A stretch of DNA of 64,000 nt from an uncultured Candidatus Saccharibacteria bacterium (lineage in GTDB: Bacteria > Patescibacteriota > Minisyncoccia > Phycocordibacterales > UBA9973). How positions within the stretch are numbered: position 1 is the stretch's first letter; the number at the start of each line of letters is the position of its first letter. Under the pieces are notes generated by a model. It did no database searches. It saw only the letters and a program-made list of their open reading frames with translations, and was not told the DNA's origin. Shown here one piece after another: positions 1 to 64,000 of this stretch. The DNA lies in contig CAYOLW010000005.1 in the NCBI GenBank assembly GCA_964404925.1, positions 5,458 through 69,457 of the forward strand. The letters are read 5' to 3'. The position numbers and the translations under genes were made by a program.

Positions 1-80
1 TTTTATATCTAACATGGCAGTAAAATTTATGAATATATAATACTTAGGATTATACATCAATGTTGTTATAATACAAATGA

Positions 81-947
81 ATGGAAATCAAAAAACTGCC
101 AAAAGAATATTGGCCAGAAGGACTATTTGAGATTCCCGAACCACCAGAACAATTGTGGACACTTGGAGATTTTCCGGACTTGGACGGGCTCACTCTGCTG
201 TGCGTTGTTGGTTCTCGCAAATTTACAAGCTACGGAAAAGACGTCTGCGAAAAATTAATTGAAGGATTAAAGGGTCATCCTGTGGTTATCGTCTCGGGAC
301 TCGCCATGGGCATCGACGCTATCGCACACCAAACAGCACTTAAAGTTGGATTAAAAACACTGGTCTTCCCTGGATCTGGACTTTCTCGTAAAGCACTTTA
401 TCCGAAAACAAATTTGAGGTTAGCAGAAGATATTGTGAGAAATGGCGGATGTCTAGTGTCAGAATTTGAACCAGATTTCTTGGCCACACTGTGGGGATTC
501 CCTAAAAGGAATCGTCTTATGGCCGGCATGTGCCAGGCAACGCTCGTGATAGAAGCTGAAGAAAAATCCGGCACATTAATAACCGCACGGCTCGCCACAG
601 AATACAACCGCGATGTGCTCGCCGTGCCTGGATCAATATATTCACCGAATTCTAAAGGCACCAACAGGCTAATCCGCCAAGGCGCTACACCGATAACCTC
701 GGTTGATGATTTGCTAGATGCTTTAGATTTAAAAAAGGATAACAATGCGAACATCCAGCAGAAACTTTTTGCTGAATTGTCACCGGAAGAATTGCGGGTC
801 ATAGACATACTCCGTGAACCCATGCCTCGGGATGAACTAATCCGTGCATTAGGTATAGGCACGTCAGAGGCTAATGCATTAATAACAGTAATGGAAATAA
901 AAAAGATAATAAAAGAGGAACTCGGTGAAATTAGGTTAAGTAATTAA
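81..947 (+). CDS. dprA: DNA processing protein DprA/Smf (Rossmann-like DNA-protecting domain plus C-terminal winged-helix-like tail)
   Basis: Motifs LLCVVGSRKFTSYG, VVIVSGLAMGIDAIAHQTAL and LAVPGSIYSPNSKGTNRLIRQGA match the DprA family; 288 aa. Confidence 0.85.
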   Translation: MEIKKLPKEYWPEGLFEIPEPPEQLWTLGDFPDLDGLTLLCVVGSRKFTSYGKDVCEKLIEGLKGHPVVIVSGLAMGIDAIAHQTALKVGLKTLVFPGSGLSRKALYPKTNLRLAEDIVRNGGCLVSEFEPDFLATLWGFPKRNRLMAGMCQATLVIEAEEKSGTLITARLATEYNRDVLAVPGSIYSPNSKGTNRLIRQGATPITSVDDLLDALDLKKDNNANIQQKLFAELSPEELRVIDILREPMPRDELIRALGIGTSEANALITVMEIKKIIKEELGEIRLSN

Positions 948-975
948 ATTGGAACTACCTCTTCGACAGTCCGCT

Positions 976-1500
976 CTAATCGTCCTCGTATTCTTCCTCA
1001 TCATCATCCCCATCATCTCCCCCTCTAGTTTTTAGGGATTCCATGTTTGCACTTGATTGTACTTTACTATTCACTGCGGCAGCGGCGGAGACTGTATTTA
1101 TACTCTCCCCAACTTTACCAATATAAAAACCTGAAAGCAGATTCCAAGCAAAATTGGAGTGGATAGCGGTAAAAATTTTGGTAGCTTCTTTGCCACACAT
1201 GTCGGTTATTTTCTTCACCCCTCCTGGATGCTGATCAATAAATCCTGCCACGCTGTATACAGAATCTTTCATAATTAAATAACAATCATCTCGTGTCTTG
1301 TGCTTAGCAATTTCAGCTAGGGTTAAGGTGACACTGCTTGTATTAGAGGATGGTACACCGGTCACATCCGGTAATGTGTTTAGAGTATTATCTGCTAAGT
1401 TGGTCGCACTTTGTGGCTGATATTTAGAGTACAAAGCAATTCCCGCAAGTGATGCTACGAAAATTACAAATACTCCCAGTGTTATCTTTTTTAATTTCAT
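976..1500 (-). CDS. membrane-anchored cytochrome b5-like heme-binding domain protein with acidic C-terminal tail
   Basis: N-terminal TM helix; cyt-b5 signature ...YLIMKDSVYSVAGFIDQHPGG...; C-terminal DDGDDDEEEYEDD; located immediately downstream of, and co-oriented with, the ferric reductase gene. Confidence 0.6.
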   Translation of the reverse strand: MKLKKITLGVFVIFVASLAGIALYSKYQPQSATNLADNTLNTLPDVTGVPSSNTSSVTLTLAEIAKHKTRDDCYLIMKDSVYSVAGFIDQHPGGVKKITDMCGKEATKIFTAIHSNFAWNLLSGFYIGKVGESINTVSAAAAVNSKVQSSANMESLKTRGGDDGDDDEEEYEDD

Positions 1501-1514
1501 ATATTCAAATTATT

Positions 1515-2849
1515 TTATAAACTAAATTCCTCTGAATATATAGACGTACCTGGTACACCTAAAGTTGCAAACTGTCTGCGTAGCGCTTGTATCATCGGCA
1601 CAGGTGAACATATGAAAATACTGCGTCTGTCCAGGCTACCTGATTTGTCGTTGATTATCGTTGCATTAATATAGCCAGCTGTATCAGAATAGTGCGGAAT
1701 TATATGAATTAGGTTGTTCCCGATTTTTTGTAATTCATTTAGGTATACTGCCTCAGATGGATTCTTCACACAATAATACAAATCCACCCGATAACCATCT
1801 TCTTCTTTGAGGGATTTAGCCATGGAGATAAAAGGCGTAACCCCGATGCCTCCGGCTATCCATATCTGCTTTTTGAATTCTGCTTCGCTGTATGTGAATT
1901 TACCAAAAGGACCTTCTACCAGTGCCTCAGAGCCTTCTGATAATTTATTTATATTTTGAGTCCAGTCACCCAAGTTTTTAATAGTGAAAGAAATTTTCTC
2001 ATCACCTAATCCTGAAGAAATAGAGAATGGATGACTTTCGCTACTGACATGTTTATCCTTGAAAGTTATAAAAGCAAATTGCCCAGGCAAGAAATCAATT
2101 TTTTCTTTAACTGGTTTTAATATTACTTCAGTAATACCATCCCCAAGAATTTTTACTTTCGAGACACGATACTTTAATCCTCTTTTAATAAAAAGATCTA
2201 AAATAGTGTGATAAAAATATACACATAGTGCTACTCCGGAAACAACCAAAACATAAATCCTAAGTGGCAAATATGTGGAAGTGTCGCTCGGTATAAGGTA
2301 GGCATGCATACCGATGAGGAAAAATGCTATTCCCATGAATTTGTGAGTCCATTTCCAAATATGATACTTGGGCCTGAAATACAAAGTTAAGAATATAAGT
2401 ACAATCAGTAGATAGAATCCCACCTGGCCGAAAGTAATAGCCTGCCCGAACTCATTAGGTGTAAAAAAAGATAAAATACTTCGGAAACTGAGATCTGTGT
2501 ATTGATATATTAGGGATAACGGATGGAAAAGCATAAACATGAATCCAATCTGCCCTACTTGGCCATGCTTGATATACACCCTATTAAGTCCATAGAAAAA
2601 TTCTTCCAGTACTTTAAACTTTGACGATAAGAGCAAAGATTCAGCAAAAAGCATCATACCAATAATGCCGAAAACACGTCCCAGCAGGGATGCTGTGTCT
2701 GCCCAAGTGGTAACATTAAAGCTCACCGACGGAGATAAAGCCCAAAACAATACCGCGATTAACGGAATTGCAATTAAGAAATAAACACCAGATCTATCTT
2801 TATCTGTTTGCATATACACCATTCTATCACAGCATGATTTTCCTGCCAA
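1515..2849 (-). CDS. ferric reductase / NADPH-oxidase-like flavocytochrome (FRD transmembrane domain plus FAD/NAD(P)-binding FNR-like domain)
   Basis: Multi-TM N-terminal half with conserved His residues; HPFSISS (HPFT-type FAD motif), EGPFGKF, IAGGIGVTPFISM (NAD(P)H-binding), CSPVPM; true start probably internal (MVYMQ or MQTDK). Confidence 0.7.
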   Translation of the reverse strand: MAGKSCCDRMVYMQTDKDRSGVYFLIAIPLIAVLFWALSPSVSFNVTTWADTASLLGRVFGIIGMMLFAESLLLSSKFKVLEEFFYGLNRVYIKHGQVGQIGFMFMLFHPLSLIYQYTDLSFRSILSFFTPNEFGQAITFGQVGFYLLIVLIFLTLYFRPKYHIWKWTHKFMGIAFFLIGMHAYLIPSDTSTYLPLRIYVLVVSGVALCVYFYHTILDLFIKRGLKYRVSKVKILGDGITEVILKPVKEKIDFLPGQFAFITFKDKHVSSESHPFSISSGLGDEKISFTIKNLGDWTQNINKLSEGSEALVEGPFGKFTYSEAEFKKQIWIAGGIGVTPFISMAKSLKEEDGYRVDLYYCVKNPSEAVYLNELQKIGNNLIHIIPHYSDTAGYINATIINDKSGSLDRRSIFICSPVPMIQALRRQFATLGVPGTSIYSEEFSL

Positions 2850-2853
2850 AAAA

Positions 2854-3255
2854 TTAAACAGATGGCTGTTCTTGTCTTTCTAGGTCTAAAAGTTGCTTTT
2901 CGAGTTTAAGAATTTCTTCTTGGACTTTTTTGATTTGATCTTGTCCTTCACCCATTTTAATATCAATTTCTAGATTCTTACGTTCAGCTTCAAGTGCTTG
3001 TTTTGTAAATTCTATTTTATCATGTAAATTTAATTTATTATAACTATCTATTTCAAAAGCTTTTGCAGGGTTTATTCCCGGATATTTCTTCATATCAATC
3101 CCCCATTTAGGTTGAAAGTCATTAAAGAATTGCTGGTCCGCCGTACTGTTTGTCTGCGCTTCTACACCTTCTACAGCAGTTGTTATTGCAGCAGCAATTG
3201 TCATGCCCCTTCTAGCTTTTCCCCTTGTAAAAATTTTCTCAAATGGATTTTTCAT
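2854..3255 (-). CDS. hypothetical coiled-coil protein, first gene of the ferric reductase operon
   Basis: ORF with a 4-nt gap to the downstream gene; heptad-rich C-terminus; no recognisable domain. Confidence 0.35.
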   Translation of the reverse strand: MKNPFEKIFTRGKARRGMTIAAAITTAVEGVEAQTNSTADQQFFNDFQPKWGIDMKKYPGINPAKAFEIDSYNKLNLHDKIEFTKQALEAERKNLEIDIKMGEGQDQIKKVQEEILKLEKQLLDLERQEQPSV

Positions 3256-3309
3256 ATTTTTGTACTTAATTATTTTTAATATATACTATACACATTATAA
3301 CACATATAT

Positions 3310-3339
3310 TTGCCAAAAAAATCAAATTCGTGTAATACT
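3310..3339 (+). promoter_or_regulatory. sigma70-like promoter (TTGCCA-18-TAATAC) 6 nt upstream of the topA ATG; leaderless transcript likely
   Basis: Hexamers read directly from sequence; no SD. Confidence 0.4.
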
Positions 3340-3345
3340 GGGCTT

Positions 3346-5574
3346 ATGCGATTATTAATTGTGGAGTCGCCTTCCAAGGCCAAAACAATAGAGAAGTACC
3401 TAGATGGCGCCTCCTCCTCATCGGCGGACAAGTACACCGTGCGTGCTTCTGTTGGTCATATCCGGGATTTACCTAAGTCAAACAAGAAAGCCATAGATAT
3501 AGAAGGAGGCTTTATCCCCCACTATGAGATAAGTAAAGGCAAAGAAAAGGTAGTCCATGAATTACAACACCTAGCCGAGAAGGCCAGTGAAGTACTACTA
3601 GCCACTGACCCTGACCGTGAAGGCGAGGCTATCGCTTGGCACATAGAGGAATTACTGAAAGCTGACAAGAAAGTTAAAGCAAAAATAAAAAGAGTCACTT
3701 TTCATGAAATAACCAAAGAAGCTATTCTAGAAGCACTCAAAGAACCACGTGAAATAGACACAGATTTGCGTCGTGCCCAAGAAGCTCGCCGTGTGCTCGA
3801 CCGACTTGTGGGATACGATCTATCTGGAGTTATTTGGAAGAAGGTCCGCTACGGTCTATCTGCTGGGCGAGTACAATCCCCGGCCCTACGCATAATCATG
3901 GAACGTGAAAGAGAAATCCGAGCTTTTATCCCAGAAAAATATTGGAGGATTTGGGGTGAGTTTGAAACTGCTAAAAAAGCTGCTATCAGATTAGAGTGTA
4001 GCGAAGAACCACGTGATGAAAAATTGGTAGATAAAATAATGCAAGTAGGCAATGCCGGCACTTGGGTTATTGATGGTGTCAAAGAATCCGAACAAAAGCG
4101 TGCACCCCGTGCACCGTTTACTACTTCCACATTGCAGCAGACAGCGAGTTCAAGACTCGGCTACTCACCTTCTCGTACCATGCAGATAGCGCAGAAATTG
4201 TATGAAGCTGGACATATAACATACATGCGTACCGATAGTACTAATCTAGCTAAAGTTGCCCAAGACCAAATACTTGCCTTGATCGATAAAAAGTTCGGTA
4301 AAGACTATGTTGTACCGAGAGTATATAAAACAAAATCCAAAAATGCTCAAGAAGCCCATGAAGCCATCCGACCAACTCATTTTAATGTAGAACATGCGGG
4401 TACAGATGAACAACAAAAATTGTATCGTCTAATCTGGGAGCGTACAGTATCCAGCCAAATGGCTGATGCCAAAGTTCTGCGAACTAAACTAACTGCAGTT
4501 ATCGAAGGAGAAGAAGAAATTCCTCCGTTTAGCGCCAATGGTTCGAGGCTTCTTTTCCCAGGATGGCTAGCCGTAGATACCGCAGCCCGTGGTGAAGATG
4601 TAGAATTACCAGAATGCAAAGCTGGAGAAAAGTTGAAACTTTTGAAACTAGAAAACGAAGAGAAATTTACCGAACCGCCAGGCCGCTATAGCGAAGCTGG
4701 ATTAGTGAAAGAACTTGAATCTCGTGGTATAGGGCGACCTAGTACCTACGCATCTATCATGCGTACCATAGAAGAACGTGGTTATGTAAGAAAAGAAAAT
4801 AAAACACTTTTCCCCACCGATACAGGTGAAGTAGTCTCTGATTTCCTAGAGAATAATTTTGCTAACTATATTTCAGATACATTTACTGCCGAAATGGAAG
4901 ACGAGCTTGATGAGATTTCTCGAGGTGAACGTGATTATGAGAAAACCTTAAGAGAGTTCTACACTCCTTTTATCAAAGAAGTAAAAGAAAAAGATAAATT
5001 AGCCAAAGCTACGGACCTGGGTGCTGCGCCGGAAAATATAAAATGTCCTAAATGTGGTAAAAGCATGATAATAAAGCTTGCTCGAGCTGGTAAATTCTAT
5101 TCTTGTTCTGACTACCCTGATTGTACTGGTGCACTCATGCTAGACGGAACAGAACTCCAAGGTCCAAAAGAAATAGGAGAAATGTGTCCCCTATGTGGCG
5201 AGAAGAAAGGTAAATCCGGAGGTGGTAAACTCGTCATCCGAGAACGTCGCGACGGTACCGGCACATTTATATCTTGCTCACGTTATCCAAAATGTAAATT
5301 TATTAAAGAAGACGAGGAAGAGAAGAAAAGGAAAATGACAGATGTAGAATGCCCTACCTGCAAAAAGGGTTTTATGATGGAACGCCGAGGAAGATTCGGT
5401 ATATTCTATTCTTGCTCAAACTATCCAGACTGCAAAAATGCCATTAAAGCCAAACCAACTGGTCGCATATGTGACATGTGTAGTTCATTAATGATGGAAG
5501 GCACCAAGACAATCCCAGAGAGATGCAGTAATAATAAATGCCCTAACCACCGACCAGATAAACTCAAAAAATAA
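3346..5574 (+). CDS. topA: DNA topoisomerase I with C-terminal multiple zinc-ribbon domains
   Basis: MRLLIVESPSKAKTIEKYL Toprim N-terminus, GYITYMRTDS active-site Tyr region, four C4 zinc ribbons (CPKCGK, CPLCGE, CPTCKKG, CDMC); ORF track used an upstream TTG, and the ATG at 3346 fits the family N-terminus. Confidence 0.9.
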   Translation: MRLLIVESPSKAKTIEKYLDGASSSSADKYTVRASVGHIRDLPKSNKKAIDIEGGFIPHYEISKGKEKVVHELQHLAEKASEVLLATDPDREGEAIAWHIEELLKADKKVKAKIKRVTFHEITKEAILEALKEPREIDTDLRRAQEARRVLDRLVGYDLSGVIWKKVRYGLSAGRVQSPALRIIMEREREIRAFIPEKYWRIWGEFETAKKAAIRLECSEEPRDEKLVDKIMQVGNAGTWVIDGVKESEQKRAPRAPFTTSTLQQTASSRLGYSPSRTMQIAQKLYEAGHITYMRTDSTNLAKVAQDQILALIDKKFGKDYVVPRVYKTKSKNAQEAHEAIRPTHFNVEHAGTDEQQKLYRLIWERTVSSQMADAKVLRTKLTAVIEGEEEIPPFSANGSRLLFPGWLAVDTAARGEDVELPECKAGEKLKLLKLENEEKFTEPPGRYSEAGLVKELESRGIGRPSTYASIMRTIEERGYVRKENKTLFPTDTGEVVSDFLENNFANYISDTFTAEMEDELDEISRGERDYEKTLREFYTPFIKEVKEKDKLAKATDLGAAPENIKCPKCGKSMIIKLARAGKFYSCSDYPDCTGALMLDGTELQGPKEIGEMCPLCGEKKGKSGGGKLVIRERRDGTGTFISCSRYPKCKFIKEDEEEKKRKMTDVECPTCKKGFMMERRGRFGIFYSCSNYPDCKNAIKAKPTGRICDMCSSLMMEGTKTIPERCSNNKCPNHRPDKLKK

Positions 5575-5582
5575 ATTCAATA

Positions 5583-5610
5583 TTGAATTAAATACATAAC
5601 TGCTATAATA
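5583..5610 (+). promoter_or_regulatory. promoter TTGAAT-16-TATAAT, 8 nt upstream of the rel ATG
   Basis: Consensus -10 TATAAT at 5605-5610; ATG at 5619. Confidence 0.45.
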
Positions 5611-5618
5611 TACTTCAT

Positions 5619-7103
5619 ATGCCAGACATAGAAGAACTATTTAGTTTAAGTGTGCAAGAATTTAGTGAGGCTGATAAGCAACTCCTAAAGAAAGCTTTTT
5701 TATTTGCTTGGAAAGCCCACGAGCCTCAAAAACGTGATTCCGGCGAACCGTATTTCATACATGTGTTTGAGACTGCTAAAATATTAACTAAACTCGGAAT
5801 GGACACCAACACCATTGCTGCAGGTTTTCTTCATGACACAATCGAAGACACACCCGTCACAGAGGCAGAACTTGAAAAAGAGTTCGGTAAAGAAATTTTG
5901 TTTCTAGTAAATGGAGTGACCAAATTAGGAACATTGAAATACCGCGGTCATGATAGACACGTGGAGAGTATGCGTAAATTCTTTATGGCTATGGCGAATG
6001 ACCTGCGAGTCGTTACCATCAAACTTGCTGATCGGCTACACAATCTGCGCACACTAGAACACAAAAAACCTGAAAAGCAGAAGCGTATAGCCTTAGAATC
6101 TATCGAAGTGTATGCAGCGCTTGCGAACAGACTCGGTATGGGTAAACTAAAAAGTGAAATTGAAGAAGCTGCTTTTCCTTTTGCTTATCCAGAGGCCTAC
6201 GCCGAAGTCACAGCTAAACTGAGTGAACGCGAAGAAAAATATAAAAAAGACACAGAATCAATAAAGACTGAGCTAGAAGAAACATTAAAGAAAGAAAACA
6301 TTTCTTTTGATGAAGTTAGTTATCGAGTGAAGACCAAATACAGTCTGTGGCGCAAACTTGCAAGGTATGACATGGATATAGATAAAATCTACGATATCAT
6401 TGCATTGCGTGTTGTTGTCGAAAGTGTCGAAGAATGCTACCAAATACTTGGAATAATTCACTCTATTTGGCGACCAATCCAAGGCCGAATAAAGGACTAC
6501 ATTTCAATACCTAAACCTAATGGTTACAGGTCTCTCCATACTACTGTATTCACCGGAGAAACAGGTGTAGCTGAAATTCAGATTCGTACCCGAGAAATGC
6601 ACGCTGAAGCTGCCTACGGTATTGCAGCTCACTTTGCCTACAAAGAACAAGGAGGCAAAAAGAAACAAGATGATAGCAAGAAATTTGAATGGATTGAAGA
6701 ACTTCAAGAGTTGAATTACAATCCAGATAAACCAAATACTTTTTTCGAGCACTTGAAAATGGATTTCTTTAATGACCGAATTTTCATCATGACACCCAAA
6801 GGTGATGTAGTTGATCTACCTGAACATTCAACAGCTATTGATTTTGCTTATTCTATCCACTCAGATGTTGGGAACCACACTTCGGGGGCCAAAATTAACG
6901 GTAAACTAAGCCAGATTTTTACTGTATTAAAAAATGGTGACATTGTAGAAATTTTAACTAAAAAAGACGCTAACCCTTCACGTAAATGGCTAGATCACAC
7001 AAAAACAAACTTAGCAAAAAGACACATCAGAATATATCTCGATAAAAATGAAAGTTCTCTATTCGACAGATTGAAGAGTCTCGGTGGATATAAAAAGAAT
7101 TAG
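5619..7103 (+). CDS. rel: bifunctional (p)ppGpp synthetase/hydrolase Rel/SpoT homolog (HD plus RelA_SpoT plus TGS; no ACT domain)
   Basis: HD motif FLHDTIEDT; synthetase region YRSLHTTV...; TGS-like C-terminus GDVVDLPEHSTAIDFAYSIHSDVG. Confidence 0.85.
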   Translation: MPDIEELFSLSVQEFSEADKQLLKKAFLFAWKAHEPQKRDSGEPYFIHVFETAKILTKLGMDTNTIAAGFLHDTIEDTPVTEAELEKEFGKEILFLVNGVTKLGTLKYRGHDRHVESMRKFFMAMANDLRVVTIKLADRLHNLRTLEHKKPEKQKRIALESIEVYAALANRLGMGKLKSEIEEAAFPFAYPEAYAEVTAKLSEREEKYKKDTESIKTELEETLKKENISFDEVSYRVKTKYSLWRKLARYDMDIDKIYDIIALRVVVESVEECYQILGIIHSIWRPIQGRIKDYISIPKPNGYRSLHTTVFTGETGVAEIQIRTREMHAEAAYGIAAHFAYKEQGGKKKQDDSKKFEWIEELQELNYNPDKPNTFFEHLKMDFFNDRIFIMTPKGDVVDLPEHSTAIDFAYSIHSDVGNHTSGAKINGKLSQIFTVLKNGDIVEILTKKDANPSRKWLDHTKTNLAKRHIRIYLDKNESSLFDRLKSLGGYKKN

Positions 7104-8116
7104 AGACTGAAATTAGCAATATCGTACAGGGCTGCTTCATCGGCAGCTCGTTTGTTTTCTTCGGCAATCAATCGTAATTCTTCTTCTCGGCGAGCTATTT
7201 CATCGGGATGTTCTTTCTCTACCTCAACAGCATTAGGTACGAAATTTGAAGCAATGTGATTATCCAGCATATGGGTCAAACCCTTCATTTGTTCTGGGTG
7301 TTTAATAAGGCTCAGAATTGTCTGCAAATCATTCGGTGTGAAAAAGTCTATCTTTATGTGTCCCCCATTTTCTTTCATTTCAATCTGTACACGAGTACCT
7401 AGTTTTTCCCCCAATTCTTCTTCCATCTCAACTATAGCCGGATCTACTAAGTATTCCTTTTTACGTACACGATCATAGGCAATTTTGCGAGCTATTTTCT
7501 CAGCATCTCTGACGGTTAATCTCTTGTAGACTATTTCCTTGAATAAAACATTTTGTTCTTCTGGGTGGTCTGCCAACATAAGTAATGGACGAGTGTGACC
7601 TTCATTTATTTTACCCTCAGCAAGCCCGGTTAATATTTCTTCTGGAAGAGCCAGTATACGCAAAGAGTTGGAAACATATTCACGACTTTTACCAAGCTTC
7701 TTACCAATGTCTGCGTGAGTAAATTTAAATTCACTAGCTAATCGTTCAAAAGCTCGAGCCCGGTCAACAGAGTTCAGATCTTCTCTTTGTAAGTTCTCAA
7801 GTATAGCGAGCTCAAGCTTCATCATGCTTGAATCTCCCACACGAATAATAGCAGGCACTTGTGACACTCCAGCTAGCTTGGAAGCACGCAGTCTACGTTC
7901 TCCTGCAATAAGCTCATATTCAGTAACTAGGCCACCATCTTCTTTTTCTATTTCAACACGAGATACTGTTAAAGGCTGTAGTACTCCATACTGCTTGATT
8001 GAATCAGCCAAGTCCTGCAACCTAGCAGGATCAAACTCTCGTCTGGGTTGATATGGGTTTGGTTTTATTTTGTCGGTTTCGATCCAGAAAATTGAATTGG
8101 AATATAAGTTAGACAT
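7100..8116 (-). CDS. parB: ParB/Spo0J-like partition protein (ParB N-terminal domain plus HTH) with C-terminal extension
   Basis: LIAGERRLRASKLAG ParB box; HTH FTHADIGKKLGKSREYVSNSLR; convergent 4-nt overlap with rel. Confidence 0.8.
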   Translation of the reverse strand: MSNLYSNSIFWIETDKIKPNPYQPRREFDPARLQDLADSIKQYGVLQPLTVSRVEIEKEDGGLVTEYELIAGERRLRASKLAGVSQVPAIIRVGDSSMMKLELAILENLQREDLNSVDRARAFERLASEFKFTHADIGKKLGKSREYVSNSLRILALPEEILTGLAEGKINEGHTRPLLMLADHPEEQNVLFKEIVYKRLTVRDAEKIARKIAYDRVRKKEYLVDPAIVEMEEELGEKLGTRVQIEMKENGGHIKIDFFTPNDLQTILSLIKHPEQMKGLTHMLDNHIASNFVPNAVEVEKEHPDEIARREEELRLIAEENKRAADEAALYDIANFSL

Positions 8117-8152
8117 GAAGCTATTTTAGCACAAAAAATAATTTCGGGTAAA

Positions 8153-8172
8153 CCTGCCTGCCGGCAGGCAGG
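8153..8172. promoter_or_regulatory. perfect 20-bp palindrome CCTGCCTGCCGGCAGGCAGG between the parB start and the tRNA-Leu promoter
   Basis: Read directly; exact self-complementarity. Confidence 0.5.
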
Positions 8173-8174
8173 AA

Positions 8175-8203
8175 TTGATTTTCTGTACAAATCTGTGTAA
8201 TAT
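8175..8203 (+). promoter_or_regulatory. tRNA-Leu promoter TTGATT-17-TAATAT with extended -10 TG
   Basis: TTGATT 8175-8180, TGtTAATAT 8195-8203; tRNA starts at 8224. Confidence 0.55.
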
Positions 8204-8223
8204 ATGTGAATTGCTAAAAGCAT

Positions 8224-8305
8224 GCCGGGATGGCGGAATTGGTATACGCATACGACTCAAAATCGTACGGGGCAACCCTTGAGAGTTCAAGTCTCTCTCC
8301 CGGCA
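8224..8305 (+). tRNA. tRNA-Leu (anticodon CAA), class II with long variable arm; CCA not encoded
   Basis: Acceptor GCCGGGA/TCCCGGC, anticodon stem TACGA/TCGTA with loop CTCAAAA, variable arm CGGGGCAACCCTT, T-arm GAGAG-TTCAAGT-CTCTC. Confidence 0.85.
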
Positions 8306-8309
8306 CAAA

Positions 8310-9434
8310 TTATTTAACTATTTTACTTGTAAAAAGTAGTGTTTTACGTGCATCTCTTTCTAGCATGTGCCAGACAGACATCAATTTATAGTCATCTTTA
8401 AAATACTGAGATTCAAATTCTAAACATTTTTTCGCAATGAACAATGCCAGTACAGCTACCAAGATCCCAAACAAACTGTCTACCGCATAATGCTGAAAAG
8501 TTGTAACAGTTCCCAGTATATTGAAAAAAAGCCACGGCAGTAAAAAAATTGCATATGGCGTAAACAGCTCTATCCCAATAACCACAGCGATAACGCCCCA
8601 AGCCACGTGCATTGAAGGAAAAGTTGAAACCGCAAAAGACTTTAAAGTCGGATCAATCCAGGTTTCTAAAACATGCGGTAAATATTCATCAATATTTTTC
8701 TCTATTTTTGTATTTTTAATCTCGTAATTTATGTTCTCTGGCACAGGTCTGCCTAAAGTATTCACCACATACATCTCAGCTGGTGAAATTGCTGGAATCA
8801 ATGTCCAAAATGGTAAACCTATAAAACCAGCTATTATGAAACTAATAATAAACTTCCTGAGAAGTTGTGAGTTAGTGAACAAAGCCGTCAAAACAACAAC
8901 AGAAATAATGAAAAGAATTTGCCTATAAGCCAGCACCGACAGAAAACCAATAGAACCAATAGCAGCAAATTTCTGCAGAAAAAAAGGCGGATAAACGCCA
9001 AATATTAGATAGTCTAGATGCATCAGGTACTCTGATGTACTAGCCACAGCCCCCGGGTCAGCATTCCGATAAACAAACTCAAGTGCATAGCTATATATGA
9101 CTATTAAAAAAACAATAAGTAAAGTCCAAAAAGCGAGTGAACGAATATAAATTAAAAGCTTCTTGCCAATGTTAATAAATATGCTTTTAGCATTGTCCTT
9201 GTTTTTTATTAAATTAAATACAACAAATAATATTTTGAAAAAACCATAAATAGACACAATACTAAGTATTGAAAATATTGCTGAACCAAACAATAACGAA
9301 TGGTCTAGATGAAACGTAAGGTCACCAAAACCAAGATTATTAAATTTAATTATTAACAAAGAAAATAAACTGAACACAAAAAATAAAGCAAAGAGTACAT
9401 GTACCTCAATAGGCATTCGTCTGAAAAATTTCAT
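8310..9434 (-). CDS. polytopic membrane protein of the PAP2 (acid phosphatase/phosphotransferase) superfamily
   Basis: About 10 predicted TM helices; PAP2-like motifs FPSMHVAWG and TFQHYAVDSLFG (H...D) near the C-terminus. Confidence 0.45.
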   Translation of the reverse strand: MKFFRRMPIEVHVLFALFFVFSLFSLLIIKFNNLGFGDLTFHLDHSLLFGSAIFSILSIVSIYGFFKILFVVFNLIKNKDNAKSIFINIGKKLLIYIRSLAFWTLLIVFLIVIYSYALEFVYRNADPGAVASTSEYLMHLDYLIFGVYPPFFLQKFAAIGSIGFLSVLAYRQILFIISVVVLTALFTNSQLLRKFIISFIIAGFIGLPFWTLIPAISPAEMYVVNTLGRPVPENINYEIKNTKIEKNIDEYLPHVLETWIDPTLKSFAVSTFPSMHVAWGVIAVVIGIELFTPYAIFLLPWLFFNILGTVTTFQHYAVDSLFGILVAVLALFIAKKCLEFESQYFKDDYKLMSVWHMLERDARKTLLFTSKIVK

Positions 9435-9477
9435 ATATATATAATACCACAGAGTTTGGTGTATCGGCTTTGATATA

Positions 9478-9506
9478 TTTACAATATATCACATATGATA
9501 TATAAT
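9478..9506 (+). promoter_or_regulatory. near-consensus promoter TTTACA-17-TATAAT 7 nt upstream of the HTH-MurA ATG (leaderless)
   Basis: TTTACA 9478-9483; TATAAT 9501-9506; ATG 9514; no SD. Confidence 0.55.
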
Positions 9507-9513
9507 ATTCTCC

Positions 9514-11028
9514 ATGCAAAAAAATTCACAGAAACAAATAGCGGAATTCATCAAGAAATTACGAGAACATAAGGGTATGACCCAGGGTGATTTCGCTAAA
9601 GCTTTAAGTACATCTCAAAGTGCGGTTGCACGGATGGAGTCCGGTGGACAAAATTTCACCACTGAACTACTTGATAAAATTAGTAATGTATTAGAGAAAA
9701 GTGTAGTAGCAGTAGGGGGAAGCTCAATGGATTTTGAAGTAGAAGGCGGGCACAAACTCTCTGGCAGTATAAAGACAAATTTTTCTAAGAATGGTTCTGT
9801 TGGACTTCTGTGTGCTTCCCTATTAAATCAAGGTACAACCACCCTGCATGGTATTGCTCGAATTGAAGAGGTATATCGAGTGATCGAAATATTAGAAAGC
9901 ATCGGGGTAAAAATAAAATGGCAAGGACCAAATACTGTAGTTATAAACCCCCCATCAAAATTTGAATTAAATAAAATAAATGTTGAATCTGCAATTAAGA
10001 CACGTTCAATAATTATGATCATAGGACCGCTTATTCACCTATTACCTAAATTTGCTATTCCGCATGCATCTGGATGCAAACTGGGTAAAAGAACTATTGC
10101 CGCGCATACCTATGCGCTAAATGACCTTGGAGTGTCTATTGAGACAACTAACTCTGCTTACAACATAAGCACGAAAAAATTAAAACCCGCTGAAATAATT
10201 ATGTACGAAGCTGGTGATACTGCTTGTGAAAACATCCTCATGGCCGCTGCCAGAATACCCGGTAAAACTGTTATAAAATTTGCTAGTGCTAATTATATGG
10301 TGCAGGAGATATGTTTTTTCCTTGAAACCCTGGGGGTAAGTATTGAGGGTATAGGAACCAGCACTCTGGTTGTGCATGGAATAAGTGAAATAAACAAAAA
10401 CATTGAATACTCAAATAGCGAAGACCCAATTGAATCAATGATGTTCATCGCAGCAGCGCTGGTGACCGACTCAAATATAAAAATAGAACGATGCCCAATT
10501 GATTTCTTGTCGCTTGAATTAGACAAACTAAAGAGAATGGGGTTTAAATACAAAACAACTCCCGTCTATCAATCGTACAACAACAGAACAAATTTGGTTG
10601 ATATTGAAATTTTACCATCTAAATTAACTGCGCTTGAAGACAAAATACATGCCCTACCCTATCCTGGAATCAACATGGACAATCTACCATTTTTTGTACC
10701 GATCGCGGTGAAAGCCAAGGGTCAAACAATGATTCATGATTGGGTGTACGAAAACCGAGCTATTTATTTTACTGAACTCAACCGACTCGGTGCGAACATC
10801 ACACTAGCTGACCCTCATCGTGTATATATACAAGGAGGTACACCACTGAAATCCGCCCAATTAGTGTGTCCACCCGCACTGCGACCGGCAATGATAATAT
10901 TGATTGCTATGCTAGGCGCACCAGGTAAATCCATACTCAGAAATGTGTATATGATTAACCGTGGGTATGAAGATATTGCTACTCGATTAAGCTCAATCGG
11001 AGCAAAAATAAAGGTCATTCAAAATTAA
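9514..11028 (+). CDS. murA: UDP-N-acetylglucosamine 1-carboxyvinyltransferase (MurA) fused to an N-terminal XRE-type HTH domain
   Basis: Residues 1-70 HTH_XRE (MTQGDFAKALSTSQSAVARMESG); remainder shows the EPSP-synthase fold with the MurA active-site Cys context ASGCKLGKRTIAAH and AAARIPGKTVIKFASANYMVQEICFFLETLG. Confidence 0.75.
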   Translation: MQKNSQKQIAEFIKKLREHKGMTQGDFAKALSTSQSAVARMESGGQNFTTELLDKISNVLEKSVVAVGGSSMDFEVEGGHKLSGSIKTNFSKNGSVGLLCASLLNQGTTTLHGIARIEEVYRVIEILESIGVKIKWQGPNTVVINPPSKFELNKINVESAIKTRSIIMIIGPLIHLLPKFAIPHASGCKLGKRTIAAHTYALNDLGVSIETTNSAYNISTKKLKPAEIIMYEAGDTACENILMAAARIPGKTVIKFASANYMVQEICFFLETLGVSIEGIGTSTLVVHGISEINKNIEYSNSEDPIESMMFIAAALVTDSNIKIERCPIDFLSLELDKLKRMGFKYKTTPVYQSYNNRTNLVDIEILPSKLTALEDKIHALPYPGINMDNLPFFVPIAVKAKGQTMIHDWVYENRAIYFTELNRLGANITLADPHRVYIQGGTPLKSAQLVCPPALRPAMIILIAMLGAPGKSILRNVYMINRGYEDIATRLSSIGAKIKVIQN

Positions 11029-11888
11029 TGGCAAAAAAGAAAGTATTAGTGATACTGGGCCAAACTGCTACTGGCAAAAGTAGTCTGGCAGTCGATGCAG
11101 CCATAAAATTTTATGGCGAGATTATTTCTGCTGATAGCCGACAAGTATACAAAGGATTAGATATAGGCACAGGTAAAATAACAAAAAAAGAAATGAGGGG
11201 TGTTCCACATTATTTAATCGACGTGGTAAGTCCTAAAAAAGTCTTTACCGTTACTCAATTTAAAGAATTAGCGGAAGAAAAAATCAAAGACATTATTCGT
11301 CGAGGTAAACTACCCATCATATGTGGTGGAACAGGATTCTATATCGATGCTATTATAAAAAATATAATTTTACCGGAGGTGCCGCCGAACAAGAAACTCC
11401 GCCAGAAGTTAGAAAAACTATCTACCGAAAATTTATTATCAACACTCCGCAAACTAGATAGAAAACGAGCCTCCAGTATTGTAAAGAAGAATGAACAAAA
11501 TAACCGCGTACGAATAATTCGAGCAATTGAGATTGCTGAAGCATTGGGCCACGTACCCATGGTAAAGAAAAATAAATCAGAATATGAATTTATTCAAATA
11601 GGGTTATTGGTCCCAAAAAATATTCACGATGCAAAAATAGAAAAAAGAGTTGAGGCTATGTTTAAAAACGGCTTACTTAAAGAAATATTCAACCTAAAGA
11701 AAAATGGCATCAATTCTAAGCGCTTGCAAGAATTTGGTTTTGAATACAACGAACCTACCATCGACAAGGTAATCTCAGAAACTATAAAATATGCCAAAAG
11801 ACAGATGACTTGGTTCAAACGATATCCAGAAATTACATGGTTGGAACCATCTCAGGTTATTTCTTTTTTAGAAAAGAACCTAAAATAG
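11028..11888 (+). CDS. miaA: tRNA dimethylallyltransferase
   Basis: P-loop GQTATGKS; ISADSRQVYKGLDIGTGK. Confidence 0.85.
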   Translation: MAKKKVLVILGQTATGKSSLAVDAAIKFYGEIISADSRQVYKGLDIGTGKITKKEMRGVPHYLIDVVSPKKVFTVTQFKELAEEKIKDIIRRGKLPIICGGTGFYIDAIIKNIILPEVPPNKKLRQKLEKLSTENLLSTLRKLDRKRASSIVKKNEQNNRVRIIRAIEIAEALGHVPMVKKNKSEYEFIQIGLLVPKNIHDAKIEKRVEAMFKNGLLKEIFNLKKNGINSKRLQEFGFEYNEPTIDKVISETIKYAKRQMTWFKRYPEITWLEPSQVISFLEKNLK

Positions 11889-12441
11889 GCAGACAAGAAA
11901 CAAAAATAACCACAAAGATAAGCCACTCCAAGTGATCTTTGAGTTCTGGGAAAATACTTCCAAGGAAGTATCCTACTGATATTACACCAACAGACCATAT
12001 AGTAGATCCGATAAAGTTATAAAGAATATATTTTCTAAAATCCATATTAGCAACACCTGCGACTGTGGGCATAAATGTCCTTACGACTGGAACAAAACGT
12101 GCCAAAACAATAGCCAAGTGTCCATGTTTTTCTAAAAATAAATGTGCCTTGTCAATATATTCTTTTTTTAAAATACTTCTAAAGAATTTAAACTTTCTTA
12201 ACCTTTCTAGATACACCCCTACGTAATAACCTAAAATACCACCAAAAAATGTGGCTATAAAAACAAGGGGTATAAGATAAAAAATATTTAGATGCCCAGT
12301 GACAGCTACCAGACCAGCTGTAAATAAAAGAGAGTCTCCAGGCAAAGCGAAGAAAATACCTGATTCTAAAAAGACGATAACAAATATGCCTGCGTAACCA
12401 TATACGCTAATTAAATTTTGTATATCAAAAAGTAAATCCAT
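11857..12441 (-). CDS. DedA/SNARE-associated family inner-membrane protein
   Basis: FLESGIFFALPGDSLLFTAG DedA signature; 4-5 TM helices. Confidence 0.8.
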   Translation of the reverse strand: MDLLFDIQNLISVYGYAGIFVIVFLESGIFFALPGDSLLFTAGLVAVTGHLNIFYLIPLVFIATFFGGILGYYVGVYLERLRKFKFFRSILKKEYIDKAHLFLEKHGHLAIVLARFVPVVRTFMPTVAGVANMDFRKYILYNFIGSTIWSVGVISVGYFLGSIFPELKDHLEWLIFVVIFVSCLPILGSFLKKK

Positions 12442-12614
12442 TATTCTTCTATATCATCCTCAACCTCTGCGCGTAGAACACGATGATCACCATCAGCACA
12501 ATGGCATGGGACCAGCTTTTCATTGTAGCGATTGCAATCGCTCGCTTGGCAGACTCCAGGATTATTAGAAACCCCCTCACACTCACCTAAGCATATGTAA
12601 TGATTGTTTTCCAT
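12441..12614 (-). CDS. small Cys/His-rich putative metal-binding protein (57 aa; absent from ORF track)
   Basis: My translation: MENNHYICLGECEGVSNNPGVCQASDCNRYNEKLVPCHCADGDHRVLRAEVEDDIEE; 7 Cys and 3 His; the TAATG stop/start overlap with DedA suggests translational coupling; a TATAAT box lies upstream. Confidence 0.4.
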   Translation of the reverse strand: MENNHYICLGECEGVSNNPGVCQASDCNRYNEKLVPCHCADGDHRVLRAEVEDDIEE

Positions 12615-12676
12615 AATAGATATTATATCACGAAAAATAAGTAAGAGATTATATCTTTTCTATTTCTTTCAAATCT

Positions 12677-12856
12677 TTACCTGGTAAATACACTGTTCCT
12701 CCCCTTACCTACGATTAATCGTATGTGTCGGTGATTACCTTCACTAATTATTCCATCCAATGCGTGAGAGCATTCAAGTGTGGTATACCCATGAAAATCA
12801 ACTACCAAATCAGGTACTTGTTCGTATTTATTACCAACACCTTTGTAGTAGGACAT
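12677..12856 (-). CDS. short Smr-domain-like protein (59 aa; absent from ORF track)
   Basis: My translation: MSYYKGVGNKYEQVPDLVVDFHGYTTLECSHALDGIISEGNHRHIRLIVGKGRNSVYLPG; the D.HG...EA...IIvGKG.nS pattern matches the Smr N-terminal half. Confidence 0.4.
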   Translation of the reverse strand: MSYYKGVGNKYEQVPDLVVDFHGYTTLECSHALDGIISEGNHRHIRLIVGKGRNSVFTR

Positions 12857-12874
12857 ATATGTGTACCCACAATA

Positions 12875-13594
12875 TTATTTGAGTGTAATACTTTTGATTA
12901 TTACTGGCTCAAGTGGTCTGTCATTTGAATCGGTAGCTACATTATTGATTGCATCTGCTACACTCGCCCCAGACACAACCTTGCCGAAAACGGTATGTTT
13001 AGCATCTAGAAAGTTGTTGTCAGCTGCGTTGATAAAGAATTGGCTACCGTTTGTATTAGGACCAGAATTAGCCATAGATATTGTGTATTTGTTGTTTTTA
13101 TTACCAGCTACTATCTCATCGTTAAATTTATATCCAGGACCACCGGTACCCCAGTACGCATCTTTACTGTCATCTTTAGACAAAGGATCTCCACCCTGAC
13201 TCATAAACCCCTTGATCACGCGATGAAACTTGGTTCCATTGTAGAATCCTTCTTTTGACAACTTTATGAAATTCTCAGCGGTCTTAGGAGTTACAGCACT
13301 AAATTCTATAGTAATATTTCCTTTGGTTGTTTGTATGACTGCTTGAGTAATCTTTTTAGTATCGTTTACGCTGGTGTCTTTTGTATTATCACTCTCTGAT
13401 GCTACTGGTTTTGATTCAGTTTCTGTTGCTAAGCCACCCTCTTTCTCCGCATCACCAACAACAGTCTGTGAGTCTTCTGCCTGATTTGTGGCCTGTTTAT
13501 TAGGCTTAAACAAGAAATACATACCCACGAGTACCGCTACGAGTAACACTAAAATACCTATATACCCACCCTTAAATTTATTTTTCATACGCAA
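12875..13594 (-). CDS. ppiB: membrane-anchored cyclophilin-type peptidyl-prolyl cis-trans isomerase
   Basis: FHRVIKGFMSQGGDP, WGTGGPGYKF, MANSGPNTNGSQFFI; N-terminal TM helix then Ser/Thr-rich linker. Confidence 0.85.
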   Translation of the reverse strand: MRMKNKFKGGYIGILVLLVAVLVGMYFLFKPNKQATNQAEDSQTVVGDAEKEGGLATETESKPVASESDNTKDTSVNDTKKITQAVIQTTKGNITIEFSAVTPKTAENFIKLSKEGFYNGTKFHRVIKGFMSQGGDPLSKDDSKDAYWGTGGPGYKFNDEIVAGNKNNKYTISMANSGPNTNGSQFFINAADNNFLDAKHTVFGKVVSGASVADAINNVATDSNDRPLEPVIIKSITLK

Positions 13595-13637
13595 TATTAT
13601 ATCACGATAATAAATACAAAATAGTATTCTTACTTTT

Positions 13638-13757
13638 TAATCTTTTTGTATTTTTACCAAACCTTTTTTGGTTGTACCGAGCATGTATCCATTATATTTT
13701 TCTAGTTCTGGAACTTCAATAGGGAGAGTAATTTCTGGCTTAGAGAATGCAATTTAT
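13638..13757 (-). pseudogene. orphan 3'-terminal gene fragment, about 90% nt identical to the 3' end of ORF 17614-18213
   Basis: Reads ...IAFSKPEITLPIEVPELEKYNGYMLGTTKKGLVKIQKD* versus ...IAFSKPEIALPIEVPELEKYNGYMLGKTQSGIVKIDKD* in the full gene; begins exactly at the stop of the L,D-transpeptidase gene. Confidence 0.5.
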
Positions 13758-14653
13758 GTACTAGATTTAATCTTTGGTAAATAGTTTTTAACTAAATCTT
13801 CTAAAATGGATCTAGGTGTATCTGTTGATTTTGAGTTTTCTGGTAATAATGTCCAAGGTGCAGGACCATCAAAATTATAGTTATTATATACAACAACAGG
13901 TGTACCTTCTGTTATCACTTCACCATTTTTCCACGTCCACTCCTCGGTCCATTTATACATCCAATAAGCATCAGCTTCAGTCATACGTACACAAGAGTGA
14001 CTAGCAGGATATCCTGGCAAACTGTACTGATGCATTGATATGCCTGCCAAATTGTCTATATTCATATTCCACTTCAATATCCATTCATCGTCAAAGGTAC
14101 TAATAGTTTCCTCTCCTTTCCAATTTACAAAGAAAAGACCGCTTGGTGTCTGGTTTAACTTTTTACCCGAACTAACAGGCCCGCTATGTACCAACAAACC
14201 ATACTCATAAGCACCAAATGCTTGTATGGGCTGAGATACTATTATTAATTTTGGTATGCTCTTGGCAGTGCCAATTTTACCTGGCAAGTATTCCCATTTT
14301 TTAATAGTATTAATATCCTTTGGAACAACTATGGTCATTCCGGGTCTTATATTGCCACGGTCTATTCTATTTATTCCTAGCACTAAATCTACATTTGAAT
14401 CTCCGACCAAAGTTATTAACTCATTTAAAGGTTGTTTTGATGATAACTCAACCTTAGTAAACATACCAACCGGTCTTGCTTGGGTGGGATATGATACAGA
14501 CTCTACTGCTTTTCTTAGTTTACTTGATATTGGTTCATTCGCTGTATAAATAATATTGGCATTATCGTTTAGACGAGTACTTCTGATAAGAATAAAAGCA
14601 AGTATAAACAGTGAAACAATTATTAATACTAGAATTGAATTTTTTTTCACCAA
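13754..14653 (-). CDS. L,D-transpeptidase (YkuD domain) with N-terminal TM anchor
   Basis: Catalytic motif YPASHSCVRM (HxC); N-terminal signal/TM. Confidence 0.75.
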   Translation of the reverse strand: MVKKNSILVLIIVSLFILAFILIRSTRLNDNANIIYTANEPISSKLRKAVESVSYPTQARPVGMFTKVELSSKQPLNELITLVGDSNVDLVLGINRIDRGNIRPGMTIVVPKDINTIKKWEYLPGKIGTAKSIPKLIIVSQPIQAFGAYEYGLLVHSGPVSSGKKLNQTPSGLFFVNWKGEETISTFDDEWILKWNMNIDNLAGISMHQYSLPGYPASHSCVRMTEADAYWMYKWTEEWTWKNGEVITEGTPVVVYNNYNFDGPAPWTLLPENSKSTDTPRSILEDLVKNYLPKIKSST

Positions 14654-14703
14654 CTGATGACGTTTAAGAAACTAAAAAATTACATATACATACTAAATAA
14701 ACA

Positions 14704-14732
14704 TTGACATTGGGTACACGATTGCTACTATT
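14704..14732 (+). promoter_or_regulatory. candidate promoter TTGACA-17-ACTATT upstream of the ATG at 14740
   Basis: Consensus -35; weak -10; the ORF track's TTG start lies inside this promoter. Confidence 0.3.
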
Positions 14733-14739
14733 AGGTCCC

Positions 14740-15282
14740 ATGATACTAACACCGACATATGAAATGCCTTATAGTGTCCCATTATTTTCGCAGATCAGCG
14801 ATATTTCATCTGTGGCTTGGAAGCAAAAAGGTTGCGGAGTTGCAGACGTTGCAATGATAGTTGAATTCTACAAACCAAACACAACTTCAGTGCAAGAAGT
14901 ATTAGAAGAAGGCTTAAAGGCCGGTGCTTACGTGAAAAATGTCGGTTGGAGTCATAACGGTCTCGCGTCCTTAGCAGTAAAACACGGTTTAGTAGGCAAG
15001 ACTGTTGATTTATCAAATTTTAAAAATGCAGCTGCACTAAAAGAGTTTCGAAGTACTGTAAAAGAAGGACCGGTTATAGCGTCTATACATCGAGGTTTTA
15101 ACCCAAAAAGTCCGTACGGACATTTAATTGTTATAACTGGGTTTGACGATAAGTTAGTTTATTATAATGATCCAGGTAAACGCGACGGAATAAGGACAGT
15201 TGCAATTGAAGACTTTGTCAAAGGCTGGAAAAAAAGACTGATTGTTATAAGGGAACCTGATACAAAGATATCTCTGCGTTAA
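14740..15282 (+). CDS. papain-like cysteine peptidase of the C39-like family
   Basis: AWKQKGCGVADVAMIV (Cys nucleophile) ... GHLIVITGFDDKLVYYNDPG (His) matches the Peptidase_C39_2 pattern; ATG 14740 preferred over the track's TTG at 14704. Confidence 0.6.
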   Translation: MILTPTYEMPYSVPLFSQISDISSVAWKQKGCGVADVAMIVEFYKPNTTSVQEVLEEGLKAGAYVKNVGWSHNGLASLAVKHGLVGKTVDLSNFKNAAALKEFRSTVKEGPVIASIHRGFNPKSPYGHLIVITGFDDKLVYYNDPGKRDGIRTVAIEDFVKGWKKRLIVIREPDTKISLR

Positions 15283-15310
15283 GTTTTACATCGTAATTAT
15301 TTTTTAGATT

Positions 15311-16180
15311 TTATTCACAACCCCAGCCATCCCCGTCCCTGTCCAACCCATATTCATCATAACCAAGCACTTGAACTTTACCTGTATAATACGGACCATT
15401 ACCTGAGCCACCAGCACAATCATAGTCACTGGCATTAGGTTCTAAGCAGCCCGAATAATTGGAATTACACTGAGGTAAAGCTTGCTTGGTTGTTGTGGTC
15501 GTAGTCTTCAAAATTGCAGGCTCTGTAATAATAGGTGTGGGCAAGGCCTTAGAACCATTGCATTTATCAGGACCCCACAGTCCTCTCTTGTTTAACTCTG
15601 CTTCTCGCTGAGCGGATTTGAATTGTTGTTGATATTTATAAGGCAAATCATAAGTATATTCGTAGGCATAACCGTCTTTAATCATTTTAAGATTAAAGTT
15701 AGTCCCATCTTCTAAAAAGACATATCGTAGTAGCCTGTCGTATTTATCGCGCTCTCCTTGGGTGCTGTCTATCTCAAGAGATACTTGCTTACCCGCAAGT
15801 GTTGCCTTGGCTTTATTAGAAGCCTCGATTCCAAAACATTCTACTGGTTTTCTGGGGTCTACTGTTTCGGGAGTATTTATACCAATTAACCTTAATCTTT
15901 CAACCTTGCCATCAATAGCAACATCTAGAGTATCTCCGTCTATAACTTTTATAACTTTATAAAGATCTGAATTAACATTAATTGTTGGGTTTAAATCATC
16001 AGAAACAACATTGATCTCAGCCTTGTCTTCTGCTGGTGTTTTTATCTCTGCAACTTGTGCTTGAGGTGCTGCAACTTTTCTTTTAAACACTTTCCAACTA
16101 AAAGGATTCCACCAAGAAGCCAAAGCTATGGATGGTATCAAAAACACAACTAAAAACAAAACAGGTGCATATTTTTTCAT
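15311..16180 (-). CDS. secreted thermonuclease (SNase-like) fused to a C-terminal Excalibur Ca-binding domain
   Basis: Signal/TM MKKYAPVLFLVVFLIPSIALA; SNase motifs VIDGDTLDV...RLRLIGINTPE; C-terminal DYDCAGGSGNGPYYTG...DRDGDGWGCE. Confidence 0.75.
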   Translation of the reverse strand: MKKYAPVLFLVVFLIPSIALASWWNPFSWKVFKRKVAAPQAQVAEIKTPAEDKAEINVVSDDLNPTINVNSDLYKVIKVIDGDTLDVAIDGKVERLRLIGINTPETVDPRKPVECFGIEASNKAKATLAGKQVSLEIDSTQGERDKYDRLLRYVFLEDGTNFNLKMIKDGYAYEYTYDLPYKYQQQFKSAQREAELNKRGLWGPDKCNGSKALPTPIITEPAILKTTTTTTKQALPQCNSNYSGCLEPNASDYDCAGGSGNGPYYTGKVQVLGYDEYGLDRDGDGWGCE

Positions 16181-16218
16181 ATAATTTTGATCCCTCTATG
16201 AGGGTTGCTAATAGAGGG

Positions 16219-16242
16219 CTTGATGTTTGGATTTCAGAACTT
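16219..16242 (+). repeat. repeat copy A (core only: GATGTTTGGATTTCAGAACT) preceded by hairpin CCCTCTA...TAGAGGG
   Basis: Shares the GG(T)RTGGATTTCAGAACT core with copies B-D. Confidence 0.6.
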
Positions 16243-16288
16243 ATGAGGAATCATGAGCTAATCAGAAATGGTATTAAATCAATTAATT

Positions 16289-16945
16289 CTATTTCCTATT
16301 AATAACAATTTCTGAAACTTCCATGTTTTTAGGTAGGTCCAAAATCTGTTTTAACAAAAGAGCTAAATCTTCTGGCTTCATCCATTCATCTCCATTCTCT
16401 GTATTATCTACACCAGTCGCTTTTTCAAAAAGCTTAGTTTTGAATCCTCCTGGGCAAAAGCTAATTACCCTATTTGGCTTACCTTTAAATTCTTCTTGTA
16501 AGTTTTTACTAAATCCTCTAACTGCCCATTTAGATGCACCGTAAACTGCCTGATTTACATAACCTTTTAACCCCACCGTAGAGGCTACATTTACGATATC
16601 AGTTTTATCATTAAGAATTCTTTCATACAGATTTGATATTAGCAAAATCTGAGATTTTACGTTAGTAGACATTAAACGCTTTATTTCATCTTCTGTGATT
16701 TCTCCCATTTTTTGCACAGACAAAACACCCGCACAATTAATTATTGCTTCTACAGGTTCTTTTAATTCTAATATTTGATCTGTAGCTTTTTTAATTTCTT
16801 CTCCTTCACGAAGAGATAAGCAAATATTCATATCAGCATATTCACATTCATTTCTAGAAATATTTAGAACTTTCTTACCTGCTTCTTTATATAATTTTGC
16901 GACTTGTTTTCCAAGTCCATCACTGGCTCCAGTTATTATTATCAT
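16289..16945 (-). CDS. short-chain dehydrogenase/reductase (SDR) family oxidoreductase
   Basis: IIITGASDGLGK (TGxxxGxG); YGASKWAV (YxxxK). Confidence 0.8.
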   Translation of the reverse strand: MIIITGASDGLGKQVAKLYKEAGKKVLNISRNECEYADMNICLSLREGEEIKKATDQILELKEPVEAIINCAGVLSVQKMGEITEDEIKRLMSTNVKSQILLISNLYERILNDKTDIVNVASTVGLKGYVNQAVYGASKWAVRGFSKNLQEEFKGKPNRVISFCPGGFKTKLFEKATGVDNTENGDEWMKPEDLALLLKQILDLPKNMEVSEIVINRK

Positions 16946-16957
16946 AATTACATTATA

Positions 16958-17103
16958 CCAAAAGTTCGCCTCGCTCGTAAGCTATGGCTGAGAGGAATTA
17001 CACTACGCCTGCCCGTCCTCTGGCGGGGCATACAAACTTGGACCCATAAATATATAGGTTTTATGATGTGCGGGCTTGAGGTATGGATTTCAGAACTTTT
17101 GAA
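16958..17103 (+). repeat. repeat copy B (CAAAAGTTCG...CCTCGCTCGTAAGCTATGGCTGAGAGGAATTACACTACG...CATAAATATATAGGTTTTATGATGTGCGGGCTTGAGGTATGGATTTCAGAACTTTTGA)
   Basis: Direct repeat; contains a degenerate copy (GGGCTTGAG) of the tRNA-Trp 3' end. Confidence 0.7.
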
Positions 17104-17152
17104 GCGCCACTCTTTGATTAAATTAAGTATTAATAGTTTTAATTAAAAAAAA

Positions 17153-17611
17153 TTATTTAACTGTATCTTTAAAAAATTCAACGACCTTGTCTTTTAAAAC
17201 ACCTTTAACAATTTCAGGTCTATAACCGTAATTCTCTGCAAAGTCATTAATTGAGTATTTCTTTGGCATAAACCTGCCAGGAATATCCCCTCTCATAGCC
17301 CCAATTACAATCTTATTTATTCCTGCTTGAAGAATAGCACCAGAACACATAACACAAGGTTCGTTGGTAGTATACATTATACACTCCTTTAAACTTGTAG
17401 TCTTTAGTGTCTTACATGCTTTCTTTATTGCTTGAAGCTCTGCATGAGCAGTGACATCATGAGTGGCCACATCTTCAGCATGTGCGGTACTTATGACTTC
17501 ACCATTCAAAACTACCATAGCACCAAATGGTAAATTGCCAGAAGCCTTTCCTTTGACCGCTTCAGCAATTGCTAAACTCATAAATTCTTCGTCTGTGATT
17601 AACGAGCTCAT
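17153..17611 (-). CDS. CMP/dCMP-type zinc deaminase (TadA-like tRNA adenosine deaminase or guanine deaminase)
   Basis: HAELQAIKK ... NEPCVMCSGAI (HAE / PCxxC zinc motifs); 152 aa. Confidence 0.8.
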   Translation of the reverse strand: MSSLITDEEFMSLAIAEAVKGKASGNLPFGAMVVLNGEVISTAHAEDVATHDVTAHAELQAIKKACKTLKTTSLKECIMYTTNEPCVMCSGAILQAGINKIVIGAMRGDIPGRFMPKKYSINDFAENYGYRPEIVKGVLKDKVVEFFKDTVK

Positions 17612-17613
17612 TT

Positions 17614-18213
17614 TTAGTCTTTATCTATTTTAACAATTCCACTTTGAGTTTTACCAAGCATGTATCCATTATATTTTTCTAGTTCTGGAACTTCAATAGG
17701 CAATGCAATTTCTGGTTTAGAGAATGCAATTATTGTGCTGTAATCTTTTTTACTTATTCTTTCTTTATCTGTGCATTCATCAATGTGTCCAGATAAAATA
17801 ACCTTCTCAAGGTTTAAACAAACATCAAAAACCTTTTCACTAAAGACTTCTAAATTCTTTACCAAGACAACTCTATCTTGCAAATCGGGGAGCACTTTCA
17901 CCACTTCATTAAACAAAGCTTCATTACCACTTTCAAGTATGATGACTTGAGAATCTTTTGCTTCCTCTAATTCTTCTAGCGAAGTTACGAAAGCAACTTT
18001 TGAGCTATCTTCACCCACTTGTTCCAAAAAGTTTTCTTTTGCCATTGTATAAGCAGTCAGGAATAATATTTTTGAACCAGACTTAAACAAGTCAGCAACA
18101 ATAGTAATACTAAAATGTGAACCCCCCGTTTTCTCTGCATAAGTTACTAAACACGGTAAATCACTTTCAGTAAATTTATACAATTCCCCTTTCAATAATA
18201 TATTGTTTTTCAT
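17614..18213 (-). CDS. hypothetical protein (199 aa), co-transcribed with the deaminase; its 3' end is duplicated at 13638-13757
   Basis: No recognisable motif; 2-nt gap to the deaminase start. Confidence 0.4.
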   Translation of the reverse strand: MKNNILLKGELYKFTESDLPCLVTYAEKTGGSHFSITIVADLFKSGSKILFLTAYTMAKENFLEQVGEDSSKVAFVTSLEELEEAKDSQVIILESGNEALFNEVVKVLPDLQDRVVLVKNLEVFSEKVFDVCLNLEKVILSGHIDECTDKERISKKDYSTIIAFSKPEIALPIEVPELEKYNGYMLGKTQSGIVKIDKD

Positions 18214-18234
18214 ACTAAAATTATACTATAGTTC

Positions 18235-18348
18235 ACCTCGCTCGTAAGCTATGGCTGAGAGAAATTACACTACGGTCTGCAAACTTAGACCCATAATATA
18301 TAGGTTTTATGATGTGCGGGCGATGAGGTGTGGATTTCAGAACTGGTG
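18235..18348 (+). repeat. repeat copy C (CCTCGCTCGTAAGCTATGGCTGAGAGAAATTACACTACGGTCTGCAAACTTAGACCCATAATATATAGGTTTTATGATGTGCGGGCGATGAGGTGTGGATTTCAGAACTGG)
   Basis: Contains an exact copy (GTGCGGGCGATGAG) of the 3' acceptor end of tRNA-Trp. Confidence 0.7.
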
Positions 18349-18429
18349 AGGGACCATACTGCGGTTGAAATAAGTCTTAATGAGATTAAAATATGTTACT
18401 AAAAGCAACTTCAAGGTTATAATATAACA

Positions 18430-19020
18430 ATGTTTAACATTGATTGGCATATAATCGTCGGGAGTTTAGGTGGGTTGATTGCTTTTTTATCTATTGTTCC
18501 ATACGTTATGGATATCTTGCGTGGCACAACTAGACCAAATATTGCTTCGTATTCTCTTTGGGCTTTTCTAATTTTTATTTCAATGATGGCACAAATAGAG
18601 GCAGGGGCCTCTTGGTCATTAATCTTATTGATCGGTGACCTGCTGGCTGTATTAATAGTACTATTGTTTTGTGTTACAGGATATGGATATAAAAAATATT
18701 CATGGATTGAATACATTTGCTTCACTCTTGGTATTCTGGCAATTATTTTATGGCAAATAACCAGTCAACCACTTTTAGCAATTGGTTTTGCAGTTCTAGC
18801 AGACTTGATAGCGTCCATACCAACTGTCGTAAAAACTTATCGTGACCCATGGTCTGAACTTCCTTTTGCTTGGTTTCTGGTAGCCTTTGGGGCAATGCTC
18901 GGTATAGTATCTACCACTATCTGGAATCTAGAAAATATTTTATTCCCGTTAAATATTCTAATAATAAATGGAACGGTGGCGGTTATTGCATTTTGGGGTA
19001 GGCGCACGCAAAGTTCTTAA
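18430..19020 (+). CDS. hypothetical 6-TM membrane protein
   Basis: Hydrophobic throughout; followed by a 9-bp-stem hairpin TGAGCAAGG-CAAGA-CCTTGCTCA (19033-19055). Confidence 0.4.
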   Translation: MFNIDWHIIVGSLGGLIAFLSIVPYVMDILRGTTRPNIASYSLWAFLIFISMMAQIEAGASWSLILLIGDLLAVLIVLLFCVTGYGYKKYSWIEYICFTLGILAIILWQITSQPLLAIGFAVLADLIASIPTVVKTYRDPWSELPFAWFLVAFGAMLGIVSTTIWNLENILFPLNILIINGTVAVIAFWGRRTQSS

Positions 19021-19055
19021 AGGCACTCAAAATGAGCAAGGCAAGACCTTGCTCA

Positions 19056-19111
19056 CTAAATATATAGGTTTTTGATTTGCGGGATTGAGGTATGGATTTC
19101 AGAACTTTTGA
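19056..19111 (+). repeat. repeat copy D (CTAAATATATAGGTTTTTGATTTGCGGGATTGAGGTATGGATTTCAGAACTTTTGA)
   Basis: Degenerate tRNA-3'-end copy (GGGATTGAG). Confidence 0.65.
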
Positions 19112-19161
19112 GAAACTCTAATTTCATAAAAACGAGTCTTCTAAGTTTAAAATTAGTTAAA

Positions 19162-20094
19162 TTAATTTGAATCTAGCCTACCTAAAATAAAAGGATTGTG
19201 AGCAAACTTCTCAAACCACTTCAAATATTCCTCTAACACCATCATATTCCCACCAGCTTGAAAATCTATTCTAATGTCTTCAACAGCGTTTAATATGGTA
19301 TGAGCAACTAAACGCTCTCTTGATAACTTATTTCCAGAATACTTTTCATAACTACTAAACACAATTTCAGCGTAATCAGGATAGTCCTGTATATAGCGAG
19401 TAAGTCCAGCATGAATGTCACCGTATTCTGTATCTCCAAAATCAACCATAGATACAAATTTACCTTTATTGACTAATATATTTTCATGATGACTGTCGTT
19501 ATGTGATAAACCAAAGACTGCATCCTTCTTTGTTTTACTAAATATTTCAATAACCTGCTCGACAATGCTTTTGTAATTATTTGGAATATTGTCATCGGTC
19601 AGAAAAACATGAACACTCTCTTGTGTCTCTTTCTCAAAATCAGCATCTTGGTTTATTTTCAAATGAATTGTTTCTATTTCATTCGGGGTCAAGCTTTTTC
19701 CCAAATCAGCGTGGAATTTACCTAAATTCTCGCAAATTAATTTTCTATCTTCTTCAACTAGGTCTTCCCATGAATTCTGCATTGTGTCACCAGAAATAAA
19801 GTCATAACAATACATTTTTGGGTCTTCAGAAATATAAACTATCTTAGGGACTAAAAGTGATGGGTTGTTCTCATTTAACTTCTTAAGCAGTTCTGCTTCT
19901 ACCAATAAATCATTTTGCTCATCAGTATCCTTGTTAAATTTTTCCTGTTTTACTAAATACTCTAACTCTTCGTCAGTTTTCACATACCAAGCGTTATTAC
20001 ACATACCTTGACCTATTAACGAAAACTTAACAATACTTTTACCTAGTTTTTTTGCAACAACTTGTTCTAGATATTTTTCTTCTATTTCTTTCAT
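19162..20094 (-). CDS. phosphotransferase enzyme family (APH/choline-kinase-like) small-molecule kinase
   Basis: Catalytic loop HNDSHHENILVN; VDFGDTEYGD (DFG-equivalent); start ATG at 20094 preferred over the track's TTG at 20100. Confidence 0.7.
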   Translation of the reverse strand: MKEIEEKYLEQVVAKKLGKSIVKFSLIGQGMCNNAWYVKTDEELEYLVKQEKFNKDTDEQNDLLVEAELLKKLNENNPSLLVPKIVYISEDPKMYCYDFISGDTMQNSWEDLVEEDRKLICENLGKFHADLGKSLTPNEIETIHLKINQDADFEKETQESVHVFLTDDNIPNNYKSIVEQVIEIFSKTKKDAVFGLSHNDSHHENILVNKGKFVSMVDFGDTEYGDIHAGLTRYIQDYPDYAEIVFSSYEKYSGNKLSRERLVAHTILNAVEDIRIDFQAGGNMMVLEEYLKWFEKFAHNPFILGRLDSN

Positions 20095-20107
20095 AACCAA
20101 AGTATAT

Positions 20108-20173
20108 CAAAAGTTCGGAATTACACTACGGTATGCAAACTTAGGCCTATAAATATATAGGTTTTATGATGTG
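20108..20173 (+). repeat. repeat copy E (CAAAAGTTCGGAATTACACTACGGTATGCAAACTTAGGCCTATAAATATATAGGTTTTATGATGTG), contiguous with the intact tRNA-Trp 3' end
   Basis: Same conserved segment as copies B and C, running directly into the tRNA gene. Confidence 0.7.
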
Positions 20174-20244
20174 CGGGCGATGAGAGAATCGAACTCCCGC
20201 CAACGGTTTTGGAGACCGTTGTTCTGCCACTAAACTAATCGCCC
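20174..20244 (-). tRNA. tRNA-Trp (anticodon CCA); CCA not encoded
   Basis: Reverse complement GGGCGATTAGTTTAGTGGCAGAACAACGGTCTCCAAAACCGTTGGCGGGAGTTCGATTCTCTCATCGCCCG; anticodon stem ACGGT/ACCGT with loop CTCCAAA; T-loop TTCGATT. Confidence 0.85.
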
Positions 20245-20265
20245 GAAAACCCGCCTTGCGGCGGG
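20245..20265 (-). terminator. stem-loop CCCGCC-GCAA-GGCGGG followed by a U-tract, between rpmG and tRNA-Trp
   Basis: Read on minus strand; abuts the tRNA 5' end, so it may act as terminator, attenuator or processing site. Confidence 0.45.
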
Positions 20266-20389
20266 GTTTCGCGGAACGCAAAATAAAAAAAATGCGTTCC
20301 ATATATAAGGCCGAAGCCTCATAATAAAGAACACGCAACAGACGACCTGTTGCGCTATCAATTATACCAGAGTCAGAGAAAAAACAAAA

Positions 20390-20551
20390 CTATTTCTTGA
20401 GTTCTTTATGTTTAGTTTTAACCTTGCACCACTTGCAATATTTCGCCAATTCAAGCTTGGTGGTAACGGTCTTTTTGTTCTTGCTGGACCAGTAATTAAC
20501 CCTTTTGCACTTGCCGCAGGCGAACTTAATAAGTCTAACTTGTTTAGCCAT
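20390..20551 (-). CDS. rpmG: 50S ribosomal protein L33 (absent from ORF track)
   Basis: My translation: MAKQVRLIKFACGKCKRVNYWSSKNKKTVTTKLELAKYCKWCKVKTKHKELKK (C4 zinc ribbon); the usual rpmG-tRNA-Trp linkage is preserved. Confidence 0.85.
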   Translation of the reverse strand: MAKQVRLIKFACGKCKRVNYWSSKNKKTVTTKLELAKYCKWCKVKTKHKELKK

Positions 20552-20588
20552 GTGTCTAGATTAGCTCAAAATCGATAAAATTGCAATA

Positions 20589-21770
20589 TCATATTACCAC
20601 TCTTTTGATTTTTGGGTTCAAGCGATAAAAACGCTTAATAATAGGGTTAATTCTGGTAACAATCTCATAGTTAATAGTATCAGCATCTTGAGCCAGCATA
20701 TCAGCCTCGGCATAATGTCCGTGTGATCCACCAATTATGTCTATTTCATCCCCTGGTTTAGCCCCAGTTCCGGTCAAATCTACCATAACCATATCCATAC
20801 ATACAGTACCAATAATTTTAACCTTTTTACCATGAACAATAAAAACACCTTTCCTCGAAAGCGCTCGCGGGTATCCATGCCAATACCCAACCGGCACAAT
20901 ACCTACTACAGAGTTTCTTTTTAATTCTTCGGTTAAGTCATAACCCACCTTGGCCCCCTTGGGTAATTGCTTTGTTTCAGTGATAATCGACTTCCAAGAA
21001 AGCACCGGATGAAGTTTGTATTTTTTATTCATGACATTTTTAAGTTCACGAGAAGACCATAGCCCATATGAACCAATACCCACCCGTACCATATCATAAT
21101 GTAAGTCCGGAAAAAACATCGTCGAAGAAGAAGCACATAAATGTTTCAGGAATTTAAATCCAGCTCTTGAAAAAGCCTCGCTCCATACCTCAAGCTCACG
21201 TGCTTGCTGGTAAGTAAATTTTCTACCAGAGAGTGCTTCACCCACAGCCAAGTGGCTATACAAACCCTCTACACTGACAGAAGAAGACTGCTTTAAAATA
21301 TCAACTACTAGTGCAAGGTCTTCTTTCAAGAATCCTTGTCGCCTTAACCCGGTATCAGATTTAATATGTACTTTTAATTTATTTTTTAATTTTAATTTTT
21401 TTAAACAAACCAATGACTCATGGCTAGAAATAGTTACAGATATATCAAGGTTAGACGCTTCTTTAAAATACTCTGGGGAAACATAACCGAACACCAATAT
21501 GGGTGTTTTTATTTTTGCTTGTCTAATTTCTAAAGCTTCTTCAAAAGAATCCACTCCCAGAAATTGTGCACCCAGTGCCACTAATTCCTTGGTCATAGGT
21601 AAAAGCCCATGCCCGTAAGCATTAGATTTAACTACTGGCATTAGAATTGTTTTTTTATTTAGTAAACTTTTGAAAAGTTTGAAATTATGTTCAATAGCCT
21701 TGCGGTCAAGCTCTATCCAAGTTCGTAACTTGCTTTTTTCTTTTTTAGACAGAATTCTAGTACTCGGCAT
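20589..21770 (-). CDS. alr: alanine racemase
   Basis: PLP-Lys motif VVKSNAYGHG; C-terminal beta domain; start chosen at MPSTRIL (21770) to avoid a 68-nt overlap with ddl. Confidence 0.8.
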   Translation of the reverse strand: MPSTRILSKKEKSKLRTWIELDRKAIEHNFKLFKSLLNKKTILMPVVKSNAYGHGLLPMTKELVALGAQFLGVDSFEEALEIRQAKIKTPILVFGYVSPEYFKEASNLDISVTISSHESLVCLKKLKLKNKLKVHIKSDTGLRRQGFLKEDLALVVDILKQSSSVSVEGLYSHLAVGEALSGRKFTYQQARELEVWSEAFSRAGFKFLKHLCASSSTMFFPDLHYDMVRVGIGSYGLWSSRELKNVMNKKYKLHPVLSWKSIITETKQLPKGAKVGYDLTEELKRNSVVGIVPVGYWHGYPRALSRKGVFIVHGKKVKIIGTVCMDMVMVDLTGTGAKPGDEIDIIGGSHGHYAEADMLAQDADTINYEIVTRINPIIKRFYRLNPKIKRVVI

Positions 21771-24141
21771 TTTGGATAATAGTTTCGAGTAATTCTTTTG
21801 GATAAAGAGGTTTCTTCTCAGCAAGACCCTGATGATACAGCACGGTTGATGGCGTCAACCCAGGCAATGTGTTCACTTCTATTACCAGCAATTCCCCGCT
21901 TTGAATATTCATAAAAGCATCAATTCTTGCATAGCCAGTAAGGCCAATCTTTTGCGCCAATTCTTCAATTAATTTTTTAGTTTTCTTGATTGCTTTTTGC
22001 TTAACCACACTACCCGGTGGTGGAGTGAGGTTAACCCCAGTACCGCCTTGGAACTTCTCCTCCAGAGAAAGCACTTCACCTTCGGCAATAGTGATACTTG
22101 GATTCAGCGCATGATATTTACCTTTGTGTTCAAATAAACCCACCGTTACTTCAACCCAACCTGTTACCTTTTTGTGTTTGATTTTATTATCAACCACTCT
22201 AACCTTGTCAGTATAAATAAACTTTTCAAACATTATATCGTTTAATTTTGTTGTAGGCATTTCAACGATAGCATCCTGACTGGTTAATGTTCCAACAGGT
22301 ATGAAACTCGTCGCTTCAAACAGAAATTGCAAGTAGTTCATGAGGTCTCGTTCGTTGAATAAATGCGCCACACCCGTTGAGCATCCATCATCCTTGGGTT
22401 TAACTATCACAGTATTGGCTCCGAGTTGTGCCTTTAAAGCACGCCAAAACGCACTCACGTTTTGCAATTTCTCAAGCTCTTTGACTGTATACACTGCTTG
22501 CTCAGCAATACTCAGTCCTTTTATTTTAGCTTTTCTTATAAATTCACCAGTGTCCCATTTGTCCATACAAAGTCTAGAAACATGGGAATTAGAACCATTA
22601 TGTTTTACTTTGTTTTTCTCCAAAATAGCCTGGATTGTGCCGTTTTCACCAGCACCACCGTGTAGACCTAAGAATATAAATTTAGATTTATCTATCAATT
22701 CTTCCATAGTTATTTGTTCAGGTCTGAAGAAATCTTCTGTTGCATCACCAGGCTCAAGCATCAACTCTTCTTTGATTGGTTTGACCATATTGACTACTTT
22801 ATCGTAATTCTTTTTTGCTTCTTTTACGTTATCCAGGATTTCTTCGACGGTGTGATTTAGTATGAGCGCATAGGGTAGTTTCCATATTTCTCCTTTGAAA
22901 CCAAGCAAGTGTGGGATTGGTTCGTAGATCTTAGATTTCTTGAGCTTGAGCCACACATTGGTACCACTCATCAGTGATACTTGTCGCTCGGATGTATCCC
23001 CGCCGAATAGTACGGATACAGGTTTTCTTTTAAGATTTTTCTTGGATTCAATATTTGTATTAAATTTTACCCCTTGCCTCTGTGCAGAATTTTTAATAAC
23101 AAAACGCAAAAGCTCTCCGTGGCTCATTCCAATACGAGAAGACTGCTGGAACAAGAAACTATTTTGCTCCATTCCTGAGATCGTATTAAAGTCAGAGAAC
23201 CATATGTTGCCATCCGGCATCAACCATCCATCAAAACGAGCAAAATCTTTCATTCCAAAAAGAGAAAAAATTTGAGATGCTTGCACACGAATATTATTAA
23301 TCACTTCTTCGGAAAAACGTGGAGGGCAGTGGTATTTAACCTGGTTAGTTGGTAGATATTTCTTACGAAAGTCAAAAATCCTACCTTCATGGTAAGTCAT
23401 TTCAATTTCGGATGGTAACAATGCTACCGGTAGACCAAGTTTGTTTTGTAAAACTATTACAGTAAACTCGCGTCCAGTTGCAAAAGGCTCTAACACAACG
23501 CGTGTGTCCATGCGTTTAGAAAAAATGATATTTGCCTTTTCTAATGCTTCTTTGGGATTGTGGACAGTGAAAACCCCAATACTTGATCCAGAGGTAGCTG
23601 GCTTTACTATTGCTTTATCTATTTTATTTTTCTTAAAGAATTCCTTGATAACCTTTTCATTATCTGATGAATAAATCTTCAATAGCGCAGAAGGCAAAGT
23701 ATGGAATCCATTTTGACTTAATGTTTGGTTTGAATTGTGTTTATCAAAAGCTTCTTTGCAAGACTTAGATCCAGATCCAACAAACGGGACATTGTGTTTT
23801 TCTAAAAATTTCTGTATTTCTCCGTCTTCACCAAAGGCTCCATGCATAGCCGGGAAAACAATATCTACTGATTTCAACAATTTAACTAAGGATGTATTAT
23901 TTAACTCCTTCGCATGATTAGCTAATTTAAAATCAAAATCTGATGGGGTATTAGAATAAAGTTGCGCTTTTGATATCTTGTAAGCTTTCTTTTTTATATC
24001 AAAATATATTGGTACTACTTCAATACTGTCAGCATCCAAGTGATCAAGCACACTCCGAGCCGAATTAAGCGATATGCCCCTCTCGAGTGATGGTCCACCG
24101 GTCAAAACTGCAACTTTGAATTTCTTTGTTTTTTCAGTCAT
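21757..24141 (-). CDS. ddl: tandem-fused double D-alanine--D-alanine ligase (two complete Ddl/ATP-grasp modules in one 794-aa polypeptide)
   Basis: Module 1: KFKVAVLTGGPSLERGISLNSARSV ... KPATSGSSIGV ... SDFNTISGME. Module 2: KPVSVLFGGDTSERQVSLMSGTNV ... KPKDDGCSTGV ... ARIDAFM ... EVNTLPGLTPSTV. Confidence 0.75.
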   Translation of the reverse strand: MTEKTKKFKVAVLTGGPSLERGISLNSARSVLDHLDADSIEVVPIYFDIKKKAYKISKAQLYSNTPSDFDFKLANHAKELNNTSLVKLLKSVDIVFPAMHGAFGEDGEIQKFLEKHNVPFVGSGSKSCKEAFDKHNSNQTLSQNGFHTLPSALLKIYSSDNEKVIKEFFKKNKIDKAIVKPATSGSSIGVFTVHNPKEALEKANIIFSKRMDTRVVLEPFATGREFTVIVLQNKLGLPVALLPSEIEMTYHEGRIFDFRKKYLPTNQVKYHCPPRFSEEVINNIRVQASQIFSLFGMKDFARFDGWLMPDGNIWFSDFNTISGMEQNSFLFQQSSRIGMSHGELLRFVIKNSAQRQGVKFNTNIESKKNLKRKPVSVLFGGDTSERQVSLMSGTNVWLKLKKSKIYEPIPHLLGFKGEIWKLPYALILNHTVEEILDNVKEAKKNYDKVVNMVKPIKEELMLEPGDATEDFFRPEQITMEELIDKSKFIFLGLHGGAGENGTIQAILEKNKVKHNGSNSHVSRLCMDKWDTGEFIRKAKIKGLSIAEQAVYTVKELEKLQNVSAFWRALKAQLGANTVIVKPKDDGCSTGVAHLFNERDLMNYLQFLFEATSFIPVGTLTSQDAIVEMPTTKLNDIMFEKFIYTDKVRVVDNKIKHKKVTGWVEVTVGLFEHKGKYHALNPSITIAEGEVLSLEEKFQGGTGVNLTPPPGSVVKQKAIKKTKKLIEELAQKIGLTGYARIDAFMNIQSGELLVIEVNTLPGLTPSTVLYHQGLAEKKPLYPKELLETIIQNAEY

Positions 24142-24237
24142 TTTTTTGCAAAAAATTTAATCTAATATACCTTTATTTTACAAAACAAAATAGCAAAAAG
24201 CAAAGCTAAAGGCTCAAATTAGGTATTTGTTGCTAAA

Positions 24238-24999
24238 TTATCTAATTTGTAAAATAGTACTTGCTAAACTCTTTGGCACACTGGTGAGGCTTAATGCGCC
24301 TTTTTTAGTTACAAGGACCATGTCCTCTATCCGGATACCACCCCAGCCTTTCAGGTATATGCCTGGCTCAATAGTCATCACTACACCTTCTGGTAATACG
24401 TCCTCGCTTTTTGGTTTAAAATTCGGCCACTCATGGATAACAGTACCTACACCATGACCCAATCCATGCTGGAAATTGTCTTTATATTTTTTTGCCAGAA
24501 ATGCCCGAGCAGATTTATCTATGACCTTACATCTACGTTCTCCTTTATTAATAGCCACATAAGCCCTATCCATAGCTGACAGTACATCTGTATATACTTT
24601 TTTCTGCTTAGCAGAAGGCTCACCCCAGAAATAAGTGCGGGTCATGTCTGAACAGTAGTGCTTGATAGTAGTACCAAAATCAAACATTATAATAGCTCCC
24701 CCGCCTCCTCGGCGGGCAGGCTTTTTTAATCTAGTCTTGCCAGGTACATGATGAATATTCGCTGCATTTTTACCAAAAGCCACGATAGGATTAAAAGACA
24801 GAACAGGTGCGTTATATTTTATAAATTGCTTTTTAATGAAGTCCGCAACTTCTATTTCGGTGATACCATTTTTTAAAAAGTTTAAAGCATCTCCTAATAC
24901 CCTCTCGGATATCCTCTGAGCTAGCACAATATTAGCAACCTCTTCTTTGGTTTTTACTGCACGGATTTCATGAACTAATTGTGTTTTGTTGCTAGACAT
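24238..24999 (-). CDS. M24-family metallopeptidase (Xaa-Pro aminopeptidase / MetAP-like catalytic 'pita-bread' domain only)
   Basis: Metal ligands FDFGTTIKHYCSDMTRT (D,D), HGLGHGVG (H), IEPGIY (E), IRIEDMV (E); unusual GGGG insert. Confidence 0.7.
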   Translation of the reverse strand: MSSNKTQLVHEIRAVKTKEEVANIVLAQRISERVLGDALNFLKNGITEIEVADFIKKQFIKYNAPVLSFNPIVAFGKNAANIHHVPGKTRLKKPARRGGGGAIIMFDFGTTIKHYCSDMTRTYFWGEPSAKQKKVYTDVLSAMDRAYVAINKGERRCKVIDKSARAFLAKKYKDNFQHGLGHGVGTVIHEWPNFKPKSEDVLPEGVVMTIEPGIYLKGWGGIRIEDMVLVTKKGALSLTSVPKSLASTILQIR

Positions 25000-26050
25000 T
25001 AACTTTATTTTTTAATGATAACAAGCAAAGTTTATACAGAACCCTGGCACCTACGTTGCCATCCCATTCATCTTCTCCTGGTGCAACTTCAGACAAATCA
25101 AACCCTATGATTTGTTTACCACTTTGTAAAACTTTTTCAAATAAAAATATTATCTCATCAAGAGAAAAACCACCAACTACTGGCGTGCCAGTATTTGGTG
25201 AAAGGTATGGTGAGAGTCCATCTATATCAAAAGATATATAAACCTTCTCAGGTAATTCATTTACAATATTCTCGCACACCTTCCCCCATGTCGAGCCAGT
25301 AAATAAAGCTTTTCTTAATTCATACTCAGTAAACATTTTAACCCGACCATCTTCGCGATCCACCAAATCTTGTTCACTTTTTGAAAAATCGCGAATACCT
25401 ACTTGAACTAATTTATCTACTTGTTTTATTTTAAGTGCATTATAAAAAATAGAAGCATGTGAGTAGGTAAATCCTTCATATGCTTCACGTAAATCTGCGT
25501 GTGCATCAATATGCAAAATTCCAAAATTTTTATGCTTCTCAGCAAGCGCTTCCATGTATCCAAGCGGAGTACTGTGATCTCCACCCAATAATCCTACAAA
25601 TTTGCCTTGGTTTAATAAATCAGTAGTTATCGCTTTTACTTTTGATTTAAAATCTTCGCAGGATTTATTGATTTGCGACAAAAGTTCATTATCAATCTTG
25701 CCTTCTGTATATTTGGTCAAATAATCATCTACTTTGGCACGAGTTTCTATGTTTGATTTCTCTATATTTACATCTTTTTGTAAAATTGCCACACCCTCTC
25801 GCCAAGCAGTTGGACATAGTGGATCATATAGATCTATCTGTTGTGATGCTTCAAGCACTGCATCTGAACCCTCAACTGTACCAGTGGCATATGATACTGT
25901 TGCTTCCCAGGGTAGTGGTACAATTACAAGTTCTGATTCAGCAACATCAAACGGTAGACCAAAAATACCATGGTCTCTTAACCCGTTTTCATTTTCATTA
26001 AAATTTCTTAACTTTTCTTCTCTAATTTCTTTTCTTTTTTGTTCTTCCAT
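24992..26050 (-). CDS. speB: ureohydrolase family protein, likely agmatinase (putrescine-forming)
   Basis: GLLGGDHSTPLG, HIDAHADLRE, SFDIDGLSPYLSPNTGTPVVGGFS (Mn-binding DAHxD / DxDxxDP motifs). Confidence 0.65.
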   Translation of the reverse strand: MEEQKRKEIREEKLRNFNENENGLRDHGIFGLPFDVAESELVIVPLPWEATVSYATGTVEGSDAVLEASQQIDLYDPLCPTAWREGVAILQKDVNIEKSNIETRAKVDDYLTKYTEGKIDNELLSQINKSCEDFKSKVKAITTDLLNQGKFVGLLGGDHSTPLGYMEALAEKHKNFGILHIDAHADLREAYEGFTYSHASIFYNALKIKQVDKLVQVGIRDFSKSEQDLVDREDGRVKMFTEYELRKALFTGSTWGKVCENIVNELPEKVYISFDIDGLSPYLSPNTGTPVVGGFSLDEIIFLFEKVLQSGKQIIGFDLSEVAPGEDEWDGNVGARVLYKLCLLSLKNKVNV

Positions 26051-26204
26051 GCGTTTGTTTTATGTTAATAAACCTTACTTAAACTCTAGCACAATTTTTT
26101 GGAGATTCTCTATCTTGTCCTTACTGTCTATTTTTATACCTTCTTTTTTATAAAGTGCCATATAGATAATGCGATTTTTAGTACGCGTTCACTAAAGGTC
26201 ATTT

Positions 26205-27389
26205 TTATGACAACCTCTCTTTGAAATCTTTGTAATCAAATTCACGGATAACTTTTATTTCTCTTTCTTCATTCATGAGCGCGATGGAGGGTAGATTTAC
26301 ACCGTTAAAAGTATTGTTTTTAACCATGGTATAAATTGCCATATTGAGGAAGACAACTTTCTGTCCAATTTCAAGCTTGGTCGGGAAAGAATAGTCCCCA
26401 ATCACATCCCCAGTCAGGCATGTTGGGCCAACCAGACGATATATATTTTCATTTGAATCTTTGGCAAATTTAACACCCAGAATACGAGGTTGGTATGGAA
26501 TTTCTAAAACATCCGGCATGTGGCAAGTCGGTGACACATCAAGCACTGCAATATCCATGCCGTTGTGCAAAATATCAACCACACTACCCACGAGTACACC
26601 AGCATTCAATGCTACAGCCTCCCCTGGCTCAAGGTATACAGTCAAATGAGGATAACGAGATTTGAAATCATTAAGCGTGTCTTTTAGAAGTTCAAGGTTG
26701 TAATCATCACGAGTGATATGGTGTCCGCCACCAAAGTTCACCCATTTCATTTCAGATAAAAATTCACCAAATTTAGATTCAAAAACTGCCAAACTACGGA
26801 CGAATGCTTCAGCACTGGATTCACATAAATTATGAAAATGCAGTCCTTCTAATCCGTCTACACTGTTCGGCTCAAAATTATCCCGAGTTACACCAAAATG
26901 TGAATTGGATTTTGATGGATCGTACATCTCTACCTCAGCTTCCCTGTGTTCAAGATTTACCCTCATGCCACATGAAGCACCTTTTTCTAGAACAATATCT
27001 TTAAACTTTTTCCATTGAGAAAAAGAATTGAAAACAAGGTGGTCTGCGTATTTTAGATATTCATGTATATTTTCTTCTGTATATGAAGGAGAAAAAGCAT
27101 GGGTTTCCTTGCCAAATTCTTCGTGGCCTAGACGTGCTTCAAAAACTGAGCTTGCCTCGCTGCCAGATAAATACTTCTTGGCAATATCAAAAGTCGAAAA
27201 CATCGAGAACCCTTTGAGCGCTGCTAAAACCCGAACCCCAGTATCCTGCTCTAAAGTATTTAAAATATCTAAATTACTTTCTAGCTTTTCTTCTGAAACC
27301 ACGTACGCTGGGGTTGCCACCTTGGCAAAGTCATCCGTCTGCCAACCCTCCTCACTCACCCACGGTTCGATAAATTTTTCTTCGTTCAT
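26205..27389 (-). CDS. nspC: carboxynorspermidine/carboxyspermidine decarboxylase (PLP-dependent)
   Basis: LKGFSMFSTFDIAKKYLSGSEASSVFEARLGHEEFGKETHAFSPSY closely parallels the NspC N-terminal region; about 390 aa. Confidence 0.8.
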   Translation of the reverse strand: MNEEKFIEPWVSEEGWQTDDFAKVATPAYVVSEEKLESNLDILNTLEQDTGVRVLAALKGFSMFSTFDIAKKYLSGSEASSVFEARLGHEEFGKETHAFSPSYTEENIHEYLKYADHLVFNSFSQWKKFKDIVLEKGASCGMRVNLEHREAEVEMYDPSKSNSHFGVTRDNFEPNSVDGLEGLHFHNLCESSAEAFVRSLAVFESKFGEFLSEMKWVNFGGGHHITRDDYNLELLKDTLNDFKSRYPHLTVYLEPGEAVALNAGVLVGSVVDILHNGMDIAVLDVSPTCHMPDVLEIPYQPRILGVKFAKDSNENIYRLVGPTCLTGDVIGDYSFPTKLEIGQKVVFLNMAIYTMVKNNTFNGVNLPSIALMNEEREIKVIREFDYKDFKERLS

Positions 27390-27476
27390 AATAATTATAA
27401 TTTTTAAAAAGAATCTTTTCGAATGGTCTGGTGAATTGATCCGAGGACCTGAGAAAAGATTACTTTTTAAAAATAA

Positions 27477-28736
27477 CTAATAATTCTTCTTAAGTGCAGC
27501 TGGTAAATCCTTCAATTTCTTTACTACTGTTGTTAGTCCAGTTTTAGCCATTTCTTCTATGTATATTTTAGGGTCAAAAGATTTGTCTTCAGTATTTTTT
27601 ACCCCCACTCCACCCCATTTACCTTGTAGTACAAGCTTGGCAGTAGTAACTGTTGGTATTGCAGTTGTATAGCCTATAGCATTACCATTGGTTTCCTTGA
27701 AGGCTTTCTGGTGGTCGCAAACGTTGTAGATGTACATGTATTGCTTCTTGCCTTTCTTGGTTCCAGAAACAATGTTTCCGATGTTAGTCTTGCCTTTGTA
27801 TCCAGCATTGAAATCAGCACCTGTTGGGAGTATCTTTTTCAAGAATTTTACTGGCACGACTTTTTTACCATCATAATCAACCTCATCAATACGAGTCATA
27901 CCTACTTCGTAAAGCACACGGAGGTAGGTCAGGTACGCTGGTGAAAATGTCATCCAGAAACGAATCTGCTTGAGTCCAGGAATATGTTTTGGAATAGTTT
28001 CTAATTCTTCATGGTACATGAGGTATGGAGTGAATTTGCCCGCTTCTGGGAAATCAAATTCAAAATACGCTGCATCTTCGTCAATCAGCCTGCCACGTTT
28101 TACCCACTTACCATTTTTCCAATATTCAATAGGAAGTATTAATTCACGTAGATTAATCTCTGGATCAAAATTAGGTGCGAATTTAATTTTCTTGTCCTTG
28201 CTGCCGCCATTACAATCCAAGATATCAATAGTTTCTATTTTATCAAAAAGGTAGTCTCTGGCATAAGCTGAATAAATATTGGATACTCCAGGATCAAAAC
28301 CTGAACCTAAAATACCAAGTAGTCCCTTTTTCTTCCAATCATCGTTTTTTGCTAGTTGGAGTTTGTATGAAAATCCGTACTTTTCCGGATGTTCATAACA
28401 CGCAGTATCAATATAATTAACCCCATATTCATAGCAAGCATCCATTACAACCAAGTTGTCATACGGTGCACCCCAGTTAATAACTAACGTAGGTTCAACC
28501 CGAGACAGCAAACCCATAAAAAATTCTTTATTACCTACATTACCTTCGTGGATATGCAGTTTCACTTTGTTTTTAGACTTTTTCAATATTGAATCTCGAA
28601 CTTTTTCCATTTTAGAGAGTGTCCTCGACACTACATAGATCTCAGAGAAAATTTCTGGCGTCTGTGCCATTTTATGTAGACCAACTGAACCCACATTACC
28701 ACAACCGATTACCAATATTTTGTTAATTGTATTCAT
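27477..28736 (-). CDS. carboxynorspermidine/carboxyspermidine dehydrogenase (saccharopine dehydrogenase family)
   Basis: Rossmann ILVIGCGNVG; ILGSGFDPGVSNIYSAYA; KFAPNFDPEINLREL; AIGYTTAIPTVTTAKL; 419 aa. Confidence 0.8.
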   Translation of the reverse strand: MNTINKILVIGCGNVGSVGLHKMAQTPEIFSEIYVVSRTLSKMEKVRDSILKKSKNKVKLHIHEGNVGNKEFFMGLLSRVEPTLVINWGAPYDNLVVMDACYEYGVNYIDTACYEHPEKYGFSYKLQLAKNDDWKKKGLLGILGSGFDPGVSNIYSAYARDYLFDKIETIDILDCNGGSKDKKIKFAPNFDPEINLRELILPIEYWKNGKWVKRGRLIDEDAAYFEFDFPEAGKFTPYLMYHEELETIPKHIPGLKQIRFWMTFSPAYLTYLRVLYEVGMTRIDEVDYDGKKVVPVKFLKKILPTGADFNAGYKGKTNIGNIVSGTKKGKKQYMYIYNVCDHQKAFKETNGNAIGYTTAIPTVTTAKLVLQGKWGGVGVKNTEDKSFDPKIYIEEMAKTGLTTVVKKLKDLPAALKKNY

Positions 28737-28794
28737 TGCTTTTTCCTTTAATTATTATATATTTACAAGGTAAGTTTAACTTCATTTACTTAGC

Positions 28795-30117
28795 ATGTCA
28801 AAGAAAATAATAGTCAACAAATTTGGTGGCGGCATACTCAAAATAGGTCTAATTCCTCATATTGAAAAAAGACTCAAAGAAGAAATGCGAAGTGGGTACA
28901 CACCTGTATGTGTAGTTTCAGCACTGCCTGGAATTACCGACCACCTACTTTATATGTCTCATGGAGGAAATTCAGCAAAAGAAAAGAAACTCCTTGCCGC
29001 ACGTCACCGAGAAACAATCAATGAAATTATTAAAAATCCTGATACAAGGGATGCCTGCTGGAAAGAAGTTACTCGCCTATTGGCTGAAGTTACAAATGAA
29101 ATAGATAAACTCGCCGGCAAAAATATGAGCGCAAAAAACGAGGACAAAGTAGTGGCCTATGGCGAGAAGCTTTCTGCTATACTTTTCACCCACTATGTAC
29201 GGTCTATTGGATATGATGCTTCTCCAATATTAGCCGAAGACATACCCATAGTGACAGATGATAATTTCAAAAATGCTAACATTGAATACAAAACATCAGC
29301 TAAAAACATTTCTAAGAAATTGTCTCAAAGTAATAAAATAATAGTTATACCTGGATTCACTGGCACTACCAAAGAAGGGTATACCACTACACTGGGCCGT
29401 GGCGGTACGGACACCACTGCTTGCTTTATCGGTGCGGCACTTAATGCAGAAAAAATAATATTATGGAAAGATGTGGGTGGTGTAATGTCTGCCGATCCAC
29501 GTATTGTAAAAAATGCCAAGACCGTGCCTTTCATTAATTATCAAGAAGCAGAAGAAGCCGGCAAGATAATCCACGACAAAGCTATTCAGTATGTAAAAAT
29601 CCATAATACGCAGATAGAAATAGCTTCACTAGTAAACCCAAAACAAAAGACCGTAATTGGTAAAGAAATAAAATCGAAAAAGGGCACAAAAATAGTGAGT
29701 TATAAAAAGAATCTAGTTTTCTTTATTGTGACCGATGAAGAGAAAAAAGAAACAGACATGCTGGCCGTGGTAAACCAAGCTTGTTCTAAAAACAACGTAG
29801 ACATACTGCTCATCAGCAACACTCGATACAACCTGCAAATAGTAGCCGATAACCAAAATGGCAAAGCAGCAGAAGTCTTTAATGAGATAAAGAAACGAAT
29901 TCCAAAAGTCACCATGTCTCCAGTATCCATGGTATTCCTAGTTGGTAATTTCGAAATGCAAGACGTGAATGAATTCAATACACTCCTAATTAAACAAAAA
30001 ACAGATATGGAAATCAGTGCCTTCTTCTACAAGAATTGCACCAGACTAGAAGCAGTAATCAAAGACCAAAATATAGAGAAAATCGTTAACGCATTACATA
30101 ATAAATTTATAAAATAA
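28795..30117 (+). CDS. lysC: aspartate kinase
   Basis: KFGGGILK; TTTLGRGGTDTTACFIGAALNAEKIILWKDVGGVMSADPR; C-terminal ACT-like region. Confidence 0.85.
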   Translation: MSKKIIVNKFGGGILKIGLIPHIEKRLKEEMRSGYTPVCVVSALPGITDHLLYMSHGGNSAKEKKLLAARHRETINEIIKNPDTRDACWKEVTRLLAEVTNEIDKLAGKNMSAKNEDKVVAYGEKLSAILFTHYVRSIGYDASPILAEDIPIVTDDNFKNANIEYKTSAKNISKKLSQSNKIIVIPGFTGTTKEGYTTTLGRGGTDTTACFIGAALNAEKIILWKDVGGVMSADPRIVKNAKTVPFINYQEAEEAGKIIHDKAIQYVKIHNTQIEIASLVNPKQKTVIGKEIKSKKGTKIVSYKKNLVFFIVTDEEKKETDMLAVVNQACSKNNVDILLISNTRYNLQIVADNQNGKAAEVFNEIKKRIPKVTMSPVSMVFLVGNFEMQDVNEFNTLLIKQKTDMEISAFFYKNCTRLEAVIKDQNIEKIVNALHNKFIK

Positions 30118-30118
30118 A

Positions 30119-31210
30119 ATGGACAAAAAATTAAAAGTTGGAATATTGGGGGCAACAGGAATGGTTGGGCAGAATTATATTAGACTACTCGAGAATCATC
30201 CTTGGTTTGATGTGGTATATGTAGCTGCATCGGCAAATTCAGCTGGAGTAACTTTCAGCGAGTCAGTGAAAGGTCGCTGGCAAATGCACTCACCTATTCC
30301 AGTAAATGTTGCAGGACTCATTGTAGAAGATGTGGCAAGTGTAGAAAAAGCAAAAGAAGTTTGCGATTTTGTTTTCTCAGCTTTTGAAATGCCAGATAAA
30401 GAACTGATAAAAGAAACAGAAAAGAAATACGCTGAAGCTGGGCTACCTGTAGTATCCAATGCTTCTGCCAACAGATGGACCGAAGATGTGCCCATGCTCA
30501 TCCCTGAGATAAATTCGGATCATGCAGATATAATAGAAACACAAAAGAAAAATCATGGCTGGGACCAAGGATTCATAGCGGTAAAGCCAAACTGTTCACT
30601 CCAGAGTTATCTAACTCCTATCTATGCACTTCTACAAGCAGGATATGAAATAGAAAAAATTATGATCACTACCATGCAGGCAGTTTCAGGTGCTGGCTAC
30701 CCTGGAGTGCCTAGCCTCGACATGATAGATAATATTGTGCCATTTATCGGTGGCGAAGAAGAAAAGACAGAAAAAGAACCCTTAAAGATTTTGGGCAAGA
30801 TTGTAGATGGAAAGTTTTTAAATCGAGAAGGTTTGAAAATCTCTGCTACTTGTACTCGTGTGCCAGTGACTGACGGACACACAGCAACTGTAAACATTTT
30901 ATTTAAAGATAAAAAACCAACCAAGGAACAAATTTTAGAGATCTGGAAAAATTTCAAAAGTTTTCCGCAGGAACTTAATCTTCCTTTTGCCCCAGTACAA
31001 CCAATACACTACACCACAGAAGACAATAGACCTCAACCAAGCAAAGACAGAGATACTGATAAAGGTATGGCCGTTACCGTCGGCCGCCTACGTGAATGCA
31101 ATGTTTTCGACTACAAATTTGTAGCTCTTTCTCACAATACCGTCCGCGGTGCTGCTGGAGGCGGAATACTAAATGCAGAATTATTAGTCAAAAAAGGATA
31201 TATCAAATAA
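30119..31210 (+). CDS. asd: aspartate-semialdehyde dehydrogenase
   Basis: KVGILGATGMVGQ; catalytic Cys in KPNCSLQSY; C-terminal SHNTVRGAAGGGILNAELLVKKGYI. Confidence 0.85.
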   Translation: MDKKLKVGILGATGMVGQNYIRLLENHPWFDVVYVAASANSAGVTFSESVKGRWQMHSPIPVNVAGLIVEDVASVEKAKEVCDFVFSAFEMPDKELIKETEKKYAEAGLPVVSNASANRWTEDVPMLIPEINSDHADIIETQKKNHGWDQGFIAVKPNCSLQSYLTPIYALLQAGYEIEKIMITTMQAVSGAGYPGVPSLDMIDNIVPFIGGEEEKTEKEPLKILGKIVDGKFLNREGLKISATCTRVPVTDGHTATVNILFKDKKPTKEQILEIWKNFKSFPQELNLPFAPVQPIHYTTEDNRPQPSKDRDTDKGMAVTVGRLRECNVFDYKFVALSHNTVRGAAGGGILNAELLVKKGYIK

Positions 31211-31214
31211 ATTT

Positions 31215-31571
31215 ATGTTTGATTTCAATCAACCGCCAAAAAAAGAAAATCATGCAGTAAAGAAAATTACTGAGGAGGATTTGAATGAATTGCTTAGACC
31301 AATACCACCCCAAATACAACAAAGTGCTTTATTCCAAGCAGCACTTTCGTATTTAGCACACAACGCAGGGAGTTTAAAGGAAATCATGGGATCAATGAGC
31401 GGTATGATAAAAATAGAGGAACTTGCACGAACACTAAAGGAAAGCCCCCTTGATGGTACAACAAAAATGCTCATTGGTTACAACTTAGCAGAACTACAAC
31501 AAAATCCAGTAATGATGGGCCATGTTGACCAGTATCTAACAGCAACAGCAGATTTTTACATACAGGATTAA
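31215..31571 (+). CDS. hypothetical small protein
   Basis: ORF only; 4 nt after asd. Confidence 0.3.
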   Translation: MFDFNQPPKKENHAVKKITEEDLNELLRPIPPQIQQSALFQAALSYLAHNAGSLKEIMGSMSGMIKIEELARTLKESPLDGTTKMLIGYNLAELQQNPVMMGHVDQYLTATADFYIQD

Positions 31572-31614
31572 TTCGACAAATTAGAATATTGGTCAAATTT
31601 TTTAAATACAAAAT

Positions 31615-31642
31615 TTGCTGAAGCTACAAAGTATTATATAAT
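31615..31642 (+). promoter_or_regulatory. promoter TTGCTG-16-TATAAT, 7 nt before the ATG at 31650 (leaderless)
   Basis: TATAAT at 31637-31642. Confidence 0.5.
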
Positions 31643-31649
31643 TCTATCG

Positions 31650-32096
31650 ATGAGAAAACACAGTTTACCATTTATCATAACCTCTAATGTTTTTTTGTTT
31701 TTTCCTATTGTCGCGTCGCTATATGCCCAGGAATGGATATACTCTATATTTAGCTTTTTTCTACTTATAGCCTCTGTGGGGTTTCATTACACTCACTACT
31801 ATAATCAAAAAAGTTTTTCTCTCACCCGTTTTTTGTTTGGAGGTAAAAAATATAAAAATGAAAAGACGTTTCGTCTATTAGATTGGTCCCTTGCTGCAAT
31901 CGGTGCTTTATATGTATTTTATTTCATTTACGTTTCTCCTGCGGTTTATATTTTAAAACTAACTTCAGCCTTACTTTTCTTTGCCTCTTTTGTATTTTTT
32001 TTATTAAACTACAAAGTTGGTAACTACAAAAAATACCACCCATGGTTCCATGTATTTACTCAGACGCTCCTTGGGTTTATCGTATTGTTTCTATAA
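31650..32096 (+). CDS. hypothetical 4-TM membrane protein
   Basis: Hydrophobic ORF. Confidence 0.35.
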   Translation: MRKHSLPFIITSNVFLFFPIVASLYAQEWIYSIFSFFLLIASVGFHYTHYYNQKSFSLTRFLFGGKKYKNEKTFRLLDWSLAAIGALYVFYFIYVSPAVYILKLTSALLFFASFVFFLLNYKVGNYKKYHPWFHVFTQTLLGFIVLFL

Positions 32097-32117
32097 GTAG
32101 AAATTGATTCTTTTGTA

Positions 32118-33209
32118 TTAGAATCCTTCTTTTTTTAACTGCTCAACGATATCTCTTTCTTTTTTAGAAAGTTTGTTTGGTATTTTAATATGAGTACGAA
32201 TTAGTAGGTCACCACGTCTGCCTTTGTGTGGTACACCCTTGCCCTTAACTCGGAGAATTTCACCCACAGCAAGGCCCTCTGGTATAGTGACCTCAATTTT
32301 ACCGTCCAGTGTATCTATGGTGTGCTTGGTACCGAGTAATGCATCGGTAAGCTTGATGTCCAGATTCATAATTAGATCAACACCCTCTCGATGCAAATGT
32401 GCGTGTGGAGTCACCCGGAGTTTGATATACAAATCTCCAGCTGTTCCATGGGACACTGCTTCACCCGCACCACTCATACGCAGGGTGTCGCCATTATTAA
32501 TACCCTCTGGTATGTTAATAGTTATTTCTTCTTCTGTACGATGCACTCCTTTACCCTTACAATCATGACAAGGTTCTTTTGGTATTTCTCCTCTGCCGGC
32601 ACAGACGTCACACACACGAGTACTTGATATGGTTCCCAGTATAGTACGTTTAGCTTCTTGAATTTTTCCTTTACCGTGACAGTTTTTGCAAGCATCCATT
32701 TTAGTGCCTGGTTTTGCACCCTTACCGCTACATGTTTTACAAGTTCCAGTTTTAGTTAAAAATACTTTTTTGGAAACACCAAAAACTGATTCTGCGAAAG
32801 TTATTTGAATTTCGGTAGAAATATCACGGCCTTTATTTTTCTGCGCCCGACCGCCACCAGCACCGAAGAAATCACTGAAAATATCGTTCAGATCAAAATC
32901 AGCATCCCCGCCAAATCCGCCCTGGAAGCCAGAAAAATCAAAACCCTCAAATCCACCGAATCCGCCACCGCTTTGGCCACCACCAAATCCGCCCATATTC
33001 TGATAATTTGAGCCAAATTGGTCATACTGAGCACGTTTCTGATCATCTGAAAGGGTCTGATATGCCTCATTAACCTCCTTGAACTTCTTCTCATCCCCCT
33101 CCTTTTTGTCAGGGTGATATTTGTGGGCCAACTTATAAAAAGCCTTCTTAATTTCTTCTTTAGAAGAACCTTTATTTACCCCTAATATTTCATAGTAGTC
33201 TTTGGACAT
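32118..33209 (-). CDS. dnaJ: molecular chaperone DnaJ
   Basis: J-domain with HPD ([10 protein letters not shown]), G/F-rich linker, four CxxCxGxG zinc-finger repeats. Confidence 0.9.
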
Positions 33210-33269
33210 AATTTATATTTTACTGACACCTCAGAAAAATGCAAGTTTTTCGCGAGCACAGAAAAAACG

Positions 33270-34724
33270 TTAAATCATCGGTTCGGCTTCTTCAGTTTTT
33301 TCTTCAGTTGAGCTATTTGATTTACCAGAAATTGCTTCTTTTTCTTCTTTACTGCGGATGATGGTAGCCTCTTCTTCTTCAATCAGTCTCTGAGCCGCGT
33401 CCTTGGTAATAGCAAATTGATGTCGGGAAGCAGCCTTGATCTCGTCGCGATAGGACGGATGAGTTGGCGGCAATACACGCAGTGTCTCTGCTGAGAATGG
33501 GTCATAGCTTTCGCCATCAATAGTCATTTTGATATAGAATTCACCGACGGCCAGGTTGATCATGTCCTTTACTCCGAACAGCGGATCGAATTCAGATTTA
33601 AGCCTCGTCGCATCTTCACCACCCACACGGAAACTAATTATACTTCCGGTATTACCAAGCACCGCCTGATAAATCTTGGGGTTAATTTGACCCACGTACT
33701 GATGTGCCATTGTTAGGTTCAATCCGTACTTACGCGCCTCTGACAGAATATTCTCAAATGTCTGAGTAACCACGTTTTGAAACTCGTCTACATATATATA
33801 AAAATCTTGTCGCATATGCTCGGGAATATTAGCCCGCTCCATACCCGCCTGTTTAATCTTGGTCAAGAACATTGAGCCAAAGAAAGATGAATTTTCTTCA
33901 CCAATACGGCCTTTGGACAAATTGATTAACACAATTTTCTTTTCATTCATTAGTTGCGCAATGTCAATTTTGTTTTCCTTCTGTCCAAAAATATTACGAA
34001 GCAACGGATCAGAGAGGAATTGACCAAGCTTGTTCACCAACGGAATAATAGCGTCGGTGTCGAACTTCTCGGACCAATCGGCGAATTCGATAGCGAAGAA
34101 TCTCTTCACCATGTCGTCTTGGATATATTCCACCACCTTCTGACGGTAGTTACGGTCGGTCAACATAGAAATCATTCCACGCATGGTAGCGTATGGATAG
34201 TCAAGTAGTGCCAAACAGGTAAAACGAAACACGTGCTCGAGTCTCGGGGTCCAGTTAGAACCGAACTGCTTTTGGAACACCTCAATCAAACCTTGGGTCA
34301 ATTGAAATTTGAAACCAGGGTCAACATTAGAAAGCGGATTGAAAGATGCTGGGAATTCAGAATCCGAAGGGTCCAAGATGCAAACATCATTAATGCGTTC
34401 TTTGGGAATGTAGTCGAGCATCGAGTCTATCACATCACCGTGCGGGTCAATGAGACACAGTCCATGCCCATAAGTTATGTCTTGGCGAAGGAAAAGTTCT
34501 AGGAGTTTAGTCTTACCCACACCGGATTTACCAATGATATACAAGTGGCGACGACGGTCGACTCTTTTGATGCCAAAAATATACTTTTTCTCTTCAAGCG
34601 CAGCCACATAGTTGGTCCGTCCAATAAAAGACACATCCTCAGGGGCCACTTTACCATATGCTGGCAATTCTGGTGGTGGTGGACCGTATTTGATTATCTG
34701 AACTCGATTGGGTTTGGACGTCAT
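33270..34724 (-). CDS. soluble P-loop NTPase of the HerA/FtsK/TraD-TraG superfamily (paralog of 37144-39528)
   Basis: Walker A IIGKSGVGKTKL; LIDPHGDV; Walker B YIYVDEFQN; paralog alignment (FGIKR.DRR.H.YI.GKSG.GK, LVN.SKGRIGE.NS, MAHQY). Confidence 0.55.
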   Translation of the reverse strand: MTSKPNRVQIIKYGPPPPELPAYGKVAPEDVSFIGRTNYVAALEEKKYIFGIKRVDRRRHLYIIGKSGVGKTKLLELFLRQDITYGHGLCLIDPHGDVIDSMLDYIPKERINDVCILDPSDSEFPASFNPLSNVDPGFKFQLTQGLIEVFQKQFGSNWTPRLEHVFRFTCLALLDYPYATMRGMISMLTDRNYRQKVVEYIQDDMVKRFFAIEFADWSEKFDTDAIIPLVNKLGQFLSDPLLRNIFGQKENKIDIAQLMNEKKIVLINLSKGRIGEENSSFFGSMFLTKIKQAGMERANIPEHMRQDFYIYVDEFQNVVTQTFENILSEARKYGLNLTMAHQYVGQINPKIYQAVLGNTGSIISFRVGGEDATRLKSEFDPLFGVKDMINLAVGEFYIKMTIDGESYDPFSAETLRVLPPTHPSYRDEIKAASRHQFAITKDAAQRLIEEEEATIIRSKEEKEAISGKSNSSTEEKTEEAEPMI

Positions 34725-34761
34725 ATTTGATATTAGATGTTATAAGTGTATCATAATAAAT

Positions 34762-35457
34762 ATGAAAATTCATAGATTCATAGGCGATTTTGACTTTCGG
34801 AAAAACACCATAAATATTGAGGACCCAGAGATAATCAAACAGCTAAGGAACGTGCTACGCATGGAGCCTGGAGAGACTATTATCCTGTTTGATGGTAAAG
34901 GTATGGAGGCTGAAGTAGTAATAGAATCCATAAACAGTAAAAGCATTTTGGGGAATATAATAAGCAAAAAGGAGGTTTCAGGTGTAAGTAAATCTGTATC
35001 ACTTTATTTAGCGATTTTAAAGAAAGAGAATTTCGAACTAGCGGTACAGAAATCCGTAGAATGCGGAGTGTCCAGAATAATCCCAGTTATAACAGAACGC
35101 ACAGTAAAGACAGGACTCAATATAGAAAGGATTAATAAAATTATTCGCGAAGCAGCAGAACAATGCGGACAAAGTTTGTTACCAGATATTCTGCCCTCTA
35201 TGCCCTTCAACGACGCACTAATACAAGGACGAGAAAGCGAGGACAAAATCCTATTTCATTTAGTACGAGAAGAATACACACCAGCCAAAGATACAAATTC
35301 TATAAGTATTTTTATTGGACCAGAGGGTGGATTTACTGATAAAGAAATTGAACTAGCAAAAAAATCCGACTACACTATAGCTTCTCTCGGTGCACTCACC
35401 CTCCGTGGCGAAACTGCTGCCATCATCGCCACCTACCGAGCCGTTCAAGGTATCTAG
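34762..35457 (+). CDS. rsmE: 16S rRNA (uracil1498-N3)-methyltransferase RsmE
   Basis: HRFIGDFDF N-terminus; IILFDGKG...; SPOUT C-terminal IGPEGGFTDKEIELA; start taken at MKIHRF (the track began 54 nt upstream). Confidence 0.8.
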   Translation: MKIHRFIGDFDFRKNTINIEDPEIIKQLRNVLRMEPGETIILFDGKGMEAEVVIESINSKSILGNIISKKEVSGVSKSVSLYLAILKKENFELAVQKSVECGVSRIIPVITERTVKTGLNIERINKIIREAAEQCGQSLLPDILPSMPFNDALIQGRESEDKILFHLVREEYTPAKDTNSISIFIGPEGGFTDKEIELAKKSDYTIASLGALTLRGETAAIIATYRAVQGI

Positions 35458-37151
35458 TAAACTTCCTGCTGATAACATTTTTCACAATACACTATCTCGG
35501 GGCGATCTGGGGCGTAGCTGGTTTTCATGCCGGTATTACACTTGGAACAATTGCGGTTGTATAGCCTCCATTTATTGATTCTATTTATTCTTCTTTCATG
35601 ACGACAGTTAGGGCACTCTCTCGGCAACGGTAAAGTAAACCTACGCAGTAACTCCAATTCACCAAAAGCTATCCGGTAAGGCTTGGAACATTTTTTACAA
35701 GAAACGACTTCTTTGGTTATAGTATCTTCTACCTCAGAGATACTATCAGGTAAATCTTCGGGCTTTATCGTGGGTGTATGTTCTCCACTTTTAACTTCAG
35801 AATATATAAAACCACTTTTTGCTATTTCTTCTTTAGACATTGGGAAATACTGTATAGCATAAGACGCATTGTATGCAAAAGGAGATAAATCATAAGGAAA
35901 GAAATCACCATACCGAAAAACCCGGCCCTTGGTGTCTACATAAGGATCTTGATCCATACTAGCGATGATTTCATCTCTTAGTTTAAAATACTCTTCTTTA
36001 GAATATTGCTTGTTTAAAATACAATATTGCTTATTACGCAAACCAACACAACCAAAACAATCTTTGGAATTAACCACATACATTGAATACTCAACATTTC
36101 GAACATTATTCCATACACCAGAACAATATTTGATTTGATAGCCACCCTCTCCGGCAGTTATCGAATCGATACTTTGTTCAAGTCCATTACCCCATTCTCC
36201 AATATCATAATTATCTTTAAACGGGGGCAACGTTATAAATTGGCAATATCTAGAGTCTTCAGACATAACTGTCATATAGCAATCATGCACATTCTTAGAA
36301 GAATACACATATTCACCAGTCGAGTTAACATTCATGCGTCCATAGACTGCACGCTTTGGGAATTTGTTCCAAAAATTAAATATTTCTCCTTGAATAGCTT
36401 GATGGGCAGAATATCTATCAAGGTTCATTTCTTGTATTTTTTTCTTATATTCTTCTTTAGAATAAGGCTGATTAAATATGTGGTAACTTTTGTTTCTCAA
36501 ATTCACACAGCCAAAACAATTTGTACAAGCAACACAATCCTTGGAATACCACACGTCCACTGATTCTGGGCAATTTTCCGAGAAAAAAATATGTGAACCA
36601 TCTCCTCCGATACATTCATAAGCAAATTCTGTCTTATTGATCATCAAACAGTCCATTACCTCCTTGGAGTGGTTAATTACAGTAGAATAGTAAACATTCT
36701 CACAAAAATCAGCATTAAAAAGTAGGTAGCAATTTTTGCATGCACCAGCATGGTTGATGTATTCGCTATTAACTAAAGTCGTATAAGAAACTATTAGGTT
36801 CATCTTTGGTGTATTCAGCATCAAATCTTTAAGTTGGTTAAAGAAATTAATATTGGGATTATAGTCCAGTGCGTATTCCCCACCATCCCATTTATCGCCC
36901 CACCAACACGAACCACAATATATTGATTTATGTACTTCTGGATCAAAGATAGTAACTACGTTTTTACTACACAAACCACAAACGCTTTTATATAAAGTCC
37001 TTTCATTACGAAAAGACATCCTTTTTTGAATTCTGCATTCCGGGCAAAAAGTCGGTGCAGGAACTTTGATTTTCTCGTAGAAAGAAAAATCCTCGGGTTC
37101 AATATTGAAATCCTTTTTACAATTCTGACAATTTTTAGTTTCTTTATTCAT
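35454..37151 (-). CDS. large (565 aa) cysteine-rich protein with multiple zinc-ribbon/treble-clef-like CxxC pairs and internal repeats
   Basis: About 45 Cys; N-terminal CQNCKK...CPECR, C-terminal CKKCSK...CPNCRH...CSKCNT...CEKC; internal repeat C[FV]GCV[NG]LRNK[SQ]Y.I.N.(P/Q)YSKEEY occurs twice; 8-nt overlap with the upstream ATPase gene. Confidence 0.5.
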   Translation of the reverse strand: MNKETKNCQNCKKDFNIEPEDFSFYEKIKVPAPTFCPECRIQKRMSFRNERTLYKSVCGLCSKNVVTIFDPEVHKSIYCGSCWWGDKWDGGEYALDYNPNINFFNQLKDLMLNTPKMNLIVSYTTLVNSEYINHAGACKNCYLLFNADFCENVYYSTVINHSKEVMDCLMINKTEFAYECIGGDGSHIFFSENCPESVDVWYSKDCVACTNCFGCVNLRNKSYHIFNQPYSKEEYKKKIQEMNLDRYSAHQAIQGEIFNFWNKFPKRAVYGRMNVNSTGEYVYSSKNVHDCYMTVMSEDSRYCQFITLPPFKDNYDIGEWGNGLEQSIDSITAGEGGYQIKYCSGVWNNVRNVEYSMYVVNSKDCFGCVGLRNKQYCILNKQYSKEEYFKLRDEIIASMDQDPYVDTKGRVFRYGDFFPYDLSPFAYNASYAIQYFPMSKEEIAKSGFIYSEVKSGEHTPTIKPEDLPDSISEVEDTITKEVVSCKKCSKPYRIAFGELELLRRFTLPLPRECPNCRHERRINRINKWRLYNRNCSKCNTGMKTSYAPDRPEIVYCEKCYQQEVY

Positions 37152-39528
37152 TTCCTAGTATCTGGCGCAGGATTTCTTCTGGGACTTCCTTTACTTTTTG
37201 ATTATTTTGAGGCTGTGCTGGTATTTCTTGTGATGCTTTTTCTTCGGGTTGTGGTTCTTCTTTTATTCCTGGTTTAGGTTCTTCCGTTACTGGCTCTTCG
37301 TATTTAACTGGTTCTGGTTCAATATCTGGAACACTAACTGGCTCAGGAACAAAAATATTTTCAGGTTCTTTTATAGGCTCTGGGGTGTAAATTGGCTCTG
37401 GCTCTTTTACCGGTTCTTCTAATTTTATTGGTTCTGCGATATAGGACACCTCTTCGACAATTTCAGGTTTTGATTCCTCAATATTTTTTTCTGGGATGAC
37501 TTCTTCTATTTCTTTCGCTACTTGGGAAGCTGCGATGAGATTCTTTAGTGCATCCATGCGGTCACCGCTTGCACTGCGGTCTGCTGGATTATTCTGCTTT
37601 ATTTCTTTTTCAATTGGTTTGAGCGCTGATAATGATATTGGGGCTGGTATCTCAACTTTTTCTTTTGGTGTTTCTTCTTTTATGTCACCTTTCTTTAAGG
37701 CCTGATCTAATGCGGATTTCAGAGAACTATTCTGTCCGGCTTCATACTGAGGCTTCTTGACCTTGGGGTCGCGGGGGGCAAAAGTTTTCTTGATGCCGGC
37801 GATAAATCCTGATTTAGGCGCATTGTTTTGATTTCTATCTTTCCAATTATTGTCTCTGTTTTGGTTAGGCGCGCCGGCTGGTTTATTGTCTTTAAAGGTC
37901 ATATCCCTCTTCTGCATATCACCAGTTTTAGGTTTATCATCAACTGCGCCGTCACTGGCAAATTCAATACCGAGGTCAGACAAGGGCTTGTAATACACTG
38001 CTTTGTTTTTAGCGGTATCGGACTCATTCTTGAGAGGTTTCAATTCTCCGGCTTTTATCTTGGTTATACAATCCTTACAATACACCGGTCGGCCAGGCTG
38101 CGGCTCGAAAGGCACAAAGGTGTCATTGCCGCAGACAGAACATTTTGCTTTAAATTTATCCCCTCCGGAACCAGGTCCACCGGATTTGCTCGTACCCGTA
38201 CCGCCTTCACTGGAAGCCACAGTGTTACTCCACTCGATTATTTCTACTTCGACTTCTTCACGGTTGCGGCAATACAAGGCGCGTGAACTTTCGATAACGG
38301 CCTTTTCTATTTCTTTGTTTACACTTTTAATAAGCGGGGGGATGGTCTTGGCAGAAAACGGGCGCGAGGTGATACCATCAATCATGAGTTTCAAATATAC
38401 CTTGTAGTTCGGCAAGTTCACAATATCCGATGGAGTGAACTCTGGATCAAATTCTTTTTCTAAATATTTAGTATCTTCGGCACCGGTACGGAAAATAATC
38501 ATCGTTCCTACGTTACCGAAAATAGAGTCACGCATGGATGAGCTTTCTTTGGTCACAAGCTGGGCTGTATACTGGTGCGCCACAGTGAGCGAGAGTCGAT
38601 ACTTACGAGCTTCAGAAAGAATGTTCGCAAAAGAATCTGTAACGAAGTTCTGGAACTCGTCGACATACAGATAAAAGTCTTTACGCAGGTCCTCGGGTAT
38701 ACGCACGCGCTCCATGGCAGCAAGCTGGATTTTCGTAATTAACATTCCACCAATCAATCGAGAGTTGTCCTCACCGATGCGACCCTTGGATACGTTCACG
38801 AGCAGAATCTTGCCTTGGTTCATGAGGTCGAAAATGTTGATGGTGCTTTTCTGCTGACCGACGATGTTACGGATAACGAAAGTAGAAAGGAATTGACCCA
38901 CCTTGTTCTGAATCGGTGCGATAGCTTCGTTACGAAATTTGTCCTGCCAGGCTTCATATTCATGCACCCAGAATGCCTTAATAACCGGGTCCTTCAAATT
39001 ACCAATAATCATCTGACGATAATCCTTGTCCACGAGCATACGGGTCACACCGAGGAGTGTTGTACCCGGAGTGTCGAGCAGCGCCAAGATGGTGTTGTTC
39101 AAAATATACTCCATACGAGCAGACCAAGCATTGGCCCAAATCTTGGTAAAAATACCCATGAGTCCGGATGCCACCAGGTGCTTGTGCTCAGGGTTTTCTA
39201 TTTCGAGCACGTTGAATCCGATATGGAAGTCTGTATCTGCTGGGTTGAAATACACCACGTCTTTGATACGCTCTGGAGGAATAGAAGAAAGAATTGTCTC
39301 CACGAGCTCACCGTGCGGGTCCACCACGCAGACACCTTCACCGTTGACGATATTCTGATAGACCATGTTGGTCATGAGCCCTGATTTACCAGTACCGGAT
39401 TTACCCAGGATGTACATGTGCTGACGGCGGTCCTTCCTCTTGATACCAAAGAGTTGGAATTGGTCACGATAGGTCGTGTATCCGATATATGTTATGTCCC
39501 GATTCTCCGGGAGACCTGGAATTGCCAT
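37144..39528 (-). CDS. HerA/FtsK/TraD-superfamily P-loop ATPase with C-terminal C4 zinc ribbon and long Pro/Glu-rich low-complexity tail
   Basis: Walker A ILGKSGTGKSGL; VVDPHGEL; Walker B YLYVDEFQNF; zinc ribbon CSVCGND...CKDC; tail repeats EPVKEPEPIYTPEPIKEPENIFVPEP... Confidence 0.55.
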   Translation of the reverse strand: MAIPGLPENRDITYIGYTTYRDQFQLFGIKRKDRRQHMYILGKSGTGKSGLMTNMVYQNIVNGEGVCVVDPHGELVETILSSIPPERIKDVVYFNPADTDFHIGFNVLEIENPEHKHLVASGLMGIFTKIWANAWSARMEYILNNTILALLDTPGTTLLGVTRMLVDKDYRQMIIGNLKDPVIKAFWVHEYEAWQDKFRNEAIAPIQNKVGQFLSTFVIRNIVGQQKSTINIFDLMNQGKILLVNVSKGRIGEDNSRLIGGMLITKIQLAAMERVRIPEDLRKDFYLYVDEFQNFVTDSFANILSEARKYRLSLTVAHQYTAQLVTKESSSMRDSIFGNVGTMIIFRTGAEDTKYLEKEFDPEFTPSDIVNLPNYKVYLKLMIDGITSRPFSAKTIPPLIKSVNKEIEKAVIESSRALYCRNREEVEVEIIEWSNTVASSEGGTGTSKSGGPGSGGDKFKAKCSVCGNDTFVPFEPQPGRPVYCKDCITKIKAGELKPLKNESDTAKNKAVYYKPLSDLGIEFASDGAVDDKPKTGDMQKRDMTFKDNKPAGAPNQNRDNNWKDRNQNNAPKSGFIAGIKKTFAPRDPKVKKPQYEAGQNSSLKSALDQALKKGDIKEETPKEKVEIPAPISLSALKPIEKEIKQNNPADRSASGDRMDALKNLIAASQVAKEIEEVIPEKNIEESKPEIVEEVSYIAEPIKLEEPVKEPEPIYTPEPIKEPENIFVPEPVSVPDIEPEPVKYEEPVTEEPKPGIKEEPQPEEKASQEIPAQPQNNQKVKEVPEEILRQILGNE

Positions 39529-39580
39529 AGGGAAATTATACCCTGTAGTAGATTTTAGCGAAAGGCCTTTATTAGGTATT

Positions 39581-40012
39581 CTATTTGTGATTAATAGACT
39601 CTACCGCTGACTCTACTATTTTGCCTTTTTTAACTTTCAAAAACTCATTAACCACTGAAGGTTCTTTCCCATCTGCGGTTCTTTTATATTGCATATTAAT
39701 TTTATCTCCTACCACATCTAGACTGATAATTTCATAATACAGACCTGGAATATTATCAAAAGCACCCTGCCACCAGTCTCGCAAATCATTCTTTCCTTTA
39801 ATTATGCCTTTAGTTTCAGGAAACTTTTCTTTGAAACTAGGACTAAAATGTACAGCATCATCATGATATAAATCTAGAAGTTTATTTATATCTTTTGCAT
39901 TAAAAGCAACGAACCACTCTTGAGCGATAATTTTCAACTGCTCAACCCTCTTCTTTTCCTTTGCCTGATCTGCCCATTCTTTGGTTATTTGATCTAATCT
40001 TGTTTCTTTCAT
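39581..40012 (-). CDS. NTF2-like / SnoaL-like (ketosteroid isomerase fold) protein
   Basis: WFVAFNAKDINKLLDLYHDDAVHFSP pattern typical of SnoaL_2/DUF4440. Confidence 0.5.
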   Translation of the reverse strand: MKETRLDQITKEWADQAKEKKRVEQLKIIAQEWFVAFNAKDINKLLDLYHDDAVHFSPSFKEKFPETKGIIKGKNDLRDWWQGAFDNIPGLYYEIISLDVVGDKINMQYKRTADGKEPSVVNEFLKVKKGKIVESAVESINHK

Positions 40013-40021
40013 AGTAGTTAA

Positions 40022-40291
40022 TTATAACATTTTGCAAAATGACAAAACGTTCTTGCCTTGCTTAGTTAAATAATGTAATACATAGCGACCTTTGTATTGC
40101 TTTTGAATTAGCCCAGCATCTGCAAGCTTCCTCGCATGATCAGAAATAGTCATAAAATTAATATTTAAATATTCAGCAATTTTATCTACTGGTAAACCTG
40201 GTTTACTATTTACAAGTTCCAATATTTGAATCCGGCGATGATTGGCAAAACTTTTTACAACTTTCTCAATCTTTTTATATTGCATACTCAT
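40022..40291 (-). CDS. ArsR-family winged-helix transcriptional regulator
   Basis: FANHRRIQILELV...DKIAEYLNINFMTISDHARKLADAGLI. Confidence 0.65.
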   Translation of the reverse strand: MSMQYKKIEKVVKSFANHRRIQILELVNSKPGLPVDKIAEYLNINFMTISDHARKLADAGLIQKQYKGRYVLHYLTKQGKNVLSFCKML

Positions 40292-40338
40292 ATATAAATC
40301 ATACTTAATATTTTGTAATTTTGCAAAATATCTTAATA

Positions 40339-40686
40339 TTATTTTGTTAGTTTTTTATTAGACTTAGATTTTTTAGGTTTTGGTGGAGGCAGAGAGTCGG
40401 CGATGTTGCAGAGTATTTCTGCTAAGTTTTTAATGTGCGAAAGCTGGGATTCTTCTACCAGGTAATACGGCTTGGATCCGGGATAGGCTTCATCCTTCTC
40501 GCAAATCCCCTCCAACTCTGCGGATGCGGGGACAATCTTCACATACAATTGGTCGTCACAAATAAGGGCAACTACTTTGCCACTCGCATACAAAGCATAT
40601 TCACCAAACATTTTCCGCACCGAAAAAACCTCGGGTTGTCCTAGTTTTTCTAAAATGAATTCTACGGTTCCTTTCTGGGTGGACAT
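40339..40686 (-). CDS. TfoX/Sxy N-terminal-domain protein
   Basis: RKMFGEYALYASGKVVALICDDQLYVK matches the TfoX_N signature. Confidence 0.6.
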   Translation of the reverse strand: MSTQKGTVEFILEKLGQPEVFSVRKMFGEYALYASGKVVALICDDQLYVKIVPASAELEGICEKDEAYPGSKPYYLVEESQLSHIKNLAEILCNIADSLPPPKPKKSKSNKKLTK

Positions 40687-40688
40687 TG

Positions 40689-41645
40689 TTAATTTTCTTT
40701 TAATTGACTAATAACGTAGTCAATCCAACTCTGATACCAGTACCACGTTTTTACAACCATAACACCAAAACCCTTGGCGGAATTTTTACCATCATTATTT
40801 TTCCAAAAAAGTGTGTGTTGGTGCATTCCAAAATTTTTAAAACCGGCTTCGTTTACAAATTTAATAACTTGAGTTGCAGAGAATTTCTTTTTTTCAGTTT
40901 CTTCCTTAACCCAATATTGTCTTGAAATATTTTTTGCTAAATCTGATTTAGGGTCAATAAATTCTATAACTCTGTCTGCCTGCCCTTTTCTTTTTGCTTC
41001 AACTTTTGTAAACAACAACCTATATGCGAATCTTTCGCTTCCAACCTCTCTTTCAGACAATTCATTATCAAACTTTGCAATATAAGATATTACGTTTTGA
41101 GGTATATAGTTCTCTTTGTCTTTTATAACCTTAGACTGTGAATAATCTAACTCTGAAAATTGGAGACTTAGTGCAAGATTGTTGTCCAAACCATACTTCT
41201 CGCCATGTAATTTTTTAAGATAAAAATTAAAATTTAAAGCACAAGCTTGATATCGCGCTGATAAGTATGAGTCTAGCGAACTAGCTTTTCTGTGTTCAAT
41301 TTGATTCCTTAATCCAATTAAAAATTTTAAATTATTTATAGTATCTTTATCAATAGGGCAACTAGGTTCTGATATACATTTACTTAAATCCCAATACCTG
41401 ACACTTCCGTCTGTATTAATTTTATATTTCTTTAACCTACCAATTCTTTCAAAATGCTTATAATCTATACCATTTGCCCTATAGTAGGCATGTAAAAGAT
41501 AAGTCCATGAGATTATAGAAAGAACAATAAAAGACTCAGTTTTGAAAGTAATTAACGGATTATTATAAATTTGAACAGCTGAAAGCATAGCTTCTCTAGC
41601 CTTTTTAATTAAATCTACTTTTTCCGAAAAAATCTTTCTTACCAT
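40689..41645 (-). CDS. HEPN-domain (Rx4-6H) abortive-infection-like protein (DUF3644-like)
   Basis: N-terminal LSAVQIYNNP; putative HEPN catalytic motif LIGLRNQIEHRKAS. Confidence 0.5.
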   Translation of the reverse strand: MVRKIFSEKVDLIKKAREAMLSAVQIYNNPLITFKTESFIVLSIISWTYLLHAYYRANGIDYKHFERIGRLKKYKINTDGSVRYWDLSKCISEPSCPIDKDTINNLKFLIGLRNQIEHRKASSLDSYLSARYQACALNFNFYLKKLHGEKYGLDNNLALSLQFSELDYSQSKVIKDKENYIPQNVISYIAKFDNELSEREVGSERFAYRLLFTKVEAKRKGQADRVIEFIDPKSDLAKNISRQYWVKEETEKKKFSATQVIKFVNEAGFKNFGMHQHTLFWKNNDGKNSAKGFGVMVVKTWYWYQSWIDYVISQLKEN

Positions 41646-41663
41646 ATATTTATATATTATTTC

Positions 41664-41685
41664 AAAACCCCCTTGCGGGGGTTTT
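41664..41685. terminator. bidirectional rho-independent terminator AAAACCCCC-TTGC-GGGGGTTTT downstream of dnaK
   Basis: Perfect 6-bp G/C stem flanked by A- and T-tracts. Confidence 0.7.
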
Positions 41686-41689
41686 GTTA

Positions 41690-43588
41690 TTACGCTTTAT
41701 TTTCGTCGTTTACGTCTGTTGCTTCTGCATCGCGGACTTCGGCTGGTTGTTCCTCGGCTGCGGTGCCTGGGTTTGGTTGTTCCCCTCCGGCCTTGGCCAT
41801 TACTTCACCAATCTTTTGCATTTCATTGGATAGTTCTTCTGTGGCCTTCTTGATAGCTTCCATATCGCCTCCGTCTTTGACAGACTTCAATGCATCGATT
41901 TTGCCTTGAACTCCACTTTTCACATCTTCAGGCAATTTAGCTTCATTGTCTTTCAAAGCTTTTTCCGCAGTATACATAATCATCTCTGCAGTATTCTTCA
42001 CATCTACCAATTCTTTCTTCTTCTTGTCTTCTTCGGCATGCAGCTCGGCGTCGGCCTGCATTTTCTTGATATCTTCTTCTTTCAATCCTGATGAAGCTTC
42101 GATTTTGATTGATTGAGATTTGCCAGAAGCCTTGTCTTTCGCAGTTACATTCAATATTCCGTTCACGTCTACATCAAATGAAACTTCCACTTGCGGGATG
42201 CCGCGTGGGGCCGGTGGAATACCGTCAAGGATGAATCGGCCGAGGGGTTTGTTGTCACTCGCCATTGGGCGCTCACCCTGCACGATGTGGATTTCTACGC
42301 TGGTCTGGTTGTCGGCTGCTGTAGAGAATACTTGGGATTTGTTGGCTGGGATGGTGGTGTTCCTTTCGATCAATTTTGTCGCCACGCCGCCTAAGGTCTC
42401 GATACCGAGTGACAGCGGAATAACATCAAGCAGCAGCACATCGCGCACATCACCTTGTAATACTCCTGCCTGCACCGCAGCACCGAGGGCCACAACTTCG
42501 TCTGGATTGATAGACAGGTTCGGACTCTTGCCGAAAACTTTCTTCACCTCTTCGACGATTTTCGGCATACGGGTCTGGCCTCCCACCATGATGATTTCGT
42601 TGATATCGTTCATGGTGAATCCTGAAGCCTGCATTGCACGCTTGGTTATTTCGATAGCTCGGGTTACGTATTCATCAGCAATAGATTCGAGTTGGGCTCG
42701 GGTCATTTTGAGCAGCAAGTGCTGTGGACCTTCGGCAGTAGAGGTGATGAACGGGATGTTGATTTCTGTCTCAATAGCTGTTGAAAGCTCAATCTTGGCC
42801 TTCTCGGCAGCTTCATCAAGTCTCTGCAGTGCAAGCTTGTCATTGCGGACATCTACTCCAGAAGTCTTCTTGAACTCTTCGGCAATCCATCCGATTATCT
42901 TGTGATCAATGTCACGTCCTCCCAGATGACTGTCTCCGTCGGTAGACTTAACTTCGATAACGTCATCGCCGATTTCAAGTACTGACACATCGAATGTTCC
43001 ACCACCAAAGTCGAACACCACAACTTTCTCATTCTTCTTTTTGTTGAAACCATAGGCCAAAGCTGCAGCTGTCGGCTCGTTGATGATACGCTTCACATCA
43101 AGTCCTGCGATAGCACCGGCGTCCTTGGTGGCCTTGCGTTGTGCATCGTTGAAATATGCCGGCACAGTGATGACAGCTTCGGTTATCTTTTCGCCAAGCT
43201 TGGCTTCTACGTCGGCCTTGATCTTGGACAATATCATTGCAGAGATTTCTTCTGGTCGCATCCATTTGTCTCCAATTTTTACTTCGGCACCACCGGTTGA
43301 ACCTTTTTGAATTTTGAAAGAAACATTTTGCAAATCCTTCTGCACTTCTGGATCTTCGAAATTGTGACCCATGAATCGTTTAATACCATAGACAGTATTT
43401 TCTGGATTAGTCACAGCCTGACGCTTGGCCAAAAGCCCCACTAATCGGTCGCCGTTTTTAGCAATCGACACGATGGACGGAGTGGTACGAGCACCCTCGA
43501 TGTTTTCAATAATTACCGGTGCACCACCCTGAATTACGGACACCGCTGAATTGGTTGTACCCAAATCGATACCTATTATTTTACTCAT
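41690..43588 (-). CDS. dnaK: molecular chaperone DnaK (Hsp70)
   Basis: [15 protein letters not shown]; full-length Hsp70 signatures. Confidence 0.95.
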
Positions 43589-43676
43589 AATTTTATATTT
43601 TAAAGCCTTTTTGGCTTATTATTAATAATTAATTTAAAATTTGACTTGTTTTTCGCGTTCGCGAATTACTTGTCAA

Positions 43677-43698
43677 ATAGAGTATATATGATAATATA
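43677..43698 (+). promoter_or_regulatory. promoter TTGTCA-16-TAATAT upstream of the PaaX-like gene, overlapping an imperfect palindrome (TTGACTTGT-N18-ACTTGTCAA, 43641-43676) that also lies upstream of dnaK
   Basis: Read directly from sequence. Confidence 0.35.
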
Positions 43699-43703
43699 GA
43701 AGC

Positions 43704-44222
43704 ATGTCAAGCAAAATTGATTATTCCAAGAAAATATTGAAGTCTTTGTCCGAAAAACCGGCAATTTCAGTAGAGACATTGAAGTCCAATCAAGACAAAA
43801 AAGCCTGCTATGCCATAGCTCGAGCGCTCAAGAACCTGGCAGAAAACGGTCTAATTGAAATTCATAAATCAGAGAATCGCGATTTCGTAAAAATCACTAA
43901 AAAAGGTAAAAGCAAATTAAACAGTATCAAACTCGAAGGTACAGATGCCCTGGTCCCAGGCGGATGGGACGGACTGTGGAGGATAATAATCCTCGACCTA
44001 GACGAGTCTCGCAAAAATGAAAGAGAAAGCCTGCGCTATCTACTGAAAAAAGCTGGCTTTGTATGTGTGAAAAATACGGTCTGGGTTTCCCCTTACCCGT
44101 ATGAAAATTTGTTTATGAATATCAAGAAAGACTTGGATCTATCTAATGAGATAATGATTATCGTCACAGATAAAATTGACCCAGAAACACAAAATATATT
44201 TTTTAGTGCGATGGTGAAATAA
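43704..44222 (+). CDS. PaaX-family-like transcriptional regulator (wHTH plus PaaX_C-like domain)
   Basis: C-terminal W.G.WRIIILDLDESRKNERESLRYLLKKAGF...NTVWVSPYP parallels the PaaX signature. Confidence 0.5.
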   Translation: MSSKIDYSKKILKSLSEKPAISVETLKSNQDKKACYAIARALKNLAENGLIEIHKSENRDFVKITKKGKSKLNSIKLEGTDALVPGGWDGLWRIIILDLDESRKNERESLRYLLKKAGFVCVKNTVWVSPYPYENLFMNIKKDLDLSNEIMIIVTDKIDPETQNIFFSAMVK

Positions 44223-44223
44223 C

Positions 44224-44529
44224 CTATTCAATCTGCTCCCCCATCCAGGCCTTGTAGGCCCGATTCATCCGGCGAATATCCACCCCTGCAATCAAAGGAA
44301 TTGCATAGCTGTGATGCTGCGAAATTAATTCATTTACATCTTCTATTTTTGACTCCAGTGTTGTAATCATAATCATAGTCTGAGAAATTTCTTTAATCTC
44401 TCCTTCCCAACGATAGATAGAATGGACTGGCCAGAAATCAACACAGGCCCCCATCTTCTGCTCGATAATGAGTTTACCCAGAAGCTCTGCTTCTTCCTTT
44501 TTTTCACATGTAGTGTAAATAAATACCAT
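44224..44529 (-). CDS. cutA: CutA1 divalent-cation tolerance protein
   Basis: VFIYTTCEKKEEAELLGKLIIEQKMGACVDFWPVHSIYRWEGEI. Confidence 0.75.
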   Translation of the reverse strand: MVFIYTTCEKKEEAELLGKLIIEQKMGACVDFWPVHSIYRWEGEIKEISQTMIMITTLESKIEDVNELISQHHSYAIPLIAGVDIRRMNRAYKAWMGEQIE

Positions 44530-44532
44530 ATA

Positions 44533-45135
44533 TTATTCTTGTACTTTATATTCAAACAAATTCACTCGAGCAGCACGGATAACGCGATCACCTAATTTAT
44601 AACCTTTTTGAATTACCGCCGATATTGTGTGGTCATTTTCTTTTTTGTCAGTGCTCACCATGTCTACCGGTTCATGCAGATTATGGTCAAAAACATCTCC
44701 CACTTCACCAAAGGATTTAACTCCGTATTCTTCAAAAACATTTTGCATTTGAGAATAAATGTATTCCACCCCCGTGCGCCAACCAGCGTCCACCTTCTCC
44801 CAGGCCTCTTTGTTGGAAAAAGCCATGTTAAAGCTATCAGAGACGGTCAGAAAGCGTGATATGATGCGTTCTCGCAAAGATTCAGACATCATGGATTTTC
44901 TGTCTTCTTCCTGCTTCTTGTAATTCATAAATTCAGCCCGTTCCTTCTGCCATCCGGTCAAGTATTCTTCTTTTTCTTTTTTCGCCTGTTTTAGGTCTCC
45001 ACGCAGCTTCTTTAAGGTTTTCTTCAAGTCTTCTTCGCCGTCTTCGTTGTACTCGAATTCAACCACCTCATCCTCTGTTTCAGGGCTTAAATCTAATATA
45101 TTTTCTTGGTCTTTGTTATCTTGTTCGTCTTGCAT
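44533..45135 (-). CDS. grpE: nucleotide exchange factor GrpE
   Basis: Coiled-coil N-terminus; C-terminal VFDHNLHEPVD... Confidence 0.8.
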   Translation of the reverse strand: MQDEQDNKDQENILDLSPETEDEVVEFEYNEDGEEDLKKTLKKLRGDLKQAKKEKEEYLTGWQKERAEFMNYKKQEEDRKSMMSESLRERIISRFLTVSDSFNMAFSNKEAWEKVDAGWRTGVEYIYSQMQNVFEEYGVKSFGEVGDVFDHNLHEPVDMVSTDKKENDHTISAVIQKGYKLGDRVIRAARVNLFEYKVQE

Positions 45136-45155
45136 GAGTGCATTCTAACAAAAAA

Positions 45156-45176
45156 TCCCTTCTTGTGGAAGGGATT
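45156..45176. terminator. rho-independent terminator ATCCCTTC-TTGTG-GAAGGGAT flanked by A/T runs, downstream of rpsI
   Basis: 8-bp perfect stem; TTTTTTGTTTTTG follows. Confidence 0.7.
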
Positions 45177-45191
45177 TTTTGTTTTTGTTTT

Positions 45192-45602
45192 TTAACGTTT
45201 TGACCACTTTGGTGCCTTTCGAGCTTTCTTGAGACCGAACTTTCTTCGTTCCTTGGCTCGTGGATCACGCTTTAGGAATCCAAGGTCTTTGAGTTCACCG
45301 CGTAGTCCAGCATTTGATAGCACTAATGCTCGGGATAGACCGTGTCTAACTGCTTCAGATTGAGAATGCATTCCACCACCCATAACATGAACTTCAACAG
45401 ACCATTTTGATGATTTATCTTCGAGTTTAGTCAAAGGATCCATCACTAATGCTCGTTCTTCTTCTGTCTGGAAATACTCCTTAGAGTCTTTATCATTTAC
45501 AGTAAAAGAGTTCTTGGAAGCAGGAGTAATTCGTACTCGTGCAGTTGATGTCTTACGGCGACCAACTCCTTCAAAATATTTTTCTTTATCGTCTTTTGCC
45601 AT
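45192..45602 (-). CDS. rpsI: 30S ribosomal protein S9
   Basis: C-terminal RRKFGLKKARKAPKWSKR. Confidence 0.9.
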   Translation of the reverse strand: MAKDDKEKYFEGVGRRKTSTARVRITPASKNSFTVNDKDSKEYFQTEEERALVMDPLTKLEDKSSKWSVEVHVMGGGMHSQSEAVRHGLSRALVLSNAGLRGELKDLGFLKRDPRAKERRKFGLKKARKAPKWSKR

Positions 45603-45607
45603 ATTTA

Positions 45608-45973
45608 TTATTCTTCAACTGTTAAATTTTTCATCATTTCTCTGCGTAATTTGTTGCCTGGTAGCATGTGGTATACAGAAAGCTTCAAAAGCTCAGGGAA
45701 ACCTTTGGTCTGTACGGTTTCTTTTGCCTTGATAACTCGCAAGCCACCTGGGTGACCAGAATAACGAGTGTGGTAAATCTGTTCTAGCTTCTTAGCGGTT
45801 ATCTTAATTTTACCAGCGTTCAAAACTTTAACTGGAAAACCAGAATATGCTTCACGCTTGTAGGCTGCACTATTTTTACCCATCAGCAATGTAGCTACTT
45901 CAGTTGCTACACGTCCTAATGTTCGTCCTTTGGCATCTACTGTTATTTCTTTTTTCATTTCGGTTTTTTTCAT
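45608..45973 (-). CDS. rplM: 50S ribosomal protein L13
   Basis: ITVDAKGRTLGRVATEVA; start taken at the internal Met to avoid overlap with rplQ. Confidence 0.85.
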   Translation of the reverse strand: MKKTEMKKEITVDAKGRTLGRVATEVATLLMGKNSAAYKREAYSGFPVKVLNAGKIKITAKKLEQIYHTRYSGHPGGLRVIKAKETVQTKGFPELLKLSVYHMLPGNKLRREMMKNLTVEE

Positions 45974-45977
45974 GGTT

Positions 45978-46331
45978 TTATACAAATTCAATTATTGCCA
46001 TAGGAGCCCCGTCCGACTTGCGTGGGTTAAGCTTTAAAACTCGTGTGTATCCGCCTTTTCGGTCAGTATAATTAACAGCGATTTTTTCAAAAAGCTTTTT
46101 AGTTTCTTTTGCTTTGTTTCCAAGTCTACTTGATATTACACGTCGATTAGCAACTGAATCAACCTTAGCACGAGTAACCATTTTTTCGATAAATGGTCGT
46201 AGCTCTTTTGCTTTAGCTAAAGTGGTTTTTATTTTACCTCGCACTATCAAATTAAGTGCCAAGGACTCCATTAGAGCTTCACGTTGATTCTTGCTTCGAC
46301 CAAATTTTCTTTTGTTGCTGTGGTGGTTCAT
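45978..46331 (-). CDS. rplQ: 50S ribosomal protein L17
   Basis: KIKTTLAKAKELRPFIEKMVTRAK. Confidence 0.9.
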   Translation of the reverse strand: MNHHSNKRKFGRSKNQREALMESLALNLIVRGKIKTTLAKAKELRPFIEKMVTRAKVDSVANRRVISSRLGNKAKETKKLFEKIAVNYTDRKGGYTRVLKLNPRKSDGAPMAIIEFV

Positions 46332-46353
46332 CCCGATATATATTTACTACTAA

Positions 46354-47340
46354 TTATTCTTTAAGCGAAAGGCCGAATTTAGTCAAACTTTTCTTAATTT
46401 CAGAAATTCCCTTTTCGCCGATACCCTCAAGGTCAAGCAAATCTTCACGCTTCTTGCGAGCAAGTCCGCCAAGTGTGCGGATGTTAGCTGCGGTCAAAGC
46501 ATTTAGGGTTCGAGTTGAAAGGTCAAGAGCATCAATTCTGGTCTTTAGTACATCAGTTAAATCATCCTTAGAATCTTTATCTTCATCATCTGATTCTGAT
46601 TCTTCTTTTCTGATTTTCTTCTCAGCAACTTCTTCGTGCATGTCAGATGTTTCTTTGAAGCCAACTACTGCCTTTAATTGCTCGATCATGGTTACGATTG
46701 AGTCAGTTAGGGCTTGACGTGGAGTCAATGTTCCATCAGTTTCGATCACTACTCGTAATCGGTTGTGGTTAGTATTGTCACCAACACGCATGTTTTCTAC
46801 TTCGTATGATACTCGACGGATTGGGGTAAAAATAGCATCAACAGCAATAGTGCCGATATCAACCTTTTCTTTTTGCATAACTTCCTTTGGAATAAATCCA
46901 AGGCCTTTTTCAATACGCAATTCAATATTCAAATTAATCTTGCCGGTTACTTCAGCAATGTATAAATCAGGGTTTAGAACTTCTACTTGACCTGAGGTCT
47001 CAATATCAGCCGCTGTGACAGCCTTTGGTCCTTTTACATTAAGTGTTACAGTCTGAGGTTCATCAGTTAAAAGCTTGAAACGAACTTTCTTTAGGTTCAA
47101 AATCAAAACGATCACGTCTTCTTTCACACCTTCAATGGTCTGAAATTCGTGACTTACTCCATCGATTTTAATAGAAACAATGCTCGCGCCTGGAATTGAA
47201 GAAAGAATAATACGACGCAAACTGTTACCAAGCGTGTGTCCATAACCCGGATACAGGCCGTCGATTTCAAATACCCCCTTATTACCCTCCTCTGTAACTA
47301 CTCGTGGTTTTGAAGGCAAGATGATTTTATACTCAGGCAT
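46354..47340 (-). CDS. rpoA: DNA-directed RNA polymerase alpha subunit
   Basis: Conserved position in the operon; N-terminal dimerisation domain plus alpha-CTD; acidic insert. Confidence 0.9.
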   Translation of the reverse strand: MPEYKIILPSKPRVVTEEGNKGVFEIDGLYPGYGHTLGNSLRRIILSSIPGASIVSIKIDGVSHEFQTIEGVKEDVIVLILNLKKVRFKLLTDEPQTVTLNVKGPKAVTAADIETSGQVEVLNPDLYIAEVTGKINLNIELRIEKGLGFIPKEVMQKEKVDIGTIAVDAIFTPIRRVSYEVENMRVGDNTNHNRLRVVIETDGTLTPRQALTDSIVTMIEQLKAVVGFKETSDMHEEVAEKKIRKEESESDDEDKDSKDDLTDVLKTRIDALDLSTRTLNALTAANIRTLGGLARKKREDLLDLEGIGEKGISEIKKSLTKFGLSLKE

Positions 47341-47402
47341 ACTTATTTAAAAAATTTATCTAATAATGTTCCGCTTTTTTATAGCGGAAATAAAATAATA
47401 TA

Positions 47403-48002
47403 TTAACGGCTATAAAACTCGAACACGGCATTTAGGTCTAAGAAACCGTCAGTCTGTTTCGGCTTACCAGTTACTTTACCTTCGAATTTATTAACATCAA
47501 AATTCACCCAAGATGGAAAATGGTATTCTTTCAATTTCTCTGCAGTATTGCTAAATATTTTCTTACTCTTAGATCCTTCTCGGACTACTACTGTGTCACC
47601 TACTTTCAATGCATAAGAAGGTACGGTTACTTTTTTACTGTGTACTATAAAATGACCATGAGAAACCATTTGTCTGGCTTCACGTCTAGATGCAGCAAGT
47701 CCCATGCGGTATACAACGTTATCAAGTCTTAGTTCTAGACTTTCAAAGAATTTCTCAACTGGAGATACTCCCTTAGTCTGAGAAGCTTTTTCTGCGTAAT
47801 TTGAAAGCTGCTTTTCAGTGATTCCATAAGAGAATCGAACCTTTTGCTTTTCAAGCAACTGAGTTCCGTATTCAGACAATGCCTTTGGGCGTTTACCCAT
47901 TTTTGGATTTCCTACTGAAGCAGAAAACTTCGGAGTCTGACATTTGTCATAAACTCCTGCGCCTAACCTTCTACCGATTTTATACTTTGGTTTCTTTATC
48001 AT
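47403..48002 (-). CDS. rpsD: 30S ribosomal protein S4
   Basis: S4 domain; conserved position in the operon. Confidence 0.9.
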   Translation of the reverse strand: MIKKPKYKIGRRLGAGVYDKCQTPKFSASVGNPKMGKRPKALSEYGTQLLEKQKVRFSYGITEKQLSNYAEKASQTKGVSPVEKFFESLELRLDNVVYRMGLAASRREARQMVSHGHFIVHSKKVTVPSYALKVGDTVVVREGSKSKKIFSNTAEKLKEYHFPSWVNFDVNKFEGKVTGKPKQTDGFLDLNAVFEFYSR

Positions 48003-48016
48003 GGTTTTTCAAAAAA

Positions 48017-48454
48017 TTATACTCGTCTTGGTTTCTTTGGCTTTGGGCCGTTGTGTGGTACTGGGGTTACATCTTTGATAGTACCTAGTTCAATACCATG
48101 CGCCATAAAAGCACGCACAGCTGGTTCGCGACCAGAACCCACACCTTTAATAACAACATCAGCGTCTTTCACTCCAATAGCAGCAGCCTTATCTCCAATT
48201 ATATCTCCAACTTTAGAAGCAGCGAATGGTGTTCCTTTCTTAGCACCTCTGAATCCAAGGGAACCAGATGATGACCAGAAAAGAGTATTGCCTAGTTTAT
48301 CAGCAAAAGTAACTTTGGTGTTATTGAAAGTTGCTTCAACTGACAAAATACCTGAGATAACTTTTTTCTTGCCTGATTTTTTAAGAGGAGCAGCTGATTC
48401 TGTAGCAGCACCTTCAACCTTTGCTTCTTCTGTTGTAACTTTTGTCTTTGCCAT
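48017..48454 (-). CDS. rpsK: 30S ribosomal protein S11
   Basis: SVEATFNNTKVTF...TPFAA...VTPVPHNG. Confidence 0.9.
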   Translation of the reverse strand: MAKTKVTTEEAKVEGAATESAAPLKKSGKKKVISGILSVEATFNNTKVTFADKLGNTLFWSSSGSLGFRGAKKGTPFAASKVGDIIGDKAAAIGVKDADVVIKGVGSGREPAVRAFMAHGIELGTIKDVTPVPHNGPKPKKPRRV

Positions 48455-48460
48455 ATTATT

Positions 48461-48841
48461 TTATGTCTTGCTTTCTTTGCGGCGTCCTGAGGCCATAGTT
48501 TTACGAACATTACCTCTCACTGTTCGTGAGTTGGTCTTTGTACGTTGGCCGCGAACGGGTAATCGTCTCATGTGACGAACACCTCGATAACTTTTAATGT
48601 CCTTCAGTCGTTTTATATTATTAGAAACTTCACGCTTCAAATTTCCTTCAATTGTCAAACCTTCTACCAAAGCACGGATCTTGTTTTCCTCTTCTTCAGA
48701 TAGATCCTTTGATTTTTTACCTGCATCGATTCCAGCACTCTGTAGAATCTTATTTGCAGTAGAAAGGCCAATACCATAAATAGCAGTCAAACCGTATTCA
48801 AGACGCTTCTCATCTGGAATTGTAATACCAAGGATTCTCAT
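48461..48841 (-). CDS. rpsM: 30S ribosomal protein S13
   Basis: MRILGITIP...; conserved position in the operon. Confidence 0.9.
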   Translation of the reverse strand: MRILGITIPDEKRLEYGLTAIYGIGLSTANKILQSAGIDAGKKSKDLSEEEENKIRALVEGLTIEGNLKREVSNNIKRLKDIKSYRGVRHMRRLPVRGQRTKTNSRTVRGNVRKTMASGRRKESKT

Positions 48842-48844
48842 AAA

Positions 48845-48955
48845 TTATTGTTTCTGTTTATGCTTCGGGTTAGAGCAAATAACCAGCAGGTGTCTCTTGC
48901 GTTTCACCATTTTGCATTTAGCACAAATTTTTTTAACTGATGCTTTGATCTTCAT
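48845..48955 (-). CDS. rpmJ: 50S ribosomal protein L36 (absent from ORF track)
   Basis: My translation: [36 protein letters not shown]. Confidence 0.85.
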
Positions 48956-49080
48956 TGCACTTAACGTTTAATTACTAAAAAAAATCGAGATAAAACCAAA
49001 ATAAGGAAAATACCCTTATTTCTCAATCTAAAAATATCTTATCTAAATTTGATTGATATCATACACTATCTTTAATAAAA

Positions 49081-49302
49081 TTACAACCTCTTTATTATCC
49101 TACCTTTTCCACCGTACGGATCTAGTACCACTTCCACTCTGTCTCCGATTAAAACTTTAATTCGATTGACTCGCATTTTACCTCCGAGGTAGGCCAGAAT
49201 TTCCTTGCCACCTTCAAGCTCAACACGGAACAAAGTTGATGGTAATGCCTCTGTGACAAAACCTCTACCAGTCAATATTTTATCATCTTTTAAGTTGCTC
49301 AT
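49081..49302 (-). CDS. infA: translation initiation factor IF-1
   Basis: S1-like fold; FRVELEGGKEILAYLGGKMR. Confidence 0.9.
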   Translation of the reverse strand: MSNLKDDKILTGRGFVTEALPSTLFRVELEGGKEILAYLGGKMRVNRIKVLIGDRVEVVLDPYGGKGRIIKRL

Positions 49303-49353
49303 TTAGCCATTCGACTATAATATAATTATCTTGATAAGTCAAGATAATATTAA

Positions 49354-50706
49354 TTAATTTGGATAATTAACTATAATTTTAATTTGTTTTATCTTTTCCG
49401 GGATGGTTGTTCTCCATACTGGACGCAAAATAAGCTCTGCGCTTTCAATATTATCTGAGTTAGCTAAGATACTTTTGAAAGCTGCTTTTTGTTTTCCGAG
49501 TAAGTCACGCATGATCTTAGCCTGATTGACTTGATATACAATTTTACCGCTACCAGATAATTTAAAGTTAAAACCCTTAATATCTTTGGACAAAGAATCT
49601 GCGCTGCCGTAATTCAAAGATAAATTTTCAATACCTGGTATATCTATTTCAGACCCCTCTTCAAAATCTTTAATGGCTAATTTAGCAATTATTGGAATAA
49701 TATCTGATTTTTTAAATAAATAACCAAAGACAGATCCGGACACAGAAACCGGTGCTACTTTTTCAAACTGTGCTACGCTGTTATCCACACCTCCATCTAC
49801 AAAAACTAAAGAATCTTTAAACAAGACATATTCCGGGGGTGTTTGTTCCAATACTTTTTTGGTTAATTGGTCTTTCAGTTTATTTCGTAAATCTGACACT
49901 ACCTGCTTCTTGGCATCTTCTGCTACTATGTAGAATTTTCCGGACAAACCACCTGTTAAACTTTCCACACTGCGACCATAAAATTTATTATATTTAGTGG
50001 TGCCACGAAATCCAAGAATCTTAAAATCAAGAGGCTCACTGTTATAAGCTTCTCCAGGCTCAAAACCATAAACACCCACAGTGACTGACCCCGGTGTATC
50101 AGCTGACATACCCGGTACAATTATTTCTTTGTCTGTTTTATAAATCTTGCCATTTGATCCTTCAAGTCGTGTGTCTATTGATAGTTTTTGTGGAGATGTG
50201 CTGTATGTGTTGAATATGGTCACATTACCTCGTGCAGGTACAGACATCTGCTTTTGTTCGTTTGCCTCTAAATTAGTGGTTTCAACCCCATCCATAGATA
50301 CAATTTCAAACTGTATCTCCTTTTCTCCAGGTTTACTGCGTACCGCGGTAAACAATTCATCTAAATTAAACTCTTGTATTTTGGGTGTAATAATTACCTT
50401 TGCACTAGCGAAAAAAGATGACAAAGCAAAAAATAGTATACCAATAGAAACCAAAGCAAAAATCCATAAAGATTGCTTACTGCCGGTGCTAGAACTAGAA
50501 TTTTGTGGCAAATCTAATTCTTCTTTGGTATCTACCGTTCTAATAACTACCTTTTTTTTAATATTAAGTTTTGCTAATTTTTCTTCAATCCTTTCACTTT
50601 CTAATTTTTCAAAAGAATCTTTACGCGGCTTGGGTTCAGCCTTTGGTTTAGGACGAGCCTTTGTGGTATTTTTCGACACTATGTCAGACATTATTTTTTT
50701 AGCCAT
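49354..50706 (-). CDS. hypothetical bitopic membrane protein (basic N-terminus, one TM, large extracytoplasmic domain)
   Basis: Single TM SLWIFALVSIGILFFALSSFFASA; no recognisable domain; co-oriented with the upstream actin-like ATPase. Confidence 0.35.
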   Translation of the reverse strand: MAKKIMSDIVSKNTTKARPKPKAEPKPRKDSFEKLESERIEEKLAKLNIKKKVVIRTVDTKEELDLPQNSSSSTGSKQSLWIFALVSIGILFFALSSFFASAKVIITPKIQEFNLDELFTAVRSKPGEKEIQFEIVSMDGVETTNLEANEQKQMSVPARGNVTIFNTYSTSPQKLSIDTRLEGSNGKIYKTDKEIIVPGMSADTPGSVTVGVYGFEPGEAYNSEPLDFKILGFRGTTKYNKFYGRSVESLTGGLSGKFYIVAEDAKKQVVSDLRNKLKDQLTKKVLEQTPPEYVLFKDSLVFVDGGVDNSVAQFEKVAPVSVSGSVFGYLFKKSDIIPIIAKLAIKDFEEGSEIDIPGIENLSLNYGSADSLSKDIKGFNFKLSGSGKIVYQVNQAKIMRDLLGKQKAAFKSILANSDNIESAELILRPVWRTTIPEKIKQIKIIVNYPN

Positions 50707-50714
50707 AAAAAATT

Positions 50715-51893
50715 CTATTTAAGAAATTCATTAATATAAATCGACTCGATAATTAAAAATGGGTCACGAATGGTTTTATCATCTAAAACTGCAATTCCAT
50801 GCAGTGATTCAGTACCCAAAAATAAAACTCTAAATTTTGATTCTGTTAAAGTGTATTGATTAAACTGTTCTGTTTTAATTGTGTGTGAAAAGAAATCTGA
50901 CAAATCTTGGTCCACTGTTATAAACACCGTTGCTGGAATAGATATGTCAGTAGTTATAATACTGATAGATTCTTGGAATTTTTTTAACCATTCTGTTTTT
51001 AGTGCCATCATAACAAGATCCATTTTGTGTAAAAGTTCATCAGACATGTGCCCTTCTTTGTATAGAGAAATAAAAGATCTCGCATCTTCAATTGAACAGG
51101 ACATGCCTTTAGAAACACCACGAATAATGTAGTTTCTCCCCATCGGGAAAGAAATGGCCTCGCGTAAAATATCCTTTTTAATCATGGATATATCTGTAAT
51201 TTCCCCACCAATATTAACCAAAAGAAAACTCTCTTTATTCACGAACATGTCACGCGCAACAACAAAAGATGACAGAATAAAAGTAATAAATTCAATCTTA
51301 GCCTCATGAAAATGCCGACTAATTGAACTTTCAATTTCTTTCAAGAAACCTGATTCAGCCATCGAGATAAACATTGTTAATTCTAGGTCTTCAGCTTTTT
51401 GTCCAAAAGGTTTAGTAGTGACGTAACCATTCAATACGGTGCTCATGGTCCGCATTTCTAGAGACTTTATTGAGTTTGAAGTTTGATTGTATTTTAAAGC
51501 ATGTTCGTCTTCAAAAAGTTTCAATTCTTTTTGAATTAAACTGTCGGCAAGTTTATCATTAAATATAAAAGGTGCATTTTTTTCAAGCACGACTGTACGG
51601 GTTTGAGATGCATACCATGGCGAAGATAATACACAGTAAATACTACTTGGACGGCCCAACCCCTGAAGGCACATCAGTCCAGCAACCTTTTTTACTGCCT
51701 GCATTGTGTCTTGTAAAAGTTTTTGTATATCAACAGTCTCTTCAATACGAATCTGTTCACGCACAGCATAAATTATTTTAGGTACACCAGAAGACTGACG
51801 CAAAAAAAGCGCTCCACCAACAGAAGAGGAACCAATATCGAACACAAGTGTTAACTCACCTGCATCTTTTTTATTTTTAGCAAAAAAACTCAC
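50715..51893 (-). CDS. actin-like ATPase of the FtsA/PilM family
   Basis: Phosphate-1 LVFDIGSSSVGGAL; phosphate-2 LLVNIGGEITDISMI. Confidence 0.5.
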   Translation of the reverse strand: MSFFAKNKKDAGELTLVFDIGSSSVGGALFLRQSSGVPKIIYAVREQIRIEETVDIQKLLQDTMQAVKKVAGLMCLQGLGRPSSIYCVLSSPWYASQTRTVVLEKNAPFIFNDKLADSLIQKELKLFEDEHALKYNQTSNSIKSLEMRTMSTVLNGYVTTKPFGQKAEDLELTMFISMAESGFLKEIESSISRHFHEAKIEFITFILSSFVVARDMFVNKESFLLVNIGGEITDISMIKKDILREAISFPMGRNYIIRGVSKGMSCSIEDARSFISLYKEGHMSDELLHKMDLVMMALKTEWLKKFQESISIITTDISIPATVFITVDQDLSDFFSHTIKTEQFNQYTLTESKFRVLFLGTESLHGIAVLDDKTIRDPFLIIESIYINEFLK

Positions 51894-51927
51894 GCGTTAA
51901 TTATAACACAAAGGTGAAAATCGAAAA

Positions 51928-53694
51928 CTATTGAATCACAGCTTTGATGCGACGAATGCCAGAAGCAACTGCTTCTTCTTTGAGAATTTTAAAAGATCCA
52001 GCTTTACCAATTTCTGCAGTGTTAGAAACATGCGGACCACCACAAAATTCTTTGGATATAGCATCAGCGATAGAACTACCTATGTAATACACACTAACCA
52101 TATCTGGATACTTCGCACCGAACTCCATTTGAGCTCCAATGGATTCTGCTTCTTCCCTCGGCATTTCAACTCGAGTCACAGACAATGCTGCTTTAATCTT
52201 CTCATTTACCATATCTTCTAGTTTTTTCTTTTCTTCATCTGTAATCTTGCGCTCAAAGGCAAAGTCTATTCTTAATCTTTCTTCAGTAATATTACTACCC
52301 CGCTGTTTTACTTCTTTGCCAAACATTTCCTGCAGTGCTGCAAGCAACAAATGGTGTGCAGTGTGGAGTCTAATAGTTTGGTCATTGTGATTCGCTAGTC
52401 CACCCTTAAACATACCAGCCGATGCTGTCTGAGAAAGCTTTTGGTGTTCAGCCATTTTCGCCCTGAAGTCTTCCATGTCTATCTCTACTCCCTTTTCTTT
52501 GGCTAGTTCTAGGGTCAGTTCTATCGGAAAACCATAGGTAGTGAACAAAATAAATGGGTCTTCACCTTTTTCAAATTCTTTTAGACCCTGTACTAATGTC
52601 TGATTAAATTTATTTAGTTCTTCTCTAAGAATTTCGTTATTACTTGGGTTGAAAATATTTTCGTAAGTAGATTGATACTTTTCTCCGTATATAAATGATA
52701 TTTCTATTAAATCAGAAGTGGTTAATCCAATTTTCTGAGCTCTGGTTGATGCACGCCTAAGCAAACGACGCAACACATAACCACGATCCTTGTTTGCTGG
52801 AATAACCCCATCAGAAACCATAAATAAAGCTGCTCTCAAATGATCTGCAATCACACGAGCACTTTGAATATCAAATTCTTTAGCCTTACTTTTTATACAT
52901 TTAAAAACATCTTCAAACAAATCCGTATCGTACGCAGTCATTTTGCCTTGCATTACTGCCGTCATACGCTCGAGTCCTGCACCGGTGTCCACGTTCTTTT
53001 GGCTTAATTTGCCGATGACTTTTGCATCCTTCTTTTCGTATTCCATAAACACGTCATTCCAGATTTCTATAACCCTTTCTTCTTTAGTTGCTTTAAGGAA
53101 TCCTTCTTTGTCTAAATCCCCTACATCCCCAGTCATGTCATAGAACATCTCTGAGCACGGACCACATGGACCGTTGTCCCCAGGACTCCACCAGTTATCA
53201 TCTGCAGGTAGCGCATAAATACGATTTTCAGGAATACCGAGACTCATCCAAATATCTTTGGACTCTTGGTCATAGGGTGCATTCTCATCACCCTCAAAAA
53301 TAGTTACGTAGAGGCGATTTACATCAAGTCCTAGGCCTTTATCTCCTTCTTCTTTGTCATCTCCATTTGTTAGAAATTCATAGCTCCAGGTTATAGCTTC
53401 TTTTTTAAAATAGTCCCCTAGTGACCAATTGCCAAGCATTTCAAAAAAAGAAAAGTGTCTATTGTCTCCTATGTCGTCGAGGTCTCCGGTACGAACGCAT
53501 TTCTGCACGTCAGCAATCCTTTTACCCATTGGGTGTGTCTGACCTAAAAGATATGGAACCAGTGGCTGCATGCCAGCCGTGTTGAAAAGCACAGATGGAT
53601 CATTCTCTGGTACGAGCGAAGCAGAAGGAATTATCGCATGTTCTCTTTTTTCAAAAAATTTTAAAAATCGTGTGCGTATTTCTTGCGAATTCAT
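51928..53694 (-). CDS. alaS: alanine--tRNA ligase, short form (catalytic plus editing domains, no C-Ala domain)
   Basis: VLFNTAGMQPLVPYLLG; editing-domain HxxxH (HTAHHLL) and CGGPHV motifs; about 588 aa. Confidence 0.8.
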   Translation of the reverse strand: MNSQEIRTRFLKFFEKREHAIIPSASLVPENDPSVLFNTAGMQPLVPYLLGQTHPMGKRIADVQKCVRTGDLDDIGDNRHFSFFEMLGNWSLGDYFKKEAITWSYEFLTNGDDKEEGDKGLGLDVNRLYVTIFEGDENAPYDQESKDIWMSLGIPENRIYALPADDNWWSPGDNGPCGPCSEMFYDMTGDVGDLDKEGFLKATKEERVIEIWNDVFMEYEKKDAKVIGKLSQKNVDTGAGLERMTAVMQGKMTAYDTDLFEDVFKCIKSKAKEFDIQSARVIADHLRAALFMVSDGVIPANKDRGYVLRRLLRRASTRAQKIGLTTSDLIEISFIYGEKYQSTYENIFNPSNNEILREELNKFNQTLVQGLKEFEKGEDPFILFTTYGFPIELTLELAKEKGVEIDMEDFRAKMAEHQKLSQTASAGMFKGGLANHNDQTIRLHTAHHLLLAALQEMFGKEVKQRGSNITEERLRIDFAFERKITDEEKKKLEDMVNEKIKAALSVTRVEMPREEAESIGAQMEFGAKYPDMVSVYYIGSSIADAISKEFCGGPHVSNTAEIGKAGSFKILKEEAVASGIRRIKAVIQ

Positions 53695-53698
53695 ATTG

Positions 53699-54160
53699 TT
53701 ATTTTTTATTATTAATTTCTTCTTTTTTCTCAACCATAGAAATTACAGGGCGTTCCAGTATTGATATAACGATAAAAATCAGAAGAACAAAAATAGTCGT
53801 TAGAATAGCTAGATTAAAAAATCCAAAACCAACAGCCATACCTATTCCAGCAGTAACCCAAAAGCCTCCTGCGGTTGTAAGTCCTGTTAATCTATTACCT
53901 TGGAAAATTATTGACCCAGCACCCATGAATCCAATACCAACAATTATTTGTGAAGCCATGCGTGAGGCATCAAAACCACCAACATCAGCATATCGTATTG
54001 CCAGTGCTTCAGAGATAATGATAAAAAGCGCCGCGCCCATAGAAACCATGGCATGTGTTTTCATACCCGCTTCTTTATGACCCAAAAGCCGCTCAAAACC
54101 AATAACTAAACCCAGCAATACTGCTAAACCCAGCTTTGAAATTATTTCTATATTATCCAT
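53699..54160 (-). CDS. MgtC/SapB-family membrane protein
   Basis: LGLAVLLGLVIGFERLLGHKEAG signature. Confidence 0.7.
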   Translation of the reverse strand: MDNIEIISKLGLAVLLGLVIGFERLLGHKEAGMKTHAMVSMGAALFIIISEALAIRYADVGGFDASRMASQIIVGIGFMGAGSIIFQGNRLTGLTTAGGFWVTAGIGMAVGFGFFNLAILTTIFVLLIFIVISILERPVISMVEKKEEINNKK

Positions 54161-54195
54161 AGAAATATTCTATACCACAGAAAGGAAAAAACCAA

Positions 54196-55335
54196 TTAAA
54201 AGACAACCCCACCACCTAACACAGTCTCCTGGTTATAAATCACGATAGATTGACCTGAAGCTACTAATACAGGCTCTTTGAATTCTATTAATACCTCAGC
54301 TTTGTATATATTTTTTATTACACATGGCAGGAATTCTCCATGATACCGAATTTGAGCTGTAAAATTAGCACCAGTATTTGGAGATTCAGTAATCCAGTTT
54401 GTCTTTATTAATTTAATCAAATTAGAATCTTTAGATTGATTATTTGTTTTTATATTTGAAGCTACGGTAATTGTATTTTTATTAATATCTTTTTTTACTA
54501 CATAGTACCTAGTGTCATTTGGTGACTTTTTAGTAATAGTAAAACCATGCCTCTCGCCCAAAGTGTAAAACAGTGCACCCTCATGGTGACCGATCAACTC
54601 GCCCGATTCATTTAGAACCTTGCCTTTTTTAACTTTAATATAATGTTTCAAAAAATCTTTCAAATCAATATCACCCAGAAAACAAATACCTTGGCTATCC
54701 TTTTTATCAGAAACTGGTAATTTGAATTTTTTTGCCAAAATGCGAACTTGTTTTTTTGTTAGTCCACCTACGGGAAAAATTATTTTAGATAACTGCTCTT
54801 GTGTAAGCTGCCAGAGAAAATATACCTGGTCTTTAGAAATATCTCTAGACTTTTTCATCAAAAATAGCTCTTCTCGAAACTCCTTAACCCCATTTCTCGC
54901 TTTCGCTCGAAACGGCACGCCCCCACCCGTCGTTTCTCCAAGACTATTTTTATAAACTTGTGCATAATGTCCCGTTGCTACAAAATCTGCTCCCATTTTA
55001 ATTGCTTTTTCTAAAAAGGCACCGAATTTTATATGGCTATTGCATAGTACGTCTGGATTTGGAGTACGGCCTGCTTTATATTCAGCAATCATATAGTCAG
55101 CTACATTTTTCTTGTATTCTTCGGATAAATCAATAGTCAGAAATGGTATACCCAAGTGTGCTGCCACACGAATAGCATCTCGCCTTTCTTCATCCTCGTT
55201 ACACTCAATAAATTCCGGATGCCATGTACGCAAGAAAACACCCACGACTTCAAAGCCCTGTTCAACCAGCAAAGCGGCCGAAACAGCTGAGTCCACACCG
55301 CCAGATAATCCTACAAATACAGTCTTTTTTGACAT
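54196..55335 (-). CDS. mnmA: tRNA-specific 2-thiouridylase
   Basis: PP-loop VGLSGGVDSAVSA; GADFVATGHYAQV. Confidence 0.85.
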   Translation of the reverse strand: MSKKTVFVGLSGGVDSAVSAALLVEQGFEVVGVFLRTWHPEFIECNEDEERRDAIRVAAHLGIPFLTIDLSEEYKKNVADYMIAEYKAGRTPNPDVLCNSHIKFGAFLEKAIKMGADFVATGHYAQVYKNSLGETTGGGVPFRAKARNGVKEFREELFLMKKSRDISKDQVYFLWQLTQEQLSKIIFPVGGLTKKQVRILAKKFKLPVSDKKDSQGICFLGDIDLKDFLKHYIKVKKGKVLNESGELIGHHEGALFYTLGERHGFTITKKSPNDTRYYVVKKDINKNTITVASNIKTNNQSKDSNLIKLIKTNWITESPNTGANFTAQIRYHGEFLPCVIKNIYKAEVLIEFKEPVLVASGQSIVIYNQETVLGGGVVF

Positions 55336-55339
55336 TTCG

Positions 55340-56266
55340 TCATTTTAGATATTTTTTTATGTTTTGTCTATGCTCGTCGAAATTCTTGGCATAATGAGTG
55401 TTGCCTTCTTTGTCATGGATATAGTACAAATATTTTGACTCTTCTGGATTAATCGCTGCTAAAATTGCAGCAATACCGGGGTTGGATATTGGTTCTTTCG
55501 GTAGGCCCCTTTGCTCATAAGTTACAGGTGCAGCATCTACCTGAAGCGGCATGCCAATACTAATTCTTTTCCATAGTATCCCTGATATAATAGCCCGATC
55601 AGAATCGCCACTGGCTTCTTTCTCTAAGACAGAAGCCATAATCAATATTTCATTTATATCTTTTCCAGAATTTTTAATATCTTGCCAAATTTTTTCTGTT
55701 TTTTTATCAAAGTTTTTGGTTAGAATACTCAACACAATATCCTCATCATCGGTTGTTGAAAAGAAGTAAGTATCTGGAAACAATGTTCCATGTTTGTTAG
55801 ATGCAGCTGCTAAAAATCTATCTTTATTGAAATTCCTCAAACGTGAATCGCAAAGTTCTGCAATTTCTTCATTAGAAAAACCCTCTGGAATTGTTATTTT
55901 TACGGTACTTAGTTCTCGGTCACCTCCAGCAATCTTTTTAGCTAATTTAATAACATTAATTTTCTCTGGAAAAATATAATCACCTACCATTATATGCCGG
56001 TCTCCAGCGTAAAAAATCACAACAGTTTCTAGTGCCACCCTTGATTGTATATATCCAGCATTTTTTAGTTTGAGGGATATCTTACGCAGCCCATCCCCTG
56101 ATTCTACTGAGAAAATCTGGTTCATTGGGAAATTATTTGGCGCTCTAACTAGAAAAAAATAAGCAGAAAATATAACTATAATTAAAAACGTTATCAACAA
56201 AACCAAACGCCATTTGAAAGGCGCTTTGGCTTCTACGATTGGTTCTATAACTATATCGTTTTCCAT
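55340..56266 (-). CDS. mltG: endolytic murein transglycosylase MltG/YceG family
   Basis: N-terminal TM; YceG-like C-terminus GIAAILAAINPEESKYLYYIHDKEGNTHYAKNFDEH. Confidence 0.75.
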   Translation of the reverse strand: MENDIVIEPIVEAKAPFKWRLVLLITFLIIVIFSAYFFLVRAPNNFPMNQIFSVESGDGLRKISLKLKNAGYIQSRVALETVVIFYAGDRHIMVGDYIFPEKINVIKLAKKIAGGDRELSTVKITIPEGFSNEEIAELCDSRLRNFNKDRFLAAASNKHGTLFPDTYFFSTTDDEDIVLSILTKNFDKKTEKIWQDIKNSGKDINEILIMASVLEKEASGDSDRAIISGILWKRISIGMPLQVDAAPVTYEQRGLPKEPISNPGIAAILAAINPEESKYLYYIHDKEGNTHYAKNFDEHRQNIKKYLK

Positions 56267-56269
56267 ATT

Positions 56270-57694
56270 TTAAGTAGGTAAATTTGTTGGAGGTGAAGCT
56301 TCTTTGCTTTCTACTCGCTCGAGAGTAGGAACCTTAAGTATTTGACCTGGGAAGTGCCACAATGTCGCCAGCTCTTCAACGTTTAATACATAAGTGTGCG
56401 AGTGCATATAGGCCGGGAAAAGCATTGGCGATATAGGCCAAGGAATATTATGTAGCAATTGGTTGCGAAGTGGATGGTGGAAGAAAGCTCTTTCTCGATA
56501 TTCAAGCAACATACGGTTTACTAAAATCATTGTCTTTTTTGGTGATAGCAAAAAGAAACTACTTAGGAAACTGCCACCAAAAGCATCAGCCTGCGTAGAA
56601 TTAGTACGCTCAAGACTATTAAGCTGAGGGTTAGCATATTGTCTAAAAATCAAACGTATATCACGACGATGGTTCATGGACCAATTTTCTTTTTTGGCTA
56701 CATAAAAAGCGCGGATACCAGTATCAAATGCAATTTTAGATATTTTTCTATTAATACCGTCTATTTGGTTTTTCATCGAATCCGGTGGACGACCAGATTT
56801 AAGTATTCTACCGTCAGGCAATACTTCTTTTTTAGTCCAAACCTCTGTCATCCTCTCTAGCTCGAGTTCTGCTTCCTTGACCCAATCGTGTCCAGTTTCT
56901 CCAGGCCAAATTGGCTCCATTGGGTGACCGTGCCCATGCTCTTCAAATTCAACCTTGGAAGGCCTAATAACGAACTGCAACCAATATTGCTCCCCAGTGC
57001 CTAAACTACTGAATAGTTCAATCACGGGTGAAAGAGGGTCTATCTTTTGCTCTTCTTTTGGATCTTTGTCTAATCCGTAATCAACATATGTTTTGATAGG
57101 ATAAGCGTGGTGTTTTGCTAATTTAAATTCACAACCCCAACCTCGCCAAGCGCTTTCAGGGGTTATCTCATCAACAGCTAAAGTATAATCCTCTGCAACT
57201 TTAATTTGCGCCTGAGGGTATTGAGCGTATATTTGTGTTTCGATTAAATCCTTAAGTCTGGTTGGTGTGCGAATATAGAAATGAACCTGCCCTTCGATGG
57301 ACACAATTTCAAGTGAATACCAAAACCACACAGCACCTTGCCAGAACCATTCAAGTCCACCCTTGTTACTAAAATGATATAAAGCGTTGGTAAAGAAAAG
57401 CTCCATAGCTCGAGGTGAACGCAAAACATCGCGCGGAGGAATTACTTCCAGTAATACATAATCGATGCCAGTTATAAAATCTTGCTGAATGTAGTGCATC
57501 CATAGCTTAAAGGCAACACGTAGTAATATATAAAAAGCTATAACCTGCAGCATTAACTCCTGATCAATAAAATACAAAACAACTACAAAAATAATCATCA
57601 GTATTACTGATTTGTTTTCACTAAAAAAATGCGCTAAGTCACCCAAAAAATCGGTTAGCGCATTTCCAGACTCATCATGACCTGCATCACTCAT
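56270..57694 (-). CDS. hypothetical membrane-anchored protein (474 aa)
   Basis: Two N-terminal TM helices; no recognisable motif. Confidence 0.3.
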   Translation of the reverse strand: MSDAGHDESGNALTDFLGDLAHFFSENKSVILMIIFVVVLYFIDQELMLQVIAFYILLRVAFKLWMHYIQQDFITGIDYVLLEVIPPRDVLRSPRAMELFFTNALYHFSNKGGLEWFWQGAVWFWYSLEIVSIEGQVHFYIRTPTRLKDLIETQIYAQYPQAQIKVAEDYTLAVDEITPESAWRGWGCEFKLAKHHAYPIKTYVDYGLDKDPKEEQKIDPLSPVIELFSSLGTGEQYWLQFVIRPSKVEFEEHGHGHPMEPIWPGETGHDWVKEAELELERMTEVWTKKEVLPDGRILKSGRPPDSMKNQIDGINRKISKIAFDTGIRAFYVAKKENWSMNHRRDIRLIFRQYANPQLNSLERTNSTQADAFGGSFLSSFFLLSPKKTMILVNRMLLEYRERAFFHHPLRNQLLHNIPWPISPMLFPAYMHSHTYVLNVEELATLWHFPGQILKVPTLERVESKEASPPTNLPT

Positions 57695-57736
57695 GCAGGT
57701 ATTTTATTATAAAAAGAATTTAAAAGGAAGCGATAT

Positions 57737-58768
57737 TTAAGCAACTGTATAAAAACCTTTTTTATCTTTCTTGAAATATTTAGTATTTAGTAGGTTTACT
57801 AAGATAGTGTTCTTCTTGAAATATCTTTCTTTCATCACCTTGTCTACAACTTGGTCTTTGGTCATAGGACCTTCTTTCTCTAAAATATCTCGTATAACAT
57901 CTCGGGCAATACCAGTCTTGTATCCCCATTCTGACAAGGCATATAATCCTCGGCCAACTAATACGAATCGATTGTCTTTGATAAGTTCGTTGTGTACAGT
58001 AGCAAAATGCGTCTTGCGTCCAAACGTTTTTATAATAGAATCTGTAACTTCTTTAAAGTGCATAGGAGAACCATGCTTGCGCATAACCAAAAAAGCGTAG
58101 TCTTTCACACCACGAGTTTTTACATTCTGTGATTCTGACTTACCCCATTCACCAAGAGGATTCTTGCCAATAGATTTAGATAGAGATAACCATCGTTTTG
58201 CAATTTCGTCGTTCTTGTAATCCTCTGCAACGTTCTTCATGTGGTCAAAGAATTTTTTGATCATTTCTGTTTCAGGAACAAGATCTGAGTCATTGAGGCT
58301 GGAGTATAATTTATGCAATGCGGTGTGTACTTCTTCGGCTAGTTCATCGTCTACACTCCATCTGGTTTTAAAGTGGTTATTCTCGCGGTGCTTTTTGAAA
58401 TAATCTGAAAGAGTTAAATGAAAATGAATATGGTTTTGTGTTAGTTCATCTTTAGCTAGGTGTGCAAGTAATTCTGCCTCAACAACAACAGAACCCATAG
58501 ATTTAATTACACCTCTTAGGTCCTCAAAAAAAGATTGCTCCGTTTTGAAAGCCGGAGATTTCTTAATCAAAGATAAGGCTGCTTCTTCAATCTGACGCAC
58601 GCGCTCGCGAGTAATCTTGTATTTCTGACCAATTTCTTCTAGTGTCTTGCGTTCTACATCTTCTGGATTGAGTCCAAAACGATTCATAATAACATCAAGA
58701 GGTCGTTCACCTAGATGAGAGGTTATTTTTTTTGTAATTTGCTTCGGCTTAAAATTTTTGGTTGTCAT
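57737..58768 (-). CDS. protein with N-terminal sigma-70 region-4-like HTH and C-terminal domain of unknown function
   Basis: LDVIMNRFGLNPEDVERKTLEEIGQKYKITRERVRQIEEAALSLI resembles sigma70_r4; the remainder is unassignable. Confidence 0.4.
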   Translation of the reverse strand: MTTKNFKPKQITKKITSHLGERPLDVIMNRFGLNPEDVERKTLEEIGQKYKITRERVRQIEEAALSLIKKSPAFKTEQSFFEDLRGVIKSMGSVVVEAELLAHLAKDELTQNHIHFHLTLSDYFKKHRENNHFKTRWSVDDELAEEVHTALHKLYSSLNDSDLVPETEMIKKFFDHMKNVAEDYKNDEIAKRWLSLSKSIGKNPLGEWGKSESQNVKTRGVKDYAFLVMRKHGSPMHFKEVTDSIIKTFGRKTHFATVHNELIKDNRFVLVGRGLYALSEWGYKTGIARDVIRDILEKEGPMTKDQVVDKVMKERYFKKNTILVNLLNTKYFKKDKKGFYTVA

Positions 58769-58821
58769 TGTTGATGTTATTGTAACAATAAAATGTAAAA
58801 TGTCAGGGCTTATTAATATTT

Positions 58822-60633
58822 TTACTTTGCGCCCTGTCTCTGAGAACGTACTCGGTCAAGCTCGGTCAAAAACTTTTTACGTAATCTGATCGAATTTGGT
58901 GTAATTTCTAGGTATTCGTCTTCCCCCATTACTTCAAGACCTCTTTCAATACTCAGCGCAAATGGAGGTTTCAACACTATTGCATCATCAGTACCAGAGG
59001 CTCGCATGTTGGTAAGCTGTTTACCTTTAATTGGGTTTACAGACATTTCTTCGCCTTTTAAGACGTTACCAATAACCATACCTTCGAAAACTTCAGTACC
59101 GTGATCTATATATAATATACCACGTTCTTGCAAATTGGCAAGGGCAAAGGCCACGGCTTTACCAGCTATCATTGATGTCATTGAGCCGTATTCACGCTTT
59201 TTGATCTCACCAGCATACTCTTTGAAGGCAGTAAACCTGGAAGACATGATTCCCTCACCCTTAGTGTCGATAATAAACTCACCTCGATAACCCAAAAGCC
59301 CCCGAGTTGGTATTTCGAAAATAACACGGACAACACCGTCCTTTTCTATCATAGATTTCATTATTCCTTTTCTCTTGCCTATTTTTTCAATCACAGCTCC
59401 AGAGGATTCAACTGGTACGTCAACAACTAGTTCTTCGTATGGTTCGAGTTTTGTACCGTTTTCTACCTTCACGATAACTTCCGGTTGGGAAACTTGCATT
59501 TCATAACCTTCGCGACGCATGTTTTCAAGAAGTACCGCTAGGTGTAATTCACCGCGACCGTATATCTTGAAAAAGCTTGGACCAAAATTGCTACCCTGCT
59601 CCGGAGAGAAATCCACCCGTAGACCTACGTTCATTTCTAGTTCTTTTTCGAGGCGTTCTTTGAGCTGACGAGATGTAACGAATTTACCTTCACGTCCTGC
59701 AAACGGAGAGTCATTCACTAAAAAATTAAGGGAAAGGGTTGGTTCATCGATAGCGATGTGTGGTAATGCGGGCACAGAATCATCTTCACAGATAGTCTCA
59801 CCGATAAAAATATCTGGTATACCAGCAAAAAGTACAATATCACCAGAGTCAGCAGTTTGTGTTTCTACTCTGTTCAACCCTTCGAAACTAAAAAGTTTAG
59901 AAATTTTACCCGTTCTTTTTTTATCATCGTTCTTCACTATTACTTGTTTAGCAGTATTTATCTGTCCGCCATATACTCGAGCGATAGCCAAACGGCCCAA
60001 GAAATTATCATAACCCAAATTAAAAACTTGAGCAGACATTTTTTCTGAATCATGAGTAGAGGCAACTGGGACTTTTTCTAGAATTAAATCAAGGAGTGGA
60101 GATAGATCTTTTGAATCATCGCCGATTTTGCGGAAAGCTTTACCTTCGCGACCTATTGCATAGATAGTTTCAAAATCAATTTGTTCATTGTTCGCTCCAA
60201 GTTCCAAGAAAAGCTCAAGCACCTCCTCGTGCACACGGTCCGGGTCAGCTGCTGGTTTATCAATTTTGTTAATAACAACGATAGGTTTTAAACCAAGCTC
60301 GAGAGATTTCTTGAGCACGAACCTTGTCTGCGGCATTGGACCTTCAACAGCGTCCACGAGCAGCAACACAGAATCAATAGCGCGAAGTACGCGTTCTACC
60401 TCTGATCCGAAGTCCGCGTGACCTGGTGTGTCCACGATATTGATCTTGGTATCCTTGTATCGGATAGAAGTGTTCTTAGAATAAATGGTAATACCACGCT
60501 CTTTTTCTATAGCGTTTGAGTCCATTGAGAAGTTTAAATCTTTGACTGCCCCGTTCTGCTGCATTAATGCATCGGTTAGGGTTGTCTTGCCGTGGTCCAC
60601 GTGAGCGATAATAGCTATGTTGCGAATTTCCAT
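58822..60633 (-). CDS. typA: translational GTPase TypA/BipA
   Basis: IAIIAHVDHGKTTL; EF-G-like domain order; about 600 aa. Confidence 0.9.
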   Translation of the reverse strand: MEIRNIAIIAHVDHGKTTLTDALMQQNGAVKDLNFSMDSNAIEKERGITIYSKNTSIRYKDTKINIVDTPGHADFGSEVERVLRAIDSVLLLVDAVEGPMPQTRFVLKKSLELGLKPIVVINKIDKPAADPDRVHEEVLELFLELGANNEQIDFETIYAIGREGKAFRKIGDDSKDLSPLLDLILEKVPVASTHDSEKMSAQVFNLGYDNFLGRLAIARVYGGQINTAKQVIVKNDDKKRTGKISKLFSFEGLNRVETQTADSGDIVLFAGIPDIFIGETICEDDSVPALPHIAIDEPTLSLNFLVNDSPFAGREGKFVTSRQLKERLEKELEMNVGLRVDFSPEQGSNFGPSFFKIYGRGELHLAVLLENMRREGYEMQVSQPEVIVKVENGTKLEPYEELVVDVPVESSGAVIEKIGKRKGIMKSMIEKDGVVRVIFEIPTRGLLGYRGEFIIDTKGEGIMSSRFTAFKEYAGEIKKREYGSMTSMIAGKAVAFALANLQERGILYIDHGTEVFEGMVIGNVLKGEEMSVNPIKGKQLTNMRASGTDDAIVLKPPFALSIERGLEVMGEDEYLEITPNSIRLRKKFLTELDRVRSQRQGAK

Positions 60634-60791
60634 GAAAATATTGGTGAATTAATAATTTAAGTTAAACAAAAAGAGCCCACAGGCTCGAATTCATTGCATT
60701 TATAATAGCACACATTTTAAAAATATACAAATACACCTTTATTACCCAGGATTACCCTATGCAGACCCTAAGGGGTTAGAAAGATAAGGCC

Positions 60792-60820
60792 TTGAAATAT
60801 AAAGGTCTTTCCTGTATAAT
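60792..60820 (+). promoter_or_regulatory. strong promoter TTGAAA-17-TATAAT (TG-extended), about 165 nt upstream of the ATG at 60986
   Basis: TTGAAA 60792-60797; TGTATAAT 60813-60820. Confidence 0.5.
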
Positions 60821-60985
60821 ACTCTATTGAATTTTCAAAAAATTCGTTCTTTGACACTCATTCCCAGGCTCAGGCCTCGGGATAAAAATATTTTCGAGTT
60901 ATCTAATAACCCGAAAAAAGTAAACTTTCACCCGCCCTTCCGCCTTCGGAATGGGTATTTCATCATTCATCAAAAATTTTTAAAG

Positions 60986-61552
60986 ATGAAAAAAATCATC
61001 ATTCTCGTAACATCATTTCTTTTTACATTCACCTCATGGTCTCAAAAAACCGACAGCTTAAAAGTCTATGAGTCAAAAAGAGAAGTGGTTTTTAGTTCGT
61101 CGCTATTTACCGAACAGTACAGAACTAAGAACCAATTCTCGACTGATAGTGTAAATTCTTTTGGGTTCGAGGAACGTATGCGACTAAACAGGCGTAAAAT
61201 TAATTCTCTATTTATTTTTCTTGAAATAAAGTATGAGGTTCAAAAATCAGAAGATTTTGCAAACAACGGTCCTTCTAACTTTTTTCACGAAGAAGGTGTC
61301 CAATTTGGTGGTGGATTTGGAAGTAATTTTAAGTTTTTTTCAATCGGTAAAAAAATACACTTTGGAATGGGCCTCGACACAAAATTAGATATTATTAGAT
61401 CTACTGAGTATGGAATTGTAGCAATTACAATGGAGCCGTTCTTGGAACTTTCCTATCATGAGAAATGCTCTTTGGAGGCAGGTCTTAGATTGGACCCTTA
61501 TTTGGCAACATTGAATTGCCCAAGCGTTAGGTTTACGTACCTATTTTTTTAA
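60986..61552 (+). CDS. secreted hypothetical protein (signal peptide MKKIIILVTSFLFTFTSWSQ)
   Basis: In-frame internal ATG preceded by the promoter and long leader; the upstream part of the track's ORF (60827-60985) is probably 5' UTR. Confidence 0.4.
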   Translation: MKKIIILVTSFLFTFTSWSQKTDSLKVYESKREVVFSSSLFTEQYRTKNQFSTDSVNSFGFEERMRLNRRKINSLFIFLEIKYEVQKSEDFANNGPSNFFHEEGVQFGGGFGSNFKFFSIGKKIHFGMGLDTKLDIIRSTEYGIVAITMEPFLELSYHEKCSLEAGLRLDPYLATLNCPSVRFTYLFF

Positions 61553-61570
61553 AGATTAAATAAACACACT

Positions 61571-61610
61571 TTGCTGGGTCGTGCATGCAGTTGCGCGACC
61601 CGGCTTTTTT
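61571..61610 (+). terminator. rho-independent terminator GGGTCG...CGACCCGGCTTTTTT
   Basis: G/C stem followed by T6. Confidence 0.6.
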
Positions 61611-61677
61611 ATTTGACAGAAAGCAAAAATAATGTGAATATCAAAATTAGATTTCAAAAACAAAAAAGCTCTTTACC

Positions 61678-62010
61678 ATGAAAAGAATACTCACCCTGCT
61701 GGCATTTTTATGCTGGCAAACTGCGCACGCACAGGAAAGGTCTTGGCTATTGCAAGCCACTACATTTTCAACTCTTAATGATGGGTATATCATCGAACCC
61801 GAGATTACTTTTGTTTTAGAAGACGAGTTTTCTTTTCATGAATTCTCAATCAATTCCTCTGGAAGTTTTTGCACATTGAATGGAATCGTAGCGGGAAACA
61901 ACTACCCGTATATTTATTTATCATACAATCCTTTCAATTCAACTTCCTATTCAAGTATGGGGGTTTCGCGTGATGTAAATTTGGGGAAGAAAATTGGCGC
62001 AACAGCCTAA
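61678..62010 (+). CDS. small secreted hypothetical protein (signal peptide MKRILTLLAFLCWQTAHAQ)
   Basis: ORF plus signal peptide. Confidence 0.4.
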   Translation: MKRILTLLAFLCWQTAHAQERSWLLQATTFSTLNDGYIIEPEITFVLEDEFSFHEFSINSSGSFCTLNGIVAGNNYPYIYLSYNPFNSTSYSSMGVSRDVNLGKKIGATA

Positions 62011-62033
62011 GCGCGCGAAGGTGTATTTTTTAT

Positions 62034-63167
62034 TTACACTGATTTTGCTACAGCTTGGGCGAGGCCTTTGTCGAACATGGTTGGCAATATCTTTTCAGTG
62101 GTTGGCTTTTTCACAAATTTGGCTATAGCTTCTGCTGCACGGATAAATACAGATTCACTAAATTGTTTTTTCTTATCGATTATTCCACGGAAAAGGCCTG
62201 GGAACCCCAGAGAGTTATTTACTTGGTTTGGAAAGTCTGACCGCCCGGTGGCTATGATGAATACTCCTGCCTTTTTTGCTACATCTGGCAATACTTCTGG
62301 TACTGGGTTTGCAAGGGCGAAAATTATCGGACGCTCGGCCATGCTTTTAATCATTTCAGCGTTTAGCATGTTGGCCTTGGAAAGGCCGATAAATATGTGC
62401 GAACCTTTTAATACCTCTCTCAATTCCCCTTTTTTATTTTCTTTATTTGTTTTCTCAGCCAGTATTTTTTTATATTCATTTAAATCTCCTCGATCTTTAC
62501 ATATCGCACCTTTGGTGTCACACACGATAATATTTTTAAATCCATAAGCAAGTAGCAAATTCGCCACAGCTATTCCAGCGGACCCAGCACCGTTTATGAC
62601 TACGCGGGCATCATCTTTCTTTAGTTTCCTTAATTTAAGTGCATTTATGAGCCCTGCGAGTACCACAGTAGCTGTACCGTGCTGATCATCATGCATAACA
62701 GGAATGTCGAGTTCTTGGCGCAGTCTATCCTCTATTTCAAAGCATCTCGGTGCAGATATATCCTCAAGGTTTATTCCGCCGAAAACTGGAGAAATGTTTT
62801 TCACCGTCTTAATTATCTCTTCAGTGTCTTGGGTATCAAGGCATATGGGGAATGCATCCAAGTTACCGAACTTTTTAAAAATCGCTGCCTTGCCTTCCAT
62901 TACAGGTATAGCACCATAAGCACCTAAATTACCTAGCCCCAGCACCGCTGAGCCATCAGAGATTATTGCTACTGTATTTTTCTTGAGAGTGTACAGATGA
63001 GCATTCTTTTTGTCTTTCGCAACTTCAAGTGACACACCAGCCACGCCAGGAGTATATGCTAGAGATAAATCTTCTTTATTATTTAATTTAACCTTCGGTG
63101 CAAGCTCAATTTTACCTCCATGTTTTTTGTGTAATGCTAAAGATTTTTTGTAGAAATTATTTTGCAT
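62034..63167 (-). CDS. maeB: NAD(P)-dependent malic enzyme (small MaeB-type, no PTA domain)
   Basis: YTPGVAGVSLEVAKD...; Rossmann GAGSAGIAVANLL; 377 aa. Confidence 0.8.
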   Translation of the reverse strand: MQNNFYKKSLALHKKHGGKIELAPKVKLNNKEDLSLAYTPGVAGVSLEVAKDKKNAHLYTLKKNTVAIISDGSAVLGLGNLGAYGAIPVMEGKAAIFKKFGNLDAFPICLDTQDTEEIIKTVKNISPVFGGINLEDISAPRCFEIEDRLRQELDIPVMHDDQHGTATVVLAGLINALKLRKLKKDDARVVINGAGSAGIAVANLLLAYGFKNIIVCDTKGAICKDRGDLNEYKKILAEKTNKENKKGELREVLKGSHIFIGLSKANMLNAEMIKSMAERPIIFALANPVPEVLPDVAKKAGVFIIATGRSDFPNQVNNSLGFPGLFRGIIDKKKQFSESVFIRAAEAIAKFVKKPTTEKILPTMFDKGLAQAVAKSV

Positions 63168-63174
63168 GTTGGTC

Positions 63175-63205
63175 AGTATAACATAAAAAATCTGAGCTTT
63201 TACTC
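63175..63205. terminator. bidirectional terminator hairpin AAAAAATCTGAGC-TTTTA-CTCAGATTTTTT
   Basis: 7-bp stem flanked by A6/T6. Confidence 0.6.
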
Positions 63206-63229
63206 AGATTTTTTACTAAAGTGGTGTCT

Positions 63230-63600
63230 CTATTGTACCAAGCTCGAACGATTTTTCAAAACAAATAGCTTATCGCACATCCGTGCGCTAAAGCGCCTCT
63301 GTGCGAAGCACAGAGCTTTTCCAAAGGAAAAGGACGGAATGTGCGAATACAAATGCGGACTCGGTTTTGCGAAACTATTTTCTGGGGAAAGGATTCGCAA
63401 AACCGAGACTAATCTTTTTGAAATTCGGCGGGGATTTTGGATTTCGCCCGCGCGGAGGAGGGGTCTGGGGAGGAATCCGCGCGGGCTCGCTTTTGGATTT
63501 TTTGGCGGGGCGGGCATTAAGAAAGAAAATACAGAATATTGAAATCTCGGCAAAGCCGAGATACAACATTTAGTATTGTGCTTGACCCACCCTCCCGTTC
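63230..63600. ncRNA. GC-rich, highly structured non-coding island (candidate structured RNA or cis-regulatory leader; class unassigned)
   Basis: Local GC well above the window average. Perfect hairpins: GCGCAC-ATCC-GTGCGC, CTCTGTGC-GAA-GCACAGAG, CTCGGTTTTGCGAA-N20-TTCGCAAAACCGAG (14 bp), CCGCGCGG-N22-CCGCGCGG, ATCTCGG-CAAAG-CCGAGAT. Only overlapping ORFs on both strands. Confidence 0.3.
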
Positions 63601-63618
63601 GCGCACAAAAATTGCTCC

Positions 63619-63963
63619 CTATTTTTTAGAATAATGTTTATCAAACTCTTTAAAAATTTTAGGGGTATAAAAATCTTGTTTAGAACTCTTTGGATTTTTA
63701 GGATTTAGTTTTCTTGTCATAGAGAAATTTTTGGTCATCAACCCTCTACGAATTTTATGATATTTTTGATTCGATCTAAAATCAGAATATCTTTTCTTTA
63801 GTTCGTCTGTTAGGGAATTATAATCTAAAGAAAATTCTTTCAAAAGTTCGTCTTCATTAATTCGCATTGCAGGAGCGTTTGGGTCATCAGTTATTCTTAT
63901 ATTTGTTTCTGTAAAATTTTTATTCTTACCGATAATCGAAACAGGTCTGACTTCACCAATCAA
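63619..63963 (-). CDS. hypothetical basic protein
   Basis: ORF only. Confidence 0.3.
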   Translation of the reverse strand: MIGEVRPVSIIGKNKNFTETNIRITDDPNAPAMRINEDELLKEFSLDYNSLTDELKKRYSDFRSNQKYHKIRRGLMTKNFSMTRKLNPKNPKSSKQDFYTPKIFKEFDKHYSKK

Positions 63964-64000
63964 TTTAAGAACGGGTCGCCCTTTTTCTTTAAAACTTCCT

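Follow-up and report, generated by a model that had tools for sequence, protein, structure and literature searches.

The locus at positions 976-3255 of the window, by which we mean the whole 64-kb stretch of DNA that was analysed, consists of three open reading frames (ORFs) on the minus strand, all present where an earlier sequence-only reading had placed them. The central one codes for a NOX/ferric-reductase-like flavocytochrome of the SpNOX type (1515..2813, minus strand; 432 amino acids from an ATG at 2813) and is followed by the gene for a membrane-anchored cytochrome b5 that is predicted to be exported (976..1500, minus strand; 174 amino acids). The gap between the two genes, as read from the sequence, is 14 nt and not the 15 nt given previously. 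Upstream of the NOX gene lies an ORF of 133 amino acids (2854..3255, minus strand), and a putative sigma-70-like promoter with an extended -10 box (2821..2849, minus strand) is found between the two.

Called mechanically, the NOX frame extends over 1515-2849, which gives 444 amino acids from a TTG at 2849, and there is an alternative ATG at 2822. The true start is likely the ATG at 2813, and the 432-amino acid product is 100% identical to the database protein P0001. The promoter candidate reads TTGGCA-17-TG-TAGAAT and agrees with the consensus at 10 of 12 positions plus the TG, a match to the consensus only. Since it ends 7 nt before the NOX ATG, the NOX-b5 transcript would probably be leaderless or have a very short leader. 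TG-extended or plain -10 boxes lie no more than about 12 nt before the ATG in most of the related loci that were read, and farther away in L081. Moreover, three relatives have a hairpin followed by a T-run upstream of the -10 box.

The 133-amino acid ORF starts with an RR-containing, weakly hydrophobic N-terminus followed by a helical, charged region, and it has neither a Pfam nor an NCBIfam match. Counterparts, recognized by position only, are found in L081, L084 and L085 (121-141 amino acids, 21-29% identity) and are absent from L082 and L083; among 80 genome loci the ORF has no relative. Here the promoter-like site lies between it and the NOX gene, and in relatives terminator-like hairpins do so. 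Thus, while the preceding coiled-coil ORF of the sequence-only reading is real, its membership in the unit is improbable in view of the promoter-like site and its poor conservation. It is probably a separate small secreted protein with its own transcription unit, and not part of the conserved unit.

The other neighbours of the pair, in the window and in its lineage, are housekeeping genes (DprA, TopA, RelA/SpoT), and the closest named relatives of the window genes belong to Paceibacteria/Patescibacteria. No haem or cytochrome gene other than the NOX-b5 pair, and no c-type cytochrome or porin gene, is found in the 64 kb. A minimal redox repertoire had been claimed for the organism; this can be checked for the 64-kb window only. 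Finally, genes for an acceptor or for metal transport are not among the conserved neighbours of the pair in this lineage.

Domain structure and haem ligands of the two proteins

The HMM searches proposed earlier matched Ferric_reduct (33 bits, cut-off 28), FAD_binding_8 (52 bits) and, for the NAD(P)H module, NAD_binding_1 (39 bits) in the NOX sequence, as well as Cyt-b5 in its neighbour. All three NOX domains score above their own cut-offs, and the ferric reductase domain (FRD) lies N-terminal to the dehydrogenase domains in a single chain. The best match in the PDB is SpNOX, the NADPH oxidase of Streptococcus pneumoniae (8qq7/8qt6, E 5e-33, residues 44-438). In addition, the AF2 model of NOX (pLDDT 91, pTM 0.83) has the cryo-EM structure of SpNOX (8qt6) as its top Foldseek match (TM-score 0.83/0.89, rmsd 2.5 A). 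The Pfam domains and the full-length SpNOX match bear out the proposed fusion of a six-helix ferric reductase domain to an FNR-like FAD/NAD(P)H module, and, as judged from the model, the window NOX has the fold and domain arrangement of the solved SpNOX.

The transmembrane ferric reductase domain (2193..2813, minus strand; residues 1-207) has six helices in the AF2 model (2-25, 37-63, 76-105, 124-146, 150-173 and 182-207), connected on the extracellular side by short loops of about 11, 18 and 8 residues. Alignment to H69/H129 of SpNOX assigns the inner haem ligands to H83 (2565-2567, minus strand) and H157 (2343-2345), and alignment to SpNOX H83/H142 assigns the outer ones to H97 (2523-2525) and H170 (2304-2306). 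The resulting H-x13-H motif in TM3 (H83/H97) and H-x12-H motif in TM5 (H157/H170) are invariant in 65 homologues. All four bis-His positions, whose absence from TM3/TM5 would have spoken against the assignment, are therefore occupied. The cytoplasmic FNR-like dehydrogenase domain (1518..2192, minus strand; residues 208-432) contains the motifs listed by the sequence-only reading, namely HPFSISS with the FAD motif HPFS, GPFG, the NAD(P)H motif GGIGVTPF, and CSPV, which are invariant or nearly so in homologues. The protein ends in ..EEFSL, with an aromatic residue, F430, two residues from the C-terminus.

A canonical O2-reduction centre consists of a second TM3 histidine four residues past the outer ligand and an arginine in TM2, under an extracellular cap. 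In NOX2 numbering the two histidines are H115/H119. At the outer haem of the window NOX neither the TM3 histidine nor the cap is found: the residue four positions after H97 is L101, which is nearly invariant and not His, and R46 in TM2 is replaced by Gln in the family consensus.

The b5 ORF (976-1500) matches Pfam Cyt-b5 (PF00173, E 3e-18). As described before from the sequence, its product combines an N-terminal TM helix, a haem domain with an HPGG motif and an acidic end. The anchor (1423-1494, minus strand; residues 3-26) is followed by a linker that is disordered in the AF2 model and rich in S/T/N (residues 27-52), by the b5 fold (1096-1335, minus strand; residues 56-135), with a pLDDT of about 77-91 per 10-residue block, and by the tail GGDDGDDDEEEYEDD (979-1023, minus strand). 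The haem ligands are H91 of HPGG (1228-1230, minus strand) and H114 (1159-1161), which are spaced by about 23 residues and align with both His ligands of solved b5 structures in the PDB matches. In 29 homologues H91, H114 and C102 (1195-1197, minus strand) are invariant, and C73 (1282-1284), K2 and K4 nearly so. The protein is thus a classical bis-His cytochrome b5 (PF00173, 'clade 2').

Several features suggest on which side of the membrane it resides. The single TM helix is preceded by MKLKK (+3), and this positive-inside N-terminus predicts an N-in/C-out topology. The two cysteines, one following a conserved DD and the other in an xCG motif, align with the only two cysteines of cytochrome b558 of Ectothiorhodospira vacuolata (PDB 1CXY), whose pair reportedly forms a disulfide in this soluble bacterial b5; a C73-C102 disulfide is probable here as well. 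Moreover, the gammaproteobacterial NOX-linked b5s have signal-peptide-like N-termini, and one NOX partner variant ends in an LPVTG sortase motif. The predicted topology, the disordered linker, the Cys pair and the sortase-motif variant together support a location of the b5 on the outside of the membrane. Finally, the poly-acidic ..EYEDD tail occurs in the CPR and DPANN partners and is absent from the periplasmic gammaproteobacterial ones.

Conservation and genomic context of the gene pair

A sample of a genome collection contains 29 NOX-b5 pairs in which b5 lies just downstream on the same strand. They span Patescibacteria, DPANN archaea and marine Gammaproteobacteria, and the order is always NOX then b5. 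In the gammaproteobacterial b5 family the gene lies directly downstream of NOX in 57/61 metagenomic loci, and the same is true for the three genomes looked up (3/3). The divergence of the two proteins is correlated (Mantel r 0.705, a value that none of 2000 permutations reached). The pairing is not due to chance. The designation 'dedicated partner', given to the b5 from the single locus, is supported by the order, which is kept across phyla and domains, and by the correlated divergence. A b5 partner is found in part of the NOX-like family only, as 185 of the 1427 CPR genomes with PF01794 have one (bioRxiv 10.1101/2021.11.17.468889). Downstream of NOX-like genes in other lineages there are genes for various anchored and exported proteins, and Rhizobiales relatives have a multihaem c cytochrome of roughly 1100 amino acids instead of b5.

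In Gammaproteobacteria the pair is often contiguous with genes for a decahaem cytochrome resembling MtrA and for an MtrB/PioB porin, the two components of an extracellular electron-transfer (EET) conduit. Of the 23 metagenomic loci whose flanks reach at least 3 kb on either side, 14 contain these genes. This linkage comes from distant relatives at about 30% identity and is not seen in the window's lineage. In Kineobactrum the pair adjoins a TonB-dependent receptor gene.

A candidate route for electron export and its alternatives

We propose, with a probability of roughly 0.6, that the locus is a two-gene electron-export module in which electrons would pass from NAD(P)H via FAD, the two NOX haems and the exported b5 to an external acceptor. 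The FNR-like cytoplasmic domain of NOX, which would be constitutive as in SpNOX, would move a hydride from NAD(P)H to FAD, and single electrons would cross the membrane from the inner haem (H83/H157) to the outer haem (H97/H170). The extracellular loops are short and would leave the latter haem open to solvent. The b5, which its N-terminal anchor and some 26 residues of flexible linker would tether to the outer face of the membrane and which probably contains a stabilising C73-C102 disulfide, would take electrons from the outer haem and hand them to the acceptor; that NOX passes electrons to b5 is suggested by gene order and topology. The data establish what both proteins are and how they fold, their ligand residues, the pairing of their genes and the surroundings of the pair, whereas the binding of haem and FAD, the direction in which electrons move, the step from NOX to b5 and the acceptor are inferred from homology and gene context. 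In a Paceibacteria-like, wall-bounded cell that has no outer membrane, b5 would be the last carrier of the chain, exposed at the surface, and its conserved acidic ..EYEDD tail may serve to bind the acceptor, a cation or the surface of a mineral. A relay to an extracellular acceptor had already been suggested from the two genes, and the N-in/C-out topology, the b558-type Cys pair and the MtrAB linkage elsewhere lend it support.

Outward electron flow through NOX dissipates membrane potential and does not build it up, so that any benefit must lie in redox balance or in a chemical product. The cell may gain re-oxidised NAD(P)H in a fermentative metabolism lacking a respiratory chain, or else the reduction of extracellular Fe(III) or another oxidant. 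To our knowledge, Patescibacteria are generally held to lack haem synthesis, in which case all three b-haems would be scavenged and the exported b5 would be loaded with haem outside the cell.

Among the alternatives, the one that survives best, albeit unlikely, is an assimilatory ferric reductase that would reduce Fe(III) chelates or minerals outside the cell for Fe(II) uptake, with the acidic tail concentrating Fe3+ near the b5 haem. It overlaps with electron export and differs only in the purpose of the exported electrons. The fold and family name are common to the eukaryotic FRE ferric reductases, the tail is restricted to the CPR and DPANN partners, and the receptor gene in Kineobactrum is also consistent with iron uptake. 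However, the lineage of the window has no conserved gene for an Fe(II) transporter or an iron regulator next to the pair, and SpNOX itself reduces Fe3+ directly at a very low rate (3.6 per min, kcat/KM 0.0006 per s per uM), which was not regarded as physiological.

Slightly less probable is an NADPH oxidase dedicated to reactive oxygen species (ROS), in which the outer haem or the reduced b5 would make extracellular superoxide/H2O2 to attack a host or neighbouring cell, to signal or to scavenge O2, and b5 would be a subunit with an accessory or regulatory role. O2 is indeed consumed by SpNOX, the nearest relative of solved structure, which has been called a bona fide NOX. The window NOX lacks the canonical O2-reduction centre, though, with the nearly invariant L101 in place of the histidine. 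The centre is likewise missing from SpNOX, and the authors of that work question O2 as its physiological acceptor. Moreover, a co-inherited, dedicated haem protein and a linkage to Mtr genes are unexpected for an O2 reductase.

We consider it very unlikely that the pair, in the manner of MsrQ, supplies electrons through b5 as an adaptor to an extracytoplasmic repair or biosynthetic enzyme, such as a methionine-sulfoxide reductase or another molybdo- or haem enzyme (compare the b5 domains that feed sulfite oxidase). MsrQ is the only prokaryotic ferric-reductase-domain protein with a proven function, which is to reduce a periplasmic protein, and the varied exported proteins encoded after NOX-like genes of other lineages would fit such a role. 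Nevertheless, neither an MsrP-like nor any other enzyme gene adjoins the pair in the window or in relatives, and such further partners as are conserved belong to conduits of the Mtr type.

Two more explanations have little chance of being correct. The first, a cytoplasmic b5 that, like its counterpart in the eukaryotic NADH-cytochrome b5 reductase/b5 pair, is reduced directly by the FNR-like domain and serves a lipid desaturase or a comparable enzyme, can point to the distant similarity of the dehydrogenase domain to cytochrome b5 reductases (2eix, 7rom) and to one source that labels b5 homologues 'cytochrome b involved in lipid metabolism', but it conflicts with the MKLKK charge pattern, the disulfide-bonded b558-type Cys pair, the signal-peptide-like N-termini of the gammaproteobacterial proteins, the isolation of b558 as a soluble protein and the sortase motif, and it leaves the two-haem transmembrane domain with its invariant ligands unexplained. 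The second, equally improbable, holds that b5 is a haem-scavenging receptor or hemophore of a haem auxotroph whose NOX reduces haem iron for uptake or release: the unit needs haem in an organism thought not to make it, and b5 is predicted to be surface-exposed, yet both axial histidines and HPGG are invariant as in tightly holding electron-transfer b5s, no haem transporter genes lie nearby, and the same pair stands beside multihaem cytochromes in haem-prototrophic Gammaproteobacteria.

It is most likely that this unit, in a tiny bacterium without respiration, would serve to push electrons out of the cell. Patescibacteria and DPANN are held to lack electron-transport chains, and an NAD(P)H-driven electron vent would, if true, change models of their redox balance and could bear on those of host interaction. 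A wider proposal is more tentative and, in our judgement, a little more apt to fail than to hold. It states that b558-type b5s are the physiological acceptors of SpNOX-type NOX enzymes and form with them a quinone-independent, all-b-haem NAD(P)H conduit across the membrane. In Patescibacteria and DPANN this would be the whole EET chain, a redox vent onto minerals, O2 or a host surface that was exchanged between two domains of life; in Gammaproteobacteria it would be the missing inner-membrane/periplasmic feeder of MtrAB/PioAB. It would also give the orphan b558 of E. vacuolata a function.

Comparison with known systems

The gene association itself is not new. A 2021 preprint reported the co-localisation of ferric reductase and cytb5 genes in CPR genomes (pFre-cytb5), without topology, SpNOX comparison or function (bioRxiv 10.1101/2021.11.17.468889). 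Its criterion, genes for PF01794 and PF00173 within 10 kb in a CPR genome, applies to our locus, where they are 14 nt apart and all products have TM helices. The locus is a further case of this known, uncharacterised pairing. The clusters in the focus of the preprint also contain the Tyr-ligated, MAPR-like cytb5MY, further b5-like genes and a two-component system, which together represent its proposed ancestral state. In the 64 kb we found a single bis-His b5 ORF, and no cytb5MY, extra b5-like genes or two-component regulator. With DprA and TopA as flanks, the window therefore contains a minimal two-gene version. The preprint did not see the pairing outside CPR, whereas it occurs here also in DPANN archaea and Gammaproteobacteria.

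Cytochrome b558 of E. vacuolata, the first bacterial cytochrome b5, shares the b5 fold, the two histidines and the aligned Cys pair; it is matched with E 3e-25 by a gammaproteobacterial NOX-linked b5 and with E 2e-8 by the window b5. It differs by HPGP and by a four-residue insertion before the second His that is absent in the window b5. Furthermore, b558 was isolated as a soluble 90-residue protein, whereas the window b5 has a TM anchor, a long linker and an acidic tail. We know of no physiological partner that has been identified for b558.

MsrQ-MsrP of E. coli resembles the pair in that an FRD di-haem membrane protein with an exposed outer haem serves a separate extracytoplasmic protein, and MsrQ together with the flavin reductase Fre resembles a split NOX. 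In contrast to the window NOX, MsrQ is not fused to a dehydrogenase domain and receives its electrons from quinol or Fre, and MsrP is a molybdoenzyme that repairs methionine sulfoxide and not a b5. We rejected an MsrPQ system for the window, where the dehydrogenase is fused, the downstream partner is a b5 and not a Moco enzyme, and no MsrP-like gene is found.

The eukaryotic NOX2, NOX5 and DUOX and the fungal FRE proteins share the catalytic core and the H-x13-H/H-x12-H spacing. The window NOX, however, lacks the extracellular cap, the regulatory EF-hand and peroxidase domains and a p22phox-type partner, and has Leu at the TM3 position of the additional His. With L101, the Gln consensus at R46 and the short loops, it does not have the features of a canonical ROS-dedicated NOX (NOX1-5/DUOX, cyanobacterial NOX5).

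The role proposed for the pair, electron transfer from the membrane to the exterior, is that of CymA with FccA/CctA, which feed the Mtr conduit in Shewanella, and of flavin-based EET in Listeria (Ndh2, EetA/B, PplA). The comparison is functional and does not imply homology: these systems take their electrons from the quinone pool and rely on c-type haems or flavins, whereas NOX-b5 would start from NAD(P)H and use b haems only, without quinone. A Mtr/Pio porin-cytochrome pathway was rejected for the window, which has no c-type cytochrome or porin gene, as is expected for a cell without an outer membrane. In Gammaproteobacteria, by contrast, NOX-b5 is placed relative to mtrAB as are cymA, netBCD or pdsA in other Mtr clusters, and the nox-b5-mtrA-mtrB strings suggest an entry point to the Mtr conduit that bypasses quinones, a proposal that we did not find in the literature searched.

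The closest comparison is with SpNOX. Both proteins are single chains with a six-TM domain for two bis-His b haems and an FNR-like FAD/NAD(P)H domain, without regulatory domains, with short extracellular loops and with an aromatic residue two positions from the C-terminus (the gating F397 in SpNOX, F430 in the window NOX). They are only about 24% identical, and the host of SpNOX is a Firmicute, compared to a Patescibacteria-type organism here. The outer haem of SpNOX is unusually exposed, and a canonical O2 site is lacking. A knockout of the gene has no phenotype in pure culture, and under anoxia the enzyme reduces cytochrome c directly and faster than O2 or Fe3+. Two structural studies from 2024 ended on the question of what SpNOX naturally reduces and what role it plays, with 'a potential protein acceptor' put forward as a postulate. 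The partner that is only postulated for SpNOX may have its counterpart in the b5 encoded 14 nt downstream of the window NOX. In the literature searched, no earlier report appears to connect NOX-b5 with this missing acceptor or with Mtr conduits. The b5 encoded directly downstream is thus a specific candidate for the natural electron acceptor of bacterial NOX enzymes, and since it is small and easily expressed, the question of the SpNOX acceptor becomes directly testable.

A SpNOX-like flavocytochrome in a probable two-gene unit

Three minus-strand ORFs lie head to tail between the convergent dprA (81-947, plus strand) and the divergent topA (3310-5574, plus strand): a small upstream ORF (2854-3255, 133 aa), the ORF of the flavocytochrome, here termed NOX (1515-2849, 444 aa when read from TTG), and that of a cytochrome b5 (976-1500, 174 aa). 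The motifs named by the sequence-only reading (HPFSISS, GPFG, GGIGVTPF, CSPV and HPGG) and the acidic tail were all found in these ORFs, and the gap between NOX and b5, which had been put at 15 nt, is 14 nt.

NOX matches the Pfam families Ferric_reduct, FAD_binding_8 and NAD_binding_1, each beyond its curated cut-off, which bears out the ferric reductase and FAD/NAD(P)H domains previously read from its sequence. Its best solved relatives are the structures of SpNOX, the NADPH oxidase of Streptococcus pneumoniae (PDB 8QQ7 and 8QT6; E about 5e-33, residues 44-438), whereas eukaryotic DUOX, NOX2 and NOX5 and plain FNR-family reductases gave far weaker matches. The AlphaFold2 model, built on 65 homologues (mean pLDDT 91, pTM 0.83), has six long membrane helices and, after them, a beta/alpha domain of two lobes, and Foldseek places it on the cryo-EM structure of SpNOX over the whole chain (TM-scores 0.83/0.89, rmsd 2.5 A). 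H83 and H97 on TM3 (H-x13-H) and H157 and H170 on TM5 (H-x12-H) are invariant in 65 sequences and match the haem ligands H69/H83/H129/H142 of SpNOX in a HMMER alignment, by which H83/H157 form the inner and H97/H170 the outer haem pair. The conserved bis-His ligands on which the sequence-only reading had hung its assignment are therefore in place. Moreover, the nearly invariant F430, two residues before the C terminus, occupies the position of the gating residue F397 of SpNOX. With every testable defining feature present, the flavocytochrome belongs to the SpNOX-like family of bacterial NOX enzymes.

The window enzyme lacks the O2-reduction centre that is canonical for eukaryotic and cyanobacterial NOX. 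Four residues past the outer TM3 ligand stands a conserved Leu, not His, and there is no conservation of the Arg on TM2. With lengths of about 11, 18 and 8 residues, its three extracellular loops are too short to form a cap over the outer haem.

Translation of the flavocytochrome most likely begins at ATG 2813, which yields a protein of 432 aa, and TTG 2849 was dropped in its favour. This is because a public collection contains an identical 432-aa protein, because homologue alignments start at this ATG, and because the longer ORF would contain a strong promoter-like site with its -10 box. The element, TTGGCA-17-TG-TAGAAT (2821-2849, minus strand; a consensus match only), is found between the stop of the small ORF and the NOX ATG and ends 7 nt before the latter. 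In most relatives read (loci L081-L085, L001 and L020) a -10 box, often TG-extended, is located at most about 12 nt 5' of the NOX ATG, and in three of them (L084, L085 and L020) a terminator-like hairpin with a T-run lies upstream of this box. Such an arrangement suggests leaderless or near-leaderless NOX transcripts in the lineage of the window. On the strength of the promoter-like site here and of the -10 boxes and hairpins in relatives, we count NOX and b5 as a two-gene unit of their own, with a putative promoter and a possibly leaderless transcript.

The small upstream ORF has a signal-peptide-like N terminus and a helical, charged remainder. It has no Pfam or NCBIfam match, and no relative of it stands beside NOX in the best 80 of 565 genome loci. 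Its counterparts are merely positional (121-141 aa, 21-29% identity), and it is missing at L082 and L083. The gene order common to the window and its close relatives, in exact synteny, is ParB, RelA/SpoT, TopA, (small ORF), NOX, b5, DprA, SerRS. The sequence-only reading had included this ORF in the operon as a coiled-coil member; the ORF is indeed present upstream, but it has no family match and little conservation, and a promoter-like site in the window, and terminator-like hairpins in the relatives, lie between it and NOX. A role as third subunit was rejected on these grounds, and we treat the ORF as a likely neighbour of the NOX-b5 unit.

A membrane-anchored cytochrome b5

The partner matches Pfam Cyt-b5 (E 3e-18), and its axial ligands, H91 (in HPGG) and H114, are invariant in 29 homologues and coincide in alignment with those of b5s of solved structure. 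In its AlphaFold2 model a TM helix (3-26) leads through a disordered S/T/N-rich linker (27-52) to the b5 fold (56-135), and the chain ends, after a short helix, in an acidic tail that is again disordered. The N terminus, MKLKK, places three positive charges before the single TM segment, K2 and K4 being nearly invariant, and by the positive-inside rule the b5 domain is therefore predicted to lie outside the cell. Two cysteines are conserved, C102 without exception and C73 nearly so, and both are matched in alignment by cysteines of cytochrome b558 of Ectothiorhodospira vacuolata (PDB 1CXY), which has no others and is reportedly a soluble bacterial b5 that a disulfide bridge sets apart from the eukaryotic ones. 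A disulfide is expected of an extracytoplasmic protein, and we infer one between C73 and C102. Judged by its sequence, the partner belongs with the classical bis-His b5s and, among these, with the b558 type of bacteria.

The acidic tail of b5, GGDDGDDDEEEYEDD (979-1023, minus strand), has counterparts in the homologues P0121-P0146. The b5 partners of the candidate phyla radiation (CPR) finish, at their extreme C terminus, with an acidic motif whose conserved last residues are ..E-Y-E-[DK]-D, preceded by a low-complexity N/S/T-rich spacer; CPR and DPANN partners both keep the ..EYEDD tail, which is absent from periplasmic gammaproteobacterial b5s. This conservation suggests a specific ligand and, speculatively, the tail may have affinity for the acceptor, for cations or for Fe(III) minerals of positive charge. 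A basic docking patch for it on NOX was considered and rejected, since the three extracellular loops are, by eye, almost without basic residues; the tail probably does not dock there.

The partner also occurs in other forms: with two b5 domains in tandem (L005 7284-8330, L018 7251-8384, L045 7260-8111); with a small C-terminal beta-rich domain before the acidic tail, PepSY-like by eye and without a Pfam match (L003 7226-7888, L081 7306-7968); and as a b5-like protein of degenerate sequence that has an LPVTG sortase signal at its end (L028 7282-7998).

The pair in other lineages and its links to Mtr genes

A scan of one genome per species yielded 565 relatives of the NOX-like protein. Among the best 80 of these, together with later-fetched loci and the window, there are 29 NOX-b5 pairs, in which the ORF of a b5 with a single TM anchor follows NOX on the same strand, its start coinciding with the NOX stop or lying no more than a few bases from it. 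The b5 had been called a dedicated partner, and its recurrence in Patescibacteria, DPANN archaea and Gammaproteobacteria supports this. The patescibacterial pairs come from Paceibacteria, Saccharibacteria, Buchananbacteria, Staskawiczbacteria, Collierbacteria and Elulimicrobiota. The archaeal ones, assigned by database naming and low GC only, come from Pacearchaeota (L010 and L011), Woesearchaeota (L014) and L029, with b5 partners, some poly-acidic at the tail, at L010 4319-4873, L011 7146-7655, L014 1026-1466 and L029 7212-7469; they imply transfer between ultrasmall bacteria and archaea. The remaining lineage is that of high-GC Gammaproteobacteria (L066, L075 and L077; GC 56-64%). Over the 29 pairs, the pairwise divergences of NOX and b5 are correlated (Mantel r 0.705, reached in 0 of 2000 permutations), which fits inheritance as a unit, although part of the correlation stems from shared organismal phylogeny.

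In a Cellvibrionaceae MAG the b5 after the NOX-like gene shares about 55% identity with b558 (E 3e-25) and defines a family of about 120 aa with 280 matches in marine Gammaproteobacteria. Kineobactrum salinum, Haliea atlantica and a Wenzhouxiangella sp. carry NOX-like genes of 432-441 aa (Ferric_reduct/FAD_binding_8/NAD_binding_1), whose end the b5 gene overlaps by 4 bp in all three genomes. In Haliea, genes for an MtrA-like decahaem cytochrome and then an MtrB/PioB porin follow the b5 on the same strand, and in Wenzhouxiangella genes for MtrA-like, MtrB/PioB and EB_dh-family proteins and a NapC/NirT-type cytochrome run convergent to the pair. Two further MAGs (L066 and L076) have abutting mtrA, mtrB and nox genes, in this order; a b5 gene comes next in L066, while the L076 sequence stops with the NOX gene. 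The strings (L087 3700-8311, L066 1884-6738, L076 2856-7305, L088 3679-10360 and the metagenome loci L089-L151) read nox-b5-mtrA-mtrB or mtrA-mtrB-nox-b5, and their hosts are Haliea, Wenzhouxiangella and Pseudomonadales/Cellvibrionales MAGs. A profile of the gammaproteobacterial b5 found 67 metagenome loci. A NOX-like ORF ends right before b5 in 57 of the 61 with at least 200 nt upstream, and MtrB and/or a decahaem cytochrome is present in 14 of the 23 flanked by at least 3 kb in both directions, counts that include a few near-duplicates.

Other relatives have other neighbours. In Rhizobiales the NOX-like gene is followed, instead of by b5, by a gene for an exported protein of about 1100 aa with four CXXCH motifs and the Pfam domains Cytochrom_C, Cytochrome_CBB3 and DUF4384 (L065 7211-10489, L069 7234-10716, L073 7249-10548, L079 7088-10576), which looks like a different haem-protein partner. 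Finally, in a Saprospiraceae MAG a prokaryotic cytochrome b561 gene (Ni_hydr_CYTB; L033 7167-7694) comes directly after the NOX-like gene. What these relatives have in common is the coupling of a NOX-like protein to a haem protein that is either extracytoplasmic or in the membrane, and in diderm bacteria this coupling reaches as far as the machinery carrying electrons across the outer membrane.

A putative outward electron relay and known systems

We infer for the window pair cofactor binding, electron transfer from NOX to b5 and an external acceptor. NAD(P)H would reduce the FAD of the cytoplasmic domain, single electrons would move through the inner and then the outer haem, and the tethered b5 would dock at the uncapped outer face, take an electron and swing on its linker to the acceptor. 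Outward flow is thermodynamically favoured, since electrons would pass from NAD(P)H, at about -320 mV, to a b5, for which values near 0 mV are typical, and would be helped by a membrane potential that is negative inside. For a Patescibacteria cell, held to lack a respiratory chain, the benefit would be regeneration of NAD(P)+ or the making of reduced extracellular species, and not energy conservation, because NOX-type electron export dissipates the membrane potential.

SpNOX, too, lacks the features of the canonical O2 centre (the conserved TM3 His, the TM2 Arg and the cap). Its outer haem is strikingly exposed, and mutations of the putative O2 sites were without effect. Its anoxic reduction of cytochrome c is direct (124.7 per min), compared with 48 per min for O2 and 3.6 per min for Fe3+. 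In the opinion of the SpNOX authors, the physiological acceptor may be something other than O2, and there may be a protein acceptor; an eLife study of SpNOX takes a similar view. By analogy, this literature fits a transfer from NOX to b5 in the window.

Of five rivals, an assimilatory ferric reductase ranks first and overlaps with the electron relay itself. A true ROS-producing oxidase ranks second; its canonical O2-reducing form was rejected on the exchange of the defining TM3 His for Leu. Third comes a role like that of MsrQ, the feeding of an exported enzyme. Fourth is a cytoplasmic couple on the Cb5R/b5 pattern, with b5 reduced by the FNR domain, which was dropped on the predicted topology and the cysteine pair; a haem scavenger comes last.

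Apart from the NOX-b5 pair, no haem, cytochrome, quinone or respiratory gene is present in the 64-kb window. NAD(P)-linked enzymes are represented, in the ORFs scanned and always on the minus strand, by a short-chain dehydrogenase (16289-16945), a saccharopine-dehydrogenase-family protein (27477-28736), from its neighbours by eye probably a carboxynorspermidine dehydrogenase, and a malic enzyme (62034-63167). Over the window covered, this content is consistent with the minimal redox repertoire claimed earlier. The source organism is presumably haem-auxotrophic.

Elsewhere in the window, a VirD4/TraG-type coupling-protein region (33270-34724, 35454-37151 and 37144-39528, minus strand; TrwB_AAD_bind, T4SS-DNA_transf, DUF87) has two such genes, one fused to a treble-clef zinc finger, flanking a 565-aa protein with the same finger; these genes are probably part of a Patescibacteria type IV secretion or conjugation-like machinery. 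At L043 an ATPase similar to VirD4/TraG-type proteins lies downstream of the NOX-like gene. A 504-aa protein (9514-11028, plus strand) unusually fuses an N-terminal XRE-type helix-turn-helix to a full EPSP_synthase/MurA-family domain, and two adjacent small ORFs near the window end (60986-61552 and 61678-62010, plus strand) encode typical signal peptides and belong to no obvious family.

A 2021 preprint described co-located genes for ferric-reductase-domain and cytb5-domain proteins in CPR genomes (in 185 of the 1427 CPR genomes carrying PF01794), gave the function as unknown and stated the pairing to be unseen outside CPR (bioRxiv 10.1101/2021.11.17.468889). In the searchable literature we found neither a link of b5 to the protein acceptor postulated for SpNOX, nor the predicted outside topology and disulfide-type cysteine pair of b5, nor the pair in DPANN archaea and Gammaproteobacteria, nor, Mtr surveys included, its frequent joining into mtrAB gene strings; no literature joining SpNOX with the candidate phyla radiation was found, nor any, under the name Patescibacteria, on ferric reductases. 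The acceptor link, the topology, the wider spread and the mtrAB strings turn an open question of the NOX field into a simple experiment, which raises the interest of an otherwise classifiable locus.

Compared with SpNOX, the window NOX is alike in its fold, its haem ligands, the aromatic residue near the C terminus and the absent O2 centre. The window b5 has C73 and C102 at the cysteine positions of b558 but is anchored, whereas b558 is said to be soluble. Set against the association reported for CPR genomes, the window represents its minimal two-gene version.

Follow-up and report, generated by a model that had tools for sequence, protein, structure and literature searches.

In tycheposons and the tRNA islands of Prochlorococcus, insertion is island-proximal at a tRNA, older units are pushed outward, and partial tRNA copies lie between units (bioRxiv 10.1101/2020.12.28.424599). 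Tycheposons are multi-kb elements with an integrase of their own and often with replication genes; 910 of 937 use tyrosine recombinases, and a minority use a large serine recombinase (bioRxiv 10.1101/2020.12.28.424599). The locus described here, which lies in a 64-kb window (the whole stretch of DNA that was analysed), resembles such islands in its apparent serial insertion at a tRNA 3′ end and in its tRNA-derived repeats. However, its units are only 0.75-1.25 kb long, with one or two genes, a putative promoter of their own and neither enzyme nor replication genes. Furthermore, the repeat is interpreted here not as a plain partial tRNA but as an attP-type half-site, and the hosts are CPR bacteria.

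Integron cassettes offer a second parallel: one-gene units with one site each, a fixed platform, an array that would be ordered by age and an enzyme encoded outside the cassettes. Integrons, however, rely on the tyrosine recombinase IntI, their attC sites vary in sequence but are imperfect palindromes that keep a conserved fold, and their cassettes are mostly promoterless and read from a common promoter. Here, in contrast, a serine recombinase is the putative enzyme and a tRNA end serves as the platform; the site, a linear motif, is conserved in primary sequence without a conserved fold, and the cassettes appear to have their own promoters.

SCCmec-type islands are moved by the large serine recombinases CcrAB, and recombinase-less pseudo-SCC elements are found in tandem at rlmH, with the enzyme acting in trans. 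They resemble the arrangement proposed below in that large serine recombinases (LSRs) are used, units accrete in tandem at a conserved gene's 3′ end, and some of these units lack a recombinase and depend on a trans enzyme. The target, however, is tRNA-Trp instead of rlmH, the units are 10-50 times smaller, and the recombinase family is very divergent. Streptococcal CIMEs are non-autonomous, att-bounded elements found beside an autonomous ICE, whose recombinase can mobilise them. They pile up beside the autonomous element as the present units may do; unlike these units, CIMEs depend on tyrosine integrases, are much larger and do not form regular single-gene arrays. Lastly, the phage serine integrases (A118/LI, Bxb1, phiC31, SPbeta) share with the recombinases considered here the domain architecture and a 5-bp offset of the half-site motif between attP and attB. 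The differences are that the target is the T arm plus acceptor end of a tRNA, that the recombinase ORF crosses the crossover site, and that the cassette sites appear to have a single specific half-site.

Anatomy of the array at tRNA-Trp

The anatomy of the locus is established by ARAGORN, Rfam and repeat searches, and the repeats lie where the original prediction, made from the nucleotides without database searches, had placed them: four small gene modules are separated by five repeat copies that adjoin an intact tRNA-Trp (Table 1). The tRNA-Trp(cca) called by ARAGORN on the minus strand was matched by Rfam at 20174-20244 with 68.6 bits. The repeats far exceed chance expectation. The 18-mer GGATTTCAGAACTTTTGA occurs five times when up to 3 mismatches are allowed (0.16 occurrences expected; none of 100 shuffles reached five), and the 25-mer ATATATAGGTTTTATGATGTGCGGG has three exact occurrences against an expectation of 0.00. 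A nhmmer profile built from 17 copies of the conserved unit, henceforth CORE, matched the 64-kb window at 16215, 17070, 18316 and 19079 only, which are the four array copies. A dispersed intergenic repeat of REP or MITE type was considered and rejected, as copies of the profile are confined to the array within the window.

Table 1. Positions of the array features and flanking genes in the 64-kb window.
Feature	Position	Strand	Remarks
Secreted staphylococcal-type nuclease	15311..16180	-	Distal flank, outside array; Pfam PF00565
Repeat copy A	16214-16246		
CORE copy A	16214..16294	+	Most distal; nhmmer E=1.5e-15
Cassette 4: short-chain dehydrogenase (SDR), 218 aa	16289..16945	-	Pfam PF00106
Arm B	16946..17069	-	Window-type plus two insertions; TGGTATAAT 6 nt upstream of ATG at 16945
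Repeat copy B	16958-17102		
CORE copy B	17070..17147	+	Nearest to consensus of all copies; nhmmer E=1.9e-18
Cassette 3: cytidine/TadA-like deaminase	17153-17611	-	Pfam
Cassette 3: 199-aa ORF	17614-18213	-	No family
Arm C	18214..18315	-	Window-type plus 26-nt insertion; TATAAT 6 nt upstream of ATG at 18213; repeat family D6
Repeat copy C	about 18225-18349		
CORE copy C	18316..18399	+	tRNA-like GCGGGCGATGAG, then GTGTGGATTTCAGAAC; GAAC at nt 25
Cassette 2: multi-pass membrane protein (6-TM), 196 aa	18430..19020	+	No family; own TATAAT 6 nt upstream of ATG
Terminator-like hairpin of 6-TM gene (GAGCAAGG..CCTTGCTC) and arm remnant	19030..19078	+	Hairpin read from sequence; repeat family D4
Repeat copy D	19057-19111		
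CORE copy D	19079..19155	+	GCGGGATTGAGGTATGGATTTCAGAAC...; putative attP-type half-site, GAAC at nt 24-27; end of cassette 1
Cassette 1: APH-family phosphotransferase/kinase, 310 aa from ATG	19162..20094	-	Pfam PF01636
Arm E (APH cassette)	20095..20172	-	Joined directly to tRNA-Trp 3′ end (attL-like junction); TATACT 6 nt upstream of ATG at 20094
Repeat copy E	20108-20172		Abuts tRNA-Trp
tRNA-Trp(CCA)	20173..20244	-	Intact; ARAGORN and Rfam
rpmG (ribosomal protein L33)	20390..20551	-	Proximal flank
alr	20589-21824		Next after rpmG

Predicted gene identities were confirmed by Pfam for the SDR, the deaminase and the APH-like kinase; the 199-aa and membrane ORFs remain without family. The 199-aa ORF, which forms a single transcription unit with the deaminase gene (17153..18213), has 45% identity with an ORF that neighbours a PIF1 helicase in locus L014. 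The membrane protein gene is the sole gene of the array in the opposite orientation. Cassette genes of relatives include those for NUDIX, DUF805 and DUF2784 proteins.

The modules lack a recombinase. The noted absence of an integrase in or next to the array was upheld by ORF, Pfam and tblastn searches of the whole window: no recombinase was found among gene-like ORFs of at least 110 aa in the 64 kb, a tblastn search of the window with a related serine recombinase was negative, and neither the window nor the CORE arrays examined yielded a tyrosine recombinase.

The window probably derives from a metagenome assembly, in which 100-nt repeats could in principle cause cassettes to be mis-ordered. 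The junction of flank, copy A and SDR gene is reproduced at 100% identity by an independent 1165-nt contig (L001).

The CORE site and the promoter arms

CORE has the + strand sequence GCGGGCTTGAKGTTTGGATTTCAGAACTTTTRA, to the right of which about 45 nt are weakly conserved. The original prediction had recognised part of this unit as a right arm; conservation extends about 45 nt further right than it noted. It had also described copy A as a bare core, which proved incorrect: the complete right-hand unit is present and only the left arm is missing. Copy A has a degraded hexamer (GAGGGC), and chromosomal flank takes the place of an arm beside it, forming an attR-like junction. The view of the repeat as a copy of the tRNA 3′ end was upheld only in part. 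The predicted match to the last 10 nt of the tRNA (GCGGGCGATGAG) is indeed exact in copy C and degenerate in copies B and D. CORE, however, has only the hexamer GCGGGC in common with the tRNA-Trp 3′ end, the window's own repeats have just 6-12 nt in common with the tRNA, and the unit is better described as an attP-type half-site.

The T-loop motif GAAC of the tRNA is also present in CORE, shifted 5 bp outward. It starts at nt 19 in 6/6 tRNA sites examined, and for CORE and CORE2-Trp the start is nt 24. CORE2-Glu and the L019 site also give nt 24 once counting begins at the hexamer (the raw printed starts are 23 and 26). According to a published rule, attB has the motif of the zinc-ribbon domain nearer the centre than attP does, by 5 bp (PMC3783163). 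The positions found in tRNA (nt 19) and CORE (nt 24) therefore agree with this rule, as a match of sequence geometry unsupported by any binding assay. By the same geometry, the stretch of tRNA-Trp from its 3′ end up to and including the T arm (+ strand 20173-20201, GCGGGCGATGAGAGAATCGAACTCCCGCC, GAAC at nt 19-22) is proposed to be an attB-type half-site, that is, the docking site. Some COREs hold a 28-nt insertion that breaks the 5-bp geometry, an observation that counts against the LSR reading developed below.

RNAalifold predicted no pairs over 16 CORE copies, and 14 nt are invariant; a motif scan detected no terminator-like hairpin in CORE. Lack of a conserved fold combined with invariant nucleotides gives CORE the look of a protein-binding DNA site.

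The left arm of the repeat, first predicted to be an att arm, is better interpreted, from sequence alone, as a variable promoter module. On reading the sequence, a -10 hexamer is found upstream of the first ATG, at a distance of exactly 6 nt, in 4/4 window cassettes and in the SDR cassette of L009, sites that a simple promoter scan did not flag. Arm E is 94-95% identical to arms in the Saccharibacteria loci L004 and L008, and a 22-nt remnant of a window-type arm is found at 19057-19078.

Related loci and a divergent recombinase family

CORE-bounded cassettes are present at tRNA-Trp in Saccharibacteria, Paceibacterota and Nomurabacteria, and were seen next to the tRNA in L009 and L014. Comparison of three left partners (the window-type arm, a type-1 arm and the 3′ end of an LSR gene) showed that each is joined to the tRNA in some cases and to CORE in others, and that the sequence always switches within the hexamer GCGGGC that tRNA and CORE share. 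An empty and a filled site could be aligned. L018 has the layout LSR, tRNA-Trp, rpmG; L008 matches it at 97.7% identity for 1877 nt, as far as the GCGG of the hexamer, and continues beyond with CORE and then at least 6 cassettes. In addition, the rpmG/alr flank adjoins a recombinase-occupied tRNA-Trp in relatives.

Sharing of cassettes between distant genomes is also shown. The APH cassette of L025 and L026, which come from other samples, is 93% identical to window positions 19079-20204; the match breaks off right where CORE D begins, at its first base (GCGGGC), and the distal neighbour differs. The SDR cassette has a counterpart in the Paceibacterota locus L009 (88.5% protein and 84.3% DNA identity; window 16213-16963), with different arms in the two genomes, while the Alr adjacent to the cassettes is just 35% identical between them. 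Another cassette, coding for 153 aa, is shared by a Saccharibacteria and a Paceibacterota locus at 85.9% DNA identity.

The recombinase gene of L008 encodes Resolvase, Recombinase and Zn-ribbon domains (Pfam PF00239, PF07508 and PF13408) and belongs to a divergent LSR family with at least 777 homologues, in which R15, S17, D87, R88, R91 and the zinc-ribbon Cys/His residues are invariant. Its sequence match to solved structures is limited to the catalytic domain. Foldseek returned a full-length match to the serine integrase-att complexes 9dxh and 9dxd (about E=1e-13) with a model whose mean pLDDT is only 68. The link between site and LSR gene is physical: the recombinase ORF itself crosses the tRNA/CORE crossover junction, and about 75% of the 120 best homologues end in translated antisense tRNA, and others end in CORE-like sites. 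When read, the junctions of recombinase-bearing elements showed GGATTT flanking about nt 5 of the hexamer symmetrically.

Proposed mechanism and alternative explanations

The interpretation that we favor, with a probability of roughly 0.6, is that the array arose by serial, LSR-mediated insertion of recombinase-less cassettes at the tRNA-Trp 3′ end, with the enzyme supplied in trans. Small circular cassettes would be inserted repeatedly and site-specifically by a large serine recombinase encoded outside the window. Each cassette, followed in the tRNA's reading direction, would consist of a variable promoter arm, one or two genes and CORE. The latter would be the attP-type half-site, with the hexamer GCCCGC that also occurs at the tRNA 3′ end and with the T-loop-like motif GTTC displaced outward by 5 bp relative to the tRNA, and the tRNA 3′ end plus T arm would be the attB-type half-site. 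Strand exchange would take place within the shared hexamer. Because the sole conserved half-site is the tRNA/CORE side, each insertion would create two junctions: one between arm and CORE inside the array, and one between the incoming arm and the tRNA, which would stay intact and could serve for docking anew. Every further cassette would enter beside the tRNA and push older ones outward.

Repeated site-specific integration at the tRNA-Trp 3′ end, as originally predicted, is supported by the junctions of the three left partners, by L008 and L018, by the neighbour switch of the APH cassette and by sharing across distantly related CPR bacteria; on this reading the copy at the tRNA is attL-like, the internal copies are attP-like and the last copy is attR-like. 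The missing integrase, whose type the prediction had left undefined, is most likely a large serine recombinase and not a tyrosine integrase. The prediction would have been refuted by a repeat that was a ubiquitous intergenic element or by the lack of module variation; the repeat is not dispersed in the 64-kb window, and module content varies between relatives.

Several observations count against the LSR reading. A recombinase gene was not found in the 64-kb window. Characterised LSRs use two recognisable half-sites and need a directionality factor to recombine hybrid sites; at the cassette junctions, no conserved half-site or shared motif was detected on the arm side. The L008 enzyme, the one LSR found beside mini-cassettes, is frameshifted. 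The SDR gene has different arms in two genomes, and therefore arm and gene can be re-assorted by some other process. Neither a circular cassette nor an excision product has been observed. It remains an inference that an LSR moves cassettes devoid of recombinase, that a single good half-site suffices and that cassettes pass through a circular form.

The array admits other explanations. One is that natural transformation and homologous recombination spread the cassettes, with CORE, arms and the tRNA-rpmG flank serving as portable homology, and that site-specific recombination is restricted to recombinase-carrying elements. DprA and TfoX are encoded in the window, copies of CORE and of the window-type arm from different lineages show 90-95% identity over 65-105 nt, and the two arms of the SDR gene look like re-assortment. 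We consider this explanation unlikely, however: breakpoints fall at one hexamer instead of being scattered through the 100-nt repeats, 14 invariant nt and a 5-bp motif shift fit protein recognition rather than a need for homology, and no reason is provided for the array having to be at a tRNA.

Also unlikely is that the modules are decayed remnants of larger elements integrated at tRNA-Trp, which later lost their recombinase, the small cassettes not being mobile themselves. Full 3-10 kb elements with an LSR do exist at the tRNA-Trp site (L017, L018), decayed sites are found (copy A, L009 near position 4911, L014 at 3098-3202), and Prochlorococcus islands are thought to grow in such a way. Against this view, small cassettes have identical boundaries across distant genomes, the arms appear to be promoter modules and not remains of recombinase genes, and cassettes are not confined to one side of LSR elements: in L008 they are closer to the tRNA than the LSR element is, and in L004 they lie beyond a CORE2 site at which a larger element seems to start. 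Neither an LSR gene nor tRNA-Trp was seen within the 8-kb L004 locus.

A different, unidentified integrase is a remoter possibility still, for instance a tyrosine recombinase using the 19-nt tRNA-Trp identity block of some relatives. Longer tRNA fragments (GCGGGCGATGAGAGAATCG) in L004, L008 and L025 suggest a second kind of event at tRNA-Trp; however, no tyrosine recombinase was detected in the window or the CORE arrays examined, and the overlap of the window repeats with the tRNA is only 6-12 nt.

A classical integron, or an attC cluster that has lost its integrase, has a similar look (single-gene cassettes, one conserved site each, insertion at a fixed end), and an integron-like array was the alternative named in the original prediction; it is all but ruled out on its defining features: there is no IntI, nor any tyrosine recombinase in the window or CORE arrays examined, CORE lacks R''/R' inverted repeats and a conserved fold (RNAalifold, 16 COREs), each cassette has its own putative promoter, and the linked enzyme is a serine recombinase. 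A resident terminator-promoter unit between native genes, unrelated to mobility, might be suspected from the -10 boxes in the arms and the position of CORE just 3′ of each gene, but comparative data leave it virtually no room, as the repeat is confined to the array within the 64-kb window, gene content of the locus is completely different between relatives, recombinase genes are fused to the site, and the motif scan found no terminator-like hairpin in CORE.

No description of an integron-like gene-capture site at tRNA-Trp was found in the literature that could be searched. What the locus presents is an uncultured ultra-small (CPR) bacterium with four stacked cassettes, each of which ends in the docking sequence that the LSRs of its relatives appear to use at tRNA-Trp.

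The tRNA-Trp array and its repeat

The window has a G+C content of about 37% and a housekeeping gene set typical of CPR/Patescibacteria; its genes include those for DprA, TopA, RelA, ParB, MiaA, Alr, Ddl, RpoA, S4, AlaRS and DnaJ/GrpE. Among the loci fetched for comparison, the closest syntenic relatives are L015, L014 and a Candidatus Nomurabacteria MAG (L003), with 66-76% DNA identity. The original prediction was an array of small gene modules anchored at tRNA-Trp and separated by repeats that copy the tRNA 3' end. This held for the layout and the repeats, both of which were confirmed. Each complete repeat consists of an arm, the variable left promoter module, and CORE, the conserved right-hand unit. 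Outward from the tRNA 3' end come arm E and an APH-family gene, then copy D, followed by a membrane ORF of 196 aa encoded on the opposite strand. Next are copy C, a 199-aa ORF together with a cytidine/TadA-like deaminase gene, and copy B; an SDR gene then separates copy B from copy A, beyond which lies an unrelated secreted nuclease gene. The repeat occurs far above chance, and a search of the 64-kb window with a 17-copy profile detected four COREs only, all in the array.

Comparison with relatives indicated that the two parts of the repeat behave differently. On the + strand, and including GCGGGC, CORE reads GCGGGCTTGAKGTTTGGATTTCAGAACTTTTRA and is followed by about 45 nt of weaker, AT-rich conservation. 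Besides those of the window, the 16 aligned copies stem from two MAGs of Saccharibacteria, one each of Paceibacterota and Nomurabacteria, and two metagenome contigs; fourteen positions (TGGATTTCAGAACT) are invariant in all of them. The limit of conservation lies exactly at GCGGGC, which is the tRNA 3' end on the other strand.

No conserved pairs were predicted by RNAalifold in CORE on the coding strand, and no Rfam family was found on the repeats at gathering or permissive thresholds. A known or structured RNA was therefore dropped as a candidate, and CORE probably represents a protein-binding DNA site instead, an inference made from the sequence without binding data. A degenerate T arm or anticodon arm was also rejected: the stems are unpaired, and ARAGORN reported no pseudo-tRNA. 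An attC-like hairpin made of CAAAAGTTC and GAACTTTTG, which bracket arm plus CORE, was rejected as well, since copy C is changed on both sides without compensation. Because of this, and because the left copy of the inverted repeat overlaps an extended -10 (TTTTGnTATAAT), the inverted repeat is most likely a promoter feature.

Two peculiarities of CORE were observed. One is an AT-rich block, semi-conserved (consensus TTGATTAAATTAAGTATTAA), whose distance of 45-65 nt from the hexamer places it beyond the usual serine integrase footprint; its function is unexplained. The other is an insertion of about 28 nt, able to form a hairpin, inside GGA^TTTCAGAAC in certain copies. The insertion displaces the GAAC motif far from the hexamer; it may be tolerated, or it may have left these copies inactive.

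At least five unrelated arm types adjoin CORE. Copies B, C and E have the window-type arm, and D retains 22 nt of it; Saccharibacteria carry it too, at 93-95% identity. Reading by eye, arms end in a -10 hexamer exactly 6 nt upstream of the start codon: TGGTATAAT-GTAATT-ATG for SDR, TATAAT-TTTAGT-ATG for the 199-aa ORF and TGATATACT-TTGGTT-ATG for APH. The membrane gene, in opposite orientation, has its own box (TATAAT-ATAACA-ATG), and the SDR cassette of the Paceibacterota locus L009 has TATAAT-ACTCAT-ATG. A simple promoter scan showed no enrichment and missed these boxes. As the -10 box lies only 6 nt before the start codon, cassette transcripts might be leaderless, a possibility inferred from -10 position alone. 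Arms B and C share a 26-nt insertion compared with arm E, which provides TTACGA, a -35-like hexamer, and arm B has an extra G+C-rich hairpin (CCCGTCCTCTGGCGGG). Small insertions of this kind are likely to be a way in which arms themselves evolve.

The surroundings of the array offer further observations. The rpmG/tRNA-Trp spacer contains hairpins, including GGAACGCAAAATAAAAAAAATGCGTTCC and AAACCCGCCTTGCGGCGGGGTTT, and can still be aligned with a Saccharibacteria locus (74% over 427 nt). Three adjacent genes encode TraG/TrwB-like and treble-clef zinc-finger ATPases, and DprA and a TfoX-domain protein are also encoded; such DNA-uptake or DNA-transfer machinery might bring in cassettes. Array start is much nearer to the VTT and cyclophilin genes in the syntenic loci L015 and L014 than in the window. 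For this reason, the YkuD, C39 peptidase and nuclease genes of the window may date from older insertions whose COREs have been lost. L014 has one further, weak match to CORE (E=1.5e-4).

Coordinates of features in the window and in compared loci (L-numbers)
Feature	Locus	Position	Strand	Remark
tRNA-Trp(CCA)	window	20173-20244	minus	downstream of alr and rpmG
AT-rich block	window	16247-16294, 17103-17147, 18350-18399, 19112-19155
Arm B/C insertion features	window	16968-16993, about 17007-17029, 18235-18260
CORE variants with insertion	L008	4738-4831
CORE variants with insertion	L009	6487-6552
Weak extra CORE match	L014	3139-3202
rpmG/tRNA-Trp spacer	window	20245-20389		compare L018 11729-11880
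ATPase genes	window	33270-39528
DprA and TfoX-domain protein	window	81-947, 40339-40686
Array start and VTT/cyclophilin	window	12400-16200
Array start and VTT/cyclophilin	L015	11100-12100
Array start and VTT/cyclophilin	L014	2300-3860
YkuD, C39 peptidase, nuclease genes	window	13754-16180
Structured element	L004	4811-4937, 6440-6566
Structured element	L008	6824-6968
Structured element	L025	about 274-420	reverse
Structured element, right-hand part	L015	11960-12068
Recombinase tail, antisense tRNA	L018	11657-11722		homologues P0001-P0120
Recombinase tail, CORE	L008	3989-4021
Recombinase tail, CORE2	L020	11687-11776
tRNA-Glu recombinase subfamily	L023	2560-2640, 10001-11723
Inverted island plus tRNA-Trp	L017	1-12700

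Cassette sharing and the breakpoint

CORE-bounded arrays of single genes lie directly 3' of tRNA-Trp in L009/L016 and L014. Similar arrays are present in the Saccharibacteria loci L008 and L004 and in L015 and L003, where the 8-14-kb excerpts stop short of the tRNA. Gene content is wholly different among genomes and includes NUDIX, DUF805, DUF2784 and many unknowns. Certain cassettes and junction partners recur in different arrays:

(i). The SDR cassette of the window is found again in L009, at a different array position. DNA identity is 84.3% over window 16213-16963, from the first CORE base, and protein identity is 88.5%; Alr, encoded beside the array, is only 35% identical between the same two loci.

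(ii). A 153-aa cassette is 85.9% identical in DNA between L008 and L009, from Saccharibacteria and Paceibacterota. Apart from it, these loci have only COREs and arms in common.

(iii). L025 and L026 come from two further data sets. Their segment from tRNA-Trp through arm E and APH to CORE D is 93% identical to window 20204-19079. Identity stops at the first base of CORE D, beyond which lies a different unit and not the membrane-protein cassette.

(iv). Junctions with the tRNA and, elsewhere, with CORE were found for each of three left partners: the window-type arm, a type-1 arm and a recombinase gene 3' end. The switch always lies inside GCGGGC.

Together, cassette sharing and junctions are what site-specific recombination classically leaves when crossover occurs in a short core common to both partners, and we consider this the likely interpretation. 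A crossover in the middle of CORE (GAAC|TTTT) was rejected: it would destroy the tRNA and conflicts with the junction data. The original prediction could have been refuted if the repeat were a ubiquitous intergenic element, or if gene content were constant among relatives; the data answered both tests, with no refutation. As for the reach of the searches, the repeat pattern had no matches in the viral collection, five of its ten genome matches were chance matches in non-CPR bacteria, and the metagenome scan added only three true loci.

A structured element of about 110-140 nt was also detected between arm and CORE in some loci; it is absent from the window. It opens with a longer tRNA-Trp 3' fragment (GCGGGCGATGAGAGAATCG) and has a 5' hairpin with compensatory pairs (AGCAGAAAAA/TTTTTCTGC, AGCAGGCAAA/TTTGCCTGT, AGCAAGCAAA/TTTGCTTGC), and GUGAGRAAUC, located inside the element, forms pairs with the tRNA-derived GAUUCUCUCAU. 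The z-scores of the fold were -4.8 and -2.6, and Rfam contained no match. The element might be an RNA cassette, might serve as a decoy site, or might be a scar left at tRNA-Trp by integration of a second type.

The recombinase family and the geometry of its sites

No recombinase gene is encoded in the 64-kb window. At its distal end, the L008 array adjoins a gene that has one frameshift and encodes Resolvase, Recombinase and zinc-ribbon domains. Once the frameshift was repaired, the protein had at least 777 homologues at E<=1e-10, and the best 120 (P0001-P0120) are mostly intact and 555-625 aa long. Catalytic R15, S17, D87, R88 and R91 and a Cys/His zinc-ribbon pattern are invariant. Sequence matches to solved structures were confined to the catalytic domain (TP901-1 integrase, 1e-11), and an AlphaFold model (mean pLDDT 68) aligns full length to the serine integrase-att complexes 9dxh, 9dxd and 9y66 (E=1e-12 to 1e-14). 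On these three grounds, the family is a divergent clade of large serine recombinases (LSR). The viral collection held no close relative; one 48%-identical locus is of unclear status.

LSR ORFs extend across the recombination junction. Many end in ...AGDERIELPPxxLExxVLPLN, followed by the stop codon, which is antisense tRNA-Trp translated; the window, translated from 20173 onward, gives AGDERIELPPTVLETVVLPLN and a stop. In L018 and L017 the LSR gene overlaps tRNA-Trp, and in the case of homologue P0021 it adjoins rpmG and alr, the position of the array in the window. The C-terminus of the L008 enzyme lies in CORE instead (…AADLMFGFQNF). As far as GCGG of the hexamer, L018 matches L008 with 97.7% identity; from that point L018 runs on into tRNA-rpmG, and L008 has CORE and at least six cassettes. 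The pair represents an empty and a filled site. A second site family, CORE2, ends other members (L017, L020 and L004). A rough classification of tails among the best 120 homologues yielded about 90 antisense-tRNA-like and 14 CORE2-like. Tail length also varies with the partner: about 21 aa for antisense tRNA, 10 aa for CORE and about 28 aa for CORE2. Since the LSR ORF always crosses the junction, integration rewrites the end of the enzyme, and this could be a regulatory switch.

Other islands of the family were observed. In L023, a sister LSR subfamily is fused to antisense tRNA-Glu(ttc); hence, the family targets more than one tRNA. This LSR bounds a 9-kb island with a HEPN/AbiU2 gene, whose far end has a CORE2-like site starting with the tRNA-Glu 3' end. 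In L017, island and tRNA-Trp are inverted relative to the window, with rpmG-alr beside the distal CORE2 site and the tRNA beside miaA; the island genes (DUF87 ATPase, SIR2_2, trypsin-like) look defence-related.

For site geometry, the shared hexamer's first base was taken as nt 1. GAAC, which derives from the T loop, begins at nt 19 in six of six tRNA sites (five tRNA-Trp, one tRNA-Glu) and at nt 24 in CORE and CORE2-Trp, as well as in CORE2-Glu and the site read from homologue P0070 when each is counted from its own hexamer. In copy C, which has one extra base, it is found at nt 25. The rule for characterised serine integrases is a zinc-ribbon-domain motif at positions 16-24 of the attP half-site and 5 bp nearer the centre in attB (PMC3783163). 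Applied here, this rule places the crossover at about nt 3-5 of GCGGGC, in agreement with the junction data. Because the 5-bp offset of GAAC fits the rule, the tRNA side is likely to behave as a B-type half-site and CORE as a P-type one, although the support comes from sequence geometry and not from a binding assay. The recombinase gene 3' end has GGATTT on the other strand, symmetric to GGATTT of CORE, and autonomous elements, as read from the junction sequences, thus seem to have a roughly dyad-symmetric attP. When junction sequences were compared, cassette arms showed no such counterpart.

A model for gene capture, its rivals and its meaning

We favor serial LSR-mediated insertion of cassettes at the tRNA-Trp 3' end, with the enzyme acting in trans, at a probability of roughly 0.6. 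The CORE of a circular cassette (arm, gene, CORE) would recombine with the tRNA half-site, with strand exchange inside GCGGGC, and would yield an intact tRNA with a new arm, then the gene, then a CORE joined to the previous neighbor of the tRNA. With conserved half-sites on one side only, the tRNA junction would stay B-type and every internal junction P-type, so that insertion could be repeated. Between the tRNA and a CORE further downstream, this reaction would free the block nearest the tRNA. The enzyme would come from an LSR element in the same cell, or transiently. This mechanism would account for features seen in the array: copy E is an arm without CORE, internal copies are complete, and copy A is a CORE without arm and the most decayed.

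Several observations weigh against the LSR reading. The arm side is unconserved, unlike characterised LSR sites; the recombinase gene of L008 has a frameshift; an insertion interrupts some of the COREs; genes have been re-assorted among arms; and no circular cassette has been seen. Two main rivals were considered, both unlikely: that cassettes were exchanged by homologous recombination after natural transformation, and that the arrays result from decay of larger elements.

LSR-mediated insertion has a bolder version, in which CPR bacteria have a serine-recombinase counterpart of the integron. It comprises five linked claims, which together we hold to be possible but less likely than not. Under this reading, the tRNA-Trp 3' end (and that of other tRNAs for sister enzymes) would be a permanent docking site, and promoter-bearing mini-cassettes would carry an attP-type half-site alone. 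Recombination of the tRNA half-site with CORE would always restore one site of each kind, so that capture would be iterative and tRNA-proximal blocks releasable without a directionality factor. The LSR C-terminal tail would be rewritten in every event, because the ORF crosses the junction.

Among known systems, the tycheposon-built tRNA island of Prochlorococcus comes closest in concept. In function the array is integron-like, but it meets none of the defining features of an integron; it also recalls SCCmec-type accretion and cis-mobilizable elements. A separate observation concerns the nearest non-identical relative of the window APH protein (52% identity), encoded on the 2467-nt locus L024 beside a tyrosine recombinase fragment. 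Repeats on either side of it have ..AAC / GTTAAGT ends and resemble classical integron attC sites, and the APH family may perhaps travel in two unrelated cassette systems.

Neither such arrays nor tRNA-targeting serine recombinases were described for CPR bacteria in the open-access papers searched. We read three features as new. The first is an LSR clade that targets tRNAs and has an ORF running over its own crossover site, with recombination inferred; the second is promoter-bearing cassettes of one or two genes that lack a recombinase and have a single P-type half-site, inferred from sequence; and the third is the spread of the system across CPR classes.

The genomes of CPR/Patescibacteria are tiny, and little is understood of the ways in which accessory genes are acquired and exchanged. 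The locus suggests a compact gene-capture platform common to CPR classes, which swaps single genes with their own promoters between lineages with housekeeping proteins of only about 35% identity. If true, the range of LSRs would widen to tRNA targets and one-sided sites, with a bearing on how these enzymes choose and discriminate sites, and the family might provide new genome-engineering enzymes with short, well-defined targets.

Follow-up and report, generated by a model that had tools for sequence, protein, structure and literature searches.

The window, that is, the entire 64,000-nucleotide stretch of DNA that was analyzed, covers approximately 64 of the approximately 73 kb of one contig from a member of the Paceibacterota (CPR). 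A contiguous five-gene block was located at positions 24992 to 31210, where a sequence-only reading of the same DNA had placed it, and all five open reading frames were intact with exactly matching coordinates. As that reading had described, the polyamine genes are divergent from lysC and asd, with three genes forming a minus-strand arm and two a plus-strand arm. The features identified were:

24992..26050, minus strand: arginase-fold Mn-dependent ureohydrolase, 352 amino acids (PF00491, 176 bits)
26205..27389, minus strand: PLP-dependent nspC-family decarboxylase, 394 amino acids (TIGR01047, 469 bits; cut-off, 409)
27477..28736, minus strand: saccharopine-dehydrogenase-fold dehydrogenase, 419 amino acids (PF03435 and PF16653)
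28737..28794, no strand: divergent intergenic region, 58 bp, AT-rich (read from the sequence)
28795..30117, plus strand: monofunctional aspartate kinase (AK), 440 amino acids (TIGR00657, 254 bits; cut-off, 208; PF00696)
30119..31210, plus strand: archaeal/fungal-type aspartate-semialdehyde dehydrogenase (ASD), 363 amino acids (TIGR00978, 384 bits; cut-off, 301; NF006416, 475 bits; cut-off, 232)
31215..31571, plus strand: 118-amino-acid open reading frame starting 4 bp past asd, lineage-specific

The AK and ASD genes are separated by 1 bp. The small open reading frame downstream of asd had no Pfam or NCBIfam match and was seen in this lineage only (L001, 100% identity); it is probably cotranscribed with asd, and its membership in the pathway is doubtful. 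By its position, the 58-bp spacer presumably carries the promoters of both arms, which could be coregulated from it. Promoter-like matches within the spacer did not exceed the shuffled expectation, and no Rfam element was found there at an E value of ≤1.

The arrangement was found to recur in relatives. Of 14 informative CPR loci at species level, 10 show AK-ASD pointing away from the dehydrogenase-decarboxylase pair, as do all metagenomic contigs with a close ASD relative that are long enough; given this recurrence, the adjacency of the two arms is not due to chance. In all related loci an AK ortholog (51 to 61% identity) lies upstream of ASD and the decarboxylase lies directly downstream of the dehydrogenase, while ASD is 73 to 92% identical across the cluster-bearing CPR relatives. 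A reciprocal scan from ASD revealed that relatives with at least 75% identity always occur with this AK, and with the polyamine pair on every contig that extends far enough. The ASDs of more remote relatives (61 to 69% identity) were found beside dapA in 38 loci and within AK-hom-asd operons in 3. Among the related loci, none was seen that kept lysC-asd without the polyamine genes.

The remaining genes vary between loci. Ureohydrolase orthologs (55 to 84% identity) follow the decarboxylase in eight species-level loci, and in L004/L010, L011, L019, L025, L036, and L073 the ureohydrolase is replaced by an agmatine-deiminase-like gene paired with a CN-hydrolase (amidase) gene, a combination known as an alternative back end in CAPA-pathway genomes (Xi et al. 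2023, PMC10599626). A compact SpeA-like arginine decarboxylase (ADC) is encoded directly after asd in L012, L016, L022, L032, L035, L036, and L073; no arginine decarboxylase was identified within the 64-kb window. All second decarboxylases beside asd were ADC-like or L/ODC-like, not LysA. Both the front end (SpeA-like ADC or L/ODC-like enzyme) and the back end (ureohydrolase or deiminase plus amidase) are modular across relatives. The agmatine route correlates with the presence of ADC.

The decarboxylase exceeded the TIGR01047 cut-off, bearing out its earlier designation as nspC type, and is predicted to be a PLP-dependent carboxy(nor)spermidine or carboxyaminopropylagmatine decarboxylase; according to the literature, substrate specificity is not set by this enzyme. 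The dehydrogenase had been read as a carboxynorspermidine dehydrogenase acting on putrescine or 1,3-diaminopropane, which is probably incorrect. Against the CANSDH equivalog NF043000 it scored 327 bits, far under the cut-off of 800, and its closest PDB entries were 4INA, 8DEB, 4RL6, and 8H4Z, of which 4RL6 and 8H4Z are enzymes assayed as agmatine-specific CAPADHs. It shares approximately 37% identity with CASDHs versus 43 to 48% with CAPADH-group structures. At three signature positions, validated on references (the CASDHs of P. denitrificans and S. meliloti gave I/W/D as published, and CAPADHs gave N/F/E), it carries C113/F122/E243, compared with N/F/E in CAPADHs and I/W/D in putrescine-type CASDHs. 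Two of the three residues (F113 and E228) are thereby of the CAPADH type, while the third, N104, is replaced by Cys113 throughout the CPR clade; the C/F/E signature was present in 111 of 120 CPR dehydrogenase homologs. No residue of I/W/D is present, and the V/E/D signature of CANSDHs is also missing. The phylogeny that had been proposed for the CANSDH homologs, here a neighbor-joining tree, placed the CPR dehydrogenase clade as sister to the assayed agmatine-specific CAPADHs. Across 37 discriminating columns the dehydrogenase was CAPADH-like at 18, CASDH-like at 8, and neither at 11, and by these comparisons the CPR clade is a third group and not an ortholog of the assayed CAPADHs. The enzyme belongs to the CASDH/CANSDH/CAPADH family of NADPH-dependent enzymes for reductive condensation, in a CPR-specific C/F/E subclade, and it probably joins agmatine to aspartate semialdehyde. 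In Synechocystis CAPADH, N104 mutants have a Km for agmatine that is 7- to 150-fold higher.

The ureohydrolase has intact Mn motifs, GGDHS (156), DAHAD (182), and SFDIDG (273), and belongs to a type found in CPR genomes; its database name is "agmatinase family protein." The agmatinase equivalog TIGR01230 was its best-scoring curated family, at 152 bits against a cut-off of 174, ahead of arginase and formiminoglutamase. Two residues past DAHxD it carries Arg188, which is also present in 3PZL and 3LHL and corresponds to the published signature position R151 of N1-aminopropylagmatine ureohydrolase (APAUH), the activity for which 3PZL was assayed. This Arg was found in 119 of 120 ureohydrolase homologs and is missing from E. 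coli SpeB (Tyr there), arginase, the guanidinobutyrase GbuA, and the proclavaminate amidinohydrolase PAH. For E60, the other signature residue of APAUH, the most plausible column has Asp73, a mapping of low confidence. Because the enzyme fails the agmatinase cut-off and carries the APAUH Arg signature, it more likely acts last, and it is a probable N1-aminopropylagmatine ureohydrolase releasing spermidine and urea, with agmatinase as the alternative. The earlier assignment as an agmatinase performing the putrescine-forming step is thus probably wrong.

Taken together, we consider it probable, though well short of certain, that the block is a self-contained spermidine island dependent on L-aspartate beta-semialdehyde (ASA), in which the CAPA route bypasses putrescine and AK-ASD supplies the precursor. 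AK and ASD would convert aspartate to ASA, the aminopropyl donor; the dehydrogenase would condense ASA reductively with agmatine, forming carboxyaminopropylagmatine; from this, the nspC-type decarboxylase would yield N1-aminopropylagmatine and CO2; and the ureohydrolase would hydrolyze the latter amine to spermidine and urea. The order of the minus arm, dehydrogenase-decarboxylase-ureohydrolase, matches this order of reactions. In the order preferred by the sequence-only reading, a true agmatinase would instead form putrescine, a carboxyspermidine dehydrogenase would join it to ASA supplied by AK-ASD, and the decarboxylase would produce spermidine (CASDH/CASDC). We regard this as possible but rather unlikely: the best curated family and the database name of the ureohydrolase, the Cys at N104, the eight CASDH-like columns, and the weak activity on putrescine of CAPADH-clade enzymes are in line with it, whereas the missed equivalog cut-off, Arg188, the CAPADH-type F113 and E228, the position of the clade in the tree, and the gene order fit the CAPA route. 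L023 and L024 also speak for it: there, the C/F/E dehydrogenase occurs together with an L/ODC-like decarboxylase, and both ureohydrolase and deiminase are missing, implying putrescine use by at least some C/F/E dehydrogenases. Vibrio-type synthesis of sym-norspermidine, starting from 1,3-diaminopropane (CANSDH/CANSDC), is highly improbable. The decarboxylase does pass the nspC model, though that model is blind to substrate; the dehydrogenase falls short of the CANSDH cut-off and signature, and the ureohydrolase or deiminase and the ADC found in the clusters would have no role. This product is unsupported also because neither the Pfam survey of the window nor the recurrent neighbors of related loci, obtained by unbiased clustering, included a diaminobutyrate aminotransferase/decarboxylase.

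The description of the block as a compact ASA-dependent polyamine island is supported, and AK-ASD would be the pathway's own precursor-supply module. We see only a slight chance that AK and ASD belong to ordinary aspartate-family metabolism, serving meso-diaminopimelate/lysine (peptidoglycan) or Thr/Met synthesis and that their adjacency reflects shared ASA use or mere synteny. The AK, which among PDB entries comes closest to M. jannaschii AK (3C1M), keeps a C-terminal ACT-type regulatory region, conserved in this lineage to the same degree as the kinase domain, which is compatible with classical amino-acid feedback, and cell-wall genes (Alr, double Ddl, and L,D-transpeptidase) occur in the neighborhood. 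Against this, the regulatory C terminus is lost altogether in L023 and L024, and an Rfam search upstream of lysC revealed neither a lysine riboswitch nor a T-box. The Pfam survey and tblastn agreed with the earlier statement that the window has no lysine/threonine context, and no homolog of DapA, DapB, Hom (HSD), ThrB, or ThrC was detected in the window or across 489 kb of CPR sequence surrounding related clusters. Amino-acid biosynthesis is generally lacking in CPR genomes (PMC12281837). The divergent synteny, the clade-specific link of this ASD to the polyamine pair, with dapA and hom neighbors confined to more distant ASDs, and the absence of dap, hom, and thr genes from the 489 kb support an evolutionary tie of AK-ASD to polyamine genes and not to lysine/threonine genes. 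Of the claim that AK-ASD is dedicated to polyamine synthesis, this tie stands; exclusive use of ASA is what the 64-kb window and 489 kb of related DNA support well without proving, and the retained ACT region weighs on the other side. These findings suggest that AK and ASD in a tiny CPR genome serve polyamine rather than amino-acid synthesis.

The closest known system is the CAPA pathway of Synechocystis sp. PCC 6803, comprising CAPADH Slr0049, CAPADC Sll0873, and APAUH Sll0228, and Patescibacteria are not among the 15 phyla listed for it (Xi et al. 2023, PMC10599626). All three of its enzyme families occur here in one cluster, with the dehydrogenase and ureohydrolase resembling their Synechocystis counterparts in the residues and placement given above, and the deiminase-amidase back end and linked ADC of CPR relatives likewise parallel that pathway. 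In contrast to Synechocystis, the dehydrogenase forms its own subfamily with Cys at N104 and 11 of the 37 discriminating columns unique, the 352-amino-acid ureohydrolase has an insertion of approximately 30 residues and scores ≤85 bits to any solved structure, and the pathway genes are physically linked to those for AK and ASD. The CASDH/CASDC systems of A. tumefaciens and P. denitrificans and the CANSDH/CANSDC system of Vibrio cholerae resemble the CPR block in having homologs of its dehydrogenase and decarboxylase and in drawing the aminopropyl group from ASA, but the CPR cluster, unlike these, includes a de-guanidinating enzyme; L023 and L024, which lack a ureohydrolase and have an L/ODC-like gene, look like the carboxyspermidine route. 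In Thermus thermophilus and Thermococcus kodakarensis putrescine is also bypassed, with an arginase-fold enzyme hydrolyzing N1-aminopropylagmatine last, but there the donor is decarboxylated SAM, used via an aminopropyltransferase, and in the CPR block it would be ASA; neither AdoMetDC nor an aminopropyltransferase was seen in the window. Ectoine clusters, ectABC(D)-ask, are a precedent for a pathway outside amino-acid synthesis that consumes ASA and brings its own aspartate kinase, making supply independent of Lys/Thr regulation. Ectoine hosts duplicate only the kinase and keep full aspartate-family pathways, whereas the CPR block links both AK and ASD, apparently the sole aspartate-family enzymes nearby, to the consuming pathway in a reduced genome.

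The polyamine island that had been proposed from a sequence-only reading was recovered in full, with all five open reading frames lying at exactly the coordinates claimed for them within 24992-31210. A 58-bp AT-rich spacer, through which the two arms may be coregulated, separates a minus-strand arm from a divergent plus-strand arm, and the genes for aspartate kinase (AK, lysC) and aspartate-semialdehyde dehydrogenase (ASD, asd) in the latter are 1 bp apart.

Genes of the block, with family matches
24992-26050, minus strand: arginase-fold protein (ureohydrolase), 352 aa; PF00491, 176 bits
26205-27389, minus strand: nspC-type decarboxylase (DC), 394 aa; passes the nspC equivalog TIGR01047 at 469 bits (cut-off, 409), residues 25-393 covering profile positions 2-380 of 380
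27477-28736, minus strand: saccharopine-dehydrogenase-fold dehydrogenase (DH) with NADP-binding domain, 419 aa; both domains of the fold, PF03435 (71 bits) and PF16653 (106 bits)
28795-30117, plus strand: AK, 440 aa; TIGR00657, 254 bits (cut-off, 208) over residues 4-439 of 440
30119-31210, plus strand: archaeal-type ASD, 363 aa; TIGR00978, 384 bits (cut-off, 301), and NF006416, 475 bits (cut-off, 232); both domains, PF01118 and PF02774

Public records name parts of the block merely "saccharopine dehydrogenase family protein," "carboxynorspermidine decarboxylase," "agmatinase family protein," and "aspartate-semialdehyde dehydrogenase," and homologs of the DH and ureohydrolase are labeled Candidatus Paceibacterota, Nomurabacteria, Falkowbacteria, or "Patescibacteria group." Exact-sequence look-ups matched no indexed contig for the DH and DC and a single 1.8-kb Logan contig for the ASD. 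An Rfam search of 24000-32200 (E ≤ 1) returned no match, including no riboswitch or T-box upstream of lysC, and a promoter/terminator scan gave matches at the shuffled expectation. Using a Pfam survey that took in essentially all open reading frames of 110 aa or more across the 64-kb window, a CPR-typical housekeeping complement was identified (DprA, TopA, RelA/SpoT, ParB, Alr, a double Ddl, and DnaJ/DnaK/GrpE), along with type IV secretion system (T4SS)-type coupling ATPases, ribosomal proteins, RpoA, AlaRS, and BipA. Neither this survey nor tblastn detected dapA, dapB, hom, thrB, thrC, or lysA in the window, nor any pyruvoyl-type or other arginine decarboxylase (ADC) or ornithine decarboxylase (ODC).

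The sequence-only reading had placed the DH in a putrescine- or 1,3-diaminopropane-type route. Many homologs annotated as the putrescine-type enzyme (CASDH) are, however, agmatine-specific dehydrogenases of the carboxyaminopropylagmatine (CAPA) route, termed CAPADH (Xi et al. 2023, PMC10599626), and it is the dehydrogenase rather than the decarboxylase that sets specificity (Li et al. 2025, PMC11999265). Published specificity residues are N104/F113/E228 in CAPADH, I/W/D in Agrobacterium tumefaciens CASDH, and V/E/D in the norspermidine-type enzyme (CANSDH) of Vibrio cholerae, with N104 binding the guanidine group and F113 forming a cation-pi interaction with guanidinium (Xi et al. 2023, PMC10599626). 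The window DH was aligned with sequences from the PDB, CPR homologs, and CASDH references from chromids of Paracoccus denitrificans (assayed as putrescine preferring) and Sinorhizobium meliloti; the columns were validated by these CASDH references, which show I/W/D exactly as published. All references of the CAPADH group carry N/F/E, except that of P. distasonis, which has Y for F. The window DH has C/F/E (Cys113, F122, and E243), matching the F113 and E228 residues of CAPADH but not N104, and lacks both V/E/D and I/W/D; C/F/E is present in 111 of 120 CPR homologs.

The nearest solved structures to the window DH are 4INA, 8DEB, 4RL6, and 8H4Z (346 to 402 bits), and it aligns over its full length to 4RL6 and 8H4Z, both enzymes assayed as CAPADH (PMC10599626). 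At 327 bits it does not reach the cut-off of 800 for the carboxynorspermidine synthase equivalog NF043000 (EC 1.5.1.43). Identity is 43 to 48% to the CAPADH group versus about 37% to the CASDHs, and in a neighbor-joining tree of CPR, CAPADH-group, and CASDH sequences, with the CASDHs as the outgroup, the CPR clade is sister to the assayed CAPADH group, not inside it. Of 37 columns that cleanly split the CAPADH and CASDH references, 18 are CAPADH-like in the CPR clade, 8 are CASDH-like, and 11 are unique to it. The tree, the identities, and the column split therefore describe a CPR subfamily of its own, inclined toward CAPADH without being a simple ortholog of it. On these residues and relationships the window DH probably takes agmatine as its amine.

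Among curated families the ureohydrolase scores best with agmatinase TIGR01230, but its 152 bits fall short of the cut-off of 174 (NF002564, 123 bits versus 302). It shares 28% identity with Escherichia coli SpeB and is distant from every solved structure (at most 85 bits), while the motifs of the binuclear Mn site of the PF00491 family are intact (GGDHS at 156, DAHAD at 182, and SFDIDG at 273). Arginase and formiminoglutamase, either of which would have undercut the earlier proposal, were set aside at 100 and 69 bits, respectively, versus 152 for agmatinase. Signature residues of the ureohydrolase that acts on N1-aminopropylagmatine (APAUH) are R151 and, from the neighboring subunit, E60 in the Sll0228 type (Xi et al. 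2023, PMC10599626). Arg188 of the window protein, two residues past DAHxD, occupies the R151 position and is kept in 119 of 120 homologs; its equivalent is also found in an unrelated-looking 286-aa ureohydrolase at two related loci. The same arginine occurs in 3LHL and in 3PZL (DAHSDFR), the latter assayed as APAUH (PMC10599626), and the position is Tyr in E. coli SpeB and Asn in guanidinobutyrase (GbuA), proclavaminate amidinohydrolase (PAH), and arginase. The most plausible E60 column, placed tentatively through E69 of 3PZL ("NLESY"), has Asp73 as part of a conserved QIDLYD motif and is a gap in SpeB. The window ureohydrolase is a predicted APAUH that probably acts on N1-aminopropylagmatine.

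Given the C/F/E signature, the score below the CANSDH equivalog cut-off, and Arg188, a CAPA-type route is more likely than the putrescine- or diaminopropane-type route suggested earlier. The island and its coupling to AK-ASD stand, but the naming of the enzymes and the order of steps in the sequence-only reading were probably wrong. In the CAPA-type route, AK would convert aspartate to aspartyl phosphate and ASD would convert this to L-aspartate beta-semialdehyde (ASA); the DH would then condense agmatine with ASA, using NADPH, to carboxyaminopropylagmatine, from which the DC would form N1-aminopropylagmatine, and the ureohydrolase would release spermidine and urea. The gene order DH-DC-ureohydrolase is the proposed reaction order. 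Agmatine may come from an ADC encoded elsewhere or from import.

To place the block among its relatives, one genome per GTDB species was scanned with the DH, yielding 19 CPR loci on which a tblastn census was performed; related loci and metagenomic contigs carry handles between L001 and L073, and the close relatives L007, L008, and L004 correspond to JAGOSH01, DATDUL01, and GCA_030154765.1, respectively. Across the 19 species-level loci the DH is 67 to 94% identical. Of the 14 loci whose upstream sequence was long enough, 10 have AK-ASD adjoining and diverging from DH-DC (L007, L008, L009, L010, L012, L016, L018, L020, L023, and L024), and four do not (L015, L017, L019, and L025). A reciprocal scan, in which metagenome contigs were searched with the ASD, served as a natural control. 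ASDs of at least 75% identity were found on eight low-GC contigs, with the same AK type (51 to 59% identical) in all seven that had upstream sequence and the DH in all five that extended far enough. Among ASDs of 61 to 69% identity, 38 lay directly beside dapA and 3 in AK-homoserine dehydrogenase-ASD operons, and in this contig census none had the polyamine pair beside it, with the exception of L051. Across the window and 29 loci, which together make up 489 kb of CPR DNA, the E. coli proteins DapA, DapB, homoserine dehydrogenase, ThrB, and ThrC had no homolog at E ≤ 1e-4. Conserved synteny and a clade-specific ASD thus bear out the coupling. The sequence-only reading had favored dedication of AK-ASD to polyamines as most parsimonious, and exclusive use of ASA by this pathway, though inferred, is well supported comparatively.

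The exception, L051 (6085-11083; GC, 0.44), comes from a different lineage and repeats the divergent DC-DH and AK-ASD layout with proteins 40 to 45% identical to those of the window (ASD, 69%). Its DH signature is N/M/E, and a fusion of a serine hydrolase and a GNAT acetyltransferase lies downstream in place of the ureohydrolase; it may represent a distinct, possibly acetylating, polyamine variant. In L002 (10001-13038), a DH 77 to 78% identical to that of the window occurs with a DC, separated by a PD-(D/E)XK nuclease gene, with no AK-ASD and amid genes with Por_Secre_tail, CHU_C, and PKD domains, a setting that raises the possibility that the DH-DC pair has moved horizontally.

The window AK does not reach the monofunctional-class equivalog TIGR00656 (236 bits versus 402) and its alignment to the Methanocaldococcus jannaschii AK extends across the first ACT domain. 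Its C-terminal regulatory region is as conserved as the kinase domain in the window's lineage, and some allosteric control is therefore predicted to persist; decay of the ACT region, with loss of regulation, was rejected for the window. The short AKs of L007, L008, and L020 reflect an internal deletion at about residues 60 to 100. Among relatives, only the AKs of L023 and L024 lack the C terminus, and that of L018 lacks part of it. The AKs of L023 (9005-9868, minus strand) and L024 (8858-9745, minus strand), which belong to clusters with a lysine/ornithine decarboxylase (L/ODC), are bare kinase domains of 287 to 295 aa with no ACT region, an arrangement unusual for the family that suggests an unregulated supply of ASA.

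The genes at either end of the core differ among the related loci.

Alternative back and front ends at related loci
Back end, 352-aa ureohydrolase: L007, L008, L009, L012, L013, L014, L016, L020, L033
Back end, 286-aa ureohydrolase: L015, L022
Back end, agmatine-deiminase-like and CN-hydrolase pair: L004/L010, L011, L019, L025, L036, L073
Front end, compact SpeA-like ADC of about 460 aa: L012, L016, L022, L032, L035, L036, L073

A deiminase-type alternative back end has likewise been described by Xi et al. (PMC10599626), and in L004/L010 the deiminase-like pair lies directly upstream of the M24-peptidase/double-Ddl backbone that flanks the window ureohydrolase. A second alanine-racemase-fold decarboxylase adjoins asd in several loci. 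Those of L012, L016, and L022 score 180 to 214 bits for ADC family NF003763 versus 131 to 145 for LysA, with the ADCs 3NZQ and 3N2O as the best PDB matches of the L012 protein; those of L032, L035, L036, and L073 were called ADC by 70 to 87% identity to the L012 protein and a tblastn match to E. coli SpeA. The front end of L023 and L024 is an L/ODC homolog (5GJM, 213 bits; 2PLJ, 209 bits; any diaminopimelate decarboxylase, at most 83 bits), and the NCBIfam label "LysA-like" was discarded for it on this PDB comparison. No ureohydrolase or deiminase was found within 10 kb in either locus, a coherent picture given that putrescine does not have to be de-guanidinated. Li et al. (2025, PMC11999265) found a correlation of ADC with the agmatine route and of ODC with the putrescine route. 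The pairing in L023 and L024 points to a C/F/E dehydrogenase that probably acts on putrescine in some lineages at least, which limits confidence in the agmatine assignment for the window. A gene for an EamA/DMT-family transporter, a candidate agmatine, arginine, or polyamine transporter, lies directly beside the ureohydrolase or deiminase gene in L012 (13691-14608, plus strand), L019 (6876-7841, minus strand), and L025 (6879-7844, minus strand).

In the slot after asd, relatives carry MetK (L004/L010, L020, and L031) or the SpeA-like ADC (L012, L016, L032, L035, L036, and L073), or the slot is empty and DnaJ directly follows ASD (L007, L008, and L009). In the window, a 118-aa open reading frame with no family match starts 4 bp past asd (31215-31571, plus strand); it is restricted to the lineage and 100% identical on the Logan contig L001, and is followed by a predicted membrane protein of 148 aa, also with no family match (31650-32096, plus strand). 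On the other side, a short 253-aa M24 metallopeptidase without the usual N-terminal domain (24238-24999, minus strand) has a start that overlaps the last 8 bp of the ureohydrolase gene. In relatives it stays beside whichever back end is present, ureohydrolase or agmatine-deiminase-like, which may reflect a functional link or simply an M24-Ddl-Alr syntenic backbone. The 794-aa protein at 21757-24141 (minus strand) comprises two complete tandem D-Ala-D-Ala ligase modules, with N and C domains twice, and adjoins alanine racemase (20589-21824); the Ddl fusion is kept in L004, L008, and L020.

Elsewhere in the window, an XRE-type helix-turn-helix is fused N-terminally to a MurA/EPSP-synthase-fold protein (9514-11028, plus strand; 504 aa), an unusual fusion, and a cytochrome b5-like heme-binding protein (174 aa) lies beside a ferric-reductase-type membrane FAD/NAD(P) oxidoreductase (444 aa) at 976-2849 (minus strand), a pair unexpected in a CPR genome. 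At 33270-39528 (minus strand), a 565-aa treble-clef zinc-finger protein lies between two TrwB/VirD4-like type IV coupling ATPases of 484 and 794 aa; L004 preserves part of this arrangement, which is similar to the Patescibacteria T4SS of a 2025 preprint.

CPR bacteria (Patescibacteria) are usually described as nearly without biosynthetic capacity, and the partial "lysine biosynthesis" that lysC and asd appear to represent in their genomes is easily misinterpreted. The present locus suggests that both genes are components of a complete and strongly conserved spermidine pathway; if so, endogenous polyamine synthesis would be among the few anabolic functions that ultra-small epibionts cannot outsource. 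A tentative synthesis, plausible to us but somewhat likelier to need revision than to stand, is that Paceibacterota and allied CPR lineages keep AK and ASD solely to supply the aminopropyl donor of spermidine, as the last remnant of the aspartate family in organisms that produce hardly any amino acids. With the Cys-variant DH, these genes would form a constant four-gene core (AK-ASD/DH-DC) with swappable front and back ends, the Cys variant being relaxed and taking agmatine or putrescine according to the attached module. The series of module swaps and the natural N104-to-Cys variant are accessible to heterologous-expression assays already in use.

In the literature searched, there was no prior report of the pathway in Patescibacteria, of both ASA-forming enzymes physically coupled to it, of a clade-wide Cys variant at the specificity position, or of swappable ends around a constant AK-ASD/DH-DC core. 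Patescibacteria are absent from the 15 phyla listed for the CAPA route by Xi et al. (PMC10599626); the locus extends that route to a phylum its discoverers did not list and shows a precursor-supply module physically fused to it. The chemistry follows known ASA-dependent spermidine pathways, and the advance lies in distribution, organization, and annotation, not in a new mechanism.
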